From assembly GCF_902713615.1 (NCBI RefSeq), contig NC_052146.1, positions 309,768,335 through 309,832,334 of the forward strand: a stretch of DNA of 64,000 nucleotides. Reading direction: 5' to 3'. The translations under genes and the position numbers were made by a program. The notes beneath the pieces were generated by a model. It did not search any database. It was not told where the DNA came from and saw nothing but the letters and a program-made list of their open reading frames with translations. This DNA comes from Scyliorhinus canicula (lineage: Eukaryota). Shown here one piece after another: positions 1 to 64,000 of this stretch; positions within the stretch are counted from its first letter, which is position 1; each line of letters starts with the position of its first letter.

Positions 1-1990
1 GCTCCTCAAAAACCGTGTTAGGGACCTGGAGCTTGAGCTGGATGAACTTCGGATCATTCGGGAGGCAGAGGGGGTCATAGATAGGAGCTTCAGGGAAGTA
101 GTTACACCAAAGACTGGAGATAGATGGGTAACTGTAAGAGGGACTGCGAAGAAGCCGTCAGTGCAGGGACCCCCTGCGGTCGTTCCCCTGAGTAATAAGT
201 ATACCGTTTTGGATACTTGTGGGGGGGGGGACTTACCGGGGTAAGCCATGGGGTCCGGGCCTCTGGCACGGAGTCTGTCCCTGTTGCTCAGAAGGGAAGG
301 GGGGAAGTTGTGTGTGGAGGCTGAGGAGATAAGCGAGATACTAAATGAATACTTTTCGTCAGTATTCATTCAAGAAAAAGATAATATTGTGGAGGAGAAT
401 GCTGAGACCCAGGCTATTAGAATAGATGGCATTGAGATGCGTAGGGAAGAAGTGTTGGCAATTCTGGACAAGGTGAAAATAGATAAGTCTCCGGGGCCTG
501 ACGGGATTTATCCTAGGATTCTCTGGGAAGCCAGGGAAGAGATTGCTGAACCTTTGGCTTTGATTTGTAGGTCAACATTGGCTACAGGAATAGTGCCAGA
601 GGACTGGAGGATAGCAAATGTGGTCCCTTTGTTCAAGAGGGGCAGTAGAGATAACCCCGGTAACTATAGGCCGGTGAGCCTAACGTCTGTGGTGGGTAAA
701 ATCTTGGAGAGGATTATAAAAGATATGATTTATAATCATCTAGATAGGAATAATATGATTAGGGATAGTCAGCATGGTTTTGTGAAGGGTAGGTCATGCC
801 TCACAAACCTTATTGAGTTCTTTGAGAAGGTGACTGAACAGGTAGACGAGGGTAGAGCAGTTGATGTGGTGTATATGGATTTCAGTAAAGCGTTTGATAA
901 GGTTCCCCACGGTCGGCTATTGCAGAAAATACGGAGGCTGGGGATTGAGGGTGATTTAGAGATGTGGATCAGAAATTGGCTAGTTGAAAGAAGACAGAGA
1001 GTGGTAGTTGATGGGAAATGTTCAGAATGGAGTTCAGTTACGAGTGGCGTACCACAAGGATCTGATCTGGGGCCGTTGCTGTTTGTCATTTTTATAAATG
1101 ACCTAGAGGAGGGCGCAGAAGGATGGGTGAGTAAATTTGCAGACGACACTAAAGTCGATGGAGTTGTAGACAGTTCGGAAGGATGTTGCAGGTTACAGAG
1201 GGACATAGATAAGTTGCAGAGCTGGGCTGAGAGGTGGCAAATGGAGTTTAATGTGGAGAAGTGTGAGGTGATTCACTTTGGAAAGAATAACAGGAATGCG
1301 GAATATTTGGCTAATGGTAAAATTCTTGGTAGTGTGGATGAGCAGAGGGATCTCGGTGTCCATGTACATAGATCCCTGAAAGTTGCCACCCAGGTTGATA
1401 GGGTTGTGAAGAAGGCCTATGGTGTGTTGGCCTTTATTGATAGAGGGATTGAGTTCTGGAGCCATGAGGTCATGTTGCAGTTGTACAAAACTCTAGTACG
1501 GCCGCATTTGGAGTATTGCGTACAGTTCTGGTCGCCTCATTATAGGAAGGACGTGGAAGCTTTGGAACGGGTACAGAGGAGATTTACCAGGATGTTGCCT
1601 GGTATGGAGGGAAAATCTTCTGAGGAAAGGCTGATGGACTTGAGGTTGTTTTTGTTAGAGAGAAGAAGGTTAAGTGGTGACTTAATAGAGGCATACAAAA
1701 TGATCAGAGGGTTAGATAGGGTGGACAGCAAGAGCCTTCTCCCACGGATGGAGGTGGCTAGCACGAGGGGACATAGCCTTAAATTGAGGGGTAATAGATA
1801 TAGGACAGAGGTCAGAGGTGGGTTTTTTACGCAAAGAGTGGTGAGGCCGTGGAATGCCCTACCTGCAACAGTAGTGAACTCACCAACATTGAGGGCATTT
1901 AAAAGATTATTGGATAAGCATATGGATGATAAGGGCATAGTGTAGGTTAGATGGCCTTTAGTTTTTTTTCCATGTCGGTGCAACATCGAG
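1..1990 (+). mobile_element. CR1-type LINE, internally deleted (ORF1 remnant joined to RT/C-terminal half of ORF2, plus 3' tail)
   Basis: ORF 248-1945 has KSPGPDGI, NYRPVSLTS, SQHGF, GVPQGS, FADD and FTQRVV motifs; sequence jumps from ORF1-like to mid-ORF2 near 300, so the listed start is artefactual. Confidence 0.93.
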
Positions 1991-4422
1991 GGCCGAAGGG
2001 CCTGTACTGCGCTGTATCGTTCTATGTTCTATGTAATCTCCTCAGTTATCTCTTTTAGAATCCTGGGGTGCGGTCAATCCGGTGCAGGTGATATATTGAC
2101 CTTCAGACCTTTCAGTTTCCCCAGAACCTTCTCCTTAGCGATGGCCACGACACTCACCTCTGTCCCCTGATTCTCCTGGAGCTCTGGCTTCCCACTGCTG
2201 TCTCCCACCATGAAATCTGAAGCAAAGTAACTATTCAGTTCCTCTGCCATTTCTTTGTTTCCTATTATTACTTCTTCAGCCTCATTTTTCAGTGGTCCAA
2301 TCCCTTTCCATCTATCTGCAAAACTAATTTATCCATTTGTTCAAGTGATCTGCACGTTCAGGTATAAAACCTTAAGGTTAGTCCTTTCAACGTTCCTTGT
2401 TCCATCCCTGCACTATTTGAAAGCATCATTATCAAATAAAGGTTCTTGATTTCTCTGCCTATCACTCTTCTGATTTTCCTTTCTGTTGCATCTTCAGAGG
2501 TGCGATGGTCTGCTCTCTGAGGGAGTGTGTGGAGGTGTGAGCAGCGTTGTACCTCTCCTCAGCTCCAGTCTGAGGCTGATGCACCAGAGTCATCAGCCAA
2601 TGTTAAAGTGGGCAGCCCTGAACCCCCAGCAACCATCGCAGCAGATGTTGTGGATCCAGTTGCTGTGGTGATGGACATTCCCACCCTGCCCCATCCCCTC
2701 CTCTCCACCCGCTCTTACACACACCTCCTTCCTCATTGCCCCCCATGTCTTCCTCAGCAACCCCCTCACCACGTACCACACCTCCAGGGGAATGTAGAAC
2801 AATTGGACTGGAGGGTCCATGGGTCCCACAGCGCATTCTGCCCATAAAGACCAGCTCTGCTTGGAGCTGAAGGGCACAAACTAGTGGCCTCAGCAGCGAG
2901 GTGCTGAGTGTAACAGGAGTGACGCAGCGCTATGGTAGGCAGGATCTGTGTGTTACTCACCTCAACATCTCTAGGGAACTGAGGTCCATCTCGTTCATGT
3001 CTCTCTTTGTCAATCGGGTTTGAGGCCGACATAATTTCCCGTTGGCGTGATGGACGATAGGAAGGCCTGATGGGATATTGACGAGCTGCTGTTAAATTGA
3101 GTATTCATGAGATGCAAATGAATGCGAATTGCAATCACACCACCAGGCAGCAGGATAACTTAGCCGCCATTAATCCACCTTTAGGAGAATTACAAACTTT
3201 TTTAGACCCGTGGGTTTCTGGCTTTTCCTCTCCTGCTGGATTCTCTGCTCCCTCCTTTCAACAAACTCTCCACAGTTGGGATGGGAGAGGGATCATAGAA
3301 TCCCTTCAGTGCAGAAGGAGGCCATTCAGCCCATTGGACTCTGCAGCCAGGCTCACTCCCCCGTCCTATCCCCGTCCTATCCCGGTAACCCCCCACATGG
3401 CCAAGACACCTAACCTGCACATCTCTGGGTTGTGGGAGGATCCCGGAGCTCCCTGAGGAAACCCACACAGACATAGGCAGAGTCACCTGAGGCCGGAATT
3501 GAACCAGGGTCCCTGGCAGAGTGAGGCAGCAGTGCTAACCACTGTGCCACCCAACACCTTCCTGAGAGATCCACTGACTCACTCACCACCTGAGCTGTAT
3601 TCCCCTCGATTTGCCTCTCCTGGGACTCCCACTGGCTCCGTGCCCTTTACCAATATTAAAACTGTCAGTTGGAGGGACAGGGTTTGGCTCCCTCTGATTT
3701 ATTTCCAGTCTCTCTCAGTTACCCCCACTCCCATGCCCACCGTGTTGCAGTGGCAGCTGGTAAAGATCCCAGTCCCTGAGGAATGGAGGGATAGAGACGC
3801 CATTCTCCCAATCTGATCCCCCCCCCCCCACACTAACCTGTGGAGAGGCCTCAGTTTCCACAAACCCAATAGGCTGTGGTTCTGTTGATCCGTGGGGTGG
3901 TCCTGTCCCTTTAAATGTCTGACTGTCTGTTCGAATGTTGCTGACACTTCCCATTCTAATTCCCAAACCTGCTTCCTATTGTGAGAAACACTCTCCCACT
4001 ATTGGTTCAGTAAAGATAGCTCCAATCTCCATGGACTGCAGCTGTTCAAGAAGGCAGCTCACCACCGCCTCCTTCAGGGCAATTCGGGATGGGTAATAAA
4101 AGCTGGCCTAGCCAGCGACACCCACATCCCAGGAATTCATTTAGACACTAACTGGGAGAGGTCAGTGTGTTTGAGAGAGCTGTTCCACAGTGTGAGAACA
4201 ATATTGCATTTCACAATTATATCAACACATCTGTACTGCTGAGATCAGCACAGAGTAACCCCCAGGATAGAAATCATTAACAAACTAACACAACTAGATC
4301 AGTCTCAGAAGCTGTTTCCTCTCTTTAACACAGAACTTCTACTGCCTGGACTGTCCCTTTAAATACTCACAGCAAACTTTCAGCTCAGAATGTAACTCAC
4401 TGATTTTGTTTTTCTCTGAAAG

Positions 4423-4767
4423 GTGCGACTGATCCAGTCCTTATCCAGTCTCCGAGTGTGGAACGTGTCACAGAGGGTCAGACTGCACGGTTACAGTGCT
4501 CCATGCAGAACGCCGCAGTGACAGACAGAAATGTTTATTGGTACCGGGAGCTGCCAGGGAAACAGAGGGAGAGGATTTTAGGACTTGATAAAGGTAATGT
4601 TGTATTCCGGTATTCAGGTTACTCTGAGCGTTTCCAGCCTTCCAGACACATCGACTCCAACAGCTTCATCCTGACAATCAGCAACATGCAGCCCAGTGAC
4701 ACTGCCGTCTATTACTGCTCCGTGTGGGAAGAGATCTATGGGAATGGAAGCCGGCTGAATGTAACCA
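4423..4767 (+). CDS. Receptor gene A, exon VJ1: germline-joined V-J Ig domain
   Basis: Pyrimidine tract + AG at 4421-4422, donor GTAAGT at 4768, phase 1/1, 345 nt: GATDPVLIQSPS..LQC..VYWYR..FILTISNMQPSDTAVYYCSVWEEIYGNGSRLNVT. Confidence 0.93.
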
Positions 4768-6029
4768 GTAAGTAGAGTTTTCACTCCAATTACCCACAGC
4801 AATAACCTCTTCCAGATGAGTGAATTGGAGATGAGTTTGTGATGATGAAGAGCTAGGAGGTGATGTAAAGTGATCTTACTGATGGGTTCACTGTGGGGAA
4901 GAAGCTGAGCTCAGCTTCAGCAATTCCCTAAAGTTCCACATCTCTGGCTTTATCCTGAGGGGGTGTCTGGGGAGGTTAGTGCCGTCTGGCTGTTTACTGA
5001 GCTGCACAGAAACTTTGTCTTAGCCGAGTCTGAATGTTGGACAGACATTTGGAGAGAGTGGGAAGAACATTGGGATCAATGGAGGAGGTGGAGAGACTGA
5101 TCTGAGTGATGGTGAAGATGGGAATGTTGACCAGGTTTCTGAGGGTGAAATGAGGATGAGGAGGGAGCCAGGGATGGTGCCCTGGGGACACAGCAGAGAC
5201 GATCATTCAGTCCCTGTGTTTTAATTAAAGTTTGTTTCAACATAAATGATACCTATTGGTCAGAGTCATCACTCCTGGGGTGAAATATCCTTTCCTCACA
5301 GTTTGATGAATTGTAAATTGTTTGGGGTTTCCTGGCCGGGATCCTAACAAAAGTTGGGGTCTGGTCCGGGATCCTCCCAACTCCCTACCATCATTCCTGA
5401 CTGGATGTGAAAAGACAGCTGGGCTTAGATCTGACCGTCTGCCCACTCCTCCCCACACAATCCATGCTCATTTCACACACACATTCTCAGCAACCGAGCC
5501 ATTTCTTTGTCTCCACAATCAAACCATCCATTGGACTGACTCTTGCTGCTGGCAATTGGGAGCCACCTCCTGCCCACTGCCAGCTCCTGATCCTGCAATC
5601 AGTCTTCACTCTCACCCACAACACTGGCACTCCACTGATCAACATCATAACTGATATCTGTGTGAATGTGATGGCCACTGTCTATCCCTCCTCAGAATCT
5701 TTCACCTCTCCACTCTGTTTAACACCACTGAGCACAGGTTCCTGTTTAAAAGTCTCTGATCCACATTCCAGCCCCTGGCGCTGCTCTGTCACGGACTCAC
5801 TCCTGGTCAATGGTTAATTTTCCTGGATGCTCAAGTCTCCAAACGATCTATATCCTGCCATATCCTCTGTCAGTCCTCATCGCTATCCACAATTCCACCA
5901 ACCTTTGTGTCATCTGCAAACTTACTAATCAGACCACTAACACTGTCCTCCCAACAGCAAAGGTTCCTCAGCGGGTACCCCTTATCCCCCAAGGGCCAAT
6001 CCTTCACCCTGGGGTGTCCCTCGAAGATG

Positions 6030-6265
6030 TCGGGGATCTCTGACTGTCACAGGATGCAGCTGTCGTGCACACCCCCGGGGAAGTGTGCACACACGAGCAC
6101 GATCTCCATGTGGTGGTCACACACAAGTTGGAGGTTCAGGGAGTGGAATCCCTTTCTGTTGGTGAATGGAACTCCGTGATGCCCCGGTGAGAGCAAGTGG
6201 ACATGTGTGTGATCTATTACCCCCTGGATCCGGGACATCCCAGCGATGCCCCCCCCCCCCCCCAC
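6030..6265 (-). mobile_element. PIF/Harbinger transposase fragment
   Basis: GVIDHTHV..NRKGFHSLNLQLVCDH..AHFPGGVHDSCIL matches the HARBI1-like DDE core; degraded. Confidence 0.8.
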
Positions 6266-7194
6266 CCCCCGTACAGCTGAGGCAGCCGTGGGGCCGTGGC
6301 CTTGGCTCTGGCAGCTCTCCCGGATTAACCATTATTTTCCTCAGTGTTGGGAACTGAATCCTGATTGGAGAACAGGATACACTCGGTTTGGGGGTGAGGT
6401 TAGGAGGGGGGGTGGCGTGAGGGGTGAGGTGGGGGGGCTGAGGTGGGGGAGTGAGGTGTGTGTGAGGGGTGAGGGGCTGACTGTACACGGCAGCAGAATG
6501 GTTGTGAGGATTCAGTGTCAGGGAAAGGTGATCATTCCGAGGGAAGCAGTGAGCAGGATGGGGAGGGGATTAAGGATTTTCCGGCAACATCCCTGCAGCA
6601 CCGGAGCACAGAGCAGAGAAGCAGAGGAGCTGGAATGTCAGAGGAGGGATTGGGAGATGTGGGGCTCCATGAGTGGGGACAGGGTGTGGGGAGAACCTGA
6701 GACTGGGAGGTGTAATCAGGAGCTGCCGTCCATCCAGACTCACATCACTCTGCTCACTGACGCTGCTATTCCTCTTCACATTCCCAGCGGCATTCCTGTT
6801 GTTACCTCAGTTCCTATTTCTATTATTTGGTCTCTATCTTTTTTGGTCCATGACCTTTAATTGATGCAGAGGTAAGGAACACAAGGGTGGGGGTGCTGGA
6901 CATTACATAATAGTTAACCAGTTGTATTTGTTGCTTATTTAATCATAGTTATTTTTAATAAGAAGTTAATTGTGGTTACATTTACAAACCTGATGACTGT
7001 AATTATTGGGTAGCTGAAGATCTCGGGAATTGGAAAATAAAAGTTAACATCAACCGTGTTGTGACACTGGGTCAAGTGGGGCTGGAATTGACCACACACT
7101 GACCCAGGGTGTTGTAACAATATGTTTCAACTGATTGACATTGACCTCAGATATTTTGAAACATGAGCTGATGTGTCTCATTTACACTTTCTCA

Positions 7195-7420
7195 GGGCAG
7201 CACGGTGGCGCAGTGGGTTAGCCCTGCAGCCTCACGGTGCCGAGGTCCCAGGTTTGATCCCGGCTCTGGGTCACTGTCTGTGTGGAGTTTGCACATTCTC
7301 CCTGTGTTTGCGTGGGTTTCGCCCCCACAACCCAAAGGTGCAGTGTAGGTGGATTGGCTACGCTAAATTGCCCCTTAAATTGGAAAAAATGAATTGGGTA
7401 CTCTAAATTTATTTAAGAAA
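7195..7420 (+). repeat. tRNA-derived SINE; related copies near 3300-3550, 23950-24330, 54400-54540, 55620-55940, 56330-56520, 62680-63030, 63260-63500
   Basis: gggcagcacggtggcgcagtgggttagc (A-box-like), ggtttgatccc (B-box-like), shared core cactgtctgtgtggagtttgcac..ggtggattggc..gctaaattgcccc. Confidence 0.85.
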
Positions 7421-7735
7421 AAAATAAAAATTTACACTTGCTCAAAGTAAGACAATCAGAGACCGGCTGTCTGCAAACAAAAGGAATATGTTCAAGCCGT
7501 GCTCCTTTATTTGATAGAAACAGGAGCTTTGGGAGCCTTGAATTCGTGGTATTCTCCATGGCAACGTTTCAGCCAATCAGAGTTTACTTTCTTTTTTATT
7601 AATTTTTATTGTCACAAATAGGCTTACATTAACACTGCAATAAAGTTACTGTAAAATGCTCCAGGTCGCCACATTCCGGCGGCAGTTTGGGTACACAGAG
7701 GGAGAGTTCAGAATGTCCAAATTACCAAACAACAC

Positions 7736-8161
7736 GGGCAGGATTCCCCGACCCCCCCCCCCCCCCCCCACCCCCCCCAACCCCGCCGAGTCAGAGAATC
7801 GGCAGGGGGGACGGCGTGAATCCCACCCCCGCCGGCTGCCAAATTCTCCGGCACTGGAAATTTGCCGGGGGCGAGAATCGGCCCTCCCGACAATTCCCCG
7901 GCCCGTGATGGGCCAAGTGGCCACCCCTTTGTTGCTGGTCCCACCGGTATAAATTATAATAGCTCCTTACCAGTGGGACCTGGTGGCGCAGGCGACCTCC
8001 GGTGTCCACGGGGTGGGGGGGGGGGGGTAACCCCCCATGCGCATGCGCTGGAATGATGCCAGCACAAGCTGGCGTTCCGCGCATGCGCCAACTCGGGCCG
8101 GCTGGCGTGGCGCCAATCAACTTCCCCGCCGGTCGGCACAGCCGGCCTAGCCCCTGAAGGT
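7736..8161 (+). mobile_element. MITE-like element, left part (right part 18062-18171), split by the LTR element
   Basis: Terminal inverted repeats gggcaggattcccc / gcagaatcccgccc; sequence is continuous across the AGGT TSD. Confidence 0.6.
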
Positions 8162-9123
8162 TGTAGCCACCTAAAATGGACGCTGAGCTGCAAAGTAAGC
8201 CAAGCGCTAAGACTGCAGGGAAAAAGGCAGTTTAGCCAAAACAGCAGTCTGCAAAGAGAGCATTTTGCATTCTGCAAGTAGCAGAAACCAGTTTGGTCTC
8301 AGGTGAGAAGACCTTAGTTCGGTGCAAATGGCAAAACGCTTTGCATACTAATGAGGCAATCAGACCTGAACACCCACACAATAGAAACATTTGACTCTGA
8401 ATGGACACATTTGAACCAAGGCCCAGACATCGAGGCACCAGAAACCTCCAAACAAAAGGGCATAAGAAACGCCCCCCCCATCACGGAGACCCCCTCGCAT
8501 TGGGGAATTCAAACAGTATCGATGAGGAATTGACCCAATAGATAACCAAAGGTTAAAGCCCGCCCCAAAAAGGCATGGAGATTGGGATCCCTATAAAAGA
8601 CAGGGACCTTGTGTTGTCCGGTCTGTTTTGTGCTCCGGCTACCTGTGATCCTGAACTTGACTCCTGACTCCAGCCGTTGAGCACCAGCTGCTGAACCGTG
8701 AGTAATACACGACGCTCGCTACGCGAACCAGCTACCGATAGACCCTGACGACCAGCATACCCTCTGAAGGTGCAGCCCCAAGATCAGAAGGAAGGCCTTG
8801 CTCCCTGACCTTGCCGGTTCCCACTTAGTTAAGTATACTGATCATTTAGTTTAGTCATAGCTTAGTCTCGTAGTGTGTGCATGGGTATTTATTATTTGTC
8901 ATAATAAATACAATTCGTTTAGAACTCACTAAGCGGTGTATCGTCTTTATTACTTTGAACCTGACCTTGAAATACTTGTGACGGTGTCTAGATACGGCAC
9001 CTGGCGACTCCGAGCTAGAAGAATACACATACAGAGCCTAGTAGTGTTAAGCACACGACCTTACGGAGGCGTGTTAATACACTCCAATAAACACGTTTTA
9101 CACCCAAAGTAAAACGTGCAACA
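8162..9123 (+). repeat. 5' LTR
   Basis: tgtagcc..gtgcaaca; TATAAAA 8592-8598, donor GTGAGT 8698-8703, AATAAA 8903-8908. Confidence 0.96.
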
Positions 9124-9442
9124 TTTAGTGGCGACATCCTGCCGGGACACGGTTGTAAGTGGTAACCCCACTCCGTCCAGGACCCTGAAATTTGAATTGG
9201 AACTCCAAAATACAGAGAAAGTAAAAAAATCACAAGTCTTCAAGGTGTTCAAACTAATAAGTGTAATTCGGAAGTGTGTTTAGTGCATGCGTACTAACAG
9301 GGCTGTAAGGTAAAACTGAAAGCTTTTTGTTGCGACAAACTTTCGGTAGTTTTGTGAACGGAACATAGCATAAGCCGTACCCGTTTCGTGAGACACAACC
9401 CCAGCACCCCCTGTTCCAAATTTAAAAAGAGAGTCAGAGAAA

Positions 9443-11197
9443 ATGGCCATGCAGGCAATGGAACGTCTGATGGATCCAGAAAGGTTTGTGGTCGCAGCGA
9501 CCAGTGGTAGCAGAGTAGGTCAGTGTCCCGTGTGGGAGCTGGAACTCCGCAAATACCTACAAGGAAAGGGATGGCCCCTTTGGAAAGAGTTTTGTCTGAA
9601 TGAGGAGACAGGTCCCGGAAGTATTGGCCATACTTGGTGGGAGAACCTCTCTCAAATTCACAAAAAGAATATAGGAAAAGTGCGTAAGCTGATGGCGATT
9701 GTGTCCTGTCTGGCACAGTTGCGAGGCACAGAGGAGGTCGTTAGGACGCTCCGAGCAGAGTTGGAGGAGAGAGACCGAATGGGTAAGGTGGATGTCAGGG
9801 ACATCGAAAAGGAAAACATGGAGCTTAGAGGGAAGTTGGCAGAGAAGGGTAGAGAGGTGGAGGATGCCAAGAGGGCACACCAGTCTTGTCTAGCCCATCT
9901 CAGCAGTTCCCAAACTCAATATGAGAAAGCCTATCAGGACGTGCAGCGTGCCGTTCTGGTAAGAGAACAAGCAGAGAAGCAGGTAGAGGCGTTGCAGAAG
10001 CAATGCTCTGACCTGAAGGCAGCTTTAAGAGCACTCCACGCTGCCAACACAGAACAGAGACAAAGCACAGTAGACCACGCGAAATGCAGAAAACAGATTG
10101 CGGAACTGCAATCTCTGCTTTCGGTGCAAAACGGGTTCCAGAGCACCTTTGGAACGCAGTTAGATGAAGAAAATGCCCCAGATTGTCAAGAGTTGAGCGA
10201 AACTGCGCAGCGATATGTTCAGAGAACATGTGCGCCAGCAGCGCAGCAGAAAAGGCAAGCACCCCAACCCCCCACACACCCTCCAGATCAGATAGTCACC
10301 GCACCCATGAATCCCGTAACCACACAAAGGAAAGCAACCACCGAAGGCGCACCCGATATAACCTACACCACCCCCTTAACGGTAACCCAGCTCAGGGACG
10401 CATGTGAAAAGATCACTCTGTTCCTCCCCACCGCAGACCCCCACCAGTTCTTTGCTAAAGTAAAACAACAGGCGACCATGTACGGCCTGGATGAGAGAGA
10501 GCAGGTTAAGCTCACCGTGCTGAGCTTAGACCAGTCAGTAGTAGCAGCCCTCCCCGACCCACAGAACGTTGGCGGAGGCACCCTTGAGGAAATGCACACC
10601 TCCATTTTAGACGCTATAGGGTACAATCGAGGTGACCCTGTAGAAGGACTGAACAAGTGCCGGCAAAAGAAAACCGAGCACCCCACAGCATTCGCAGGAA
10701 GGCTGTGGATTCATTTTAACGCAGTTTTTGGCGAGTTAAACAGAGCCCATTTAAGCCGCGAAAACATGGTTAAATGGACGCGCACCCTGATTTCACACGC
10801 GACAGAGGCAGGACAGAGCGCTTGCCACAGTTACGACCCCTCAGAAGAGGCCCACAATGAGAAATGGGTCCTGAAAAGGTTGTCCCGCGCTTGGGAGCAA
10901 TCACTTCAGGGCAAAAGTAAGGTTAAATCCCCAGAGGAAGCTCAGGCTGCAGCAGATATTCAGGCAGTGAGAGCGCACCAAAACCCCGCGTGGGTAAATG
11001 AAGGGAAGAGCAGCCCTCCACAGAAGTCGCAGGAATGCTATAACTGTGGACAGTTAGGGCATTGGGCCAAAGAGTGTAATGCACCCCAGAGATCTCAGAG
11101 AGGCCAGCAGACAGGCACTCTGAACCGCAACAAAGCAAAACCCATCCACAATATAGCAATACAGTCAGGACCCACCAATGTGGACGAGACGAACTGA
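9443..11197 (+). CDS. gag: Gag (584 aa): coiled-coil-like region, capsid-like region, CCHC knuckle
   Basis: Long open ORF after 5' LTR; CYNCGQLGHWAKEC = Cx2Cx4Hx4C. Confidence 0.93.
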   Translation: MAMQAMERLMDPERFVVAATSGSRVGQCPVWELELRKYLQGKGWPLWKEFCLNEETGPGSIGHTWWENLSQIHKKNIGKVRKLMAIVSCLAQLRGTEEVVRTLRAELEERDRMGKVDVRDIEKENMELRGKLAEKGREVEDAKRAHQSCLAHLSSSQTQYEKAYQDVQRAVLVREQAEKQVEALQKQCSDLKAALRALHAANTEQRQSTVDHAKCRKQIAELQSLLSVQNGFQSTFGTQLDEENAPDCQELSETAQRYVQRTCAPAAQQKRQAPQPPTHPPDQIVTAPMNPVTTQRKATTEGAPDITYTTPLTVTQLRDACEKITLFLPTADPHQFFAKVKQQATMYGLDEREQVKLTVLSLDQSVVAALPDPQNVGGGTLEEMHTSILDAIGYNRGDPVEGLNKCRQKKTEHPTAFAGRLWIHFNAVFGELNRAHLSRENMVKWTRTLISHATEAGQSACHSYDPSEEAHNEKWVLKRLSRAWEQSLQGKSKVKSPEEAQAAADIQAVRAHQNPAWVNEGKSSPPQKSQECYNCGQLGHWAKECNAPQRSQRGQQTGTLNRNKAKPIHNIAIQSGPTNVDETN

Positions 11198-14100
11198 CGG
11201 TGTTCGGGCTCCCCCACTTGGGTCTGTGACACACTATGGGATCCGTCAGGGAGACCCGTAGTCACGGCAAAAGTAAAAGGGAAGCCCATAGAGTTACTTT
11301 GGGACACAGGAGGGTCCCGCACCACAATAAACTCCACGACCACGGCACAGGCAGACACTTGGCCGACCACATCCACCATCACACTTAGCGGGTTCACAGG
11401 ACACTCGCAGCAGGGACATATCACAGCACCCGTAGCGATCCAGCTAGGGAACATTTCCACAAAACATCCAGTCGTTTTAGTAAATCTTCCCCGGACAGCA
11501 GAACACATCCTGGGGATAGATTTTATGAATGCTCATAGCCTGTCGTTCGACCCAGTGAACCAGTGTGTCTGGCGAATGGCTCGATCGGACAGAGCACCAG
11601 CTACTCTCAAAGTAGGAGAGTACGCTAACAGGATTAGTGCAGTAGGAGAGTACTCCTTTGACCTGACTACACTCCACACCGACAGACAAATAAAGGCACT
11701 TCTAAACAAACACAGGACAGCATTTGCCAGTCACCGTCATGACTGTGGCAGAATGACTGGACCAATCCACGTTACCGGACCGGACCCCCGACCACAGAAA
11801 CAGTATAGATTTCCCCTGGAAGCAGAGGCGGAAATAGAGAAAGTTATAGGAAGCTTATTGGAGCAAGGTGTGCTCAGAACGGTAGCCTCGACCAATAATG
11901 CCCCTATTTGGCCAGTGAGGAAGCCCGATGGATCATGGCGTCTGACCATCGATTATCGGGAACTCAACAAAGTCACCCCCGCAGTAGCCCCAACGATAGC
12001 TACTAGTCCCGAGACCATGCTCAAGCAGGGACTCAACTCCAAATATTTCACGGTATTGGACATTAGTAATGGCTTCTGGTCAATACCATTGGCAAAAGCG
12101 TGCCAGTACAAATTTGCCTTCACTTTCAAATCGCAGCAGTATACGTGGACATGCCTTCCACAAGGATTCCACAACTCCCCCTCCATTTTCCACCGACAGT
12201 TGGCAAGTGGTTTAGAAAAATTTTCCCGCCCCGAATGTCTGGTACAGTATGTAGACGACCTACTACTGCAGACAGACACAAAGGCAGAGCACATTTCGCT
12301 TCTGGCCGAACTCCTGGAACTCTTGACTGAAATTGGATGTAAAGTTAACCCGAGAAAGGCCCAGATTTTGGCAGATAAAGTGATGTATTTGGGTACAGTC
12401 ATCACGCACGGCAAACGCGAGATCGAATTCAAAAGAATTGATTTGATCGTCAAATTGCCCCTTCCCCAGAATGTTTCAGCCCTCCGGTCGTTTTTAGGAC
12501 TGGTTGGCTATTGTCGGAACCACATCGACGGATTCGCGACAAAAGCCGCCCCACTCTCAGACCTCCTTAAGAAAGGAGCCCCCTGGGAATGGCTTCCGCA
12601 GCACACAGAGGCTGTTGAGGAGTTAAAAAGAGCCCTTAGCGCAGCACCCGCGCTGCTAGTCCCAGACCCACTTTCCCCTTTCGCAATCGAGGTAGCGAGC
12701 ACCGATCTGACCCTCTCGGCCGTGTTGCTTCAGGAACGGCACGAGCAGCTAAGACCAGTGGCTTATGCCTCACGACTGTTAGACCCGGTTGAACAAGGAT
12801 TCTCAGCCTGTGAGAGGCACCTCCTTGCTGTCTTCTGGGCAGTACAATATTTCTCTTACATTACCGGACTCAACCCCATTACTATTCTGACCGAACACAC
12901 ACCCACACAGTTACTCCTAGACGGTCGACTGAAGGACGGTTCAGTTAGCCAGATTAGGGCAGCTAGGTGGACACTACTCTTACAAGGACGGGGCATTACA
13001 GTAAAACGGACACGCACACACACATATTTAGCAGACAATCTTCAATACCCCGGACAGCCCCATGACTGTGAAATTGTAGCTCCCCTACATAACACAGGAC
13101 CCTTTATAGCAAAGACACCCCCCAGGAAGATAGGGAATCCAGCACAAGGCACCCCACACGCAGACACGTGTGGACCCCTGAGGATTTACGTGGACGGTTC
13201 ATCCACAGTTTTAAATGGTGAGCGTATCACAGGATGCGGCATCTATGTCGAGGACGCGCAGGGTCGCGCACTCGAAGAAATAGCACTCAAATTGCCAGGT
13301 CACTTAGGCGCGCAGGCAGCAGAGCTCGCGGCCATAGCTTATATAGTGGACCACCCCGATTCTTTCCCCAGCCCAGCAGACATATATTCAGACAGTTTAT
13401 ATGTCTGTAATAGTTTCACAGATTTTCTGCCCCTGTGGAGGACACGAGGTTTTGTCTCCGCAGACGGGAAACCCCTTCCATCAGCCCCTTTACTCCAGCA
13501 CATCTTAGAAAAAGCGAAGGACAGGACCTTCGGCATAATAAAGGTAAGAAGTCACCATAGGTCATCCCCCCCTGGGAATGTAAAGGCCGACGCATTGGCT
13601 AAGGCAGGTTCCAGGCGAGGACACTTATGGACCCCCCCCCCAGCTAGTGCACCAGCTAGCGCCCCTGTGAGCGCAGTCCAAGTCTCACAGACTGACATTA
13701 AAGATCTTGTAGAGGCACAGAAGCAGGATGAGGATCTCAGGGAGATTTTCAAAGGAAACTTTGTGCCACAATACGATAGATTCAAACATGCACTGACCAC
13801 ACATGAGGGTGTGATCATTAAGGACCAGCTTTATGTGGTCCCGAAGCAGGACAGGAATCAGATGATTGCCTTGTTCCATGACGGACACGGGCATCAAGGA
13901 ATTGACACAACTACTAGGCACCTCAGGCAGCTCTGTTGGTGGCCTAATCTAAGGACCGATGTGACACATTATATCGAGAATTGCCTTATTTGCGCTCAGA
14001 ATAACCCGGAGAGGTATTCTAAAAAAGCCCAACTTCGGCATACTCGACCAGTTAACGGCCCCTGGACGAACCTCCAGATCGACTTTATAGGACCATTGCC

Positions 14101-15427
14101 CCCTTGTAGGAATGGCTATAAATACGTTCTGGTGGTGATCGACACTTTTACCAAGTGGGTAGAGGCATTTCCCTCTCGTACGAACACAGCTAAGACAGCT
14201 GCTAAAATTCTGACGCACCACATCTTCACAAGATGGGGTTTACCGCGTAGTATTGATTCGGACCAGGGATCTCATTTTACAGGACGTGTCATGAAGAGCG
14301 TCCTGACAATATTTGGCATAAAACAAAATTTCCACATTGCGTATCATCCACAGTCCAGCGGGATTGTGGAGTGCATGAATCGGACCCTAAAAACAACCCT
14401 TAGGAAAATGGTACAGGAAAACAATTCGACATGGGATTCAGTGCTCCCATTTGCACTCATGTTCATAAGAAACACTGTCTCCACATCCACAGGTTACACA
14501 CCACACAAACTCATGACCGGACGCCCTATGAAAGGTACAGAATTCCTTTTAGGACTGGACATGACTAGCCCCGAAGTAACGGCCCTCACCCATGAAAGAG
14601 CAGTTAAAGACCTAGTTGAGACTGTGAGGTCTGCACAGCTCGCAGCCGCAGTTCGACTAGGCAAACGACGTCAGCAAAGCACTGCGTGCTTTGACAAGAC
14701 TGTTCACCCCACAGAATTCCAGGTTGGGCAACAGGTAATGTTATCTGTTTACAACCCCAGCAGTTTTTTGGCTCCAAAATTTTCCGGCCCCTACTCAATT
14801 GCGGATAAAATTAGCCCCTCTGTGTATAAAATCAAATATCCTAACGGGAAGACTGCGTGGTTTCATATTAACCAGCTTAAAGCATATGGAACACAGTCTA
14901 ACCATGCTCATCATGTACTGCTAGATGCAGCAGAACACTTCACCCCGCCCACTAGAGACACTTTTCCACCATCCCCCTCACAGACCAGTTCATCAATGGA
15001 CTCGCCCACGACTCCGCCCACTGACCACGACAGACCACGCCCCGAAACGCCCACAAGCTGCCGCAGCAGAGACAGCAGGACAGACACTGACTCTGAGGAC
15101 AGCGACAGCACACAGCCATACAGCCCACACTGCACCAACTACGACCCCGACTCCAGTGACCCCATGGAAGTCACTTACCTTAAAAACCCAGAACCACCAC
15201 CCGACCCCGACTACCCCGACAACACACTTGACACAGCACTCTGGCACAGGGACAATTCGTGCAGACTTGTCCGCAACGATGAAAGTGACCCCCGGTCACA
15301 TAATTATAAGATTGCATGCCTGATCCACACAAGGGTGTGGGATCCGGGAGAGCAGGACGACACGGTGTCTGAATCCCGATACGGCAACCCCTTTGTGACC
15401 CTGTTCACAGAGGCAGAGTCAAAGTGA
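11198..15427 (+). CDS. pol: Pro-Pol in frame with gag: protease, RT, degenerate RNase H, second RNase H, integrase
   Basis: LLWDTGGS (Asp codon 11303), LPQGF, YVDD, IEVAST..AYASR, IYVDGSS..AELAAI..YSDS..GNVKADALA, HDGHGH..CLIC, IDFIGP..DSDQG..GIVE, GPY. Confidence 0.96.
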   Translation, partial: RCSGSPTWVCDTLWDPSGRPVVTAKVKGKPIELLWDTGGSRTTINSTTTAQADTWPTTSTITLSGFTGHSQQGHITAPVAIQLGNISTKHPVVLVNLPRTAEHILGIDFMNAHSLSFDPVNQCVWRMARSDRAPATLKVGEYANRISAVGEYSFDLTTLHTDRQIKALLNKHRTAFASHRHDCGRMTGPIHVTGPDPRPQKQYRFPLEAEAEIEKVIGSLLEQGVLRTVASTNNAPIWPVRKPDGSWRLTIDYRELNKVTPAVAPTIATSPETMLKQGLNSKYFTVLDISNGFWSIPLAKACQYKFAFTFKSQQYTWTCLPQGFHNSPSIFHRQLASGLEKFSRPECLVQYVDDLLLQTDTKAEHISLLAELLELLTEIGCKVNPRKAQILADKVMYLGTVITHGKREIEFKRIDLIVKLPLPQNVSALRSFLGLVGYCRNHIDGFATKAAPLSDLLKKGAPWEWLPQHTEAVEELKRALSAAPALLVPDPLSPFAIEVASTDLTLSAVLLQERHEQLRPVAYASRLLDPVEQGFSACERHLLAVFWAVQYFSYITGLNPITILTEHTPTQLLLDGRLKDGSVSQIRAARWTLLLQGRGITVKRTRTHTYLADNLQYPGQPHDCEIVAPLHNTGPFIAKTPPRKIGNPAQGTPHADTCGPLRIYVDGSSTVLNGERITGCGIYVEDAQGRALEEIALKLPGHLGAQAAELAAIAYIVDHPDSFPSPADIYSDSLYVCNSFTDFLPLWRTRGFVSADGKPLPSAPLLQHILEKAKDRTFGIIKVRSHHRSSPPGNVKADALAKAGSRRGHLWTPPPASAPASAPVSAVQVSQTDIKDLVEAQKQDEDLREIFKGNFVPQYDRFKHALTTHEGVIIKDQLYVVPKQDRNQMIALFHDGHGHQGIDTTTRHLRQLCWWPNLRTDVTHYIENCLICAQNNPERYSKKAQLRHTRPVNGPWTNLQIDFIGPLPPCRNGYKYVLVVIDTFTKWVEAFPSRTNTAKTAAKILTHHIFTRWGLPRSIDSDQGSHFTGRVMKSVLTIFGIKQNFHIAYHPQSSGIVECMNRTLKTTLRKMVQENNSTWDSVLPFALMFIRNTVSTSTGYTPHKLMTGRPMKGTEFLLGLDMTSPEVTALTHERAVKDLVETVRSAQLAAAVRLGKRRQQSTACFDKTVHPTEFQVGQQVMLSVYNPSSFLAPKFSGPYSIADKISPSVYKIKYPNGKTAWFHINQLKAYGTQSNHAHHVLLDAAEHFTPPTRDTFPPSPSQTSSSMDSPTTPPTDHDRPRPETPTSCRSRDSRTDTDSEDSDSTQPYSPHCTNYDPDSSDPMEVTYLKNPEPPPDPDYPDNTLDTALWHRDNSCRLVRNDESDPRSHNYKIACLIHTRVWDPGEQDDTVSESRYGNPFVTLFTEAESK

Positions 15428-16382
15428 GGTGTCCAGATGATGTAACATAGGAATCGTTTGAGGGAAGCGATGTCCTTTCTGATGGAACCTGCACGTATGT
15501 TTGTCTATCGTTTTATGTTTGTTTGTCTTTCAGGAATGTAAATGGTTCAGTTGGAGGATGGACATCTTCTTTTCAGCTGAAAAGATTGTGACCACCTCAC
15601 ACACACGTTAGCTTGTCCGCCGATACCTTTGAGAACTTCAGTTCCCAAACCCGTTTGATTGGAGATCTTTTCAAGTTGTAAGGCTTGTGACCGCCTTACA
15701 CACACAATAGTTTATCTGCAGATACCTGTGAGAACTTCAGGTTCCGTCCTCAGTTGGAGCATCTTGGCTCCCTTGTTTTTGTTAGGTGCCCCTCTATTCG
15801 GCGAATAGAGGCTGCAAGTCACGGTAACCACATTCTTACCCGTTTAATCCAGGTTACTCAGGCAGTGGACAAACGGCACTGAGGACCCGCCCTGTCTGAG
15901 AACCAACCTTGGTCAGCCAAGCTCGGGTATGGCACAGCACGCCCTACCCGGGGATCCCATCCAACTCGTACCCGTCGCGGCCCATACGCAACTCATTCGA
16001 ACGTTTCTTTCAAAATTTGTTTTCATTTTAGTTAGGTAGCCCTTTGGCCGCCATCCCACATGCTATTTACATCCGGGAACATTCGGATGGTAAACTAGCA
16101 AAGCCTGCGAGACGGCTCGCAGGAGAAGGATTGTTAGGTGTATTCTGGTCTTCAAATTCGCTTTTGAAAAAAAAAAAATGAGGGGAGTCACAGGGTGTGA
16201 CTTGGCCAGTCATTTTTAAAGGGTCAATTGGAATTTAAAAGACAGATGCACTAACAGGTAAAGATCTTAAACTGTGTATTGACAGATACTGTGCTTGATC
16301 CCATAGCTTTCGAAGGACGAGACAGGGATCGAAGCAAGGATTGTCCATACAGGAGGAAGAAAGAAGGAAGAACAAGTTGAAG

Positions 16383-16727
16383 ATGATGGAAGCTCACCTA
16401 TTACTATTGAATGTTATATTTGTTTGTGTACAAACCAGCCATGTTTCCCCCACAACCCCCGCCGTTAATGTTTCCCTCACAGCAAGTCCCCCGTGCTCAG
16501 CTCTGATCAGCGAGGTTCAGACCTGGTGCACGAAGTTTATGACATGGTACTCCATGTCATACGTGATCGAATCACTGCTAGTGATTGCGATCATCTGTAT
16601 CATCATCCAAACCCTCAGGTTGAGGAAGTGGAAGAGGAGAGCCTCCCGCTCCTGCCCCTCAACCATCTATGGGGTACAATCCCCTATCTTCGGGTTTCAC
16701 CAATCCCCCCAGCCCCTCACTGATTAA
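16383..16727 (+). CDS. Small single-pass membrane protein (114 aa) in the env position of the LTR element
   Basis: ATG ATG in good Kozak context; hydrophobic N-terminus, NVS sequon, TM YVIESLLVIAIICIIIQTL, basic RLRKWKRR; acceptor at 16284-16285 with no ATG in between; AATAAA 16739-16744. Confidence 0.72.
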   Translation: MMEAHLLLLNVIFVCVQTSHVSPTTPAVNVSLTASPPCSALISEVQTWCTKFMTWYSMSYVIESLLVIAIICIIIQTLRLRKWKRRASRSCPSTIYGVQSPIFGFHQSPQPLTD

Positions 16728-17099
16728 AGCACTCTGTAAATAAAATTCTACCATGTATTATATTGTCCTACACTCGACTGCCGAGTTAGGAAGTGTGATG
16801 TTGTGGTGTGAATGGTTAAGGTTTTTTAGAGTGTGATAAATGTTTAAGTTAAGGATAAGGATAGTGTGATAGGTAGAGGTTCCCGGTTTTTGTAATGCAT
16901 GTCCCTTTGACATAGGGCCAAGTAGAATGTTAGTTAAATTTTTTTTTCTTCTTCCCATAGTTTAGGATAGAGTAGCCCAGGAACTGGCAAGAGGTCAGGG
17001 AACACAGGGAACACACAGAGAAGGCACCCAGAAGCACTCAGCACGACCTGCATGGGTGATCCTTCACAATTTTCAATTGTGAGGATCACAAGGAGGGAA

Positions 17100-18061
17100 T
17101 GTAGCCACCTAAAATGGACGCTGAGCTGCAAAGTAAGCCAAGCGCTAAGACTGCAGGGAAAAAGGCAGTTTAGCCAAAACAGCAGTCTGCAAAGAGAGCA
17201 TTTTGCATTCTGCAAGTAGCAGAAACCAGTTTGGGCTCAGGTGAGAAGACCTTAGTTAGGTGCAAATGGCAAAACGCTTTGCATACTAATGAGGCAATCA
17301 GACCTGAACACCCACACAATAGAAACATTTGACTCTGAATGGACACATTTGAACCAAGGCCCAGACATCGAGGCACCAGAAACCTCCAAACAAAAGGGCA
17401 TAAGAAACGCCGCCCCCATCACGGAGACCCCCTCGCATTGGGGAATTCAAACAGTATCGATGAGGAATTGATCCAATAGATAACCAAAGGTTAAAGCCCG
17501 CCCCAAAAAGGCACGGACATTGGGATCCCTATAAAAGACAGGGACCTCGTGTTGTCCGGTCTGTTTTGTGCTCCGGCTACCTGTGATCCTGAACTTGACT
17601 CCTGACTCCAGCCGTTGAGCACCAGCCGCTGAACCGTGAGTAATACACGACGCTCGCTACGCGAACCAGCTACCGATAGACCCTGACGACCAGCATACCC
17701 TCTGAAGGTGCAGCCCCAAGATCAGAAGGAAGGCCTTGCTCCCTGACCTTGCCGGTTCCCACTTAGTTAAGTATACTGATCGTTTAGTTTAGTCATAGCT
17801 TAGTCTCGTAGTGTGTGCATGGGTATTTATTATTTGTCATAATAAATACAATTCGTTTAGAACTCACTAATCGGTGTATCGTCTTTATTACTTTGAACCT
17901 GACCTTGAAATACTTGTGACGGTGTCTAGATACGGCACCTGGCGACTCCGAGCTAGAAGAATACACATACAGAGCCTAGTAGTGTTAAGCACACGACCTT
18001 ACGGAGGCGTGTTAATACACTCCAATAAACGCGTTTTACACCCAAAGTAAAACGTGCAACA
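17100..18061 (+). repeat. 3' LTR
   Basis: Same length as 5' LTR; about 11 substitutions by manual comparison. Confidence 0.96.
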
Positions 18062-18829
18062 AGGTGCAGAGGATTCCGCACCTTTGGGGCGGCTCGACGC
18101 CGGAGTGGTTCCCGCCACTCCTTCCCGTCAGGGTTGATTCCCGTCCCGCTGATTCCCGCAGAATCCCGCCCCACTTATTTCGGGAATTGTGGGAGGAAAC
18201 CAGAGGACCCGGAGGAAATCCACGCAGACACGATGAGAAACATGCAGACTCCGCACTGACAGTGACTCACGCCGGGAATCGAAACTGGGACCCGAGATCA
18301 GTGAAGCAACAGTGCCAACCACTGCGCTGCAGTGCAACCCATTAGCCCCATTTTCCCCTTTAAAATAAATTGTAATTCTTTGAATTTAAATATTCCTGAA
18401 ATGAAATGAAAATGAAAAGCGCTTATTGTCACAAGTAGGCTTCAATGAAGTTACTGTGAAAGCCCCTTCTCGCCACATTCTGGCACCTGTTCGGGGAGGC
18501 TGGTACAGGAATTGTTGCTGGCCTGCCCTGGTCTGCTTTCAAAGCCAGCTATTAAGCCCAGAGTGCTAAACCAGCCTGTGTGTGTTTATCTTGGTGTGTA
18601 CAAATTGAAAAACTTCAACAATGAGTCACTTTTCACAAGATTCAATCCTAAACAATAAAGCGACTGATTTTTTATTGACTCACACAAATATATTTTGCTT
18701 TATTCAAATGAATCAGCTCTTCGGTTCAATCTTAGAATCTGGTTCTCTCCTTTTCAAACAGAACATTCTCTTTAAACACTTTGGAACCTTCAGACTGGTG
18801 TTTAACTTGTTGATATTTTTCTCTGAAAG

Positions 18830-19174
18830 GTGCGAATGCTCCAGTCCTTATCCAGTCCCCGAGTCTGGAATGTGTCACAGAGGGTCAGACTGCACGGTTA
18901 CAGTGCACCATGCGGAACGCCGCAGTGACACACACCGATGTTCACTGGAACCGGGAGCTGCCAGGGAAAGATATGGAAAGGGTTTTAACACATGATATAA
19001 AGAATAACACACAATGGAGTCCGGGTTTCACTGAGCGTTTCCATCCTTCCCGAGACACGGCCAATAAAACCTTCATCCTGACAATCAGCAACGTGCAGCC
19101 CAGTGACACTGCCGTCTATTACTGCTCCGTGTGGGGAGATATCAGTGGGAATGGATCACAGCTGAATGTAACCA
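18830..19174 (+). CDS. Receptor gene A, exon VJ2: second germline-joined V-J Ig domain
   Basis: AG at 18828-18829, donor GTAAGT at 19175, phase 1/1, 345 nt: GANAPVLIQSPS..LQC..VHWNR..DTAVYYCSVWGDISGNGSQLNVT. Confidence 0.93.
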
Positions 19175-19464
19175 GTAAGTACAATTTCCATGATTCTCAT
19201 GTGGTTTTGCTCACAGATGGAAACTTCTTGAACTTATCTTCCAGAATATAAATTCTTTGACTCCTTTGTTTACTCAGGTTATTGCCAATGCGGTGCCTCG
19301 AGCTGGTTGGTTTTATATTCATACTTTATTGGCAAGGTGCCATCCCTAACTGCCCTGGAGAAGGTGGTGGTGAGCTGCTGCACTCCATGTGGTGTAGGTA
19401 CTGCTGTTAGGGAGGGAGTTCCAGGATTGTGACCCAGCGACAGTGTAGTAACGGCGATACATTT

Positions 19465-20356
19465 TGTTACGACACCCTGGGCCAGCGCACGGTCAGTTCC
19501 AGCCCCACAGACCCCGGAGTCCCAACATAAGTCAATTAACCAGGAACTTGTGTACTTTCCTGATATCTTTGATCGTTGACCTCTCCAATCAGTTACAGGC
19601 ACCAGTTTTGAATGTAAATCATTAGAACTGTTTATTTATAAAAAGAGTAAAGATGAACATATAATGGAAATAATGTAACACGGCACTACTAGTCTAACTA
19701 TTCTCCAAACACCGTCCCACCCACCACCCACATGCACACAAGACAGACACACAGGGGGGAAGGGAAAGGATTGAAATGATGGGGATTAAACTGGGTGTGA
19801 GATATTTGAGGATCTTTGCTGCTGAGGTTGAGGTCTTTGTCGGCAGTGATCACTTCAGAATGCGAGATGTTGAACCATCAGTTGGGTTAGATCTTCAAGC
19901 TGGGCCATTCAGGCTGGATTCTCAGGTTGTGGGATTCCATCTGGAAGGAGAACTTCAAACCAGCTGAGTTTCTGATATGTGGTCAGCTTCAGCAGACTCA
20001 CCAACAACTTGTCTCAGTTACACAGAATATTAGAGCAGCATTTTCGTGAGGCCTTTGACTGATCTGCTACCTTTAATAGAAGAGGGATCTGGAATGATCC
20101 CCCCTCCCCAGCTCTGTATTCAGGTTTTGAGTACTCACTAACTGCTCTGTGTACCTGAAGGGAATTCAAACTGAGATTTGAGAGAGAATTGCCCTCTTCT
20201 GGGACAGAGATTCAAAAGGATTCTGCTCAGCTCTGCAGTTTGGAAAAATCTGGGTTGGCCAACACTGATTCGTCCTCCAACACAGCCGGAGACTTCTCAG
20301 CTCAGACTCTCTTTGGCATTCCGGGGACCACAACAGTTTTCCGTGTTTCTGTAACA
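19465..20356. mobile_element. Probable solo LTR inserted in a LINE fragment
   Basis: tgttac..gtaaca inverted termini; no TSD recognised. Confidence 0.45.
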
Positions 20357-20549
20357 TGGCCAACATGCATTGTCCCTCAGTCTCTAACTGAGCCAGTCTC
20401 TGAGGGTTTGGTTTATAAGGAGGTGGCTTTGGGGTTTGAAAAGGTTTGAAGTCCCCACCATGGGGGGTGAACAGACTGCCCCCTGGTACTTCCCTCCAAC
20501 TTGGTCTACACTCCTTGGCACCATCTCTATACCTGACTCTGTCTGTCCC

Positions 20550-20970
20550 TCACCACTCGCTGTGTGAATCTGTCTCCACCACACTCTCAGACAGAACATT
20601 CCAGATCCTAACCACTCGCTGTGTGAATCTGCTCCACCACACTCTCAGACAGTACATTCCGGATCCTAACCACTCGCTGTGTGAATCTGCCTCGACCACA
20701 CTCTCAGACAGAACATTCCAGATCCTAACCACTCGCTGTGTGAATCTGTCTCCACCACACTCACAGACAGTACATTCCAGATCGTAAACACTCCCTGTGT
20801 AAAAATGTCTCCATAACACTCGCAGACAGAACATTCTAGATTCTAACTACTCGCTGTGTTAATTTACCTCCACCACACTCTCAGATAGTACATTCCAGAT
20901 CCTAACCACTCGCTGTGTGAATCTGTCTCCACCACGCTCTCAGACAGTACATTCCAGACCCTAACCACTC
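20550..20970 (-). repeat. 59-bp minisatellite derived from the CR1 ORF2 3' end (inverse of 43190-44480)
   Basis: Repeating accactcgctgtgtgaatctg..ccaccacactctcagacag..cattccagatccta. Confidence 0.9.
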
Positions 20971-21365
20971 ACTCTGTGGAAGAAGTTTTTTTCTTCATTT
21001 CACATTTGCCTTTTTTGCAAATTATTTTTTTGCCCGCTGTCTCAATCTTTTCAGAAAGGGGAACAGTTTCTCCCTGTCTGCTCTGGTCAGAACTCCAGTG
21101 ATTTTGAACATCTCTATCAAATCTCCTCTGATCCTTCTTCTCTCCAAGGAGAATGGTCCAACTTCTCCAATATATCCCCAGAACTGAAGTTCCTCATCCC
21201 TGGATCCATTGTCTTGAATCTTTGCTGCACTCTCTCCGATACCATCACATCCTTCCTAAAGTGCGATACCCAGAATTGGATGTAATATTCTGATTGAGGC
21301 TGAACTAATATCTGAAGCTGAATATACTGAAGCTGCCGTGTGTCTAACATTCTGATATTTTACAG

Positions 21366-21516
21366 AACAATCATCCAACAAGAATCCCAGGACTTCAGAT
21401 GTGATTGTTTTAAGCACGGGGATAATTCTGGCCTTTGTTGTCTTGTTCTGCTTTGCTCTGCTCACATGTTATCTTGTAAAAAAGAGGTTGCACTCTGCAA
21501 AGAACTCCACACAAAG
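21366..21516 (+). CDS. Receptor gene A, stalk + transmembrane exon
   Basis: tttacAG acceptor, GTAAAT donor, phase 1/2: (K)QSSNKNPRTSDVIVLSTGIILAFVVLFCFALLTCYLVKKRLHSAKNSTQ(R); uncharged TM, basic stop-transfer. Confidence 0.88.
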
Positions 21517-23260
21517 GTAAATATGACTCATCTTGTGTTTGATACTGTTACTGCACAGGGTCATTATTTTATAACTTGCTGCTTTTATTGAGCAGACACA
21601 TTCCCCTTGCAGCCAAGCGTTCAAGTGGTGTGAGCTGGTACTGTTGAGACCAACACATGTGCCAGTGCCTGACTGGTGCCAGTCATCTCCAACTGTCCTG
21701 GCATCACAACCACCCCAGTATTGACCAACAGGCACCTAACTGCTGCTGCTGAGAGCCAGGATGGTTTTAACAGTTGAAGCTCTAAACCTCGCCCTTCGGA
21801 CATTAGTGCTGGATAATTGCCACCCTCGCCCTGCGTGCTGGTTCAGTGCCCGTGTCTCGCTGGCTGCACAGTCCCTCATGGTGGTTAGAACAAACTAGTG
21901 TTCATGCTCTCTGTCTAAACAGCCCATGTCGGCCTTTACTCTCCTCACAAGGAAATAGTTCTCATCATATTCACACCATGTTCCCATATCTCTTCAGCGT
22001 TCTTTTTCATCACCTCCCTCTCCAATCTAATCTCAAATGTTGACATTATTTCTGCCTCACCCACTAGTCTGGGTGAATCCCACATCCTCCCGACTCTGTG
22101 TCAAGATATTTCCCTGCCCTCTTCTAAGTCTCTTCCATAAGCTTGTGTTCAGAGCTCCTCAATCTTCACCCTCCCTGCAAAAGTCTGCTTCCATCTCTTC
22201 TATCCCAAGTTTAAAGAATTTTGAAGACCTTTGATCATATTGCTCTGCAATCTGGGTTATGCTGATGATAAAAAATGTCTCCCGTCTTTCTTTGTATTTG
22301 TTTTCCTGACACCAGATCCAATCCCAGTGAATCTGTCCTGTTTCCTCACTAAAGCCTGACAGCTTAATCAGCTTGGAGTGGAGAGCTCTCTAGCATGTCT
22401 TCCAAAACTGATATAACTTTCACTGTCAGTGAAGGACAGACAGCCTCGGTGTTTCTTAACTAACATTCAAAACATTCAAATATTCCGGAGAATATTGGGC
22501 AAAATGGGTGTTGAAATTTCCAGGTTGTAACGAGACAGCAGTGAGTGCATGGCCCAGATAGCGGAAAATCCAAGTATTCATTGTGGATTCACTGGGAGCC
22601 CAGGGGAATCCTGACCAGTCTGGTTTAGGTGGTGTGACCGTGGACATCTGCACAGTTTGCATTGCTTTGATAGAAATTAGATGGATCAGATTTCCCAGGA
22701 GAAATCCGCACTGTTTCCAGCTCTTTCCCAAAGTGTGACATGCTTTGTGTTTATTGAGTTGGGAGGTTAATGGGGTGGTGAAAACGGCAGATGGGACACT
22801 TGCCTTTATCAATCGGGGCATCGATTACAAAAGCAGGGAGGTCATGTTGGAGTTATGTAGAACTTTGGTGAGGCCACAGCTGGAGTACTGTGTCCAGTTC
22901 TGGTCACCACATCATAGGAAGGATGTGATTGCACTGGAGGGGGTGCAGAGGAGATTCACCAGGATGTTGCCTGGGATGGAACGTTTAAGTTATGTTTCAT
23001 AGAACATAACTTAAATGTTCCATCCCAGGCAACATCCTGGTGAATCTCCTATGAAGAGAGTTTGGATTCCTTTCTTCATCTGAGAGCAAATTCTGCTTAT
23101 TTAGTGAATGATTCCGGATATCTGGCTCATCCGTGTCATCGTCCTTAAAAACTGGAATCAAAGGTCCATGTTGGGAAATCTAAACTCCGTCTCCAGCAAG
23201 AGTGTGACCTGTTGTTCTGCGGTAATGCTGCAATGAAGCTAATGTGTGGCATTTCTTTAG

Positions 23261-23304
23261 GATCCCTGATGAAGACCAGAACCCTGTGTATGCAACAGTG
23301 GACG
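23261..23304 (+). CDS. Receptor gene A, cytoplasmic exon 1 (YATV)
   Basis: atttctttAG / GTGAGT, phase 2/1: IPDEDQNPVYATVD. Confidence 0.82.
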
Positions 23305-23569
23305 GTGAGTAAACTAATTCAACCATTGTTGCCACGTTCACCGGGAATTACGCTCGATCCCAGATACCCCTTTGATGCTGTTAGTTTTGGGATGGAATTA
23401 ACATGCTAATAATTTGACCAATTCATTTGTCTGATTTGCAAAGTTTACCGTTAAATGCTGTAAAGCTACATGGGACAGAATGAAGATGGTAGGAGGCTGT
23501 CCCCAGCCCTGTAGCTGCAGAGTGTGAGACATACCCTCAGGGTGGCAATGTTATTGTCAATGTGCAGGG

Positions 23570-26100
23570 AAGGTCATGTTTACCAACTTAATAGAATTCT
23601 TTGTGGAAGTAACAAAGTTGAATGATGAGGGAAGGGCTGTAGATGTCATATACATGGACTTCAGTTAGGCATTTGATAAGGTTCCCCATGGTAGGTTGAT
23701 GGAGAAAGTGAAGTCTCCTGGGGTCCAGGGTGTACTAGCTAGATGGATAAATAACTGGCTGGGCAACAGGAGACAGAGAGTAGTAGTGGAAGGGAGTTTC
23801 TCAAAATGGAGAACTGTGACTAGTGGTGTTCCACAGGGATCCGTGCTGGTACCCCTGTTGTTTGTGATATACATAAATGATCTGGACGAAGGTATAGGTG
23901 GTCTGATTAGCGAGTTTGCAGATGACACTAAGATAGGTGGAGTAGCAGATAGTGCAGCACGGTAGCATGGTGGAGATGGAGTAGCAGATTGGGCAGCACG
24001 GTAGCATGGTGGTTAGTATAAATGCTTCACAGCTCCAGGGCCCCAGGTTCGATTCCCGGCTGGGTCACTGTCTGTGCGGAGTCTGCATGTCCTCCCCGTG
24101 TGTGCGTGGGTTTCCTCCGGGTGCTCCGGTTTCCTCCCACAGTCCAAAGATGTGCGGGTTAGGTGGATTGGCCATGCTAAATTGCCCTTAGTGTCCTAAA
24201 AAGTAAGGTTAAGGGGGGGGGTTGTTGGGTTACGGGTATATGGTGGATACATCGGTTTGAGTAGGGTGATCATTGCTCGGCACAACATCGAGGGCCGAAG
24301 GGCCTCGTCTGTGCTGTACTGTTCTATGTCTATAGTGAAGGGGACTGTCAGAGAATACAGCAGAATATAGATAGATTGGAGAGTTGGGCGGAGAAATGGC
24401 AGATGGAGTTCAATCCGGGCAGATGCGAGGTGATGCATTTTGGAAGATCCAATTCAAGAGTGAACTATACAGTAAATGGAAAAGCCCTGGGGAAAATTGA
24501 TGTACAGAGATCTGGGAGTTCAGGTCCATTATACCCTGAAGGTGGCTGCGCAGGTTGATAGAGTGGTCAAGAAGGCATACGGCATGCTTTCCTTCAACGG
24601 AAGGGGTCTTGAGTTCAAGAGTCGGCAGGTCATGTTACAGTTGGATAGACTTTGGTTCGGTCACATTTGGAATACTGCGTACAGTTCTGATCGCCACATT
24701 ACCAAAAGGACGTGGATGCTTTGGAGAAGGTGCAGAGCAGGTTCACCAGGATGTTGCCTGGTATGGAGGGTGCTAGCTGTGAAGAGAGGTTGAGTAGATT
24801 AGGATTATTTTCATCAGAAAGACGGATGTTGAGGTGGGACCTCATTGAGGTCTACAAAATCATGAGAGGTATAGACAGGGTGGATAGCAAGAAGCTTTTT
24901 CCCAGAGTGGGGGACTCATTTACTAGGGGTCATGAGTTCAAGGTGAGAGGGGAAAAGTTTAAGGGAGATATGCGTGGAAAGTTCTTTACGCAGAGGGTGG
25001 TGGGTGCCTGGAACGCATTGCCGGCGGAGGTGGTAGAGGAGGGCACGAGAGCGACATTTAAGATGTATCTCGACAGACACATGACTGGGCAGGGAGCAGA
25101 GGGATACAGATCCTTAGAAATTGGTGACAGTTTTAGATAGAGGATCTGGATCGGTGCAGGCTTGGAGGGCCGAAGGGCCTGTTCCTGTGCTGTTACAGTG
25201 AGTGACCCCAAAATGATAAATTTTCAGACATAGAAAGTCCACGGAACGACCTTCGATATTTCACCAGCATCTGGAATATCCTTGTAGAGTGATCACATTG
25301 TCAGTTCTCAGAGGGATTCCTGGGATTGGAGGTGGTTAAGAGTTGACCGATTAGTTTGAGATGAGAGTTTTTGATTGAATTGAGAGAGAAAAACTATTTG
25401 CTCTGGCGAGTGTGTTAACAACTAGAGATCAGAGTTTGAAAATCGCTGGGGAAAGATCGAGAGGGGAGACGGGGAGAAATGTTTTTGCACTCAGAGAATT
25501 GTCGGGATCTGAAAAGTTCGCCCGGAAAATGTGGTGGAAGCTGATTCCAGAAATCATCTTCAAAGAGAGTTGGGCAGGTACTTGCTATGGAGGGAGAGCA
25601 GCGAAGGTTTACCAGGCTGAATCCTGGGATGGTGGGACTGTCCTATGAGGAGAGACTAAGTGGGTTAGGATGATATTCACTGGAGTTTAGAAGAGTGAGA
25701 GGGGATCTCATAGAAACTTCTAAAATTCTAACAGGATTAGACAGGGTAGATTCAGAAAGAATGTTCCCGATGGTGGGGGAGTCCAGAACTTGGGGTCATA
25801 GTTTGAGGATAAGGGGTAAAGCTTTGAGGACTGAGGTGAAGATAAATTTCTTCACCCAGAGAGTGGGGAATCTGTGGAATTCACTCCCACAGAAAGTAGT
25901 TGAGGCCAAAACGTTGTGTAATTTCAAGAAGGAATTAGATTTTGCTCTTGGGGCTAAAGGGATCGGGGGATATGGGGTAAGGCGGGATCAGGGTATTGAA
26001 CTTGCTGATCAGCCATGATCATAATGAATGGGGAAGCAGGCTCGAGGGCCGAATGGCCTCCTCCTGATTCTATTTTCCACGTTTCTGTGTATGTCTCAGG
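23570..26100 (+). mobile_element. Several CR1 RT/3'-end fragments with an intervening SINE (also 22745-23030)
   Basis: GVPQGS, FADDTK, HLEYCVQFWSP, FTQRVV motifs with frameshifts. Confidence 0.85.
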
Positions 26101-26373
26101 AATTTACAAGATTCCGGATAAAAAGCAGGAATGTGGGATTAGGCACAATGGCCCTTTACAGAATCAGCACAGATTCAATGGGCTGAATGGCCTCCTCCTG
26201 TTCTGTGAGTTTCAGATTTCTCTGATGAGCTTTATAATGGAGAGGAGGCCTCATGTCTCCCGGGAAAACTGCCCAAGTCACTCCGGAATTTTCATTTGTT
26301 ATCATTCCCAGTTTCCTGAGCTCGACCTTTACATGGATCTGTTCTGAAGAACCATCTTTTTGTTTTCTTTCAG

Positions 26374-26426
26374 ATAAAACACGGAGCAGCAATCAAGAGG
26401 TTCAAGAAGCCCCTCCTGCTCCTTTG
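26374..26426 (+). CDS. Receptor gene A, cytoplasmic exon 2
   Basis: tttttgttttctttcAG / GTAAGG, phase 1/0: (D)KTRSSNQEVQEAPPAPL. Confidence 0.8.
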
Positions 26427-26769
26427 GTAAGGAAATGGAAATGGGGCTTAGCTGTTGTTCTTTGCTGCATTTTAGATTTGCTGCCATTTCCCAAAATAGG
26501 AAGCACATCAATGAAAGAGGAGGAGTTTGAATGTTACTGTAAGTTTACAAATCAATCCTGTTACAGACAGGAGAGTGATAGACAACCTGCTCTGATTTCC
26601 CCGCTCCACCTGTCTGCCTGCACAACGTGTTTTCAATTAGTTGGTGATGGCGTATTTTTCAAATCTATTGAGTTCTGTGAACCAATTTACTAATAAACTG
26701 CAGAAATCTGGAGTTAACAGTAACTCAGAAGGTGAGTTTAATCCTTGGGAGGAAGTTTCACCGCTTCCC

Positions 26770-27090
26770 ACTCCATCACACACACTCATATATTGGCACA
26801 CTCACACTCACACACACTCTCACACTCTCTCTCACACACTCACAGATACACATTCACACTCTCACACCCTCTCACACACACACCCACACACACCCCCAGA
26901 TGCATCTTCTCACACACCCTCTCACACACAAACACCCTCATACACAGACAGACACACACCCTCTCACACACACACACCCTCATACATACACAGACACCCT
27001 CATAGACCCACTCTCGCATCGCTGTCCTCTCCCTCACTTGGGAGACCACTCTCTCTCCTTCATTCTGTCGCCATTTCTCACACACACTGA
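26770..27090. repeat. CA/CT-rich low-complexity tract
   Basis: cacacac/ctctcac repeats. Confidence 0.9.
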
Positions 27091-27209
27091 CTTGCAGAAT
27101 CACTGCTTATTTTATTCTCAGACATTTTTTGAAAAGTTTCTAGCACCTTCTATGTGACCAGGTTAAAGTTGGGGACAGAGTTTGTGTGGGTTTCCAACCT
27201 GAAACTTGA

Positions 27210-27400
27210 GGGGTGATTTTTTGAGGGGTGATTTGTTGAGGGGTGATTTGTTGAGGGGTGATTTGTTGAGGGCTGATTTGTTGAGGGCTGATTTGTTGAG
27301 GGGTGATTTGTTGAGGGGCGATTTGTTGAGGGGTGATTTGTTGAGGGGTGATTTGTTGAGGGGTGATTTGTTGAGGGGTGATTTGTTGAGGGGTGATTTT
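27210..27400. repeat. 15-bp tandem repeat
   Basis: (gatttgttgaggggt)n. Confidence 0.95.
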
Positions 27401-28010
27401 GAGCCCCTCTGCGTCCGTGAGAAAGTCACCGTGGGGCCTAAACTCTGTAGAGAAGCGAAAAATGTGATTCTCTTCCGCGTGATTGGTGTTTGGACAGATC
27501 ATGCCATTGAAAACAATAACTTACATTCTAACACTGGGGACTGGATTCTCGGGCCCCCCAGACGTGTGTTCCTCAGCCGCGCGCTGTTCGCTGGCAGCGG
27601 GATTCTATCATTGAGGAGGTGGTGGGAAGCTGCCTTCTTGAACCGCTGCAGTCCCTAAGGTATAAGGACATGAAATGTAAAATATTCCCCGGGACTATTT
27701 GGAAGATGGGCAGAGGAATCATCCTTTAATGTCCTGTGTGATATTTATCCCGAAAAAACGTTACCAAAGCTGATTGGTCATTGTCACATTGTTATTTGTG
27801 GGATCTTGCTCTGCACAGATTCACAGCTGTAGCAGAGCGACCAGAGTCAATACAAAACACATCCCAGCAGCCTGTCAGTACCTTCCAGAGAGAAAGGCAA
27901 AGAAGAAGAAATCATTCAGTTATTAATAATAATACCGTTCGATCTGTTGACAGACATTCTTCCATTCTGTGTGGAAATAAATACTGATCAATATTTCTAT
28001 TGGATTACAG

Positions 28011-28127
28011 TCAGGTGAAGGGGAATGCAAATATGCTGGGCTTCGATTCCATTGCCCAGGTACCAGGCAGCCGGCAGTATCACTGACTGAAAGCACGGCG
28101 GAGTATGCTGTTGTTCAACGTTCTTAA
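28011..28127 (+). CDS. Receptor gene A, terminal coding exon with two ITIM-like motifs
   Basis: ttacAG acceptor, phase 0: SGEGECKYAGLRFHCPGTRQPAVSLTESTAEYAVVQRS*. Confidence 0.85.
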   Translation, partial: SGEGECKYAGLRFHCPGTRQPAVSLTESTAEYAVVQRS

Positions 28128-28264
28128 ACCTCAAAACCAGCAACAATTAACCAGTGGGACAAGCAGCAGTGACCAAAACCTTACCCAATCACAATCATCT
28201 CTGCCTTTCCTGCACATTTCAACGGCTTCAATCTCTCAACAATATCAGAGCGAGATTGTAAATC

Positions 28265-29930
28265 CCAGACCCTGATATTACTGGGCACACAGACCCTCCC
28301 AGACCCTGATATTACTGGACACACAAACCCTGATATTACTGGACACAGAGACCGTGATATTACTGGACACACAGACCCTCCCAGACCCTGATATTACTGG
28401 GCACACAGACCCTCCCAGACCCTGATATTACTGGACACACAGATCCTGATATTACTGGACACACAGGCCCTGATATTACTGGACACACAGACCCTGATAT
28501 TACTGGACACGCAGACCCTGATATTACTGGACACTCAGACCCTGATATTACTGGACACTCAGACCCTGATATTACTGGACACACAGACCCTGATATTACT
28601 GGACACACACACCCTGATATTACTGGGCACACAGACCCTGATATTACTGGACACACAGACCCTGATATTTCTGGACACACACACCCTGATATTACTGGAC
28701 ACACAGACCCTCCCAGACCCTGATATTACTGGACACACAGACCCTGATATTACTGGACACACAGACCCTGATATTACTGGACACTCAGACCCTGATATTA
28801 CTGGACACACACACCCTGATATTACTGGACACACACACCCTGATATTACTGGACACTCAGACCCTGATATTACTGGACACACAGACCCTGATATTACTGG
28901 ACACACAGACCCTGATATTACTGGACACACAGACCCTGATATTACTGGACACACAGATCCTGATATTACTGGACACACAGACCCTGATATTACTGGACAC
29001 ACACACCCTGATATTACTGGACACACACACCCTGATATTACTGGACACTCAGACCCTGATATTACTGGACACACAGACCCTGATATTACTGGACACACAG
29101 ACCCTGATATTACTGGACACTCAGACCCTGATATTACTGGACACTCAGACCCTGATATTACTGGACACTCAGGCCCTGATATTACTGGACACACAGACCC
29201 TGATATTACTGGACACTCAGGCCCTGATATTACTGGACACTCAGACCCTGATATTACTGGACACACAGACCCTGATATTACTGGACACTCAGACCCTGAT
29301 ATTACTGGACACACAGACCCTGATATTACTGGACACACAGACCCTGATATTACTGGACACTCAGGCCCTGATATTACTGGACACTCAGACCCTGATATTA
29401 CTGGGCACACACACCCTGATATTACTGGACACTCAGGCCCTGATATTACTGGACACTCAGACCCTGATATTACTGGACACTCAGCCCCTGATATTACTGG
29501 ACACACAGACCCTGATATTACTGGACACACAGACCCTGATATTACTGGACACTCAGGCCCTGATATTACTGGACACTCAGACCCTGATATTACTGGACAC
29601 TCAGCCCCTGATATTACTGGACACACAAACCCTGATATTACTGGACACACACACCCTGATATTACTGGACACACACACCCTGATATTACTGGACACACAA
29701 ACCCTGATATTACTGGACACACACACCCTGATATTACTGGACACACAGACCCTGATATTACTAGACACACACACCCTGATATTACTGGGCACACAGACCC
29801 TGATATTACTGGACACACACACCCTGATATTACTGGACACACAGACCCTGATATTACTGGACACACACACCCTGATATTACTGGACACACAGACCCTGAT
29901 ATTACTGGACACACACACCCTGATATTACT
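28265..29930. repeat. 24-bp minisatellite, about 1.65 kb
   Basis: (gaccctgatattactggacacaca)n with variant units. Confidence 0.97.
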
Positions 29931-31229
29931 GGAGAGACTGAAATTGCCCAAATGTGACACTGGGCTGAGAACATTGTTCATGAAATGAAGTCTGTAATTT
30001 GCCTAAGAAGACATTATTTGCTTTGTGAATATTGCTACAACCATTTCTGTCATAAAAGCACATTGCATTTATCATTTCCTTTCATTGAGGGAAATATTTG
30101 TAACTGTTGGTTTTGCTTTGCAGTATTAAGGACTAATAATTGTGAAATATTGGTCAGTGACTAATCCTTTCCACTGGGTGTCAGTGTGGATTGTGGAGAG
30201 ATTGTTGAGGTGTGGATTAGTCTGGGCTCAATCCTAGAGGCCCCGGTGATGGAGAGAAACCTGTGCTCTGCCTCCTCCTGGATCCCTGGGAAGGGGTTTG
30301 AATGGGACACGTTGCTGTGGCGAGTGGCCCAGAGATCAGTGGAGAATTCGGAGCCGGACTGGTGTTGGTGACCAATTTGAAATCAGCTGATGATAGCGCC
30401 AAGGAGCGCTTGCAGAATGGAATTCAAATGTGGTCAAAGGGCCAATTACCACAACCCCAGCACATCAGAGTTGTCTCCTAGGCTCAGCCATCTTCCGCTG
30501 CTTCAATAATCACCTGGATCTGTGTCAATAAGGAGGGTATTTGCTAATGATTTCACACTCTCCCTCCACCCCTGCTAATGAAGAAGCTGATACTGGTCTA
30601 CAATTAGACCTGGTTAACAGCCATTCATCTGGGGCAACTGGTTCACCTTCTAACCCCTCACAGCTTCCTCACAATCTAAAAGGCATGTTAGATGTGCCCT
30701 TGAACACTTGCTGCTTGCCTGGGTGGGACAGCCTGCAGCAACATTTGAGAATGTGGGCAGCGTTGGGGATAGAGCAGTTCACTGGGGGTTGGTGGTGTTT
30801 CCATTTCCACCAGCAGCGCACTCTGGTGGCTGATCTACAGGATGCAGCGCAGCAGCTCGCTGAAGGTTATTTGGGCCACACTGCCCTCCCCTGGTTTCTC
30901 TCCCACCAAGAAACACAGCAGCAGCATCATTGTGGCAACATCTTCAATTCCAAGTTACCTCCCAGTCACACACCATCCAGATTGTTTACATCAGCCATTC
31001 CTTCATCATCCATTCATTGGAATGTGTCACCTATGGGAACATTGGGAATACTGTCAGTACACAGCCTGCAGTGGGCCCAGTGTCACAGATTCACTAGGAT
31101 TAGGAAAGAAATAAATTCCAGGAATAACAATACTTGGGATCAATTTATTCACATTTTTGAGACAAATACTTTTTGAGAGTTTGATATTAAAATCTTGATT
31201 GTATACACAGGAATTATTAAATACTGATC

Positions 31230-31235
31230 AATAAA
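31230..31235 (+). terminator. Candidate poly(A) signal of gene A
   Basis: AATAAA followed by GT/T-rich sequence; tentative. Confidence 0.3.
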
Positions 31236-33739
31236 ATGGTGGAGAAACTGTTTTGTGTGATTCGTTAGGTTTATTTTTAATTGTTTATTCTGGCTGGTCT
31301 GCAGTGTGAGTTGTTTCTGGAAGTTTTTGCCGGTCATTTCCGATTGTTTCTCTGACTTTTGTTTGAAGTGTTTCTGCATCTCCAGCCAGCCAATCAGCAG
31401 GATGCATTGGTGACCATCTTTCGGGATTCAATAGACTCCCCAACAGTTCCTGCAGATTGGAGGGTAGCTCATGTAACTCCCCTATTTAAAAAAGGAGAAA
31501 GGGAGAAAACAGGGAATTATAGACCAGGAAGCCTGACGTCAGTAATGAGGAAATTTCTCGGATCCATAGTCAAAGATTTTATAGCAGAGCAATTAGAAAA
31601 CTGTGTCAGAGTCAGACAGAGTCAGCATGGATTTGCGAAAGTGAAATCTTGCTTGACAAATTGACCAGAATGTTTCGAGGATGTAGCTAGTAGAGATGAC
31701 AAGGGGGAGCCTGTGGATGTGGTTTATTTGGATTTTCAGAAGGCTTTTGGCGAAGTCCCACATAAGAGATTGGTGTGAAATTAAGTTAAATATGGCAACT
31801 TGTCAAAGATCTTCTGGGAATGAAAATAAATCACGTCCACTGGTTCTCCTTCGTCTGTTACATCATCAAAGAACTCTGACAGATTTGTCAGACCAGACCT
31901 CCCCTTGACGAAGCCGTGCTGACTCAGTCCTATTTTATCATGCAATTCCAAATACTCCGCAATCTCATCTTTAATAATGGATCATGTCACTGGGGTTGAA
32001 AACAGGGTTGGGGGATGATTCTGTTTGGGTGGGCAGTGGGACACAGGAGCCACATTTTACTGGAGGGCAGCCACTTAATGTGGTCGTTGTCAGGATTGTG
32101 ATTCTATTAAAGTTAGCAGCCTGCCCGAAAGAGCTACTGACCAATCAGAGGGTGGCAGCTCAGCAGTGGCTATTTTTGGGCCTGTGCCTGGAGGATGAGG
32201 GCACATCGATGGGCGCCTGCCTTCAATCTCTGAGGACGCGGGGGCTGGGAAGGCAAGCGCCAACGAGAAGGGGGCTGGTCACCAACAGGAGGCAACACTG
32301 TTGTTGTGGGGCAGCCAATTCCCCAGACGACGCTCCGCAGAATGCTCGAATTCCCAAAAGGGAAGGCACCTCACATACCCCGCTGGGAGAGCACCAGGGC
32401 TGATCTGCCCGTCTCCCCAGGCGATGGTGTGCCCTCCCCACACAGGAGAAATGACCCTGAGGGCAGGAAGTGGCCCTTAATTGGCCACTTAAGTGGTTCA
32501 TTGGGCTCAAGGTGCAGACTCCACCTGCTCCCCTTTCCTCCCATTGGTCAAGGGGCACGGCAACAGGAAGGCATCAGACCCACCAGCGGAACCCAGCTGC
32601 AGACTTTTGCCGGCCTTTCCACCTTGAAGCCAAAGGGCCTGGAAAATTCCAGCCTGGGAGTGTAAACTGATGGGATCTGCTTTTCCCACTGCGCTCCTGC
32701 AGAAGGCCTTGAATCTTTGAGCTGCTAACTCGGGGCCTGAAGCTGGGGCATGGAGCACTCTGCACTTTGCTCCTTGACACTCACATCTAATCTGATCACA
32801 GCATTCACTTCACAAAAGGATTTTCAGAATCGCACTAACATTTATAAAAACAGGAATTTCAATGGTGGGGAAGTGGCTGAAACACACAAATGTTGGAAGA
32901 ATTGGAGGTGGTGTCCACGGACTGTTTAATAGCTCACCACAAGAGGAAGTGTTTTATTGCAGAAATGTGTCGCTGCAGTTCTCTCTCCACCGTGTTTATT
33001 TGATTCTCTCACAGGATGTGGGCATCGCTGGCGAGGGCAGCATTTATTGCCCATCCCTAATTGTCCCTGAGAAGGGGGTGGGGAGCTGCCCACTTGAACC
33101 GCTGCGATCCCTGTGGTGTCGGTACACCCAGCACCGAATCACACAATCACAGAATTATTACCACCCAGAAGGAGGCCATTCGGCCCTTCCTGTCTGAACC
33201 AGCTCTGCAAATGAACATTCTGACTCAGTAACATTCTCCTGCCCCTTCCCCAGACCCTTTCCCCACAGCTATACTCAAATAAACATTTGTCAAATGAATT
33301 GTGAGCCGTGTGCCTGCTCGCTGGGTCTCAGCTTATTATAACCACATTACTGGGCAGCAATGACACACATCCTGCAAACACCCCATTGGTTCAGAATTTG
33401 ACACTGTTGATTGTGGCTTTGGTGCAACATCAAGACCTCCTTGGCCAATTGGAACAGGCGTTGGTGCAGGGTAAACCTGGCTGCCTTTGATCTGTCCCAA
33501 ATACCCCACACGGTCTCGGATATTGATCCATGTCAAATGGGAGATCCCAAATTATCACCAGTCTATTGGGAGAGGGAACTGCAGGAAGCCAACCCTAAAG
33601 GAAGAGTTTTAAGTTCAGCAATTAAAAAAGGAATCTGGACCAGATCCTGTTCAGTGAAGTTAAGAGTGAGGAGCCGAGGAAAGCTCCAGGTTTAAAGTGA
33701 GAAGCAGCCTTAGAGCAAATGGGTCTGTGAGAAGCCCCG

Positions 33740-36100
33740 GGGTCCAAGGACACAACTGAAGGGCTGTAACTCCTGACTATTGCCTGTGGAGCAGTGGTGT
33801 TCTGTTAGTACAGCTGAGTACCTGAGAGTGTGTGTGGAAGGCAAAGCCTGAATCCACATGGTCATCCAGGAGAGAGGAACATCAGAAGGAGATGGAAATC
33901 CTGGAGGTGGATCCTTGTGGGTGGAACCCAAGGGAAAGCATTGGTTGGGATACCGCTTTGGATACTGTTGGGGGGGGGGGGGACTTACCAGGGGTTAGCA
34001 ATGGGGCACAGGTCTGTGGCACAGATTCTGTCCCTGTTGCTCAGAAGGGAAGGGGGGAGAGGAGTAGAGCATTAGTCATTGGAGACTCCATAGTTAGGGG
34101 GAGGGATAGGAGGTTCTGTGGGAACGAGAGCGACTCGCGGTTGGTGTGTTGCCTCCCAGGTGCCAGGGTCCGCGATGTCTGGTTCGTGTTTTCGGGATCC
34201 TTCAGGGGGAGGGGGAACAGCCCCAAGTCGTGGTCCACATCGCCACCAATGACATAGTTAGGAAAAGGGATAGGGTGGTAAGGCAGGAATTCAGGGAGAT
34301 GGGGTGGAAACGTAGATCTAGAACAAACAGAGTTATTATCTCTGGGTTGTTACCCCTGACATGTGCTAGCGAGATGAGGAATAGGGAGAGAGAGCAGTTG
34401 AACACGTGGCTACAGGGATGGTGCAGGAGGGAGGATTTGAGATTCCTGGATAATTGGGCTCATTCTGAGGAAGGAGGGACCTCTACAAACGGGATGGTCT
34501 ACACCTGGACCAAAGGGGTACCAATATCCTGGGGGGGGGGGGGGGGGGGGGGGGAGATTTGCCAGTGCTCTTTGGAAGGGTTTAAACTAGTTCAGCAGGG
34601 GATTGGGAACCTGAATTGTAGCTCCAGTATACAGGAGGTTGAGAATAGTGAGGTCATGAGTAAGGTTTCAAAGCTGCAGGAGTGTACTGCAGGCAGGAAG
34701 GTGGTTTAAAGTGTGTCTACTTCAATGCCAGGAGCATCCGGAATAAGATGGGTGAACTTGCAGCATGGGTTAGTACCTGGGACTTCGATGTTGTGGCCAT
34801 TTCGGAGACATGGATAGAGCAGGGACAGGAATGGTTGTTGCAGGTGCCGGGGTTTAGATATTTCAGGAAGCTCAGGGAAGGTGGTAAGAGAGGGGAGGGG
34901 TGGCATTGTTAGTCAAGGACAGTATTACGGTGGCAGAAAGGAAGTTTGATGAGGACTCGTCTACTGAGGTAGTATGGGCTGAGGTTAGAAACAGGAAAGG
35001 AGAGGTCACCCTGTTAGGGGTTTTCTACAGGCCTTCGAAAAGTTCCAGAGATGTAGAGGAAAGGATTGCAAAGATGATTCTAGATAGGAGCGAAAGCATG
35101 AGGGTAGTTGTAATGGGGGACTTTAACTTTCCAAATATTGACTGGAAGCCCTATAGTTTGATTACTTTAGATGCGTCCGTTTTTGTCCAATGTGTACAGG
35201 AGGGTTTCCTGATGCAGTATGTAGATAGGCCAACGAGAGGCGAGGCCGTATTGGATTTGGTACTGGGTAATGAACCAGGACAGGTGTTAGATTTGGAGAT
35301 AGGTGAGCACTTTGGTGATAGTGACCACAATTCGATTACGTTTACTTTAGTGATGGAAAGGGATAGGTATATACCACAGGGAAAGTGTTATATCTGGGGG
35401 AAAGGCAATTATGATGTGATGAGTCAAGACTTAGAATGCATCGGCTGGAGAGGAAAACTGCAGGGAATGGGCACAATGGAAATGTGGAGCTTGTTCAAGG
35501 AACAGCTACTGCGTGTCCTTGATAAGTATGTACCTGTCAGGCAGGGAGGAAGTGGTCGAGCGATGAAACCGTGATTTACTAAAGCAGTTGAAACACTTGT
35601 CAAGAGGAAGAAGGAGGCTTCTGTAAAGATGCGACGTTGATGTTCAGTTAGGGCGCTCAAGAGTTACAAGTTAGCTAGGAAGAATCTAAAGAGAGAGCTA
35701 AGAAGAGCCAGGAGGGGACATGAGAAGTTTTTGGCAGGTACGATCAAGGATAACCCTAAAGCTTTCTATAGATATGTCAGGAATAAAAAAATGACAAGGT
35801 TAAGAGTAGGGCCAGTCAAGGACAGTAGTGGGAAGTTGTGCGTGGAGTCCAAGGAGATAGGAGAGGTGTTAAATGAATGTTTTTCGTTAGTATTCACACA
35901 GGAAAAAGACAATGTTGTCGAGGAGAATACTGAGATTCAGGCTACCAGACTAGAAGGGCTTGAGTTTCACAAGGAGGAGGTGTTAGCAATACTGGCAAGT
36001 CCCCTGGGCTTCTGACAAATAGATCAGTCCCCTGGGCTGGATGGGATTTATCCTAGGATTCTCTGGGAAGCTAGGGAGGAAATTGCTGAGCCTTTGGCTT
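33740..36100 (+). pseudogene. CR1 LINE 5' half: ORF1 SGNH-esterase remnant and ORF2 endonuclease, frameshifted
   Basis: VIGDSIVRG..CCLPGARVRDV..VHIATND; YFNARSI, ISETW, MGDFNFP, LDLVL, SDHN. Confidence 0.9.
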
Positions 36101-36114
36101 TGATCTTTAATGAT

Positions 36115-36540
36115 GTCCTCTGATCTCCGGGTAAGCGTTCTCCAAGGCGGTCTTCCGGACATGCGACAACGCAGAATTGCCGAGCAAAAACTTATAGCTA
36201 AGTTCCGCACGCATGAGTGCGGCCTCAACCGGGATCTTGGATTCATGTCGCATTACATTCACCCCCCACCATCTGGCCTGGACTTGCAAAATCCTTCCAA
36301 CTGTCCTGGCTTGAGACAATTCACACCTATTTAACCTGGGGTTACCCCTATCTCTGGATCTGTAATGATTTGATTACCCGCAAACGCTCGCATTCCAAGC
36401 CTTGTCTGGCATCTCTGACTTTGTCTATATAAATGTTTGTGGAAAATATCTCTCCATTCACCTGAGGAAGGAGCAGTGCTCCGAAAGCTCGTGTTTGAAA
36501 CAAACCTGTTGGACTTTAACCTGGTGTTGTAAGACTTCTT
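36115..36540 (+). mobile_element. Penelope-like element 3' end (GIY-YIG C-terminus + pseudo-LTR)
   Basis: QRRIAEQKLIAKFRTHECGLNRDLGFMSHY followed by a hammerhead-bearing tail. Confidence 0.8.
36459..36493 (+). ncRNA. Minimal type I hammerhead ribozyme
   Basis: CAC-CUGAGGA-A-GGAGC agu GCUCC-GAA-AGCU-C-GUG: core, 5-bp stem II, palindromic stem III, CAC/GUG stem I. Confidence 0.75.
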
Positions 36541-36544
36541 TCTG

Positions 36545-38092
36545 TACAGCAGGAAAGGTTATTTTAAAGATTTTCTTGGCTCTATTAGCCACAAAGGCAT
36601 GGGAATTCAAATCTATAGATATAAAAGCTGCCTTTTTGCAGGGGCATCAGCTCCAGAGAGACATTTTTCTCTGTCCTCCTAAAGAAGCAGCTAACACAGA
36701 AGGGATAATCTGGAAGTTGAACAAATATGTATATGGATTAAATGATGCATATAGAGTGTGGTACTTTTCGGTAAGGTCAGTTTTGTTAAAGCTAGGCTGT
36801 TGCCCGTTGAAAGCAGATCCTGCAATGTTTTACTGGCACTATAAAGGAAATCTTTCTGGCATCTTTATGATGCATGTTGATGATTTTTTGTGGGGTGGGA
36901 CTAGTGATTTTGAAGCTATTGTAATCTCTGGTTTGATGTAAAGAATTCAGGGTTGGAAGTCAGGATTCCGGTGGATTTAAATATATTGGACTGGAAATTG
37001 GACAGACTAAGTTAGGGGCAACTTTACGTCAGCAAACTTGGAAAGCATCAGCCCAATAGCAATTAGTCATGGCCGAGTTTCACAAAAAGACGCAATGGTT
37101 TCAAAGATAGAAAAAGAGCAACTGCGAAGTTTAATAGGGCAACTGAACTGGTTAGGGAGACAGACTAGACCGGACATGAGTTTTGATGTCTGAAGAGTTG
37201 AGTACAAAAATGAATGATCCCACAGTGGAAGACATAATAAGAGCAAATGAAGCGTTGGCCAAACTAAAAATGCAGCAGCGTGTTTTGAAGTTCCCGGTTT
37301 TAGGAGACGTTAGGCATTTGAAACTCATAGTTTGTAGTGATGCGTCCTATGCAAATTTATGTGATGGGGTTTCAAGCGGAGGAGGTGTTATAATTTTCCT
37401 TTTGGGGAACAATGGTAAATGTTGCCCTCTTGTGTGGGAAACAAAGAAAATAAGGAGAGTGGTCAAAAGCACTTTGGCTGCTGAGACGTTAAGCCTTGTG
37501 GAAGCGCTGGATATGGCCTTTTATCTAAGTCAGATACTGACAGAAATTTTGGGATTATGGGATTTGGGTAATATACCTATTGACTGTCACATTGACAATA
37601 AATCCCGGTGGGAAAATGTGCACTCTACAAAAAGTGTCAATGAAAAGAGGTTCCAGATAGACATCGCAAGTTTGAAGCAGATGTTGGACAGAGGGGAAAT
37701 AACAAAAATTAAATGGGTCAACAGTAGCTATCAACTGTCAGACAGTTTTAAGAAAAGAGTGGATAGTTCGTGGAAAATTTTGGATATTATTAATGAAGGG
37801 CGCCTGTTTCTGTGACTGGGTTTTTTCCCCCTTCCAAACAAAAAAACCTAATTGTTTTTTTTTCTCCAAGGAAGGGGAGACTGTTAAGTAATGGGTTAAG
37901 AGACATTGCAATTAGTTGTCTCATTTATGTTAAGTGTTTATTGACACTGATCTGTAAAGGGGCTTCAGGTGGCCTCTGGGTCTGGTGATGTGTAGAGTTT
38001 TGTGCAGACTCTGTTGGAAGAAATAAAAATGTGTTGGTGAAAAAGGAACAGACTTTTGTCTCTTCAAACCACAGCATCTAATACGTCTAACA
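36545..38092 (+). mobile_element. Ty1/copia (GalEa-like) 3' fragment: RT, RNase H, PPT and 3' LTR (37882-38092)
   Basis: IDIKAAFLQG, YGLND, HVDD, SDASYAN, VVKSTLAAET; PPT aaggaaggggagac; LTR tgttaag..tctaaca. Confidence 0.85.
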
Positions 38093-38938
38093 TGGAGGAG
38101 AATGAGAGGCGACTTAATGGAGGTTTATAAGATGATGAGGGGGATAGATAGAGTGGATGTTCAGAGACTATTTCCTTGGGGGGATGTAGCTGTAACAAGA
38201 GGGCATAACTGTAAGATTCAGGGTGGGAGATATAGGAGGGATGTCCGAGGTAGGTTCTTTACTCAGAGAGTACTTAGGGTGTGGAATGGACTGCCTGCTG
38301 TGATAGTGGAGTCGGACACTGGAGGAACTTTCAAGTCATTATTGGATAGGTACATGGAGCACACCACAATGACAGGGAGTGGGATAGCTTGATCTTGGTT
38401 TCGGACAAAGCTCGGCACAACATCGAGGGCCGAAGGGCCTGTTCTGTGCTGTACTGTTCTATGTTCTAAGCTGAGGGGTTTACAAGCTTTGGTCCAACAC
38501 CATTTGGACGACAGTGCACATTTCTGATCACCATTTTATAAATCAGAAATAGAGGCTTTGAAGAAGGTGCTAAGAGGATTTACAAGAATCACACCGGGAT
38601 TGGAAACTATTCCAATTGGGAAAAGATAATTAGGCTGGGGCCCTTTCTCTTCAAAAGTGAAGAAAAATGAGTGATCGAATCAACATCTTTAAAATGATGG
38701 CAGGTGTTGACAGAGTAAACAGAGAGTGTCTCCATTTGTGGAGAAGAGTGAAAATAGAGGCCATCAATATCAGACGGTCACTAATAAATCCAATGGGTAA
38801 TTCAGAGGGCAGCATTTACCCAGAGAGCAATGGGAATGTGGAACTCGCTCCCACGTGGAGTGGTTCAAATGTTACGATCCCAGCTGATGTTAGTGCATCG
38901 AGTCAGATCCCAGAGTGGAACCCAGCTTGAGAGATATT

Positions 38939-39786
38939 GGGCGGGATTCTCCGTGCTGAGGGCGGGACAGAATCGAGGGAATTCTACGGCAGCAAAACTG
39001 CCGCCGCTCCCGGAGAAATTCATCAACCGTAAATGGGCTAGCACCGGCACCATGTGGGACACGGGCGATTCCAATGGGAAACGGTGTCGAATATACCGGA
39101 GTTGGGATTGACACTCGAGTGGCTGACAAGCTGCAGCTGTATATTCGCACCCCACTCCGCACACACACTCATCCCAGCCAGTAAGAGGGCACCGGTTGTG
39201 CTGGAGCGTGTCCATCCCGCTGATGGGTCAGCTGAAGCCAGAGGATACCTGGGGATGGGGAGGGGGTGGGCTGGGGGTCACCCATACGACCTGTGGCACT
39301 AAGTTCACAGTGAGCAGTCGGTAGTGTGTGCAGCCGCATGGCTGCCTTGCCACCTGCGGCAATGGTGTTCCGTGCCCGTCCAGCCTGACCCCACAGCCCA
39401 CCTCCTGGCCACCACCCCCCCCCCCTCCACTACTCCCCCCGAGACCCTGGCAGAAGCCCCCCGGCCAGCGGCACAGCTGTCAGCACACTATAGCGATGTT
39501 GGACACTTTCCGTACCCCCTCTCTCTCCCTCAGCAGCCACGGAGCCTGTTTCCCGATTATTGAAACCACAAGTGAAACACGGCGTCGGTAATTCCTCCCG
39601 ATGGAGGCGGAGCATCGCGGAAGCCCCGGAGAATACCGGCTCAGGCCCGCTAATGATATGTGAACGGTGTTTACTGTACATGCAGAGTAGAATGCATTGA
39701 CACCGCCGTTGAGGCACCGGAGTGTGGCATTCTGTCGGGCAGCCAGCTCCGGCCTCCATTTTGTCCTCACGACCGTTTCTCCGCCC
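38939..39786. mobile_element. MITE-like non-autonomous element
   Basis: Termini gggcgggattctcc / degenerate inverse; same family as 41487-42332. Confidence 0.55.
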
Positions 39787-40726
39787 AATCACCTTTCCTG
39801 ATTGCAGCGTCGGCCGACGGAGATTCCCACCATTTCTGTTTCGATACTTAATTGGCAGCTACTGAACAGAGTCACAGGGCTGCCGATGAACTTTTAACAA
39901 GGGAATAAAACATTGATTAATTTCTGCCAACTCCACCAACCCACCGATATTATTTTGGAGCTGACAGCTATCCTCTACACCATCCACTGCACGGACAATT
40001 TTTGTGTCATCTGCAAATTTCCAATCGTGCCCCCACCATCCCGTGTTCAAGTCCAAATCGTTAATATATAAAACAAAGAGCAGGTGTGCCAACACCGAGC
40101 CCTGCGGAACACCAGTTGAAACAGCTTCCCAATCGCAAGGGCAGCCATCAACCATTCCCCTTTGTTTCCTGTTACTGAGCCAACGTTGGATCTGTGTTCT
40201 CACCAAGGATCCACCTCCAGGGTTCCAAACTCTCCTTCAGTTATTCCCATGCCCTGGATTGTCATGTGCCTTCAAGCTTTCACACACTTTCCCAGGATCC
40301 CAGCTGTGCCAACAGAATGCAACTGTTTTACAGGCTGCATAAGTTGTAAGCAAACATCTTGCAAGCCGCCATGCTCCAGGTCTACACCTTAACTGGGAGC
40401 CTTTCTCTCTGCTCCTGAATTCACTGAACAGAACCTTTTTTCCATATTTCTCAATTGATCACGGTTCGATCAGCCCGATCGATAAAGTCCAATCAGGGGC
40501 TGCCACATTAATTTTGGGGTGGGCACTCCCCGTTTACCTCCTTTCTCCTGAACTAACTGTTCTAACTGTCTTTGTCTGGGCCCCTGGTTACCTGTTTTGT
40601 AAAACCATCATTACAATGCAGGCATCAAAACCAACCAACAGATTTTCAGGCAACATTTAAGAAATCAGATTAAAATTGAAGTTTTATTTCATTTTTAGCA
40701 CACACATACAGAAACACAAAATTCAG

Positions 40727-40732
40727 TTTATT
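40727..40732 (-). terminator. Candidate poly(A) signal of gene B
   Basis: AATAAA on minus strand followed by a GT-rich stretch; second AATAAA at 40683-40688. Confidence 0.35.
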
Positions 40733-41486
40733 TGAAACTATAACTTTGTATACCCACAAATACAAATAACTTCGAAACTTCTCTATTTCCTAATTGAAGC
40801 AAGTGGCACAGACACAGTTTTGGGGAAGTGAAGTAAACAAATAAGGATGAGGCAGGATATGTTGATGGTTTGATGGGAAAGGATTGCAGGAGGTTTAAAT
40901 CGAGCATAAATCCCAGCATGGACTGTTATTGAAATACTTTCACATCATGTGGGATGTTGCTGACTGGACCAGCATTTATTGCCCATCCCTAACTGCCCCA
41001 TGTGAAGGTGGGGGTGAGCTGCCTTCTTGAACCGCTGCAGTCCATGTGGAGTAGGTACACCCACAGTGCTGTTAGGGAGGGAGTTCCAGGATTTTGACCC
41101 AGTGACAGTGAAGGAACAGCGATATATTTCCAAATCAGGATGGTGAGTGAGTGGAGGGGAATTTGCAGATAGTGGTGATCCCAGGTATCTGCTGCTCCTG
41201 TCCTTCTAGATTGTAGAAGTCAAAGATTTGGAAAGAGCTGCCAAAGGAGCCTTGGTGAGTTGCTGCTGTGCATCTTGTGGATGGTACAGACGGCTGGGAC
41301 TGTGCGTCCGTGCTGGGGAAAGTATATGTTGAGGCTGGTGGATGGGGTGTAAATCAAGCGGGCTGCTTTGTCCTGGAAGGTCTTCAGTTTGCTCAGTGTT
41401 GTTGGAGCTGCACTCATCCAGGAAAGTGGAAAGTATTCCATCGCACTCCTGACTTGTACCTTGTGGATGTGAGATATGGGGACATG

Positions 41487-41554
41487 GGGCTGGATTCTCC
41501 GATTTTGAGGCTGCGTCCGGAGGATGGTTTTGCCCCCTCCGCCGTCCCGTCCCA

Positions 41555-41587
<33 letters not shown>

Positions 41588-42332
41588 CCGCACTGATCCT
41601 CTGACCAGTGAGGGGCTAGGAACCGTGCCACATAAAAAGCACGGCCTTCCCGATATAAACGGCCGGAGAATTGCCGCGTCTGTGACCGTGCCTGCGCACG
41701 GCGACGATCTGCAGCGGTTCCGCCGTACAGCATGGTCCCACGCGGAACCAACCTGTCAGGTAGTTCCCCCCCCGGACACCTCCTCGCCACCCCCAGGCCA
41801 TTCCGCACCGCTCCCCCCAGCCGTCACCGCTCCCCCCCTCCCCGGACACCTCCTCGCCACCCCCAGGCCATTCCGCACTGCTCCCCCCAGCCGTCACCGC
41901 TCCCCCCAGCTGTCACCGCTCCCCCCAGCTGTCACCGCCCCCCCCCCCCCCCCCCCCCCAGCTGTCACCGTTCTCTCCAGCTGTCACCGCTCCCCCCCCC
42001 CCCCCCCCCCACCGGCCAGCAGAATGGCTCCCGCCCGACTGTGGCGATGTTGGACACAGTCCGCAGCCGCCATGCCGGCTTCACCAAAACTGAGAGCACA
42101 CGGGATCCCCGCCGTCAGGAACTCGGCCCATCGGGGGCGGAGCTTCGGGGGAGGGCCTTCAGATAACCTCCTGAGGCCGTCCCAACGGCGTGCGGCGTGC
42201 TCACCGATGATGCTGTATTGGAGGGAGCGGAGAATCCGAAAACTGGCGCCGCCCCCAATTCGGTCGGAAACAGGGATTCTCCGCTGGATCGCCGATTATG
42301 GTATCGGCGTCGGACACTGGAGAATCCCAGCC
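41487..42332. mobile_element. MITE-like element inserted in a LINE fragment
   Basis: Inverted termini gggctggattctcc / ggagaatcccagcc. Confidence 0.65.
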
Positions 42333-42980
42333 AAGGTTTGGGGAGCCAGGAGGTGGGTTTCTCGCTGCTGAATTCACAGTATCTGATCTGCTCCGGTAGC
42401 CACAGTATTTATATCCCTGATTCAGTTCAGTTTCTGGTCAATGGGAACCCCCAGGATGTTGATAGTGGGGGATTCAGCAATGATAATGCCATTGACTGTA
42501 ACGGGGCGATGGTTAGATTCTCTCTTGTTGGAGATGGTCATTGACCGGCACTTGTGTGGTATAAATGTAACTTGCCACTTGTCAGTCCAAGCCTGGATAT
42601 TGTCCAGGTCTTGCTGCATTTGGACATGGACTGCATGGGCTCATTGTGCTGAATGATCTGTTTCTGGGCCTTATATTCAACACAACATTCTGAAATCAGA
42701 CGTACACTGCACACTTGGATCTTCAAATCAGAGTCTAGTAGAAAACAACTGAAACATCAAAAATAAACCAGAAAACTATGGACTGAGAATGAGGAGGCCT
42801 AAAAACTGAACTTTACTGTAATAAACACCATCTCGAATTTCTTACATTTCCACACAAACCTCCTCTATCCTATTGACCATCTGACCACACTTCTGGTGTC
42901 AGTAATCCCACACCCTCCCGTTCTCATGTCCGATCTCTTCCCACTCAATGAATCATTTGGATGCAGTCATGCCAGGTCAC

Positions 42981-43000
42981 TCAGTTACTCTCAGCCTCAA
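42981..43000 (-). CDS. Receptor gene B, candidate terminal coding exon
   Basis: Branch-like CTAAT, pyrimidine tract, cAG; phase 1 gives (V)EAESN*; other acceptors (about 45370, 42750) are possible. Confidence 0.4.
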
Positions 43001-43189
43001 CTGGCAGTGATCAAGGAGACAAAATTAGGAGCAAGAAAGGATGGCCTGGCAGATTATTTTTGAGCTAAACCAGAATAGAATGTGGAATGAAGTGTAGAGA
43101 GTGTGGGGGACAGGCACCAGCTGGGGGTTAATGTGCAGAAATCATTGAAAGTGGCAGGACAGGTGGAGAGAGCAGTTACTGAAGCCCAG

Positions 43190-44480
43190 GAGAAACCTTT
43201 TCACACAGCGAATGGTTGGAATCCGGAATGTTCTGTCTGAGAGTGTGGTGAAGACAGATTCACACAGCGAGTGGTTCGGATCTGGAATGTACTGTATGAG
43301 AGTGTGGTGGAGACAGATTCACATAGCGAGTGGTTAGGATCCGGAATGTTCTGTCTGAGAGTGTGGTGGAGACAGATTCACACAGCGAGTGGTTAGGATT
43401 CGAATGTTCTGTCTGAGAGTGTGGTGGAGGCAGATTCACACAGCGACTGGTTGGAATCCGGAATGTTCTGTCTGAGACCGTGGTGGAGGCAGATTCACAT
43501 AGCGAGTGGTTAGGATCGGGAATGTTCTGTCTGAGAGTGTGGTGGAGGCAGATTCACACAGCGAGTGGTTAGGATCCGGAATGTTCTGTATGAGAGTGTG
43601 GTGGAGGAAGGATTCACACAGCGAGTGGTTAGGATCCGGAATGTTCTGTATGAGAGTGTGGTGGAGGCAGATTCACACAGCGAGTGGTTAGGATCCGGAA
43701 TGTTCTGTCTGAGAGTGTGGTGGAGGCAGATTCACACAGCGAGTGGTTAGGATCCGGAATGTTCTGTCTGAGAATGTGGTGGAGGCAGATTCACACAGCG
43801 AGTGGTTAGGATCCGGAATGTTCTATCTGAGAGTGTGGTGGAGACAGATTTACACAGCGAGTGGTTAGGACCCGGAATGTTCTGTCTGTGAGTGTGGTGG
43901 AGGCAGATTCACATAGCGAGTGGTTAGGATCCGGAATGTTCTGTCTGAGACCGTGGTGGAGGCAGATTCACACAGCGAGTGGTTAGGATCCGGAATGTTC
44001 TGTCTGAGAGTGTGGTGGAGGCAGATTCACACAGCGAGTGGTTAGGATCCGGAATGTTCTGTCTGTGAGTGTGGTGGAGGCAGAGCCACACAGCGAGGGG
44101 TTAGGATCCGGAATGTTCTGTCTGAGAGTGTGGTGGAGGCAGATTCACACAGCGAGGGGTTAGGATCCGGAATGTTCTGTCTGTGAGTGAGGTGGAGGCA
44201 GATTCACACAGCGAGTGGTTAGGATCCGGAATGTACTGTCTGAGAGTGTGGTGGAGGCAGATTCACACAGCGAGTGGTTAGGATCCGGAATGTTCTGTCT
44301 GTGAGTGTGGTGGAGGCAGAGCCACACAGCGAGGGGTTAGGATCCGGAATGTTCTGTCTGAGAGTGTGGTGGAGGCAGATTCACACAGCGAGGGGTTAGG
44401 ATCCGGAATGTTCTGTCTGTGAGTGAGGTGGAGGCAGATTCACACAGCGAGTGGTGAGGATCTGGAATGTTCTGTCTGAT
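43190..44480 (+). repeat. 59-bp minisatellite derived from the CR1 ORF2 3' end
   Basis: (gtggttaggatccggaatgttctgtctgagagtgtggtggaggcagattcacacagcga)n. Confidence 0.95.
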
Positions 44481-46798
44481 TTTATGGGCCAGGTCTCAGA
44501 AACTCCAAAGTATATTATGAAGTCCACCTGACCTACAACCTTTCTGTTGAATTTGACAAGGTTGAGCACAACAGCCTTCCTTCAGTTGTGATTCATCAGT
44601 TTTCCTCGACACTTTAATCAAAACAAGCTTTATTCTAAGAACTTAGTTAACATATATATATAAACACACAGCAAGAGTTTTTGATAATATTTATCAATTA
44701 CAAACATAAAGACACAACACAGCTACAGTAATCTATGTATAACACTGAATGAATTCCCCCTTAACTGTTCCAATTCAAAAACAAAATCCAATAAACCAAA
44801 AACCATTTTCATGAGCACTTTGCATTCTCACTTGAATAAGACTGGCTTTTCCTGAGATTCTGACCCCGTCTCACCTGCAGTTTTATACCCCTTCTGGAAA
44901 GCTGGCTATATCTTTCAAATTACCAAAGGGATGGGAACAAAGGGAGATAGTTTGGTGAGAAGCTGGCAGTTCAGCCTGGGGAAATGGAAAAAGATGGTGG
45001 GTAGAATTGGGGATGTGGGAAGAATGTGAGTATAAGGAGTTGAGCTATGAAATAATGACACTATTTTGATCATGTTCCTAATCGTCCTTATGCTCCTGGC
45101 CTCGGAATGGTGTCATATCGAAGGATAATTTCTGAAGTTCAGGAGCCGGGAGCTTGTCTATTGCCTGTTCAAACAAAATTAAAAATAGATTAGTTTCCAA
45201 AACTAAAGCTGCAGCCAACGTGAGAATAAAGGATAATTTCAGCTCCTCTGAGGAGTTTGTCCAGATTGTAACTCTGTTCTTAATGACGGGGAAACTCCCA
45301 GACTCCATCTCCAGCCTGCACAGAGTGAGCTGATCCCAGATGGAATGACAGTCGGGGCTACAGTTGGTCTGAACACCGAGTGGATATGAAAGGAAAATTG
45401 TTCAGTATTCCCACTCCATACACTGGGAATCATGGCTGGAAATGTATGTGTACATGTTATTGAATATCTGTGTGTCAGTATATGTGAACGTGTACACGTG
45501 TCTGTGTGTCTGTGTACATTTGGGAATGTGTGTCTGTCTGTAGATATTTCGGTCTATCTTTGTACCTGTGAATATGTGTGTATCGATTGGTTATATATGA
45601 TGGACAAATTTGAAGTAATGCATTTTGGAAGGTCTGATACAGGTGGAATAACACAGTAAATGGCAGAGCCCTTCAGAGTATTGACAGGCAGAGGGATCTG
45701 GCCGTACAGGTCCACAGGTCACTGAAAGTGGCAGCACAGGTGGATCGGGTAGTCAAGAAGGCAAACGGCCTGCTTGCCTTGATCTGTCACGGCATTGAGT
45801 ATAAGAAATGGCAAGTCATGCTGCAGCTGTACAGAACCTTAGTTCGGCCGCATTTCGAATATTGTGAACAATTCTGGTCAGCACACTACCAGAAGGATGT
45901 GGGTGCTTTGGAGAGAGTACAGAAGAGGTTTACCAGGTCTGGCCTGGAGGGTATTGAACTTGATGATCAGCAATGATCAGAATGAATGTGGGAGCAGGCT
46001 CGAAGGGCCGAATGGCCTCCTCCTGCTTCTATTTTCTATGTTTCTATGTATTAGTTATGTGGGGAGGTTGGATAAACTCTGATTGTTTTGATTGGAATGA
46101 CGGAGGCTGAGGGGCGACCTGACAGAGATTTATAAAATGATGAGTAGCATGGAGAGAGTGGATCATGAGAGGCTTTTTCCCAGGGTGAAAAATTCACTTA
46201 CCCAGGGTCATAGGTTCGAGGGGCAAAGTTTAGAGGAGATGTTCGAGGCAGGTTTTTTACACAGAGTGTGGTGGGTGCCTGGAATGCTCTGCGGGAGGAG
46301 GTGGTGGAAGGAGATACTATAGCGACGTTTGAGAGGCATCTTGACAATTACATGAATAGGATGTGAATAGAACAGAGAACATACAGTGCAGAAGGAGGCC
46401 ATTCGGAGGAAACCAGAGCACGCGGAGGAAACCCACGCAAACACGGGGAGAATGTGCAGACTCCACACAGCCAGTGAATAGAGGGATACGGACCCCGGAA
46501 GTGCAGAAGGTTTTAGTTCAGTCAGGCATCACAATCTGTGCAGGCTTGGAGGGCCGAAGGGCCTGTTCCTGTGCTGTACTTTTCTGTGTTCTTTATACAC
46601 ACAACATGAAATATATTACCACATGAGGATAATAATGGTCCATTGTCAGACTGGATTCCCTGCTCTCTATCGATTCTCTGCAGTGTTGCTGAAATGGGTC
46701 CATTTTGAGTCAGGCTTTCCCAGTTTCACCATTTATACAAAAAGTGACAGAATTCACCTGCTTTCCCTGACCCTCTGTTCAGTGTAATAGAAACATAC

Positions 46799-46841
46799 CT
46801 TTAATCTCACTGTACACAGACGAAGTTGGTTGCTGTAATGC
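46799..46841 (-). CDS. Receptor gene B, ITAM exon 2
   Basis: ctattttccctcAG / GTATGT, phase 0/1: ALQQPTSSVYSEIK. Confidence 0.82.
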
Positions 46842-47804
46842 CTGAGGGAAAATAGAGACATGTTAGAAATTTTGATCGTGTCACACGTGCACAATGAGAG
46901 GTTTATTTGGAAATGTTCTACATTCTAATGATAGCTGTTTATGGGCAAAAGGAGTGCGGTAACTGTTGAAATTCTATTAGGTGATGTCTGGCAGGACCAG
47001 TACTACAGGTTCGTTAGTAGACCCTGCCTGCTGGCTCCGCCCAAGAGGCGGAGTATAAATATGTGTGTTCTCCATGCTGCAGCCATTTTGCCAGCTGCTG
47101 TGGGAGGCCACATATCTTAGAGCAATAAAGCCTCAGTTGTATCCAACTCAAATATTTGCATCAATTTATTGCTCTAAGATTTTCGAAAGATGGTCCTCCA
47201 TATGAAAAATGAAAATTGCTTATTGTCGCGATTAGGCTTCAATGAAGTTACTGTGAAAAGCCCCTAGTCACCACATTCCGGCGCCTGTTCGGGGAGGCTG
47301 TTACGGGAATATCAAACCGGATCGCCTGCAGCTGGATCCGCATTCAAGCGACGCCAAAACGGACTCTCAACATTGGCTAGCTTGTTTCGAGGCGTACATC
47401 AACTCCGCGTCCACCCCTGTCTCGGAGGCTCAGGAGATACAGATCCTGCCCTCAAGGTTGAACTCCAGCGTCATTCCGCTAATCCTGGACATGCCGAACT
47501 ATGCCGAAGCCATGCCGCTTCTCAAGGAGAATTACGCTTAAATCCCACTGATCCGGGATTGTGACTGTCAGGCCGTTACGGCCACTGAACATTCAAATCT
47601 CCTTATGTGGGACGCGTTTGTTACAGGGATTGGGTCGGACCTCATACGCCAGCGACTGTTAGAGGGGCCCACGCTCGTCCTAGTGGAGACCAAGAAACTG
47701 GCGTTCTCCATGACGGTCACCTCGTGCAACGTTCAGGCCTACACACCCAGCCACGCGGCCCACCCCTCCTACACATCGTGGGCCCCACAGACGGCTGCCC
47801 CAGC

Positions 47805-48385
47805 GGGGGCCTTACCCAGCGGGGGCCTTACCCAGCGGGGGGCCCTTACCCAGCGGGGCCGTTACCCAGCGGGGGCCTTACCCAGCGGGCCCTTACCCAG
47901 CGGGGCCCTTACCCAGCGGGGGCCTTACCCAGCGGAGCCCTTACCCAGCGGGGCCCTTACCCAGCGGGGGCCTTACCCAGCGGGGGCCTTACCCAGCGGG
48001 GGCCTTACCCAGCGGGTCCTTACCCTGCGGGGCCCATACCCAGCGGGGCCTTACACAGCGGGGGCTTTACCCAGCGGAGGCCTTACCCAGCGGGGGCCTT
48101 ACCCAGCGGGACCCTTACCCAGCGGGGGCCTTACCCAGCGGGGGCCTTACCCAGCGGGACCCTTACCCAGCGGGGGCCTTACCCAGCGGGGGCCTTACCC
48201 AGCGGCGCCCTTACCCAGAGGGGGGGGCATTACCCAGCAGGGCCCTTACCCAGCGGGGCCCTTACCCAGCGGGACCCTTACCCAGCGGGGCCTTACCCAG
48301 CGGGGCCCTTACCCAGCGGGGGCCTTACCCAGCGGGGCCTTACCCAGCGGGGGCCTTACCCAGCGGGACCCTTACCCTTACCCAG
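47805..48385. repeat. About 15-bp minisatellite inside the Gypsy gag
   Basis: (ccttacccagcgggg)n variants. Confidence 0.95.
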
Positions 48386-50102
48386 CCAATACGTCTGCGC
48401 CACGCACCAGTCAGCAAACCACGGGGTCGCCGATGTTATTTTTTGCAGCCAAGACACCCCCACCAACGGTGCCCGGCCCACGCTGCCCTTTGTAAGGCTT
48501 GCGGCAAGAAGGGGCACTTTGCCGCGGTGTGCCAGGCCTGTCCAGCCGGAACTATCAACCCCACCCCCCTCGTTATGGACAATGGGCGCCGCCATCTTCA
48601 CCTCCCCGGACCAAGCGTGGCCAGTGGGCGCCGCCATCTTCCCCTCCGAGCAACACGTGCGGCCCATGGGCACTGCCAGCGTTCCAGGATCGGGGCCCCC
48701 CGGGCTCCCCATCATCTGACACCAGCGACGACCGCCTACGACTCGCCTCAGTGACCATCGAGCAGCCTCGTCCGCACAAGCTGGTCACCGCATCGACCAG
48801 CGTTAAAGTCAACGGGCACGTGACCTCTTGCCTGCTGGACTCCAGGAGCACGGAGAGCTTCATCCACCCGGTTACGGTAAGGAGCTTCTCCCTCGCGGTA
48901 CACCCCGCCAATCAAAGAATCCCCCTGGCCTCCAGATCCCATTCCGTGGCGATCCGCAGTTACTGTACGGTCACACTCAAGGTCCAGGGCGTAGAATTCA
49001 GCGGCTTCCGTCTCTACATCCTCCCTAACCTCTACGCTGCCCTACTGCGAGGCCTGGAGTTCCAGTGCAACCTCCAGAGCCTAACCCTGAAATTCGGCAG
49101 GCCCCTACCACCCCTCACAGTGTGCGGCCTCGCGACCCTAAAGGTCGATCCACGTTCCCTCTTCGCATATCTAACCTCAGATTGCAAACCCGTTGCCACT
49201 TGGAGCAGATGGTACAGCACCCAGGACAGGATCTTCATCAGGTCCGAGGTCCAGCGGCTGCTTTGGGAAGGTATCATCTAGGCCAGCAACAGCCCCTGGA
49301 GAGCCCAAGTGGTAGTAGTTAAAACTGGGGAGAAACACAGAATGGTCATGGACTACAGCCAGACCATCAATCGGTACACGCAGCTCGACGCGTACCCCCT
49401 CCCTCGCTATGTCTGATATGGTCAATCAGATTGCACAGTACCGGGTCTTCTCAACTGTAGATCTCAAATCCACCTACCACCAGCTCCCCATTTGGAAATT
49501 GGACCGTCCATACACTGCCTTTGAGGCAGATGGCCGCCTCTATCACTTCCTCAGGGTTCCCTTCGGCGTCACCAACGGGGTCTCAGTCTTCCAAAGGGAG
49601 ATGGACCGAATGGTCGACAGTACGGTTTGCAGGCCACCTTCCTATACCGAGACAACATCACCATCTGCGGCCATGATCAGCAGGGCCACAATGCCAACCT
49701 TGCCAAATTTCTCCACACCGCCACTCTCCTCACCTACTACAAGGAGAAGTGCGTGTTTAGTGCGACCCGCTTAGCCATACTCGGCTATGTGGTCCAGAAC
49801 GGAGTTCTGGGGCCCGATCCCGACCGCATGCGCCCCCTCATGGAGCTCCCCATCCCCCACCGACTCAAGGCCCTCAAACGCTGCCTGGAGGTCTTTTCGT
49901 ACTACGCTCAGTGAGTCCCAAACTATCCGGACAAGACCCGCCCACTCATGCAGTCCACCCATTTTCCCCTGATGGCCGAGACACAACGGGCCTTCGCCCG
50001 TATCAGAGCCGGTATTGCCAAGGCCAGGATGCACGCAGTAAACGAGACACTGCCCTTTCAAGTAGAGTGCGACGCATCAGACGTCGCCGTGGCCGCCACC
50101 GT

Positions 50103-50340
50103 CAATCAGGCAGGCAGACCCTGCCCTGGCCGCCACCCTCAATCAGGCAGGCAGACCCTGCCCTGGCCGCCACCCTCAATCAGGCAGGCAGACCCTGCCC
50201 TGGCCGCCACCCTCAATCAGGCAGGCAGACCCTGCCCTGGCCGCCACCCTCAATCAGGCAGGCAGACCCTGCCCTGGCCGCCACCGTCAATCAGGCAGGC
50301 AGACCCTGCCCTGGCCGCCACCCTCAATCAGGCAGGTAGA
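50103..50340. repeat. 37-bp tandem repeat inside the Gypsy RNase H
   Basis: (caatcaggcaggcagaccctgccctggccgccaccct) x6 + partial. Confidence 0.93.
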
Positions 50341-52212
50341 CCCGTGGCATTCTTTTCCCACACCCTTCATGCCTCAGAAATTCGACACTCATCCATCAAG
50401 AAAGAGGCCCAAGCTATCATTGAAGCTGTGCGGCATTGGAGGCATTACCTGGCTGGCAGGAGATTCACTCTCCTCACTGACCAACGGTTGGTAGCCTTCA
50501 TGTTCAATAACACACAGCAAGGCAAGATCAAGAATGATAAGATCTTGAGGTGGAGTATTGAGCTCGCCACCTACAATTACGAGATTTTGTATCGCCCCGG
50601 TGAGCTCAATGAGCCCCCAGACGCCCTATCCCGAGGTACATGTGCCAGCGCACAAGTAGACCGACTCCTGACCCTGCACGACAGCCTTTGTCACTCGGGA
50701 GTCACATGGTTGGACAATATCATAAAGGCCCGCAATCTGCCCTACCCCCTCGAGGAAGTACGGACAATTACCAGGGACTGCCATGTCTGTGCGGAGTGCA
50801 AGCCGCAATTCTACAGGCCGGACCGTGCGTACCTGGTGAAGGCCTCCCGCCCCATTGAACGCCTGAGCATGGATTTCAAAGGGCCCCTCCCCTCCACCAA
50901 CCGTAACACATATTTTCTCAGTGTGGTCGATGAGTACTCCAGATTCCCCTTCGCCATCCCATGCCCCGATATGATGTCTGCCATTGTCATCAAAGCCCTC
51001 AACACAATCTTCGCTCTGTTCGGTTTCCCGGCCTACATCCACAGTGACAGGGGATCCTCCTTTATGAGTGATGAGCTGTGTCAGTTCCTGCTCAGCGGGG
51101 GTATCGCCTCCAGCAGGACGACCAGCTACAACCCCCGGGGAAACGGACAGGTAGAGAGGGAGAACGGGACGGTATGGAGGGCCATCCAAGTGGCCCTACA
51201 GTCCAGGAACCTCCCAGCCTCCCGCTGGCAGGAGGTCCTCCCTGATGCACGGCACTCCATTCGGTCACTACTCTGCACCGTCACTAACAACACACCCCAT
51301 GAACGTCTTTTTCCTTCCCCAGGAAGTCCACATCCGGGGTGTCGCTCCAGACTTGGCTTGCAGTTCCAGGAACCGTCTTGCTCCGTAGGCACGTCCGACT
51401 CCACAAGGCGGACCCGTTGGTGGAAAGGGTACAGTTGCTCAATGCAAACCCCCAGTATGCCTACGTGGCGTACCCCGACGGCCGGCAGGATACTGTCTGC
51501 CTCAGGGACCTGGCACCAGCAGGTTCAACACCCCCCCACCCCCCCAGCCCTGCACCAATCTACCCTCCCCCAGCCCTCCCAGCAGCAACCCCTCCCAGGG
51601 CCATCCGTAGTCCCCTGCCCCACGCCCGAGGATGAAGAAGATTTTGGCACGCTCCCGGAGACACCGGACATCGGATCAGCATCGCATCTCCGACACCACT
51701 ACGTCGCTCACAGCGGCATATCAAGGCCCCGGACCGGTTAAACCTCTAACTGGTCCACTGAACTTCAAAAGACATTTTTTTTTCTCCCTCTGTCAAAGAT
51801 TATAAATGTAAATGTAAAAAGAAAACCATTTGTTGTACATCGTTCTCCACCACCCCCACCGGACTCAATTTTAACAGGGGGTGAATGTGGTAAACGACTG
51901 TTACACTTCTATCAGGTGATGTATGGCAGGATCTGTACTACAGGTTCATTAGCAGTCCCTGCCTGCTGGCTCCGCCCAGTAGGCGGAGTATAAATATGTG
52001 TGTCCTCCATGCTGCAGCCGTTTCGCCAGCTGCTGTGGGAGGCCACACATCTTAGAACAATAAAGCCTCAGTTGTACCCAACTCAAGTCTTTGTGCAATT
52101 GATCGAGCATTAAGGAATTTATTTTACTATATGTCGAAGGAGGAAACTTTGATCATGTGGTGAATGTTGATCACCAGACATATCCCTGTTTGTTGCAGTG
52201 AGAGATATTTAC

Positions 52213-52254
52213 CGTGTACGTTGGGTCAGAATCTGCTGGAGAATCTTTCAAATT
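52213..52254 (-). CDS. Receptor gene B, ITAM exon 1 (distal copy)
   Basis: ttttgtttcAG / GTAAAT, phase 0/0: NLKDSPADSDPTYT. Confidence 0.8.
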
Positions 52255-52769
52255 CTGAAACAAAATGTAAATAGTGAAGATTGGGTTTAGTAGCTGTTGT
52301 GAAAATGAGAGTTTACTAAAACCTGATTATAATGTGTCAGGAATTATAGTCTGGAAAGGTTTATATTTCCATGACGGTGTCCGATTTCTGACACAGTTGA
52401 ATTCAGCAGGAGGTAAAGTACATTACACTCAGAATCTTTCACACAATCTTTCCAGTGCAGAAAGAGGCCCCTCGGCCCATCAGGTCTGTACTGGCCCTCT
52501 GGAAGAACATTAGACTGAGACCCACACCCCTGCCTTATCCCCAGAACATTGCACATTCTCACATTCCAGATAACAATCCAATTCCCTTTTGAATATCTCG
52601 ATTTCACCTCCCTCCACCACCCTCACAGGAAGTTCATTCAACCTCTGGCTCACTTCTTCTCCTTTTGCTCATTATTGTGAATGTGTGCCCTCGAGTTCTT
52701 GATGTACATTTGAATGGGAACAGTTTCTCCTGTACGAATGTATTATCTCCATATTTATTGATGAAAGAA

Positions 52770-54960
52770 AGTTGTGTGGGAGGGTGAGCTGTGAGGAGGA
52801 TGCAGAGATGCTTCAGCAGGATTTGGACAGGCTGAGTGAGTGGGCACATGCATGGCAGATGCAGTATAATGTGGATAAATGTGAGGCTATCCACTTCAGT
52901 AGCAAAAATAGGAAGTCAAATATAATTTGAATGGATATAAATTGGGAAAGGTGGATAATCAGCGAGACCTGGGTGTCCTCGTGCATCAGTCGCTGAAAGT
53001 AAGCGCGCAGGTACAGCCGGCAGTAAAGAAGGCAAATGGTCGGCTGGCCTTCATAGCCAGAGGATTTAAATACAGGAATAGAGATGTTTTACTGGAATTG
53101 TATGGAGAATTGGTGAGGCCACACCTCGAGTATTTTTCTGCAGTTTTGCTGTCCGTATCTGAGGAAAGATGTTCTTGTGGGTATAGAAATCAGGGAGAAG
53201 GAGTGCAATATAATTAAAGAGATTACTGCAGACAGAGAGGAGGTTCTGAGTGGTGTGGCAGGCTCTAAAGTAGATAATTCTCCAGGTAGAAGGACTTTGA
53301 TAAATGTAGAAGGACTTACAAGAGAGGGATCTTGGTAAACGGCAGGACCCTGGGAAGCACCGAGTTTCAGAGGCAATTTGGTGTGCATGTACACCCATCC
53401 CTTAATGTAGCAGTGTAGGTGGATACAGTGGTTAAGAAGGCCTCTGTATACTTGCCTTTATTGTCACAATATGTGGATTTGGTAATGAACATCAAGGGTC
53501 AATGGAATGTTCCGACTCTCGTCACAAAATGGAGGTTTAGAGCAACCATATAAATACCACATTCCTCCTTGACTTCAGAGATAGAGTGAGAGAGTGTGGA
53601 AGGAAGTCAGTCGTGGTAGATGTGAGATTAGTTTAGCTGATAGCACAGTTTAGTCTTGTAGTGTATTCTTTACTTCTCTAATTCCTCAGCAAATGTTTGA
53701 ATCTGATTATGTGTAGTGTAATAAATTAGCTTTGTTTGTTAAACACTGCTGGCTGTTCTTTGTCAACACCACAGCCTTCAAAGAACAAAGAAGAACAAAG
53801 AACAAAACAGCACAGGAACAGGCCCTTCGGCCCTCCAAGCCTGCGCCGACCATGGTACCTGTCTAAACTAAAACCGCCTGCACATACGGAGTTTGTATCC
53901 TTCCATTCCCACCCTATTCATATATTTCTCCAGATTCCCCTTAAATGCCGCTATTGTACCTGCTCCCACCACCTCCCCAGGCAGCGCTTTCCATATATTT
54001 ACCACCCTCTGTGTAAAAAACCTGCCTCGCACATCTGTTCTAAACTTTTTCCCACGTATTTTAAACCTATGCCCCCTAGTACCTGACTCTCCTACCCTGG
54101 GAAAGAGCATCTAACTATCCACTCTGTCCATGCCACTCATAATCTTGTAGACCTCTATCAGGTCGCCACTCAACCTCCATCATTCCAGTGAGAACAGACT
54201 GAGTTTATCTAACCTCTCCTCATAGCTAATGCCCTCCATACCAGGCAACATCCTAGTAAACCGCTTCTGTACCCTCTCCAAAGCATCCACATCCTTATGA
54301 CAGTGTGGCGACCAGAATTGTCCACAATATTCCAAATGAGGTCTAACTGAGGTCCTGTACAGCTGCAACATCATTTTCCATTTTTTATATTCGGAAACCG
54401 GAGCACCCGGATGAAACCCACGCACACACGGAGAGAACATGCCGACTCCGCAAAGACAGTGACCCAACCTGGGAATCGAACCTGGGACCTTCGAGCTGTG
54501 AAGCAATTTTGCTAACCACTATGCTACCGTGCTGCCCTGTATACAAGGATTACTGTCAAGGCCCCAGCAATTTGCTCCCTTGCCTCCCTCAGTATTCTGG
54601 GGTCGATCCCATCAGGCCCTGGGGATTTATCTACTTTAATGCTTTTTAAGATGCCCAACACCTCCTCTTTATTAATATCAACATGACTCAGAATATCTAC
54701 ACTCACTTCCCAATACTTCTCATTCCCCAAATCCTTCTCTTTGTGAATACTGAAGGAAAGTATTAATTTAGTATCTCTCCCATTTCCTCTGGTTCCATAC
54801 ATAGATTCCCTCCAATATCATTGAATGGACCAACCCTTTCTCTGGCTACCCTCTTGCTCTTTACATATGTTGAAAACACCTTGGGATTTTCCTTCACCAT
54901 CCTGAAGAACAATACAAAGAACACAACACCGTCAATACAATACTTGGGACCAATCAGATC
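52770..54960. mobile_element. CR1 fragments on both strands, SINE and LTR-like piece
   Basis: QRDLGV, HLEY, FTQRVV motifs; minus-strand RT pieces. Confidence 0.75.
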
Positions 54961-55040
54961 CCAGAAAGAGGAAACTTTAATCATGTGGTGAATGTTGATC
55001 ACCAGACATATCCCTGTTTGTTGCAGTGAGAGATATTTAC

Positions 55041-55082
55041 CGTGTACGTTGGGTCAGAATCTGCTGGAGAATCTTCCAAATT
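55041..55082 (-). CDS. Receptor gene B, ITAM exon 1 (proximal duplicate)
   Basis: Same splice sites intact, phase 0/0: NLEDSPADSDPTYT. Confidence 0.72.
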
Positions 55083-56941
55083 CTGAAACAAAATGTAAAC
55101 AGTGAAGATTGGGTTTAGCAGCTGTTGCGAAAATGGGAATTTACTAAAACCTGATTATAATATATCAGGGATTATAGTCTGGAAAGGTTTATATTTCCAT
55201 GACGGTGCCCGATTTCTGACACAGTTGAATTCAGCAGGAGGTAAAGTACATTACACTCAGAATCTTTCACACAATCTTTCCAGTGCAGAAAGAGGCCCCT
55301 CGGCCCATCAGGTCTGTACTGGCCCTCTGGAAGAACATTAGACTGAGACCCACACCCCTGCCTTATCCCCGGAACCTTGCACATTCTCACTTTCCAGATA
55401 ACAATCCAATTCCCTTTTGAATATCTCGATTTCACCTCCCTCCACCACCCTCACAGGAAGTTCATTCAACCTCTGGCTCACTTCTTCTCCTTTTGCTCAT
55501 TGTTGTGAATGTGTGCCCTCGAGTTCTTGATGTACGTTTGAGTGGGAACAGTTTCTCCTGTACGAAATGTATTATCTCCATATTTATTGATGAAAGAAAG
55601 TTGGGTCAACCTTTTTTTTTTAGAATTTACAGTGCAGAAGGAGGCCATTCAGCCCATCGAGTCTGCACTGGCTCTTGGAAAGAGCACCCGACCCTATCCC
55701 CATAACCCAGTAACCCCACCCAACACTAAGGGCAATTTTGGACACTAAGGGCAATTTATCATGGCCAATCCACCTAACCTGCACATCTTTGGACTGTGGG
55801 AGGAAACCAGAGCACCCGGAGGAAACCCACGCACACACGGGGAGGATGTGCAGACTCCGCACAGGCAGTGACCCAAGCCGGAATTGAACCTGGGACCCTG
55901 GAGCTGTGAAGCGATTGTGCTATCCACAATGCTACCGTGCTGCCCTACAATGCTACCGTGCTGCCCTTGGCTGCCTCTGGCTCACCTCGTCTCCTTTTGC
56001 TCTGGGGCACTAACAATTGCACACAAAGACTCGAGACATATACAATCGAGGCTGTATTGCTGTGTGATGCTATTCCTCCTGCGGCAGCTGTTGAATAGGA
56101 TCTCAGTGGCTCACACACATATTTATACACAAGCTCCCTGTAGGCGGAGCTAGCCGGCAGGGGCTTACTGGAGGAACCTGTATTACAGGTACAGCCATAC
56201 ATCCCCCTACTGCAAGTATTCATATCTACAGTGGTTATATCACCACATGCTCATTATTGTGAATGTGTGCCCTCTAGTTCTTGATGTACGTTTGAGTGGG
56301 AACAATTTCTCCTGTACCTACCCTGTCCGTTCAGAATGTCCAATTCACCTAATAAGCACGTCTTTTGGGTCTTGTGGGAGGAAACCGGAGCACCCGATGG
56401 AAACCCACGCAGACTCGGGGAGAACGTGCGGACTCCACACATACAGTGACCCAAGTTAGGAATCGAACCGGACTTCCTGTGAGGCAATTGTGCTAACCAC
56501 TGTGCTACCGTGCCGCCCACATGAGGCCCTCATTTCCCTTTCACACATTCCCAATTCCCGCTGGGATACAATGGGAGGGAGAGAGCCTTCCCTATACTGA
56601 GGATGCATTGTGGGTGGCAGTAGAGTTCCCTGAGAGACGAAGAGGTCCAGCACTGCCCACCAGAAGAGAGAATTACAGATGAGTCTTTCCAACCTTTTCC
56701 CAATCCCTCCCAATGAGTGTTGCCGAGGAATATGGAGATAGTTGGGATCAGATCTCCTGCTCTCTCTCTGAATGTCACTGAGTGATGGTCCAATCACATG
56801 GATTGTATTCATTGAGAAAATGCAATGTTGGTGTGTGCAGAGGAAATGGATCTGAAATCACAAACTGACATTGACACCAGCTCCCCCGGTGGGCCCTTTG
56901 CTGTTACACAAAGACAGACAGTAAGAAACAGCCAATCTCAC

Positions 56942-57015
56942 CCATCGGGATCCTGTCCAACGAGGGTATCTGTCACCTGCAGCCTGGCTCTGATCACCAG
57001 CTCTCCCTGATGAAG
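56942..57015 (-). CDS. Receptor gene B, candidate first cytoplasmic exon
   Basis: tttatttcacAG / GTGAGA, phase 1/0, bridging the TM and ITAM exons: (A)SSGRAGDQSQAAGDRYPRWTGSRW. Confidence 0.6.
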
Positions 57016-58049
57016 CTGTGAAATAAATGGTCAAAATCACCATGAAACCAGTGTTATATTGTTGACAACATTACCCTGAATGTTAAACACTTCTGAAAGC
57101 AAAGGTTAGAAAAATGATTGGAACATCAGCCTGATGGGAACAGGAGGAGGCCATTCTGCCCCATCTGCCCGTTCCACCCATTTAATGAGATCATGGTTTA
57201 TCTGTCACCTAACTCCATATCTCTGGCTATTCACCACATCCATTGGATCACAAAAATCTCTGAGGCCCGATCTAACGGAAAGTTTCTCAGTGTGATTTGT
57301 GGTGGGTTTTGGTGGGAGTTTCTCCCTGGCTCTGTCAGTGAGTTCCCCACCGCTATCTAACCCACGGTTAGGGTGGGATTTACCGGCTGGTCACACCGCC
57401 GGGATATTCCAGTCCCACGCTAGCGCATGGGTTTCCCGGCGATGAGGCCGGCATCACACCCTTCATACCCCCCCTCCAGCCTCCTTTCATGGGCATGGCC
57501 CCACTCAGGCCCTGACCCTGGGCAGTGCCACCCGGCCATCCTGAGAGTGCTCCTGCCGGCTTGTCTTTGCCACCCGAGCACCTTGACAGTGCCAGCTTGG
57601 CAGAGATAAGGTGCCAATCAGTCAGTCCCAAAGTGCCCACATTCCAGGGGAAGGGCCAGGGGGGGCACCCTGCACTATTCCTGGCCACCCAGGGATCTCC
57701 AATGGCCAAGGAGCCCCCCCCCCCCCCCACTCCCGCTGGATGCATTCCACCTGGTCCATGTTTGTACCGAATCAGTACCGATTGGTGCCCGGCTAAGGCC
57801 TCCCTGGGGAGACCAGTAGATCCTGAGAGGCTGGGAGATCACGGGTGAGGACTGTCAAGTCAGTTTAAAACTGACTTAAACCTGCACATTGTGGGAGAGA
57901 TTCTGGTCGTGCCACCTCACAGGACTTGTGTAGATCCCACGAGGCGTAGTGGCGGCTGGTAAGCCCTAGGGAGGCCTCAGCCGACATCTACCGGCCACCT
58001 CACACTCCCGGCTGGGAGCGATGTGGCTGATCGATCACACCCTTCATCT

Positions 58050-60640
58050 CAGATTTAAAGTTAATAATTGATCTCGCATCAATTGGATTTCTCAAAGTGC
58101 GTTCCAAACTTCACCCTTGGTGGAGAGATGTGAGGCTGAATGACCACCAAAAATGGCAAAGGATGCTGGGAGAATTGGCCAAGTATAAGGACAAGCTGGC
58201 TGCAGTTTAAATAAACATTGATGAGAAAGCTGCAGCCTAGACATCGCAATGCACAGGAAATAGGCCATCTTCAGGCCATCCCGGGGACAGTCGAACTGCC
58301 CAGTCAATCCCGCTTGTTTACCGGAAACAGCGGCACCTACACTCCTTATTTGGAAAGGCCTACGTGCCCCCAATACCTGCAGGCATGGCCGATCAATGCT
58401 CATCCCCGAAATCAGTGAGACAGCCCCTGATTGGACTTAACCAATCAGGGTGATCGAACCATGAACAATTGATTGGCAATGACCCAGAGACCATCCAAAA
58501 GGGCACAGAATGGAAAGAAGAGCCGAGACAGAGCATCAGACCAGACCCAGGACCGAACATCGAGGACTCCAGGAGGCAGCACACAGATAAAGGACAATAT
58601 CTGTTTGCTACTTGCTAGTCTCTCTGAAGTTAAGTTAAGGTCTAGTATGAACTTTTAGTACTTCTGTTCTTTAGAATAACTTGTGTTCATGATGTGATTG
58701 ATTAACTGTGGCAGTGTGTGAATGTGAATAAAGACTACTTGATTTAACAAATTGACTCGCAGTCATTGTCCACCATAAGTGGGTTAAAGACACACTGCGT
58801 TAGCAACAGATTTGGTGACTCTGGTGGGATATGGACAAGAAATAACTTTGTGGCTCCGATATCGATTGCAACAAAATCTAATATTCCTGTAAATTTAGTC
58901 TGAGCCTGAATTAAGGCAGCAGACGCCCCACGTGATGGACAGGACTTCAAGTCAATCAAAGCCAGTGGAAGGTCTATATTGAAATCTTATTTAAAACGCA
59001 AAACCCAAAGGTGTGTACTCCGTATCGGACAAATAGCTGATGTTTCTCGGGAAATTGGTATTAATTGCATGTGTTACTTACTGAGAGGGCAGGGTAAACT
59101 AGTCAGTTTACATTAGAACTCAGAGGGATTAGGACCGGAACATAGTCTCAAAGCCGTACCCGCAGTCCGATCCACTCCCTACCCCTTGTCCTTGAGAATG
59201 ACAGGAGATAGCGCTCAGGTAGAGAATTGTCCCATACGGGAAGAGAAAATACGAGGACATAAAGAACAAAGGGTGGCCCCAGAATTTTGTTCAAATACCG
59301 AGACAGGTCCCGGAGCCTTAGGACAGAAGCACTGGGATGATTTGACGAAGGCTGGGTGAAAGGGAGCAGCCAAATACAAGAAGGCGATGGCCATCGTCTG
59401 CTGCTTAGCGCAGTTAGTAGGAACTGAACGGGATTTAAAAACCGTTCGTGAGCAATTAGAAAAATCAAATCAGTTGCAGGAGGAGAAGGAGGAAGAAATG
59501 AGAAACCTCCAGAAGGAACAGGAGGAAGAGATCAGGAATGTAAAAGACAAAAAGGAGGAAGACATGAAAAAGCTGGAGGAGGAAAAGGAGAAAGAAATAA
59601 AGAAGCTAAAAGAGGAAAGGGAGGAAGAGGTGAGGAAGTTAAAGGAGGGAAAAGAGGAGGAGATACAGACTAAAAGAACAGCAGCAGGTGAGGATGCAGC
59701 AAACAAAAGCAGACAAGGACAGAGAAATAGGTGAATTGACACGGGCCAATCAGGGAGCTTAGTACATTTGGGTAGTTGTCAGGCCCAATGGGAGAAAGCC
59801 GACCAAAACGCCCAACGTGCTGTCTTGGCTATAGATGAAGCTGAGAACACGGTGACATGCTGAGAGACCAAGTACACCAATCTGCAGGCAGCAATTGTCA
59901 TGTGAGGATCCCTTTAAGAGAAAGGTGTTTTATCAAATAACTGCAGTGATGTCATTGTGCGGGTGGAGCTGGGCTGTGGCTCTGAGTTTTTTGGTTTTGT
60001 TTTCAGTTGGGAGCTGCATTCAAACAAAGATGGTGTATTTTTGGTCTCACTCTCTGCATGCTACATAATGTCTCCAGACCACTTGATAACTTCAAAGTAA
60101 TACATGTTTTCTGTAAGGAATTCAAACCTACTGTTTGGAAGAAAAAGGGTGTTTGGCTCATGGATGTTGTTAATAAAGTTATTAAGGGTTACATATAGAG
60201 TACTGTGTCTTTAAGGGGTATTTGCACTGGTAGTTGATAAGATGTTCAATGTGTGTTTATAAAACGTTAACTGTATTCACAGAATAAACATAATTTTGTT
60301 TAAAAATACTTAAGCTCTCTGTTGCGTCACACCTGTAGAGTGGGCCCTTGTGTTCCCCATATCCAAAATCTATTAAAAGTTGTAGGTCACGTGAACTCAA
60401 TGATATACTTTGGTGTTCTCTAAACCCTGTTGCATTGCACAATAAAAGCACTCCATCAAGCCAGTAAAGAGCAGAGACAAGCAACCGCTGAGAGACCTCA
60501 GGCCAAGTGTGATTGCTGCTCAATAAAACAGGCAGGCCTGGCTTTGGAGACCAGTTTAAATAAGGTGGTTTTCCAACCACTCCAAGCCTCATGGCTTCTT
60601 TTAAAAAAGCACCCTCAGAGTAGATATTGTGGTGATATTA
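58050..60640 (+). pseudogene. Truncated relative of the 8162-18061 element (LTR-like region + gag 5' part)
   Basis: MAIVCCLAQLVGTE vs MAIVSCLAQLRGTE; IKALHQASKEQRQ vs LRALHAANTEQRQ; outer limits approximate. Confidence 0.72.
59896..60439 (+). mobile_element. Solo LTR (544 bp) inserted in the gag relic
   Basis: TG..CA termini, TSD CAAT (59892-59895 and 60440-60443); a related inverted copy starts near 44490. Confidence 0.85.
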
Positions 60641-60899
60641 TGGCTGTGTTGTAATTCACCGACTGACCACTAGGAGTCTCATTAGTGTATAAGTAAATGT
60701 TAGAGTCAGGTGACTTCAGACTGACTGGAGAGCTGGAAGAAAGAGGTTGCTTGTTCATGATCAGAATGTTAGTCATTTGTTTTGTACATAGTGACCCAGA
60801 ATTAATGTTAATAAATCGTTTGTAGCTTTAGGTCCAAGTGACCTTGTCATATAATCAGGTCATCTGACAAGAACATTACAGATATTTTACTTTAATTGG

Positions 60900-61740
60900 A
60901 TAAACTTCCTGTGCACACGCAAACATTTCAACCTGCAAATTCGGAGGAGGCCACTCAGCCCCTCGAGCCTGCTCCAATATTCAATAATATCATGGCTGAT
61001 CCGATCGTAACCTCAACCGCACATTCCTGCCGACCCCCGATAACCTTTCTCCTGCTGACCCTGATAACCTTTCTCCTGCCGACCCCGATAACCTTTCTCC
61101 TGCTGACCCTGATAACCTTTCTCCTGCCGACCCCGATAACCTTTCTCCTGCTGATCCCCGATCATCTTTCCCACAATTCCTCTCCACATCCACCCTGTCA
61201 AGACCGCTCTGGATCTGAAAGGTTTCGATTGAGTCACCTCTCACTCTTACTCCAGTCGATACAAACCCAACCTCTCCAACCTTTCCTCATAAGACAACCC
61301 GTTCATTCCTGGTATTAGTCTAGTAAACCTTCACTCAACTGGTTCCAACACATTTACATCTTCCCTTCAATAAGGAGACCAACACTGTACACAATACTCC
61401 AGATGTGGTCTCACCACTGCCCTGTACAACTGAATCATAACCTCCCTACTTTTGTAATCAATTCCCCCTCACAGTAAACAGTAATATTCTATTAACTTTC
61501 CTAATTACTTGCTGTGTCTGTACACTACCAGCATTTTGTGATTCATGCACTGGGACACCCAGATCCCTCTGTAACTCAGAGCTCTGCAATCTCTCACCAT
61601 TTAGATAATAAGCTTCTTTTTTATTCTCCCTGCCAAAATGAAGAATTTCACATTTCCCCACATTGTGCTCCATTTGCTGGATCTTTGTCCAGTCACTGAA
61701 CCTATCTCTGTCTCTGTGTAGTTTCCTTATGTCCTGGTTC
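60900..61740 (-). mobile_element. CR1 3' fragment with internal 24-bp tandem repeat (61035-61160)
   Basis: VGKCEILHFG, QRDLGV, MRGDSIET motifs; (ccccgataacctttctcctgctga)n variants. Confidence 0.8.
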
Positions 61741-62037
61741 TGTGTCAATATCCTGGCACTGTTCGTTTGAGGGTTTGTCCATTCATTCATTCTGTTAATT
61801 GTTCATTTGATGCTGAAAAGAATACAAGAGGAGAGTGATGGGACACTGGAGTGGGTGAGGGGGGAGGCAGACCTGTGCAATGTTGCATTCTGTAAATGAA
61901 TCCAGTATTGAATAAAAGATTGGCGTCCGATTCTCTATTTCAGCATCAGCCTTCACAATCAGTTAACATTCCCTCATTCTGGAATTCTGCCCAATTTCAT
62001 CACCATCAACTCAAACGGAATGAATTTTCACACATAC

Positions 62038-62154
62038 CGGATCGTTTTCTGAGACAAATTGTGACTAAAATTCCTCCAATTAGCACAGGCCCAGCAGCCA
62101 GAATGACATAGACAGGTATCAGCATCGAAACTTGATCAGCTTGTGTTTCATTAA
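62038..62154 (-). CDS. Receptor gene B, stalk + transmembrane exon
   Basis: tttcctttcacAG / GTATGT, phase 1/1: NETQADQVSMLIPVYVILAAGPVLIGGILVTICLRKRS; uncharged TM, NET sequon, basic stop-transfer. Confidence 0.87.
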
Positions 62155-64000
62155 CTGTGAAAGGAAATCACATGTTTCAGCCCAAAGGAAACAAATAGAA
62201 CTTGCATTTAAAGAGGATCTGGGACACAATAACCTATCCCGAGGTGCTTCACAATCCTGATACCCAGCAAGATATGCAGCAACAGGGGGAGATGGTCAAA
62301 GGAATGGGTTTCAAGGGGAATGTTAAAGGAGGAACGAGAGGGGGAGAGGTTTCGGGAAGCAATTCCAGAACTTTAGGATCCAGGCAGCTGAGGGCACGAA
62401 TGCCAATGTTGGAGCGATTAAAATTGGGAATGGGGCAAGTGATCAGAATGGCAGCAGCTCAGAGATCAGAGGGTTATGGGGTTGGAGGAGATTGCAGAGA
62501 TAGGGAGGAGTTAGGATGTGTAGGATGTGGGGCTGGAGGAGATTACAGAGATTGGGAGGGGTGGGGACATGGAGGGTGTGGGCCTGGAGGAGTTTACAGA
62601 GGTAGGGAGGGGTGAGGAGTGGACTATGTGGGGTTGAGGGAGGTTACAGAGATAGGGAGGGGTGGGGATATGGAGGAGGTGGGCAGCAATGTAGCATAGT
62701 GGTTATCACAATTGCTTCACAGCTTCAGGGTCCCAGGTTTGATTCCCCGCTGGGTCACTCACTGTGTGGAGTCTGCACCTTTTCCCCGTGTGTGCGTGGG
62801 TTTCCTCAGGGTGCTCCGGTTTCCTCCCACAGTCCAAAGATGTGCAGGTTAGGTGGATTGGCCATGCTAAATTGCCATAAATGTCCAAAATTGCCCTTAG
62901 TGTTGGGTGGGGTTACTGGGTTATGGGGATAGGGTGGAGATGTGAGCATGGGTAGGGTGCTCCTTCCAAGAGCCGGTGCAAACCCGATGGGCCGAATGGC
63001 CTCCTTCTGTACTGTAAATTCTATGAAAAAAAAATCTATGTGGGGTTGGAGGAGATGACAGAGATAGGGAGGGGTGAGGACATGGAGGATGAGGGGCTGG
63101 AGGAGATTACAGAGATAGGGAGGGGTGAGGACATGGAGGATTTGGGGCTGTGAGAGGTTACAAAGACAGGGAGGGGTGAGGACGTGGGGCTAGAGGAGGT
63201 TACAGAGATAGCGAGGGGTGAGGATGTGGAGGATATGGGGTTGGAGGAGAGGCCCAATCCCTGCCTTATCGCTGTAAATCAACCTAACCAAACCTTTGGA
63301 CAATAAGGGTCAATTTATCATGGCCAATCCACCTACCCTGCACAACTTTGGACTTTACGAGAAAACCGGAGGACCCGGAGAGAACCCACGCAGACATGGG
63401 AGAACGTGTAAACTCAACACAGACTTTCACCTGAGGTCTGAGTCGAACCCGGGTCACTGGCACTGTGAGGTCGCAGTGCTGAAAACTGTGCCACCATGTC
63501 ACCCTTATAGACTAATGCTACCGATTCATACTAAGCTCCAATGTAATATATGTAAGTTTTCTAGTTCCATGTGTTCAGGAACGAAGTTGGGAACAATCTT
63601 TATTTGACCAAGTATTGCACAAAGAGGAAGTGTTACTTCATAGTGTTATAGTAAAGGGGCCTCTGGGAAAGAGTGATCCTAACACAATAGAATGATATAT
63701 TGAGTTTTTAAGTGATTTTGTCCAGGTTTAAATGTGAACAATCTATCCAGGGATGAGAGACAATTTGGTGAATATATGATGGGTGGGATTTACCGACCAC
63801 TCCGCCGCATGTTTTCAACGGGCGGGCAGCTCGACAGCGGGATGTACCGTTCCCACCATTGTCAACAGGATTTCCCATTGACGGCACCTGTTGTCACCGG
63901 GAAGCTTGTGCGCCATCATGGGACTGGAATTCCCGCCGGCATGAACATCCGGTAAATCCCAGTGGATATACAAGCAATGAACAACATTTGAATGATTAAT

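What the first reader, a model, noticed from the sequence alone, without database searches (positions are those of the whole stretch)
12680..13615. Dual RNase H: recognisable but dead Gypsy-type domain followed by an intact retroviral-type one
Seen: domain 1 keeps the Ty3/Gypsy pattern, but its catalytic motifs read EVAS, ERHL and TEH instead of TDAS, EKEL and TDH. Domain 2 has DGSS, AELAA, YSDS and NVKAD intact. The RT looks spumavirus-like (PQKQY, LDISNGFW, LPQGF, YVDD) yet gag has a CCHC knuckle. Known: retroviruses have a degenerate tether plus an acquired RNase H; lokiretroviruses and Odin elements show dual RNase H. Inference: a lineage near the retrotransposon-retrovirus transition, in a shark.
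Basis: partly seen in the sequence, partly recalled or inferred. Interest (0 to 1): 0.7.

Follow-up and report, generated by a model that had tools for sequence, protein, structure and literature searches.

The report
Envelope-less endogenous retrovirus, ordinary dual RNaseH
The dead-plus-live RNase H pair is the normal layout of a retrovirus, here in a young, very abundant endogenous retrovirus family that likely lost its envelope gene and keeps a small conserved membrane-protein gene in its place.

Summary
The motifs are real, but the layout is ordinary. The stretch lies in pol of a complete 9.9-kb provirus (LTRs 98.9% identical, 4-bp target duplication, tRNA-Arg primer site, gag-UGA-CGG-pol). 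Domain 1 is the retroviral tether: its best solved match is MLV, not Ty3. RT and tether trees put the element inside canonical Retroviridae, and grouping it with lokiretroviruses is rejected (AU p=0.002). Its close kin are published clade-Huo ERVs (whale shark Rh_ty_ERV2, Xenopus ERV2, eel, coelacanth, chimaera); Xenopus ERV2 has the same EVA/ERHL tether.

This group's tether is as Gypsy-like as loki's (about 28% identity against about 20% in other retroviruses). One mixture-model tree makes the group the first branch of the canonical retroviruses sampled, and loki integrase nests with it. Neither placement is established.

The missing env is likely a secondary loss: the nearest sister family in the same genome carries a broken env, with a weak hint of loki/paramyxovirus-F type (E 0.011). 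In env's place sits a 114-aa transmembrane ORF under purifying selection (dN/dS 0.16). Verdict: a new member of a known kind, with two testable side leads.

The parts
8158..8161 (+). Target-site duplication AGGT (repeated at 18062-18065)
   Evidence: 4-bp duplications in 5 of 5 other copies with both ends seen
8162..9123 (+). 5' LTR, 962 bp, TG...CA
   Evidence: 11 mismatches to the 3' LTR, K2P 0.0115
9129..9148 (+). Primer-binding site for tRNA-Arg(TCT), with two one-base insertions in this copy
   Evidence: exact 18-nt match in 3 of the 18 copies where a site was found, of 20 examined
9443..11197 (+). gag (coiled N-part, capsid-like part, one CCHC knuckle at 11036-11077)
   Evidence: capsid part plainly similar by eye to whale shark Rh_ty_ERV2; dN/dS 0.08
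11195..11290 (+). UGA-CGG gag-pol junction with a downstream stem-loop; likely read-through signal
   Evidence: TGACGG in 23 of 24 copies covering it; fold z -3.1; the UGA-CGG context is a type II read-through motif in PMC13517186 passages; read-through itself inferred
11261..11533 (+). Retropepsin protease (LWDTGG), not the foamy A9 family
11780..12610 (+). Reverse transcriptase core (YVDD)
   Evidence: dN/dS 0.11
12590..12985 (+). Tether/connection domain: the old Gypsy-type RNase H without its catalytic carboxylates
   Evidence: groups with retroviral tethers 99/95; dN/dS 0.07
13181..13612 (+). Second, acquired RNase H with D666/E709/D732/D798
   Evidence: dN/dS 0.04; activity inferred from residues
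13838..14887 (+). Integrase (H2C2, DDE core, Tf2-like SH3)
   Evidence: groups with relatives and lokiretroviruses 95/86
15506..15533 (+). Pyrimidine tract + AG, possible splice acceptor for a 3' RNA
   Evidence: RNA depth rises about 2.6- to 11-fold across 15505-15545 in 4 of 4 runs; no junction read listed; CAG seen in 19 of 26 copies
16383..16727 (+). ORF3: 114-aa predicted type I membrane protein (hydrophobic N-terminus, TM about 58-76, 7 K/R in the next 15 residues), in env position
   Evidence: open in 20 of 20 and 8 of 9 further copies; dN/dS 0.16, shifted frames 0.93 and 2.92; no family assigned
17090..17099 (+). Polypurine tract
17100..18061 (+). 3' LTR

Best explanation
This is an endogenous retrovirus of the canonical Retroviridae, kin to published class III/clade-Huo fish and frog ERVs, whose first RNase H-fold domain is the usual retroviral tether (likely a structural linker only) and whose second domain is predicted to do the RNA cutting. 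Gag-Pol would be made by read-through of UGA-CGG, priming would use tRNA-Arg, and integration leaves 4-bp duplications. The family likely lost its ancestral env and spread to thousands of copies, most likely by copying itself within cells. It keeps a small membrane protein (ORF3) under selection; my best guess is an accessory protein, possibly a cut-down env, that acts at the membrane for budding or cell-to-cell passage. Shown: anatomy, motifs, selection, copy abundance, sense transcription of the family, placement inside canonical retroviruses. Inferred: catalytic silence and activity, read-through, env loss, the role of ORF3.
For: The tether alone hits MLV/XMRV RT at E 1e-9 and Ty3 RNase H only at E 0.08. 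The tandem tether + RNase H Pfam pattern occurs in 12 of 12 retroviral or loki Pols and 0 of 4 Gypsy Pols. RT tree: canonical clade including the window 100/99, loki separate 100/99; window + loki rejected, p-AU 0.0017. RT + tether mixture tree: window + 6 relatives 100/98. By-eye matches of those relatives to Xu et al. 2018 sequences listed around snakehead retrovirus under 'Clade Huo'; monophyly of that clade not rejected, p 0.14. Purifying selection on every pol domain and on ORF3. The sister family is the nearest branch (99) and carries a broken env with RxKR site, fusion-peptide-like stretch, heptad region and membrane anchor. 4091 and 5569 first-look candidates in the genome. Sense-strand RNA over the whole element.
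Against: Snakehead retrovirus is not the sister of this group in any of my five final tree sets, so 'SnRV-like' is the published label and not my result. RT alone cannot reject the window branching before the other canonical retroviruses (p 0.070). The integrase groups with loki. ORF3's likeness to the sister env tail (6.3 bits) is no better than that of unrelated class I env tails (10.9 and 5.7 bits), and 9 of 300 block shuffles reach it, so descent from env is not shown. No class II, Odin or fish foamy-like sequences were in the trees.
Confidence: 0.85

Rival explanations
1. The element's group is the earliest-branching, slowest-evolving lineage of canonical retroviruses. It keeps the ancestral tether, a loki-like integrase and, in env-bearing members, a loki/paramyxovirus-F-type env. 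This is compatible with the best explanation but makes the group more than an ordinary class III clade.
For: In the C20 mixture tree the other 27 canonical rows group against it at 95/91. Tether identity to Gypsy RNase H is 27.9% (close relatives 25-31%, loki 24-29%) against 16-23% in gamma, epsilon, ERV-L, foamy and SnRV. In the integrase tree loki nests with four relatives (100/94), and a loki-free window + relatives clade is rejected, p 0.027. The sister-family env profile ranks the three loki Env proteins first among 417 proteins and aligns with cysteines in register (hhalign E 0.011).
Against: Clade-Huo monophyly is not rejected (p 0.14). Loki integrase outside canonical retroviruses is not rejected (p 0.081). 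The RT-only tree puts a turtle + ERV-L group first instead. Short branches can be drawn towards the root. The env signals are below significance (E 0.5; hhalign probability 3.7%), with no Pfam or PDB hit and unusable models. The integrase tests were chosen after seeing the tree.
Confidence: 0.3
2. It is a lokiretrovirus or Odin-like element, i.e. a retrotransposon-retrovirus intermediate that never had env.
For: No env. Tether as Gypsy-like as loki's. Integrase next to loki's, with the same Tf2-SH3 and p58-C weak hits.
Against: RT with loki rejected, p 0.0017. Tether tree excludes it from loki, 99/95. RT has LPQGF where loki has CPFGY/TPFGY. The sister family has an env remnant. Odin itself was not in my trees.
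Confidence: 0.04
3. It is a foamy-like endogenous retrovirus (clade Tu).
For: PQKQY and YVDD motifs; marmoset foamy Pol is the top PDB hit for RT to RNase H, just above MLV (237 vs 232 bits); 4-bp duplication.
Against: Foamy viruses form their own 100/100 clade without it. Retropepsin rather than A9 protease, and a CCHC gag in frame with pol. Dimensions differ from the published catshark ERV-Spuma.0-Sca (9220 nt, 866-bp LTR, env). Only mammalian-type foamy Pols were sampled, and I ran no AU test for this grouping.
Confidence: 0.03
4. ORF3 is a FAST/sORF2-like cell-cell fusogen that lets the env-less family pass between cells.
For: Small size, one TM, polybasic juxtamembrane stretch, env position, purifying selection. 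sORF2 has these features and sometimes lies downstream of pol (bioRxiv 2025.03.14.642691 passages).
Against: No MGxxxS/T myristoylation motif; a hydrophobic N-terminus that looks like a signal peptide; 57 residues precede the TM against about 30 in sORF2; no look-alike in the Atlas above 0.87. TM + basic residues is a generic signature.
Confidence: 0.15

Closest known systems
Clade Huo ERVs of Xu et al. 2018 (PMC6001957): Rh_ty_ERV2, Xen_tro_ERV2, An_ro_ERV1/An_an_ERV3, La_ch_ERV4, Ca_mi_ERV1; also Le_er_ERV4
   Same: Rh_ty_ERV2 gag capsid, CCHC and protease start are plainly alike by eye. Xen_tro_ERV2 has the same EVA.../CERHLL tether. Database proteins resembling these entries are the window's nearest rows at 50-58% RT identity.
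   Different: This family is young, very high-copy, env-less and carries ORF3. I found no description of it in the papers read. The matches were made by eye on supplement passages, and clade membership was read from label order in a figure's text.
Snakehead retrovirus (SnRV)
   Same: LDISNGFW/LPQGF/YVDD RT, 48% RT identity, the best among named exogenous viruses in my sets; tether + RNase H; stop-codon gag-pol junction.
   Different: SnRV has UAG rather than UGA, keeps env and accessory ORFs, has a more decayed tether (45.7 vs 68.5 bits), and is not the sister group in my trees.
Lokiretroviruses and Odin retrotransposons (PMC7947760, PMC9040795)
   Same: Tether + acquired RNase H, similarly Gypsy-like tether, related integrase, possibly related env in the sister family.
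   Different: RT and tether fall outside loki. Odin is env-less in sea anemones; here env-lessness is likely secondary.
Murine leukaemia virus RT (5dmq, 4hkq, 4mh8)
   Same: Colinear over RT, tether and RNase H in one alignment; best solved match of the tether.
   Different: Gamma tethers are further from Gypsy RNase H (18-21% identity); different gag, UAG read-through, gamma-type env.
Drosophila MDG1-group sORF2 / reoviral FAST proteins (for ORF3)
   Same: Short single-pass membrane protein with a polybasic tail in an env-less LTR element.
   Different: No myristoylation motif, likely a signal peptide, longer ectodomain, no sequence link.

Membership tests
Retroviridae (canonical) | RT falls inside the retrovirus clade | tested here: met
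   100/99; class II not sampled
Retroviridae (canonical) | Degenerate tether followed by an acquired RNase H; order PR-RT-RH-IN | tested here: met
Retroviridae (canonical) | LTRs TG...CA, tRNA primer site, PPT, target duplication | tested here: met
Retroviridae (canonical) | env gene | tested here: not met
   none between pol and the 3' LTR in the window or in the copies fetched; present but broken in the sister family; env loss is common in ERVs (established knowledge)
Clade Huo (class III / SnRV-related ERVs) | Groups with published Huo members | tested here: met
   nearest rows match Xen_tro_ERV2, An_ro_ERV1, Ca_mi_ERV1 and a Latimeria entry by eye
Clade Huo (class III / SnRV-related ERVs) | One clade with SnRV and ERV-L | tested here: inconclusive
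   not recovered; not rejected, p-AU 0.14
Lokiretrovirus | RT in the loki clade | tested here: not met
   p-AU 0.0017
Lokiretrovirus | Env related to Mononegavirales F (PF00523) | tested here: inconclusive
   absent from this element; sister-family env gives hhalign E 0.011 to a loki Env and no Pfam hit
Lokiretrovirus | Integrase in the loki group | tested here: inconclusive
   groups together 95/86; the alternative is not rejected, p 0.081
Odin retrotransposons | RT sister to lokiretroviruses, dual RNase H, no env | not testable with these tools
   no Odin sequence was returned by my searches; the loki placement that it implies is rejected
Spumaretrovirinae | RT in the foamy clade; A9 protease; no CCHC; pol not in frame with gag | tested here: not met
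Ty3/Gypsy (Metaviridae) | Single active RNase H with D-E-D-D; RT in Metaviridae | tested here: not met
ERV4 of Chong et al. 2014 (PMC4299795) | 5-bp duplication, no gag zinc finger | tested here: not met
   4-bp duplication and CCHC here
FAST/sORF2 (ORF3) | 60-210 aa, one TM, three or more K/R in the 15 residues after it | tested here: met
FAST/sORF2 (ORF3) | N-myristoylation motif and ectodomain of about 30 aa | tested here: not met
   starts MMEAH; 57 residues before the TM; some sORF2 also lack the motif
FAST/sORF2 (ORF3) | Cell-cell fusion activity | not testable with these tools
   needs an assay

The most novel reading that the evidence does not exclude
This shark/eel/coelacanth/frog group is the first-branching lineage of canonical retroviruses. 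It bridges them to lokiretroviruses by keeping a near-ancestral tether, a loki-type integrase and an F-type (paramyxovirus-like) envelope. One descendant then discarded that envelope, kept a 114-aa membrane protein that works like a FAST/sORF2 fusogen, and spread to thousands of copies: an envelope-independent transmission route in a vertebrate endogenous retrovirus.
Probability: 0.12. Interest if true: 0.75.

Novelty: new member of a known kind. Interest (0 to 1): 0.32.

Why it matters
The dual RNase H itself adds nothing: every retrovirus has it, and the same decayed motifs stand in a published Xenopus ERV. The locus is still a useful handle on two open questions. The first is where the root of canonical retroviruses lies and which env they started with. 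This slow-evolving group is poorly sampled: one query motif of the group (LDISNGFWSI) occurred 3 times in the loki paper's supplement as stored (cut short), and both places shown were SnRV. The second is how env-less vertebrate ERVs spread, given a selected small membrane gene in env's place.

Tried and rejected
Loki/Odin membership and a Gypsy origin of domain 1 as a recent event were rejected. Identity with the published catshark ERV-Spuma.0-Sca was rejected on dimensions only. No foamy protease match in the genome, but the control rang nowhere either, so this is uninformative.

An env-bearing copy of this same family was not found: 0 of 12 class I env loci match it, and one apparent case is a different ERV nested inside a copy. 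The RNase H-2 tree was unresolved.

ORF3: no Pfam family above cut-off, only generic TM look-alikes in the Atlas, no relative in metagenome contigs, nothing in earlier findings, and homology to the sister env tail not distinguishable from controls. Sister env: no Pfam, PDB, Atlas, viral or metagenome hit; two models at pLDDT 47 and 44, and a fold search with nothing. Viral contigs gave no relative of RT. No splice junction was listed in two read layings; the run search listed no holder on record as RNA. One search was mis-aimed at the sister family's pol instead of its env.

Literature: 9 searches turned up no description of this family, of ORF3, or of F-type env in this group. The library lacks most subscription papers and Repbase.

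Full report
ANATOMY. The flagged stretch lies in a 1409-aa pol frame (11198-15427) that follows a 601-aa gag frame directly across one TGA. The element is a whole provirus. LTRs at 8162-9123 and 17100-18061 differ at 11 of 962 bases, K2P 0.0115, and are flanked by AGGT. Five of five other copies with both ends in view also have 4-bp duplications. With the rates assumed in two papers (0.5e-9, PMC10699275; 2.2e-10, PMC4422223) this copy would be about 12-26 million years old, a rough figure. The primer site matches a host tRNA-Arg(TCT) with two extra bases; 3 of 18 copies with a site found match it exactly. The junction reads UGA-CGG in 23 of 24 copies and is followed by a stem-loop (z -3.1). 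UGA-CGG is a type II read-through context, and UGA junctions are reported in some fish and frog retroviruses (passages of PMC13517186). A 1.1-kb probe gave 4091 first-look candidates in the genome; all 40 scored were 94-100% identical. Two stranded RNA runs show sense-strand reads over the whole element, mostly from other copies.

THE TWO DOMAINS. Pfam finds the Gypsy-type RNase H families and then RNase_H. Aligned to 17 Gypsy domains, which keep D-E-D-D in 17 of 17, the window has A500, H541, E566 and D613. The first motif registers on VAST, not EVAS. Domain 2 keeps its four carboxylates in the window and in 20 of 20 copies. Domain 1 is dead only catalytically (inferred): dN/dS is 0.07, like RT (0.11) and RNase H-2 (0.04) (pooled pairwise comparisons of 24-26 copies to the window, not independent). 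Searched alone against solved structures, it finds MLV/XMRV RT at E 1e-9 and Ty3 at E 0.08; MLV aligns colinearly through both domains. The same three Pfam hits occur in 12 of 12 retroviral or loki Pols and in 0 of 4 Gypsy Pols. The loki and Odin papers state that this layout is common to all retroviruses (sections read).

Mean identity to Gypsy RNase H is 27.9% for the window, 25-31% for its close relatives and the turtle-type rows, 24-29% for loki, and 16-23% for gamma, epsilon, ERV-L-like, foamy and SnRV rows.

PLACEMENT. Three homologue searches and one representative search gave 417 stored proteins. After a first FastTree of 267 rows I hand-picked 46-77 rows per tree. Anchors were named by the database (feline, simian, bovine and equine foamy viruses, WEHV1, PERV) or by eye against supplement passages: P0012 is SnRV, and P0014 and P0016 are loki-type. 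The RT tree (73 rows, 277 columns) puts the window inside canonical retroviruses (100/99), with loki a separate clade (100/99). Window + loki is rejected (p-AU 0.0017); window as first branch is not (0.070). The tether tree agrees (99/95).

The nearest rows come from frogs, coelacanth and unnamed assemblies at 50-58% RT identity. They resemble entries of Xu et al. 2018 (two parts of the text and supplement passages read): An_ro_ERV1, Ca_mi_ERV1, a Latimeria ERV, Le_er_ERV4 and Xen_tro_ERV2. The last shows the same EVA.../CERHLL tether, and whale shark Rh_ty_ERV2 shares recognisable gag and protease stretches. All but Le_er_ERV4 are listed next to snakehead retrovirus under 'Clade Huo' in that paper's S2 figure, which I could read only as text. 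Han 2015 placed the chimaera lineage I ERV with SnRV and required an env homologue. So the clade and the layout are described.

WHAT DOES NOT FIT 'ORDINARY'. With RT + tether under a mixture model (52 rows, 408 columns), window + 6 relatives form a 100/98 clade. Together with turtle-type rows (91/85) they are sister to the other 27 canonical rows (95/91), and SnRV lies elsewhere. A published-style clade Huo is nevertheless not rejected (p 0.14). In the integrase tree loki nests among the relatives (95/86; 100/94). Excluding loki from that group is rejected (p 0.027), but loki outside all canonical retroviruses is not (p 0.081); both tests were post hoc, and the Odin paper warns that RH and IN trees are problematic. 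Class II, Odin and fish foamy-like sequences are missing from all trees.

ENV AND ORF3. No env lies between pol and the 3' LTR. None of 12 class I env loci belongs to this family. A gag fragment elsewhere in the window led to an older sister family, the window's nearest branch (99). Its copies carry a broken env-like ORF after pol, so env loss is the likely direction. That env matches neither class I env nor, by BLAST, loki Env. A profile of its pieces ranks the three loki Env proteins first of 417 at E 0.5-2 and aligns to one with cysteines in register at E 0.011, probability 3.7%. This is a lead only; Pfam, PDB and folding gave nothing.

In env's place the young family has ORF3 (16383-16727): hydrophobic start, one TM, basic tail. 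It is open in 20 of 20 and 8 of 9 copies, with 5569 first-look candidates and dN/dS 0.16 against 0.93 and 2.92 in shifted frames. RNA depth steps up at a pyrimidine-AG site near 15533 in 4 of 4 runs, but no junction was listed, and deleted copies or 3' bias could explain it. ORF3's likeness to the sister env tail is no better than controls. It meets some FAST/sORF2 criteria and fails the myristoylation and ectodomain-length ones (passages of bioRxiv 2025.03.14.642691).

VERDICT. The finding as framed is the standard retroviral tether + RNase H in a new, high-copy member of a described ERV group (confidence 0.85). The deep position of the group, its possible F-type env and the selected ORF3 are unproven but testable. 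Interest 0.32.

Noticed in passing
window 16383-16727: ORF3, a 114-aa predicted membrane protein in env position, open in 28 of 29 copies read and under purifying selection (dN/dS 0.16; core 0.11).
   Followed up: yes
window about 58300-59900; L077, L083, L085, L088: LTR and gag fragment of an older, degraded sister family. Its copies carry a broken env-like ORF with RxKR site, heptad region and WWDD...HPF-TM tail, weakly like lokiretroviral (F-type) Env.
   Followed up: partly
window 9002-9011 (inside each LTR): A second TGGCGACTCC, matching the first 10 bases of the tRNA-Arg primer site, sits inside the LTR in most copies; perhaps a relic of an older LTR end.
   Followed up: no
window 15430-16380: The non-coding stretch between pol and ORF3 is more conserved among copies (p-distance 0.05) than synonymous sites (0.13-0.39) or LTRs (0.11), suggesting a cis-acting RNA element; it holds a short internal repeat.
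   Followed up: no
window 47542-51741: An ordinary Ty3/Gypsy element with a single RNase H, interrupted by a 37-nt tandem repeat; a handy contrast to the finding.
   Followed up: partly
window 36369-37815: Degraded Copia-type RT (RVT_2) with a downstream open frame.
   Followed up: partly
window 18814-19251: Immunoglobulin V-set exon that ends in a J-like GNGSQLNV stretch, i.e. looks pre-joined. A 99%-identical copy of the provirus lies about 195 kb away (L015), suggesting a segmental duplication of the region.
   Followed up: no
L063-L064 (G000:C9): An env-bearing ERV of another lineage is inserted into the 3' non-coding region of a copy of this family.
   Followed up: partly
L044, L049: Internally deleted, non-autonomous copies that keep ORF3 and both LTRs or parts of them.
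   Followed up: no
P0012: Snakehead retrovirus Pol has a roughly 200-aa insertion between RNase H and integrase that the window's element lacks (no Pfam hit).
   Followed up: no

Follow-up and report, generated by a model that had tools for sequence, protein, structure and literature searches.

Structure of the locus

The window analysed (the whole 64,000 nt stretch of Scyliorhinus canicula DNA) carries a complete LTR element of 9.9 kb at positions 8162–18061 of the forward strand, with gag and pol both intact (Table 1). The element is bounded by a 4 bp target-site duplication, AGGT (8158–8161 and 18062–18065), and 11 mismatches separate its two 962 nt LTRs (98.86% identity). The primer-binding site may be of the tRNA-Arg type, as in snakehead retrovirus (SnRV). 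A tRNA search with ARAGORN came up empty, and Rfam yielded nothing real over positions 8000–18200, the single match having an E value of 0.54. At an assumed shark rate of 2.2e-10 per site per year, a rate described as uncertain in the accessible text of PMC4422223, the divergence of the LTRs would correspond to about 26 million years.

Table 1. Features of the element, in window coordinates
Feature	Positions	Strand	Remarks
5' LTR	8162–9123	+	962 nt, TG...CA; TATA box 8592; likely LTR poly(A) signal 8903
Major splice donor ACC/GTGAGT	8695–8703	+	Exon end 8697; in LTR, repeated in 3' LTR
Primer-binding site	9129–9148	+	Starts 5 nt past LTR
gag	9443–11197	+	584 aa, one CCHC knuckle, ends in TGA
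gag–pol readthrough signal (predicted)	11195–11290	+	TGA-CGG and 3' stem-loop
pol	11198–15427	+	1409 open codons, in frame with gag
Non-coding spacer in env position	15428–16306	+	No env remnant
Long predicted stem-loop	16131–16257	+	z −5.10, 0/200 shuffles
Candidate splice acceptors	16284–16307	+	Exon start 16286 or 16307
Small membrane protein gene	16383–16727	+	114 aa, signal peptide to tail
Three predicted RNA hairpins	16487–16636	+	Overlap the small gene's most conserved codons
Candidate internal poly(A) signal	16723–16830	+	ATTAAA 16723, AATAAA 16739, G/T-rich tract
Polypurine tract preceded by hairpin	17056–17099	+	Hairpin z −4.17, 60 shuffles
3' LTR	17100–18061	+	AATAAA at 17841 and 18024

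Gag has no myristoylation motif (no Met-Gly start). By inspection, its residues ~95–230 form a helical, heptad-like region, for which the Pfam coiled-coil matches were all sub-threshold; four Scyliorhinus torazame models, 71–79% identical, were the only relatives among 8000 candidates scored. The gag stop codon is followed immediately by a stem-loop (z −3.05; two of 200 shuffles were equally good), and its sequence context suggests that pol is reached by stop-codon readthrough. Pfam places the domains of pol in the order PR, RT, tether, RNase H, integrase and SH3. Between RT and integrase lie RT_RNaseH_2 (465–562), the Ty3-like RNase H remnant that makes up the tether, and RNase_H (662–805); the C-terminal end is a Pro/Ser/acidic tail of ~170 aa.

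Affinity of the host element

On its sequence, the host element is an SnRV-like retrovirus, closest to SnRV itself. The N-terminal part of RT is identical to SnRV at ~80 of 138 positions (~58%) and to Loki-Pma at ~57 of 135 (~42%), both counted by eye rather than from a tree against rows in the accessible part of the PMC7947760 supplement. In the PDB search, RT–RNase H matched foamy virus and MLV with E values of ~1e-70 to 1e-67 and Ty3 with 1e-38. The element is not a Gypsy, RT–RNase H being nearer to foamy virus and MLV than to Ty3; the RT match, the unmyristoylated one-finger Gag and the predicted readthrough into pol together argue for an SnRV-like host. According to the accessible texts, SnRV Gag is likewise unmyristoylated, with a coiled coil and one zinc finger (PMC2717909), SnRV pol is made via readthrough (PMC13517186) and the elephant shark carries SnRV-like ERVs (PMC4422223, PMC4977317).

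Two other assignments were considered. A lokiretrovirus, which had been suspected first, was dropped, as RT is less Loki-like than SnRV-like and there is no F-like Env; the Loki survey, in its accessible part, gives 0 in the chondrichthyan row, with S. torazame among the genomes screened (PMC7947760). ERV-Spuma.0-Sca, with an 866 nt LTR, a 2.26 kb gag and an annotated 1.3 kb env, is probably a separate catshark family, and three short motifs from the present element were found 0 times in the partial sequence entries of its spreadsheet (PMC10699275, as accessible).

The env position and the 114-residue protein

The only sizeable gene after pol is the 114-residue ORF. From the pol stop (15427) to position 16298, the forward strand contains no stop-to-stop ORF of more than 63 codons, and when the non-coding stretches on either side of the small gene were read in their six forward frames, with X at stops, Pfam gave 0 matches at E ≤ 1 in all six. 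The spacer holds a duplication with a period of 98 nt (15568–15645/15666–15745). An earlier note on this DNA had proposed that the ORF stands in place of env, and this was confirmed, env being absent from this copy; the ORF might have been a fragment of a deleted env, and no env homology was detected by the representative scan, the profile search or Pfam.

The family is one of type I glycoproteins with a predicted signal peptide, to judge from the sequences. In the window copy the signal peptide (residues ~1–20) is followed by a Ser/Thr/Pro-rich stalk with an N-glycan site at N29, a Trp-rich amphipathic helix (48–59) containing C49, a TM segment (~60–78) that includes E63 and C72 and has a 19-mer hydropathy peak of 2.45, a basic patch (79–89) and a tail bearing the motif Y-x-x-Q-S-P-I-F; the mature ectodomain comprises ~40 aa. 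The signal-like N-terminus, the single TM segment and the polybasic RLRKWKRR patch (79–86) described in the earlier note were all recovered, the first with a Kyte–Doolittle 9-mer peak of 3.04 at residue 6. The NVS sequon at 29 and the two cysteines (38 and 49) that it listed are also present, but only C49 is conserved (10/10).

An AlphaFold2 model of the protein has two helices, with a pTM of 0.32 and a mean pLDDT of 65. A homodimer prediction for residues 40–92 scored 0.03 and was counted neither for nor against any reading.

Homologues and selection

A near-length search (word index, 62–200 aa) found 0 homologues among nine candidates, because homologues exist only as longer chimeric models. 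A scan of 1.84 billion representatives gave four matches, 45–65% identical, and a five-row profile run against proteins of 203–2000 aa gave 11 matches at 10 loci; nine of the matches were from S. torazame and two from S. canicula, with no other species among the 8000 candidates scored. At all 10 loci the host part comes first and the small-gene exon after it. Named host genes account for six of the loci (SUGCT, KIAA1958, B3GAT1-like, CFAP36, HEPACAM2-like and PTGER3), one further locus has a galectin domain and the remaining three are uncharacterised. Four of the 10 are damaged or short: P0009 and P0017 are without the tail, P0018 ends in the helix and P0011 has no in-frame signal peptide. Protein databases are biased toward open copies.

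The alignment contained this copy and nine other sequences, P0013 (an isoform of P0012) and P0011 (partial) having been dropped. The 10 sequences are 27–82% identical pairwise and fall into three groups, these subfamilies being ~35–55% identical to one another. In a tree of nine rows, from which P0018 was excluded, two of the three clades were starred, and the window copy had the longest end branch (0.65), which is mostly due to its signal peptide.

As judged from these protein sequences, the small protein is under purifying selection. By region, all-pair identity is highest in the Trp-rich helix and the basic patch (76% each), followed by the TM segment (59%), the tail (53%), the stalk (43%) and the signal peptide (36%). 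The identity of residues 47–89 exceeded that of residues 1–46 by 0.38–0.52 in eight of eight comparisons, which are not independent because the window copy is in each and the boundary was chosen after looking; neutral simulation gave ~0 ± 0.10 for the same contrast, with a maximum of 0.41 in 20,000 runs. The 108 differences within 47–89 have a mean BLOSUM62 score of +0.81, against −0.54 to −0.63 under neutrality. Neutral evolution, named in the earlier note as grounds for abandoning its idea, is thus contradicted by the regional contrast and by the BLOSUM62 test against simulation.

The N-glycan sequon is present in 10/10 sequences as four different triplets (neutral survival 16–44%), and an N-terminal hydrophobic core is found in 10/10 (peak Kyte–Doolittle 1.8–3.7) at ~10% identity, followed in the relatives by small-residue, cleavage-like sites. 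The distal ectodomain has 27–36 residues, 40–56% of them Ser, Thr or Pro, and a single N-glycan site. While C38 is not conserved, the TM cysteine occurs in 9/9 rows, an acidic residue at the start of the TM segment (E63) in 8/9 and the tail motif Y-x-x-[QR]-[SP]-P-[IM]-F in all seven rows that have the tail. The 15 residues after the TM segment contain 6–8 Lys/Arg in 9/9 rows spanning the region. The membrane-proximal helix has a hydrophobic moment of 0.42–0.62 over 11 residues from W48 in nine rows, a range given with no shuffled control.

Splicing, RNA structure and 3' end

The consensus match and position of the donor at 8697, ~100 nt past the TATA box, suggest that it is used, and we infer that the R region contains it; no ATG occurs in 8600–8697. 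In the earlier note this donor was joined to 16286. Position 16383 is indeed the first ATG from the CAG/ at 16286, as it is from each of five AG sites in 16258–16353, 16286 included, but the closest informative homologue, P0009, joins ~24 codons before Met, which is window position 16307. Homologous gene models join ~48–76 nt 5' of the ATG and none reaches −97 (16286). Four loci join at the identical residue, 22 codons before Met, and three more at ~16–17 codons. Upstream of the ATG the relatives are frameshifted with respect to the window copy, as expected for a 5' UTR.

The gene-model joins, we presume, coincide with host exon ends, and RefSeq 'isoform X' models usually rest on transcript alignments. 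As host-gene models are joined to the exon at matching sites, an acceptor 48–76 nt before the ATG is probably real; these models support the earlier suggestion that the gene has an acceptor of its own and speak against a lack of expression. A gene predictor could alternatively choose the same AG in similar copies. Host genes such as SUGCT, PTGER3 and CFAP36 would be redirected by this acceptor, giving chimeric models in which the TM exon comes last.

A branch-point-like CACTAAC (16249–16255) sits 32 nt upstream of 16286 and is paired within the 127 nt stem-loop in Table 1, which could weaken the acceptor and so allow unspliced genome to survive. The stretch 16487–16636 is the most structured (lowest z) of 120 windows in the element and folds at −59.3 kcal/mol, compared with −33.6 ± 4.3 kcal/mol for synonymous recodings (0 of 300 as good). 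It may do double duty, since the sequence of the SnRV 3'ORF is needed in cis while its protein is dispensable, according to the accessible text of PMC12193657.

The ATTAAA, AATAAA and G/T tract reported previously at the end of the gene are all present as motifs. The AATAAA at 16739 has the richest downstream G/T tract (67% G+T) among the eight AATAAA of the element. In 2000 shuffles of 16720–17099, a stretch picked after the motif had been seen, AATAAA lay no further than 40 nt from the start in 0.8% of cases, and the two hexamers together did so in none (0/2000). Coupled to the acceptor, an internal poly(A) site here could give a short mRNA without the 3' LTR and spare most unspliced RNA.

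Function of the small protein

The simplest role for a gene that selection maintains where env would lie, in an otherwise intact provirus, is intercellular movement. For this reason we favour, with a probability of about 0.4, the view that the protein is a minimal stand-in for Env, recruiting capsids to the plasma membrane and helping them pass from cell to cell. An env-type mRNA would be made by splicing the LTR donor at 8697 to 16307 or 16286, and its 3' end would probably be set by the internal poly(A) site. The anatomy of the protein suggests that the signal peptide would be cleaved, the ~40-residue ectodomain glycosylated and the product placed at the plasma membrane, where two chains may be joined through the unpaired C49. 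The basic patch and the Tyr-Pro-Phe tail could, by analogy, gather cortical actin factors or the capsids of non-myristoylated Gag, and the membrane-proximal helix with its Trp, Phe and Tyr residues could, with the TM segment, promote close apposition to or transient fusion with a neighbouring cell. Capsids might then pass between touching cells, for example from soma to oocyte, without a free enveloped particle. We suppose that shark follicle-cell processes are a possible route of this kind, on which our literature search found no paper. The action would be akin to that of Drosophila sORF2 or the membrane-proximal stem of Env, and would lie outside the FAST family.

This reading draws on the env slot, the env-type splicing, the lack of env or a remnant in this copy, the open gag–pol and the near-identical LTRs; on the retention of the gene across three subfamilies and the conservation from helix to patch; and on the precedent of Drosophila MDG1. 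A surface glycoprotein would, moreover, be of little use to a purely intracellular retrotransposon. Against it stand the missing myristoylation motif (10/10) and ectodomain cysteine pair, a distal Ser/Thr/Pro ectodomain with a fixed N-glycan site, more suggestive of a spacer or shield than of a fusion peptide, and a conserved acidic residue at the TM start (8/9) that suits helix–helix binding to a host protein. There is also no similarity to a fusogen, and four of 10 loci are truncated or out of frame. Should relatives prove to carry env, the small gene would be accessory and env merely lost from this copy.

A stronger version, in which a vertebrate retrovirus lineage gave up Env and spreads by an independently evolved, signal-peptide-bearing minimal fusogen of ~95 mature residues, we regard as rather unlikely. 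Were this so, small-protein membrane fusion would have a third structural solution next to those of FAST and sORF2, and vertebrate ERVs would have their first example.

Library and fold searches did not discriminate between the functional readings. Pfam gave nothing above cut-off for any of nine small-protein rows. A PDB profile search returned only two antibody light chains, matched via the signal peptide at E values of 0.8–1.5, and the nine-row profile matched 0 PDB chains at E ≤ 10. Foldseek with the AlphaFold2 model gave 0 matches at E ≤ 0.001 in BFVD and PDB, which is uninformative because the model is of low confidence. The ESM Atlas held no match of at least 0.9. None of these searches revealed sequence or fold similarity to any fusogen, and FAST-type proteins are undetectable by such searches.

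The protein could instead play an accessory part at the membrane in a complex retrovirus, in the manner of Vpu, adenovirus E3 or an immune adaptor, binding a host membrane protein and either re-routing it or dampening signalling; binding would use a conserved TM face and the acidic residue, and env would have been lost separately, in this copy or in the lineage. We consider this nearly as likely as the Env substitute. The signal peptide, the glycosylated stalk, the lone Cys next to the membrane and the charged residue of the TM segment are all conserved, and the spacing of the TM segment is reminiscent of FcR-gamma/CD3-zeta. The weak Pfam look-alikes are small type I proteins, TMEM156 in four of nine rows (best E 0.0013, sub-cut-off) together with FAM174-like and adenovirus E3 entries, and TMEM213, TMIE and DAP10 appear in the ESM Atlas at 0.83–0.86, at the level of leads only. 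SnRV is described in the accessible text of PMC12193657 as a complex virus with spliced accessory ORFs of 52–205 aa. No library match passes a curated cut-off, however, the profile search of PDB is empty as given above, and inspection of the tail found no ITAM, ITIM or YxN; a surface immune modulator would also bring little gain to an env-less element that never leaves the cell. Even in an accessory role it would represent a new protein family, from a retroviral clade about which little is known.

The gene matches env in its position, splicing and type I layout, and Gag has no Met-Gly start, which would fit a shrunken Env: most of the ectodomain would have been lost long ago, and the signal peptide, membrane-proximal stem, TM segment and tail would have been retained since unmyristoylated Gag needs the protein for membrane targeting or budding. 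The Trp-rich membrane-proximal helix resembles Env stems. This origin nevertheless seems unlikely, for no long env-like protein was among the four matches from 1.84 billion representatives and none of the 11 profile matches to 203–2000 aa proteins (8000 candidates scored) was env-like. Gamma-type Env motifs are absent from the sequence, and the SnRV Env tail, according to the accessible text of PMC12193657, has 136 residues, compared with ~36 here.

An oligomeric channel formed by the TM helix, as in a viroporin, appears very improbable. Such a role would suit a small protein that crosses the membrane once, has polar residues where the TM segment starts and offers a Cys for disulfide linkage, and influenza M2 stands at rank 20 (0.83) in the ESM Atlas list, again a lead only; against this, the TM core (64–75) is all aliphatic except for Cys, with no His/Trp-type gate, and a conserved glycosylated stalk is unnecessary for a pore. 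Least probable of all is that the stretch works mainly in cis as RNA, to control export, packaging or splicing, with the protein secondary: this would account for the exceptional folding of 16487–16636 and has the SnRV 3'ORF as a parallel, but constraint on RNA does not predict substitutions that are conservative at the protein level, a sequon kept in 10/10 as four triplets, an N-terminus hydrophobic at ~10% identity or frameshifts confined upstream of the ATG, although both functions may overlap.

Significance and comparison with known systems

We describe a new protein family in an SnRV-like endogenous retrovirus of catsharks. To our knowledge, Env is taken as the sole retroviral route into cells and env-less ERVs are taken as cell-confined. 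The literature searched, mostly outside subscription journals, described neither this gene nor any shark ERV of SnRV type that lacks env and carries a small TM gene. Because a small membrane gene under selection occupies the env position of this otherwise intact retrovirus, Env-free passage becomes testable in vertebrates with a single 114-codon gene. ERV screens that need an env homologue, as described in the accessible texts of PMC4422223 and PMC10435555, would miss such elements. Further context is given in the accessible parts of PMC9040795, PMC12440569, PMC10435555 and 10.1101/2021.11.23.469661.

With SnRV the element shares a predicted in-frame gag–pol readthrough, a tether plus RNase H and spliced small 3' genes. 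It differs in that env is absent from the shark copy and in the readthrough codon, which is UGA here and UAG in SnRV; the SnRV 3'ORF as described has acidic, Cys-rich and basic regions, whereas the shark 3' gene encodes a membrane protein with a signal peptide. Lineage I of the elephant-shark CmiERVs belongs to the SnRV clade, and CmiERVs are defined as env-bearing in the accessible text of PMC4422223. Lokiretroviruses and Odin also have a dual RNase H, and Odin is likewise env-less; the Loki Env, in contrast, is a paramyxovirus-F-like protein and Odin comprises sea anemone elements.

The nearest vertebrate precedent, as far as the accessible text of PMC4299795 describes it, is the crocodilian CrocERV31, an ERV of neither class I nor class II in which nectin3, under purifying selection, replaces env. 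There, nectin3 is a captured host mRNA with clear homology, whereas no host homologue was found for the shark gene and gag–pol is intact.

The earlier note had likened the protein to FAST fusogens and proposed a minimal fusogen or a viroporin/Vpu-like accessory protein. What stands of this is that the gene is under selection, is spliced separately and lies where a vertebrate element would have env; membership of the FAST family does not stand, as a Met-Gly start occurs in 0/10 sequences and a single ectodomain Cys is conserved, with a signal-peptide-like N-terminus and N-glycan site instead. FAST p14 and p15 need myristate, p10 needs a cystine loop and FAST TM segments are reverse signal anchors (PMC7830690, PMC12945298, accessible parts); the shark protein has no myristate motif, cystine loop or reverse signal anchor, and is for these reasons placed outside the family. 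The likeness to p10, p14 and p15 lies in the size class (~100–200 aa), the single TM segment, the short ectodomain with a membrane-proximal amphipathic segment, the polybasic juxtamembrane patch and the disordered tail, and the difference in the myristoylated or cystine-loop fusion peptide, in place of which the shark protein has a glycosylated Ser/Thr/Pro stalk. Among the properties sought in FAST and sORF2 proteins, it has a length of 114 aa (60–200), a single TM segment, a short N-terminal ectodomain with an amphipathic motif and at least three Lys/Arg within 15 residues after the TM segment, three or more being the polybasic threshold of the sORF2 paper (10.1101/2025.03.14.642691, accessible part).

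In the accessible part of that paper, env-less Drosophila MDG1 elements are reported to infect the oocyte via a small TM protein, and the idea is carried over to nackednaviruses, picornaviruses and insect elements, with vertebrate ERVs not included (10.1101/2025.03.14.642691). The shark and MDG1 systems have in common an env-less LTR element and a small single-pass N-out protein with an amphipathic motif and a polybasic patch. The MDG1 host element belongs to the Metaviridae of insects, whereas the shark element is Retroviridae-like and from a vertebrate, with no detectable homology between the two proteins; in the shark protein a signal peptide and an N-glycan site take the place of the myristoylation motif, which is also absent from two of six sORF2 proteins.

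Predicted RNA structure and splice signals

A long stem-loop is predicted in the region upstream of the small gene, with a z score that none of 200 shuffled sequences matched (see the table for coordinates). According to the folding model, CACTAAC, a branch-point-like sequence 5′ of the candidate acceptors at 16286 and 16307, is sequestered in this stem-loop. The spacer also carries four acceptor-like sites 5′ of these acceptors, with pyrimidine tracts longer than theirs; the ORFs reached from the four sites comprise only 1–36 codons.

The element has just two copies of the motif ACTAACAGG, one lying in the leader 5′ of gag and the other 5′ of the small gene, and both copies are followed in the 3′ direction by a donor-like GTAA and AAACTG. 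Two ATGs precede gag, and a second, short splice from the donor at 8697 into the leader would remove both of them ahead of gag. Within the small gene, three near-perfect hairpins are predicted in the most conserved codons, among them a perfect stem. Residue 58 of the small protein, encoded in the hairpin region, is Met in the window copy and Leu in the relatives.

Spacer, Pol tail and 3′ end of the element

The Pol tail, C-terminal to the integrase SH3 domain, is unusual, with a high content of Pro, Ser and Thr as well as acidic residues. Its coding region is overlapped by a Thr/Pro-rich ORF, for which a Pfam search returned no match. The non-coding spacer 3′ of pol contains a tandem duplication, possibly an enhancer or export element, and a strong hairpin is predicted immediately 5′ of the polypurine tract.

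Coordinates of features in the window
Feature	Position	Details
LINE-type RT ORF	248–1945	565 aa
ATGs preceding gag	8881, 9287	
ACTAACAGG copies	9293, 16250	
Pol tail	~14915–15427	~170 aa
Overlapping ORF	14925–15323	132 aa
Acceptor-like sites	15411, 15534, 15853, 16032	
Tandem duplication	15568–15645/15666–15745	81% identity, 98-nt period
Predicted stem-loop	16131–16257	z −5.10
Small-gene hairpins	16487–16636	
Perfect stem	16538–16561	10 bp
Predicted 3′ hairpin	17056–17090	z −4.17
Gypsy-type RNase H–integrase fragment	49948–51741	597 aa, broken by 37-nt tandem repeat

Remaining window and host-gene models

Much of the remaining window consists of SINE-like repeat copies and several satellites (units of 24, 59, 16 and 15 nt).

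Copies of the element exon terminate host-gene RefSeq models of Scyliorhinus torazame (P0011–P0018, models containing small-gene homologues). The host genes are SUGCT, KIAA1958, B3GAT1-like, CFAP36, HEPACAM2-like, PTGER3 and one galectin-domain gene. In the HEPACAM2-like model, the Ig domains are followed by the viral TM segment and basic patch at the place expected for the host TM segment.

Follow-up and report, generated by a model that had tools for sequence, protein, structure and literature searches.

The question raised by this locus is whether two short open stretches on the minus strand of a Scyliorhinus canicula genomic window (the whole stretch of DNA analysed, 64,000 nucleotides) are the two halves of a single ITAM and, if so, what kind of receptor carries it. 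The first stretch, exon A (52213..52254, 42 nt, phase 0/0, tttcag/AAT...ACG/gtaaat), encodes NLKDSPADSDPTYT, the first half of the motif, and ends after Y-T. The second, exon B (46799..46841, 43 nt, phase 0 to 1, ccctcag/GCA...AAAG/gtatgt), encodes ALQQPTSSVYSEIK plus G, the second half. Between them a phase-0 GT..AG intron of 5371 nt (46842..52212, also minus strand) splits the first YxxL, and the two exons joined in phase 0, as read from the genomic sequence, give D-P-T-Y-T/A-L-QQPTSSV-Y-S-E-I (the slash marks the joint). The first-pass annotation had proposed an ITAM divided in just this way and was right to do so, as the motif fits the consensus and the joint was seen. A phase-0 split of the YxxL also holds for the FcR-gamma, DAP12, CD3 and CD79 genes. 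The motif, Y453-T-A-L-x7-Y464-S-E-I with D at position -3, agrees with the consensus D/E-x2-Y-x2-L/I-x6-8-Y-x2-L/I (as in PMC5112662), and according to two CEACAM papers a phase-0 intron dividing the first YxxL is typical or characteristic of ITAMs (PMC2110893; PMC5112662).

Six exons in the window (TM, Cyt1, A', A, B and last) translate into 113 aa that are 100% identical to residues 364-476 of P0044, the 476-aa protein of S. canicula LOC119976723, which RefSeq lists as an 'uncharacterized protein'. Its architecture comprises three VJ-type V domains in tandem, followed by an uncharged TM and an ITAM tail, with the small, symmetric tail exons in the order and phases TM(1)-Cyt1(0)-A'(0)-A(0)-B(1)-last, all on the minus strand. 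The stalk and TM exon (62038..62154, phase 1 to 1, AG and GT edges) is identical to P0044 residues 364-402; its TM, MLIPVYVILAAGPVLIGGILVTICL, contains zero charged residues and is followed by RKRS, and Pfam returned only sub-threshold noise on this exon. A receptor with an uncharged TM had been anticipated by the first-pass annotation, and exons A and B lie downstream of this TM exon in a consistent frame. Direct splicing of the TM exon to exon A was considered and rejected, as in phase 1 exon A reads as a short out-of-frame peptide with a stop. Cyt1 (56942..57015, 74 nt, phase 1 to 0, cacag/CT..TGG/gtgag, ASSGRAGDQSQAAGDRYPRWTGSRW), identified also on the basis of a shark alignment, resolves this, and is needed because the frame must go from phase 1 at the TM exon to phase 0 at exon A. 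Cyt1 corresponds by homology to the YENI/YENV exon of other species, but its YxN has been lost in catshark: the sequence is R-Y-P-R-W here and R-N-P-R-W in the paralogues, against YENI or YENV in other sharks and rays.

Exon A' (55041..55082, 42 nt, phase 0/0, NLEDSPADSDPTYT) is an upstream copy of exon A that is included in P0044, where the A'/A joint creates Y-T-N-L. It lies inside a 643-nt duplication (54964-55606 versus 52136-52777, 96.9% identical); A and A' differ at 1 of 42 nt and their flanks at 19 of about 600 nt, the duplication being too young for selection on A versus A' to be told. The coding part of the last exon (45139..45164, gaacag/GC..TGA, (G)NRQAPGS plus stop), identical to the end of P0044, was located via that protein and the whale shark structure, in which the counterpart ends in GSKQTPKT and a stop; the 3' UTR probably extends to an AATAAA at 44634-44629. 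One frame runs through the six exons and places the ITAM 51 residues downstream of the TM (373-397). The ectodomain of P0044, of about 360 aa, consists of three V-set domains with a Cys-Trp-Cys core (C...W...YYC) and a J-like G-x-G-x-x-L-x-V strand, with no C2 domain, and the best matches of these V domains among solved structures are antibody V domains.

The motif is conserved in Heterodontus, Heptranchias, Pristiophorus, Chiloscyllium, Rhincodon, Stegostoma, Hemitrygon and Mobula, and sharks and rays retain it together with the Y[TM]/[AT]L phase-0 split. In both a whale shark locus (L001) and a Callorhinchus CEACAM1-like locus (L003), read directly, the split and the exon sizes are as in catshark, and the whale shark counterpart of exon B is equal to it in size and phase. 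T, Y, L, Q, S and Y are invariant across eight aligned sequences, with which the ray and CEACAM-like tails agree. Motif and split, on whose conservation the first-pass annotation had staked its reading, recur in sharks, rays and chimaera.

That annotation had compared the tail with FcR-gamma, DAP12, CD3, CD79 and NICIR, but its closest relatives are instead the CEACAM-type Cyt1-Cyt2-Cyt3 ITAM cassettes. The homology search that it had suggested, with the assembled tail, returned CEACAM-like tails besides the exact match to P0044. Tail-only hhalign gave 98.4% (E 7.6e-15) against cartilaginous-fish CEACAM-like ITAM tails and 95.6% (E 1.2e-8) against Xenopus laevis Ceacam387 (sequence from the PMC5112662 supplement), and hmmsearch with TM plus tail found CEACAM-like proteins at E ~1e-4 library-wide. 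By sequence comparison, the tail cassette of LOC119976723 is homologous to the CEACAM-family ITAM cassette, and it resembles the Xenopus Ceacam ITAM tails. Examples of the cassette were Xenopus Ceacam group 2 (PMC5112662), dog CEACAM1-related ITAM receptors (PMC2110893) and the CEACAM-like genes found here in Callorhinchus, Heterodontus and Pristiophorus. As in catshark, an uncharged TM is followed by small tail exons phased (1)-(0)-(0) (Xenopus pattern, PMC5112662 supplement; Callorhinchus L003), a short symmetric exon ends in x-Y-[MT], the next begins with x-L-Q and carries Y-S-[DE]-L-K, and ITIM and ITAM genes are clustered in opposite orientations. In contrast, most species have an upstream YxN motif, absent from catshark Cyt1, and exon A is duplicated in catshark. 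The whole proteins also differ, P0044 having three canonical V-set domains and not the CEACAM-type N plus IgC2-like domains; the N domains of the shark CEACAM-like proteins have no F-strand cysteine (...SGEYxV...).

A convergent ITIM-type gene, LOC119976739 (P0024), occupies 18820..28124 on the plus strand (tblastn 98-100%, except 70% over 26346-26426), with a V exon at 18820-19173, a TM exon at 21362-21517 and tail exons at 23259-23303, 26346-26426 and 28011-28124. The membrane-proximal V domains of P0024 and P0044 agree at 116 of 118 positions (98% identity), and the two genes look like an activating/inhibitory pair. We consider it likely that A and B are the ITAM exons of LOC119976723 as a type I, three-V, non-rearranging receptor, in which a CEACAM-homologous cassette provides adaptor-free activation opposing the ITIM neighbour, and the LTR element is a passenger. 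For this receptor we infer phosphorylation, Syk docking and an activating outcome: ligand bound by the V domains would cluster the receptor, Src-family kinases would phosphorylate both ITAM tyrosines, the tandem SH2 domains of Syk/ZAP-70 would dock on the phosphorylated tyrosines, and an activating signal would start without a charged-TM adaptor, opposing the ITIM-bearing neighbour with its almost identical membrane-proximal V domain.

The same exons, taken as real, could encode something other than a classical Syk-recruiting ITAM, namely an ITIM/ITSM-like phosphatase site, an inhibitory ITAM or an endocytic, CEACAM3-type 'ITAM-like' phagocytic motif. The second ITAM tyrosine also fits the ITIM consensus (S-x-Y-x-x-I), as SVYSEI, SIYSEL and STYSEL all fit S-x-Y-x-x-[LI]. 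Moreover, the paralogue P0045 has exon B without exon A and retains the exon B tyrosine only, and hybrid tails occur in P0025 and P0049, where a different tyrosine motif (AVYETV or AVYENV) precedes the ITAM cassette. The mode of signalling does not follow from homology to CEACAM tails, since within the CEACAMs the CEACAM3-type 'ITAM-like'/endocytic tails are grouped apart from true ITAMs (PMC5112662). However, the Y-to-Y spacing is exactly 7 in all species seen, with the upstream acidic residue and L/I at both +3 positions retained, the intron split is the one called typical of ITAMs (PMC2110893; PMC5112662), and a separate ITIM-type gene alongside, nearly identical in one V domain, is the usual layout of activating/inhibitory pairs. 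We regard a non-classical motif as unlikely on these grounds, and retain the ITAM of an activating receptor as our reading.

That reading takes this copy of the gene to be expressed. Four runs from three studies (X15, X16, X1 and X4) each have one contig with the joint 52213/46841, which reads GT..AG on the minus strand and CT..AC on the plus. These runs have no RNA record, the splice joint itself being the evidence for RNA. The AG/GT-edged exons are spliced across the intron as the first-pass annotation had claimed, and the junction reads by which it proposed to check this occur in four runs. A very different, and in our view highly improbable, account is that the retroelement-bearing copy is silent or decaying, and that the junction contigs and the RefSeq model come from paralogues with identical exons. 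The contigs are about 61-64 nt long with a shorter side of only 30-33 nt, and the joint cannot be assigned to the LOC119976723 copy alone because exon sequence is identical in the paralogues P0028 and P0045, whose A and B exons are identical or nearly so; run X1 also has a second junction form, Y-M/A-L, besides the main one. A loose end beside exon B in run X16 (30-letter consensus) could not be placed in the window, either with as many as 3 mismatches allowed or as two halves, and probably mixes LOC119976723 with a paralogue, as its agreement was only 0.72. Yet all six exons are open, with canonical splice sites, and match P0044 exactly, including the A'/A pair and the Cyt1 tyrosine that is specific to this locus, and a 241-nt X15 contig matches the copy-A-specific intron sequence 52300-52450 with 0 mismatches, where the A' copy differs at seven sites. 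Provided that X15 is RNA, which the joints suggest, the LOC119976723 locus itself is transcribed. Furthermore, runs X15, X25, X26 and X27 contain 0.24-0.28 of the words of 61940-62260, which corresponds to the share of the TM exon in that stretch, and for 44600-46860 the share of words present in the runs is 0.33-0.55. Finally, that the ITAM-like string arose by chance from the joining of two open stretches, each only 14 codons long and of an AG/GT-flanked kind that is common, is already refuted by the observed joint, the exact match to an annotated protein, and the conservation of motif and intron position across elasmobranchs and the chimaera CEACAM-like gene (hhalign E 7.6e-15).

Most of the intron is a degraded LTR retroelement on the plus strand, antisense to the gene, at 46952..52112 (approximate ends, at which no target-site duplication was recognised). 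Its LTRs (~46952-47180 and ~51883-52112) are 90% identical over 197 nt, and between them the plus strand carries PR, RT, RNase H and IN domains (Pfam) in this order. The copy is decayed: its reading frames are split among several ORFs, and 16-nt and 37-nt tandem arrays interrupt them. Foamy-virus integrase is the nearest solved structure for the integrase, and Ty3 Gag-Pol for the RNase H part. The first-pass annotation had called the insertion 'Gypsy'; an antisense, intronic LTR element with PR-RT-RNaseH-IN it is, but the name is too narrow, because retroviruses share this domain order and the integrase is nearest to foamy virus, so that 'Ty3/Gypsy- or retrovirus-like LTR element' is safer. 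Without the element the intron would measure about 210-220 nt, in keeping with the roughly 25-fold stretch claimed earlier, and the antisense insertion is tolerated, as also proposed, the element being intronic and splicing passing over it. It would be an old, decayed passenger that enlarged an intron of about 215 nt to 5.4 kb while splicing continued, and we infer that the insertion is neutral. The element matters little, showing only that splicing succeeds over a long intron full of repeats. The insertion is ordinary; what is noteworthy is the motif in an unstudied catshark receptor.

LOC119976723, probably an expressed shark receptor, joins antibody-light-chain-like, germline-joined VJ domains directly to an ITAM, with no adaptor chain, and is a candidate activating partner for the inhibitory neighbour gene. 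Its ITAM cassette, common to CEACAM-family genes back to chimaera, would be a concrete example of how tail exons are shuffled among families of immune receptors. In the searchable literature we found no description of a tandem-VJ receptor family in cartilaginous fish, only papers on UrIg/UrIg2, NCR3, CD4/LAG-3 and CD79. Tentatively, and with some doubt, elasmobranchs may possess a large undescribed non-rearranging tandem-VJ family in activating/inhibitory pairs, whose activating members would have acquired their signalling by sharing the CEACAM-type ITAM cassette via exon shuffling, with the symmetric 0/0 exon A as a switchable module. If so, skipping or absence of exon A would leave an ITIM-like tyrosine only (the P0045 form), one exon A would give an ITAM, and a duplicated exon A would give an ITAM plus a new Y-x-N replacing the site lost from catshark Cyt1.

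Bony fish (NITR) and jawless fish are known to have paired activating/inhibitory IgSF receptors whose V domains resemble those of antigen receptors, and NITRs and NILTs form multigene clusters of non-rearranging V-type receptors (in NITR, V with J) with activating and inhibitory members. Both are bony-fish families with other domain layouts, likened to the catshark genes by description only; teleost NILTs carry an ITAM or ITIMs (PMC3022915). Hagfish NICIR3/ALA, an IgSF receptor, combines a V-type domain and a TM with ITAMs in its own tail (PMC3634110). Its likeness to P0044 is by analogy only, NICIR3 having IgV plus IgC domains and two ITAMs. In ITAM adaptors the ectodomain is tiny or consists of a single Ig domain, and FcR-gamma, DAP12 and CD3 pair with receptors via charged TM residues. 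P0044 has the ITAM consensus in common with the adaptor chains FcR-gamma, DAP12, CD3 and CD79, but has neither the very short ectodomain nor the acidic TM residue of an adaptor chain. Instead, it combines a ligand-binding ectodomain (~360 aa) and an ITAM on one chain with an uncharged TM, and gives a testable model for VJ-type receptor signalling without adaptor chains.

The first-pass annotation had read two small minus-strand exons as the halves of an ITAM split by a phase-0 intron at YT/AL, and the exon edges bear this reading out. Exon A (52254-52213, minus strand; tttcag/AAT...ACG/gtaaat; 42 nt) is in phase 0 at both ends and encodes NLKDSPADSDPTYT, while exon B (46841-46799, minus strand; ccctcag/GCA...AAAG/gtatgt; 43 nt) passes from phase 0 to phase 1 and encodes ALQQPTSSVYSEIK plus one base. 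Joined across an intron of 5371 nt, they give D-P-T-Y-T/A-L-QQPTSSV-Y-S-E-I, which matches the ITAM consensus D/E-x2-Y-x2-L/I-x6-8-Y-x2-L/I (PMC5112662). Sequencing runs of the same species holding the locus were chosen by two run searches, and X15 and X16 (study P10), X1 (P1) and X4 (P3) were compared with 46500-52450. The joint 46841/52213 proposed by the first-pass annotation was present as one contig in each of these four runs, from three studies, at depths of 413, 280, 169 and 28. The 5371 nt skipped start with CT and end with AC on the plus strand, which corresponds to GT..AG on the minus strand. X1 held a second form of the joint, with a minus-strand C to T change at 52214 (ATG for ACG, giving Y-M/A-L), at a depth of 62 compared with 169 for the ACG form (Y-T/A-L). 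This form represents either another allele or the transcript of a paralogue, and its M is the residue of other sharks at the same position.

The transmembrane (TM) exon (62154-62038, minus strand; phase 1 at both ends) encodes the helix MLIPVYVILAAGPVLIGGILVTICL, without a charged residue. Direct splicing of this exon to exon A was rejected, as reading on in phase 1 leads to a stop codon; the frames are bridged by the 74-nt cytoplasmic exon Cyt1 (57015-56942, minus strand; phase 1 to 0). A second copy of exon A, A' (55082-55041), and a short last exon (from 45164) also lie on the minus strand, the latter reading GNRQAPGS and then a stop. The uncharged helix is in one frame with A and B, in line with the uncharged-TM receptor proposed at first pass. 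The six exons in the window yield 113 residues that are 100% identical to residues 364-476 of P0044, the 476-aa RefSeq 'uncharacterized protein' of Scyliorhinus canicula LOC119976723, which was found by a search with the tail of a catshark paralogue. P0044 begins with a leader and three V-set domains, all of which close with a J-like G-N-G-S-x-L-N-V-T strand, followed by a TM segment and a tail with tyrosines Y418 (RYPRW), Y439 (YTNL, at the A'/A joint), Y453 (YTAL) and Y464 (YSEI); its V exons fall beyond the end of the window. It belongs to a large receptor family in sharks and skates, first found by homology searches seeded with V exons of the other strand. An array of ~24 copies of a 59-nt unit (43145-44581), seen as an ORF ladder with a spacing of 59 nt, follows shortly after the probable 3' end of the gene.

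The data show exon structure, expression, conservation and homology, and from them we infer that LOC119976723 probably encodes an adaptor-independent activating receptor, the ITAM of which would recruit Syk-family kinases and would deliver an activating signal without an adaptor chain. Less likely, the motif has another role, whether ITIM-like, as an inhibitory ITAM or as an ITAM-like endocytic site: its second tyrosine fits S-x-Y-x-x-I, the catshark paralogue P0045 lacks exon A, and there are hybrid tails. Besides the hybrids, the family has three or more kinds of tail, among them the ITIM type, the YENI...IYxNV type and the ITAM type. One RefSeq model, P0028 (S. canicula LOC119965573), is probably chimeric across several genes of the cluster, as it strings an ITIM-type TM and tail to two successive ITAM cassettes over 185 kb. 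An activating receptor remains our preferred reading. That LOC119976723 is a silent copy is poorly supported and quite improbable. As the joint contigs are short Logan contigs (30-33 nt on the shorter side), the runs carry no RNA label on record and the exon sequence is identical in paralogues, the joint proves A-B splicing in the species, not strictly in this copy; a 241-nt X15 contig on 52300-52450, where the flank of the A' duplicate differs at seven positions, has zero mismatches and points to LOC119976723 as its source. The idea that the ITAM string is a chance product is also poorly supported and hardly credible, the tail being conserved as follows.

The tail end D/N-x-[ST]-Y-[TM]-[AT]-L-Q-x5-[SC]-x-Y-S-[EDN]-[LI]-K recurs in relatives from nine genera, so the exons are conserved, a point on which the first-pass annotation had made its reading depend. 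The first homology search gave Heterodontus, Heptranchias, Pristiophorus, Chiloscyllium, Rhincodon, Stegostoma and Scyliorhinus; a profile search of 1.84 billion representatives gave the rays Hemitrygon and Mobula, in which the second tyrosine lies in Y-G-H-L. In the whale shark locus L001, the counterpart of exon A was read directly as ttacag/AAT...TACATG/gtaaat (NVKDSPADTTYM, phase 0/0), that of exon B as ttag/ACA...AAAG/gtatgc, with the catshark size of 43 nt, and the last exon as GSKQTPKT followed by a stop. The predicted isoforms of rays diverge exactly after T-Y-M, and the intron is therefore at the same place in rays. The first ~20 bases of the A-B intron (gtaaatatctc.cactgcaa; 52212-52190 in the catshark, 17548-17572 in L001) are near-identical in the two sharks and, beside a tiny exon, may be a conserved splicing signal.

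Within the A-B intron, direct repeats of ~200-230 nt (~46952-47180 and ~51883-52112; 90% identical over 197 nt) enclose plus-strand ORF fragments in the order aspartyl protease (weak), RVT_1, RT_RNaseH and rve. The reading frames are broken, with 16-nt and 37-nt tandem arrays interrupting them, and among solved structures the integrase part is nearest foamy-virus integrase and the RNase H part nearest Ty3 Gag-Pol. From the repeats, domain order, broken frames and nearest structures, the insertion is a decayed LTR element whose genes follow the Ty3/Gypsy or retrovirus-like order and which runs antisense to the receptor; no target-site duplication was recognised at its approximate ends. The antisense orientation annotated earlier holds, as the domains lie on the plus strand and the receptor gene on the minus strand; the label 'Gypsy' is more safely widened to Ty3/Gypsy- or retrovirus-like, as retroviruses share the domain order. 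Removal of the element leaves an intron of ~210-220 nt, in agreement with the ~25-fold stretch claimed; the counterpart intron in L001 measures 1212 nt. In itself, the LTR insertion is ordinary. Summed contig depths in the runs compared were at least 10^5 in the bins 47097-47295 and 46500-46698, so that very abundant repeat families (the inner LTR edge and a SINE-like element) are present in those libraries. A 643-nt stretch that includes exon A with flanking sequence is duplicated in tandem (52136-52777 and 54964-55606; 96.9% identical, 2828 nt apart); the exon copies differ by one base (K/E), and ~25 nt separate the lower edge of the duplication (52136) from the right LTR. Divergence is 10% between the LTRs and 3% between the duplicates, which suggests that the element was in place before the exon was duplicated. 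The A'/A joint creates Y-T-N-L, a YxN site; YENI, kept in other species, is lost from catshark Cyt1.

The convergent plus-strand neighbour, LOC119976739, encodes P0024, whose exons in the window match at 98-100% save that at 26346-26426 (70%), and whose tail carries VYATV, KYAGL and EYAVV. In the membrane-proximal V domain, P0024 and P0044 are identical at 116/118 positions, after which the two proteins diverge completely at stalk, TM and tail. This is the usual signature of an activating/inhibitory pair, and the V-domain likeness is compatible with receptor pairing or with a recent gene-conversion event at the V exon. An open VJ-type V exon at 4404-4772 (plus strand) is not part of the P0024 RefSeq product, because it is only 42-63% identical to its two V domains; it could be an additional V exon, one that is not used, or part of a different model. 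Between two V exons, 9392-15424 (plus strand) holds two open frames of 601 and 1409 aa with one stop between them, which resemble the gag and pol of a much more intact LTR retroelement, the second judged pol by eye.

Homology searching with the assembled tail, a check suggested at first pass, found relatives in sharks, rays and CEACAM-like genes. The profile search that gave the rays yielded, in addition, proteins of cartilaginous fish whose ectodomains are of quite another kind. They are named CEACAM1-like (Callorhinchus), PSG22-like (Heterodontus) and CEACAM6-like (Pristiophorus) at source, with one unnamed Cetorhinus protein, and all end in Y-E-N-[IF] ... T-Y-[MT]-x-L-[QK] ... S-x-Y-[SH]-[DS]-L. 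Tail-only profiles of the receptor family and the CEACAM-like group matched with a probability of 98.4% (E 7.6e-15). The exons of the Callorhinchus CEACAM1-like locus L003 read ...VYENINNVQRAKNK/gt; ag/GAA...TACACG/gt, or ELAEASDPNATYT, in phase 0/0; and ag/ACT..., or TLQPHDQSLYSDLRGKMVG. Xenopus Ceacam group 2 tails are arranged as (1)Cyt1(0)Cyt2(0)Cyt3, e.g. ...VYENIPNTAK / AHPAKEEGPYM / GLQYPSQDTYSELKK (PMC5112662 supplement), and this Xenopus sequence matched the shark tail profile at 95.6% (E 1.2e-8). Given the matching tail profiles and the shared exon split and phases, the catshark tail is an ITAM cassette of the CEACAM type, carried by a non-CEACAM ectodomain. LOC119976723 is annotated but unnamed, and no description of the receptor family was found in the literature searched; new in this analysis are the member with an ITAM, its apparent pairing with LOC119976739 and the origin of its tail from the CEACAM type. 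The receptor V domains have canonical cysteines and a J strand and resemble antibody V domains, whereas the N domains of shark CEACAM-like proteins lack the F-strand cysteine. The likeness to hagfish NICIR3, a protein with two ITAMs and both IgV and IgC (PMC3634110), is one of analogy only.
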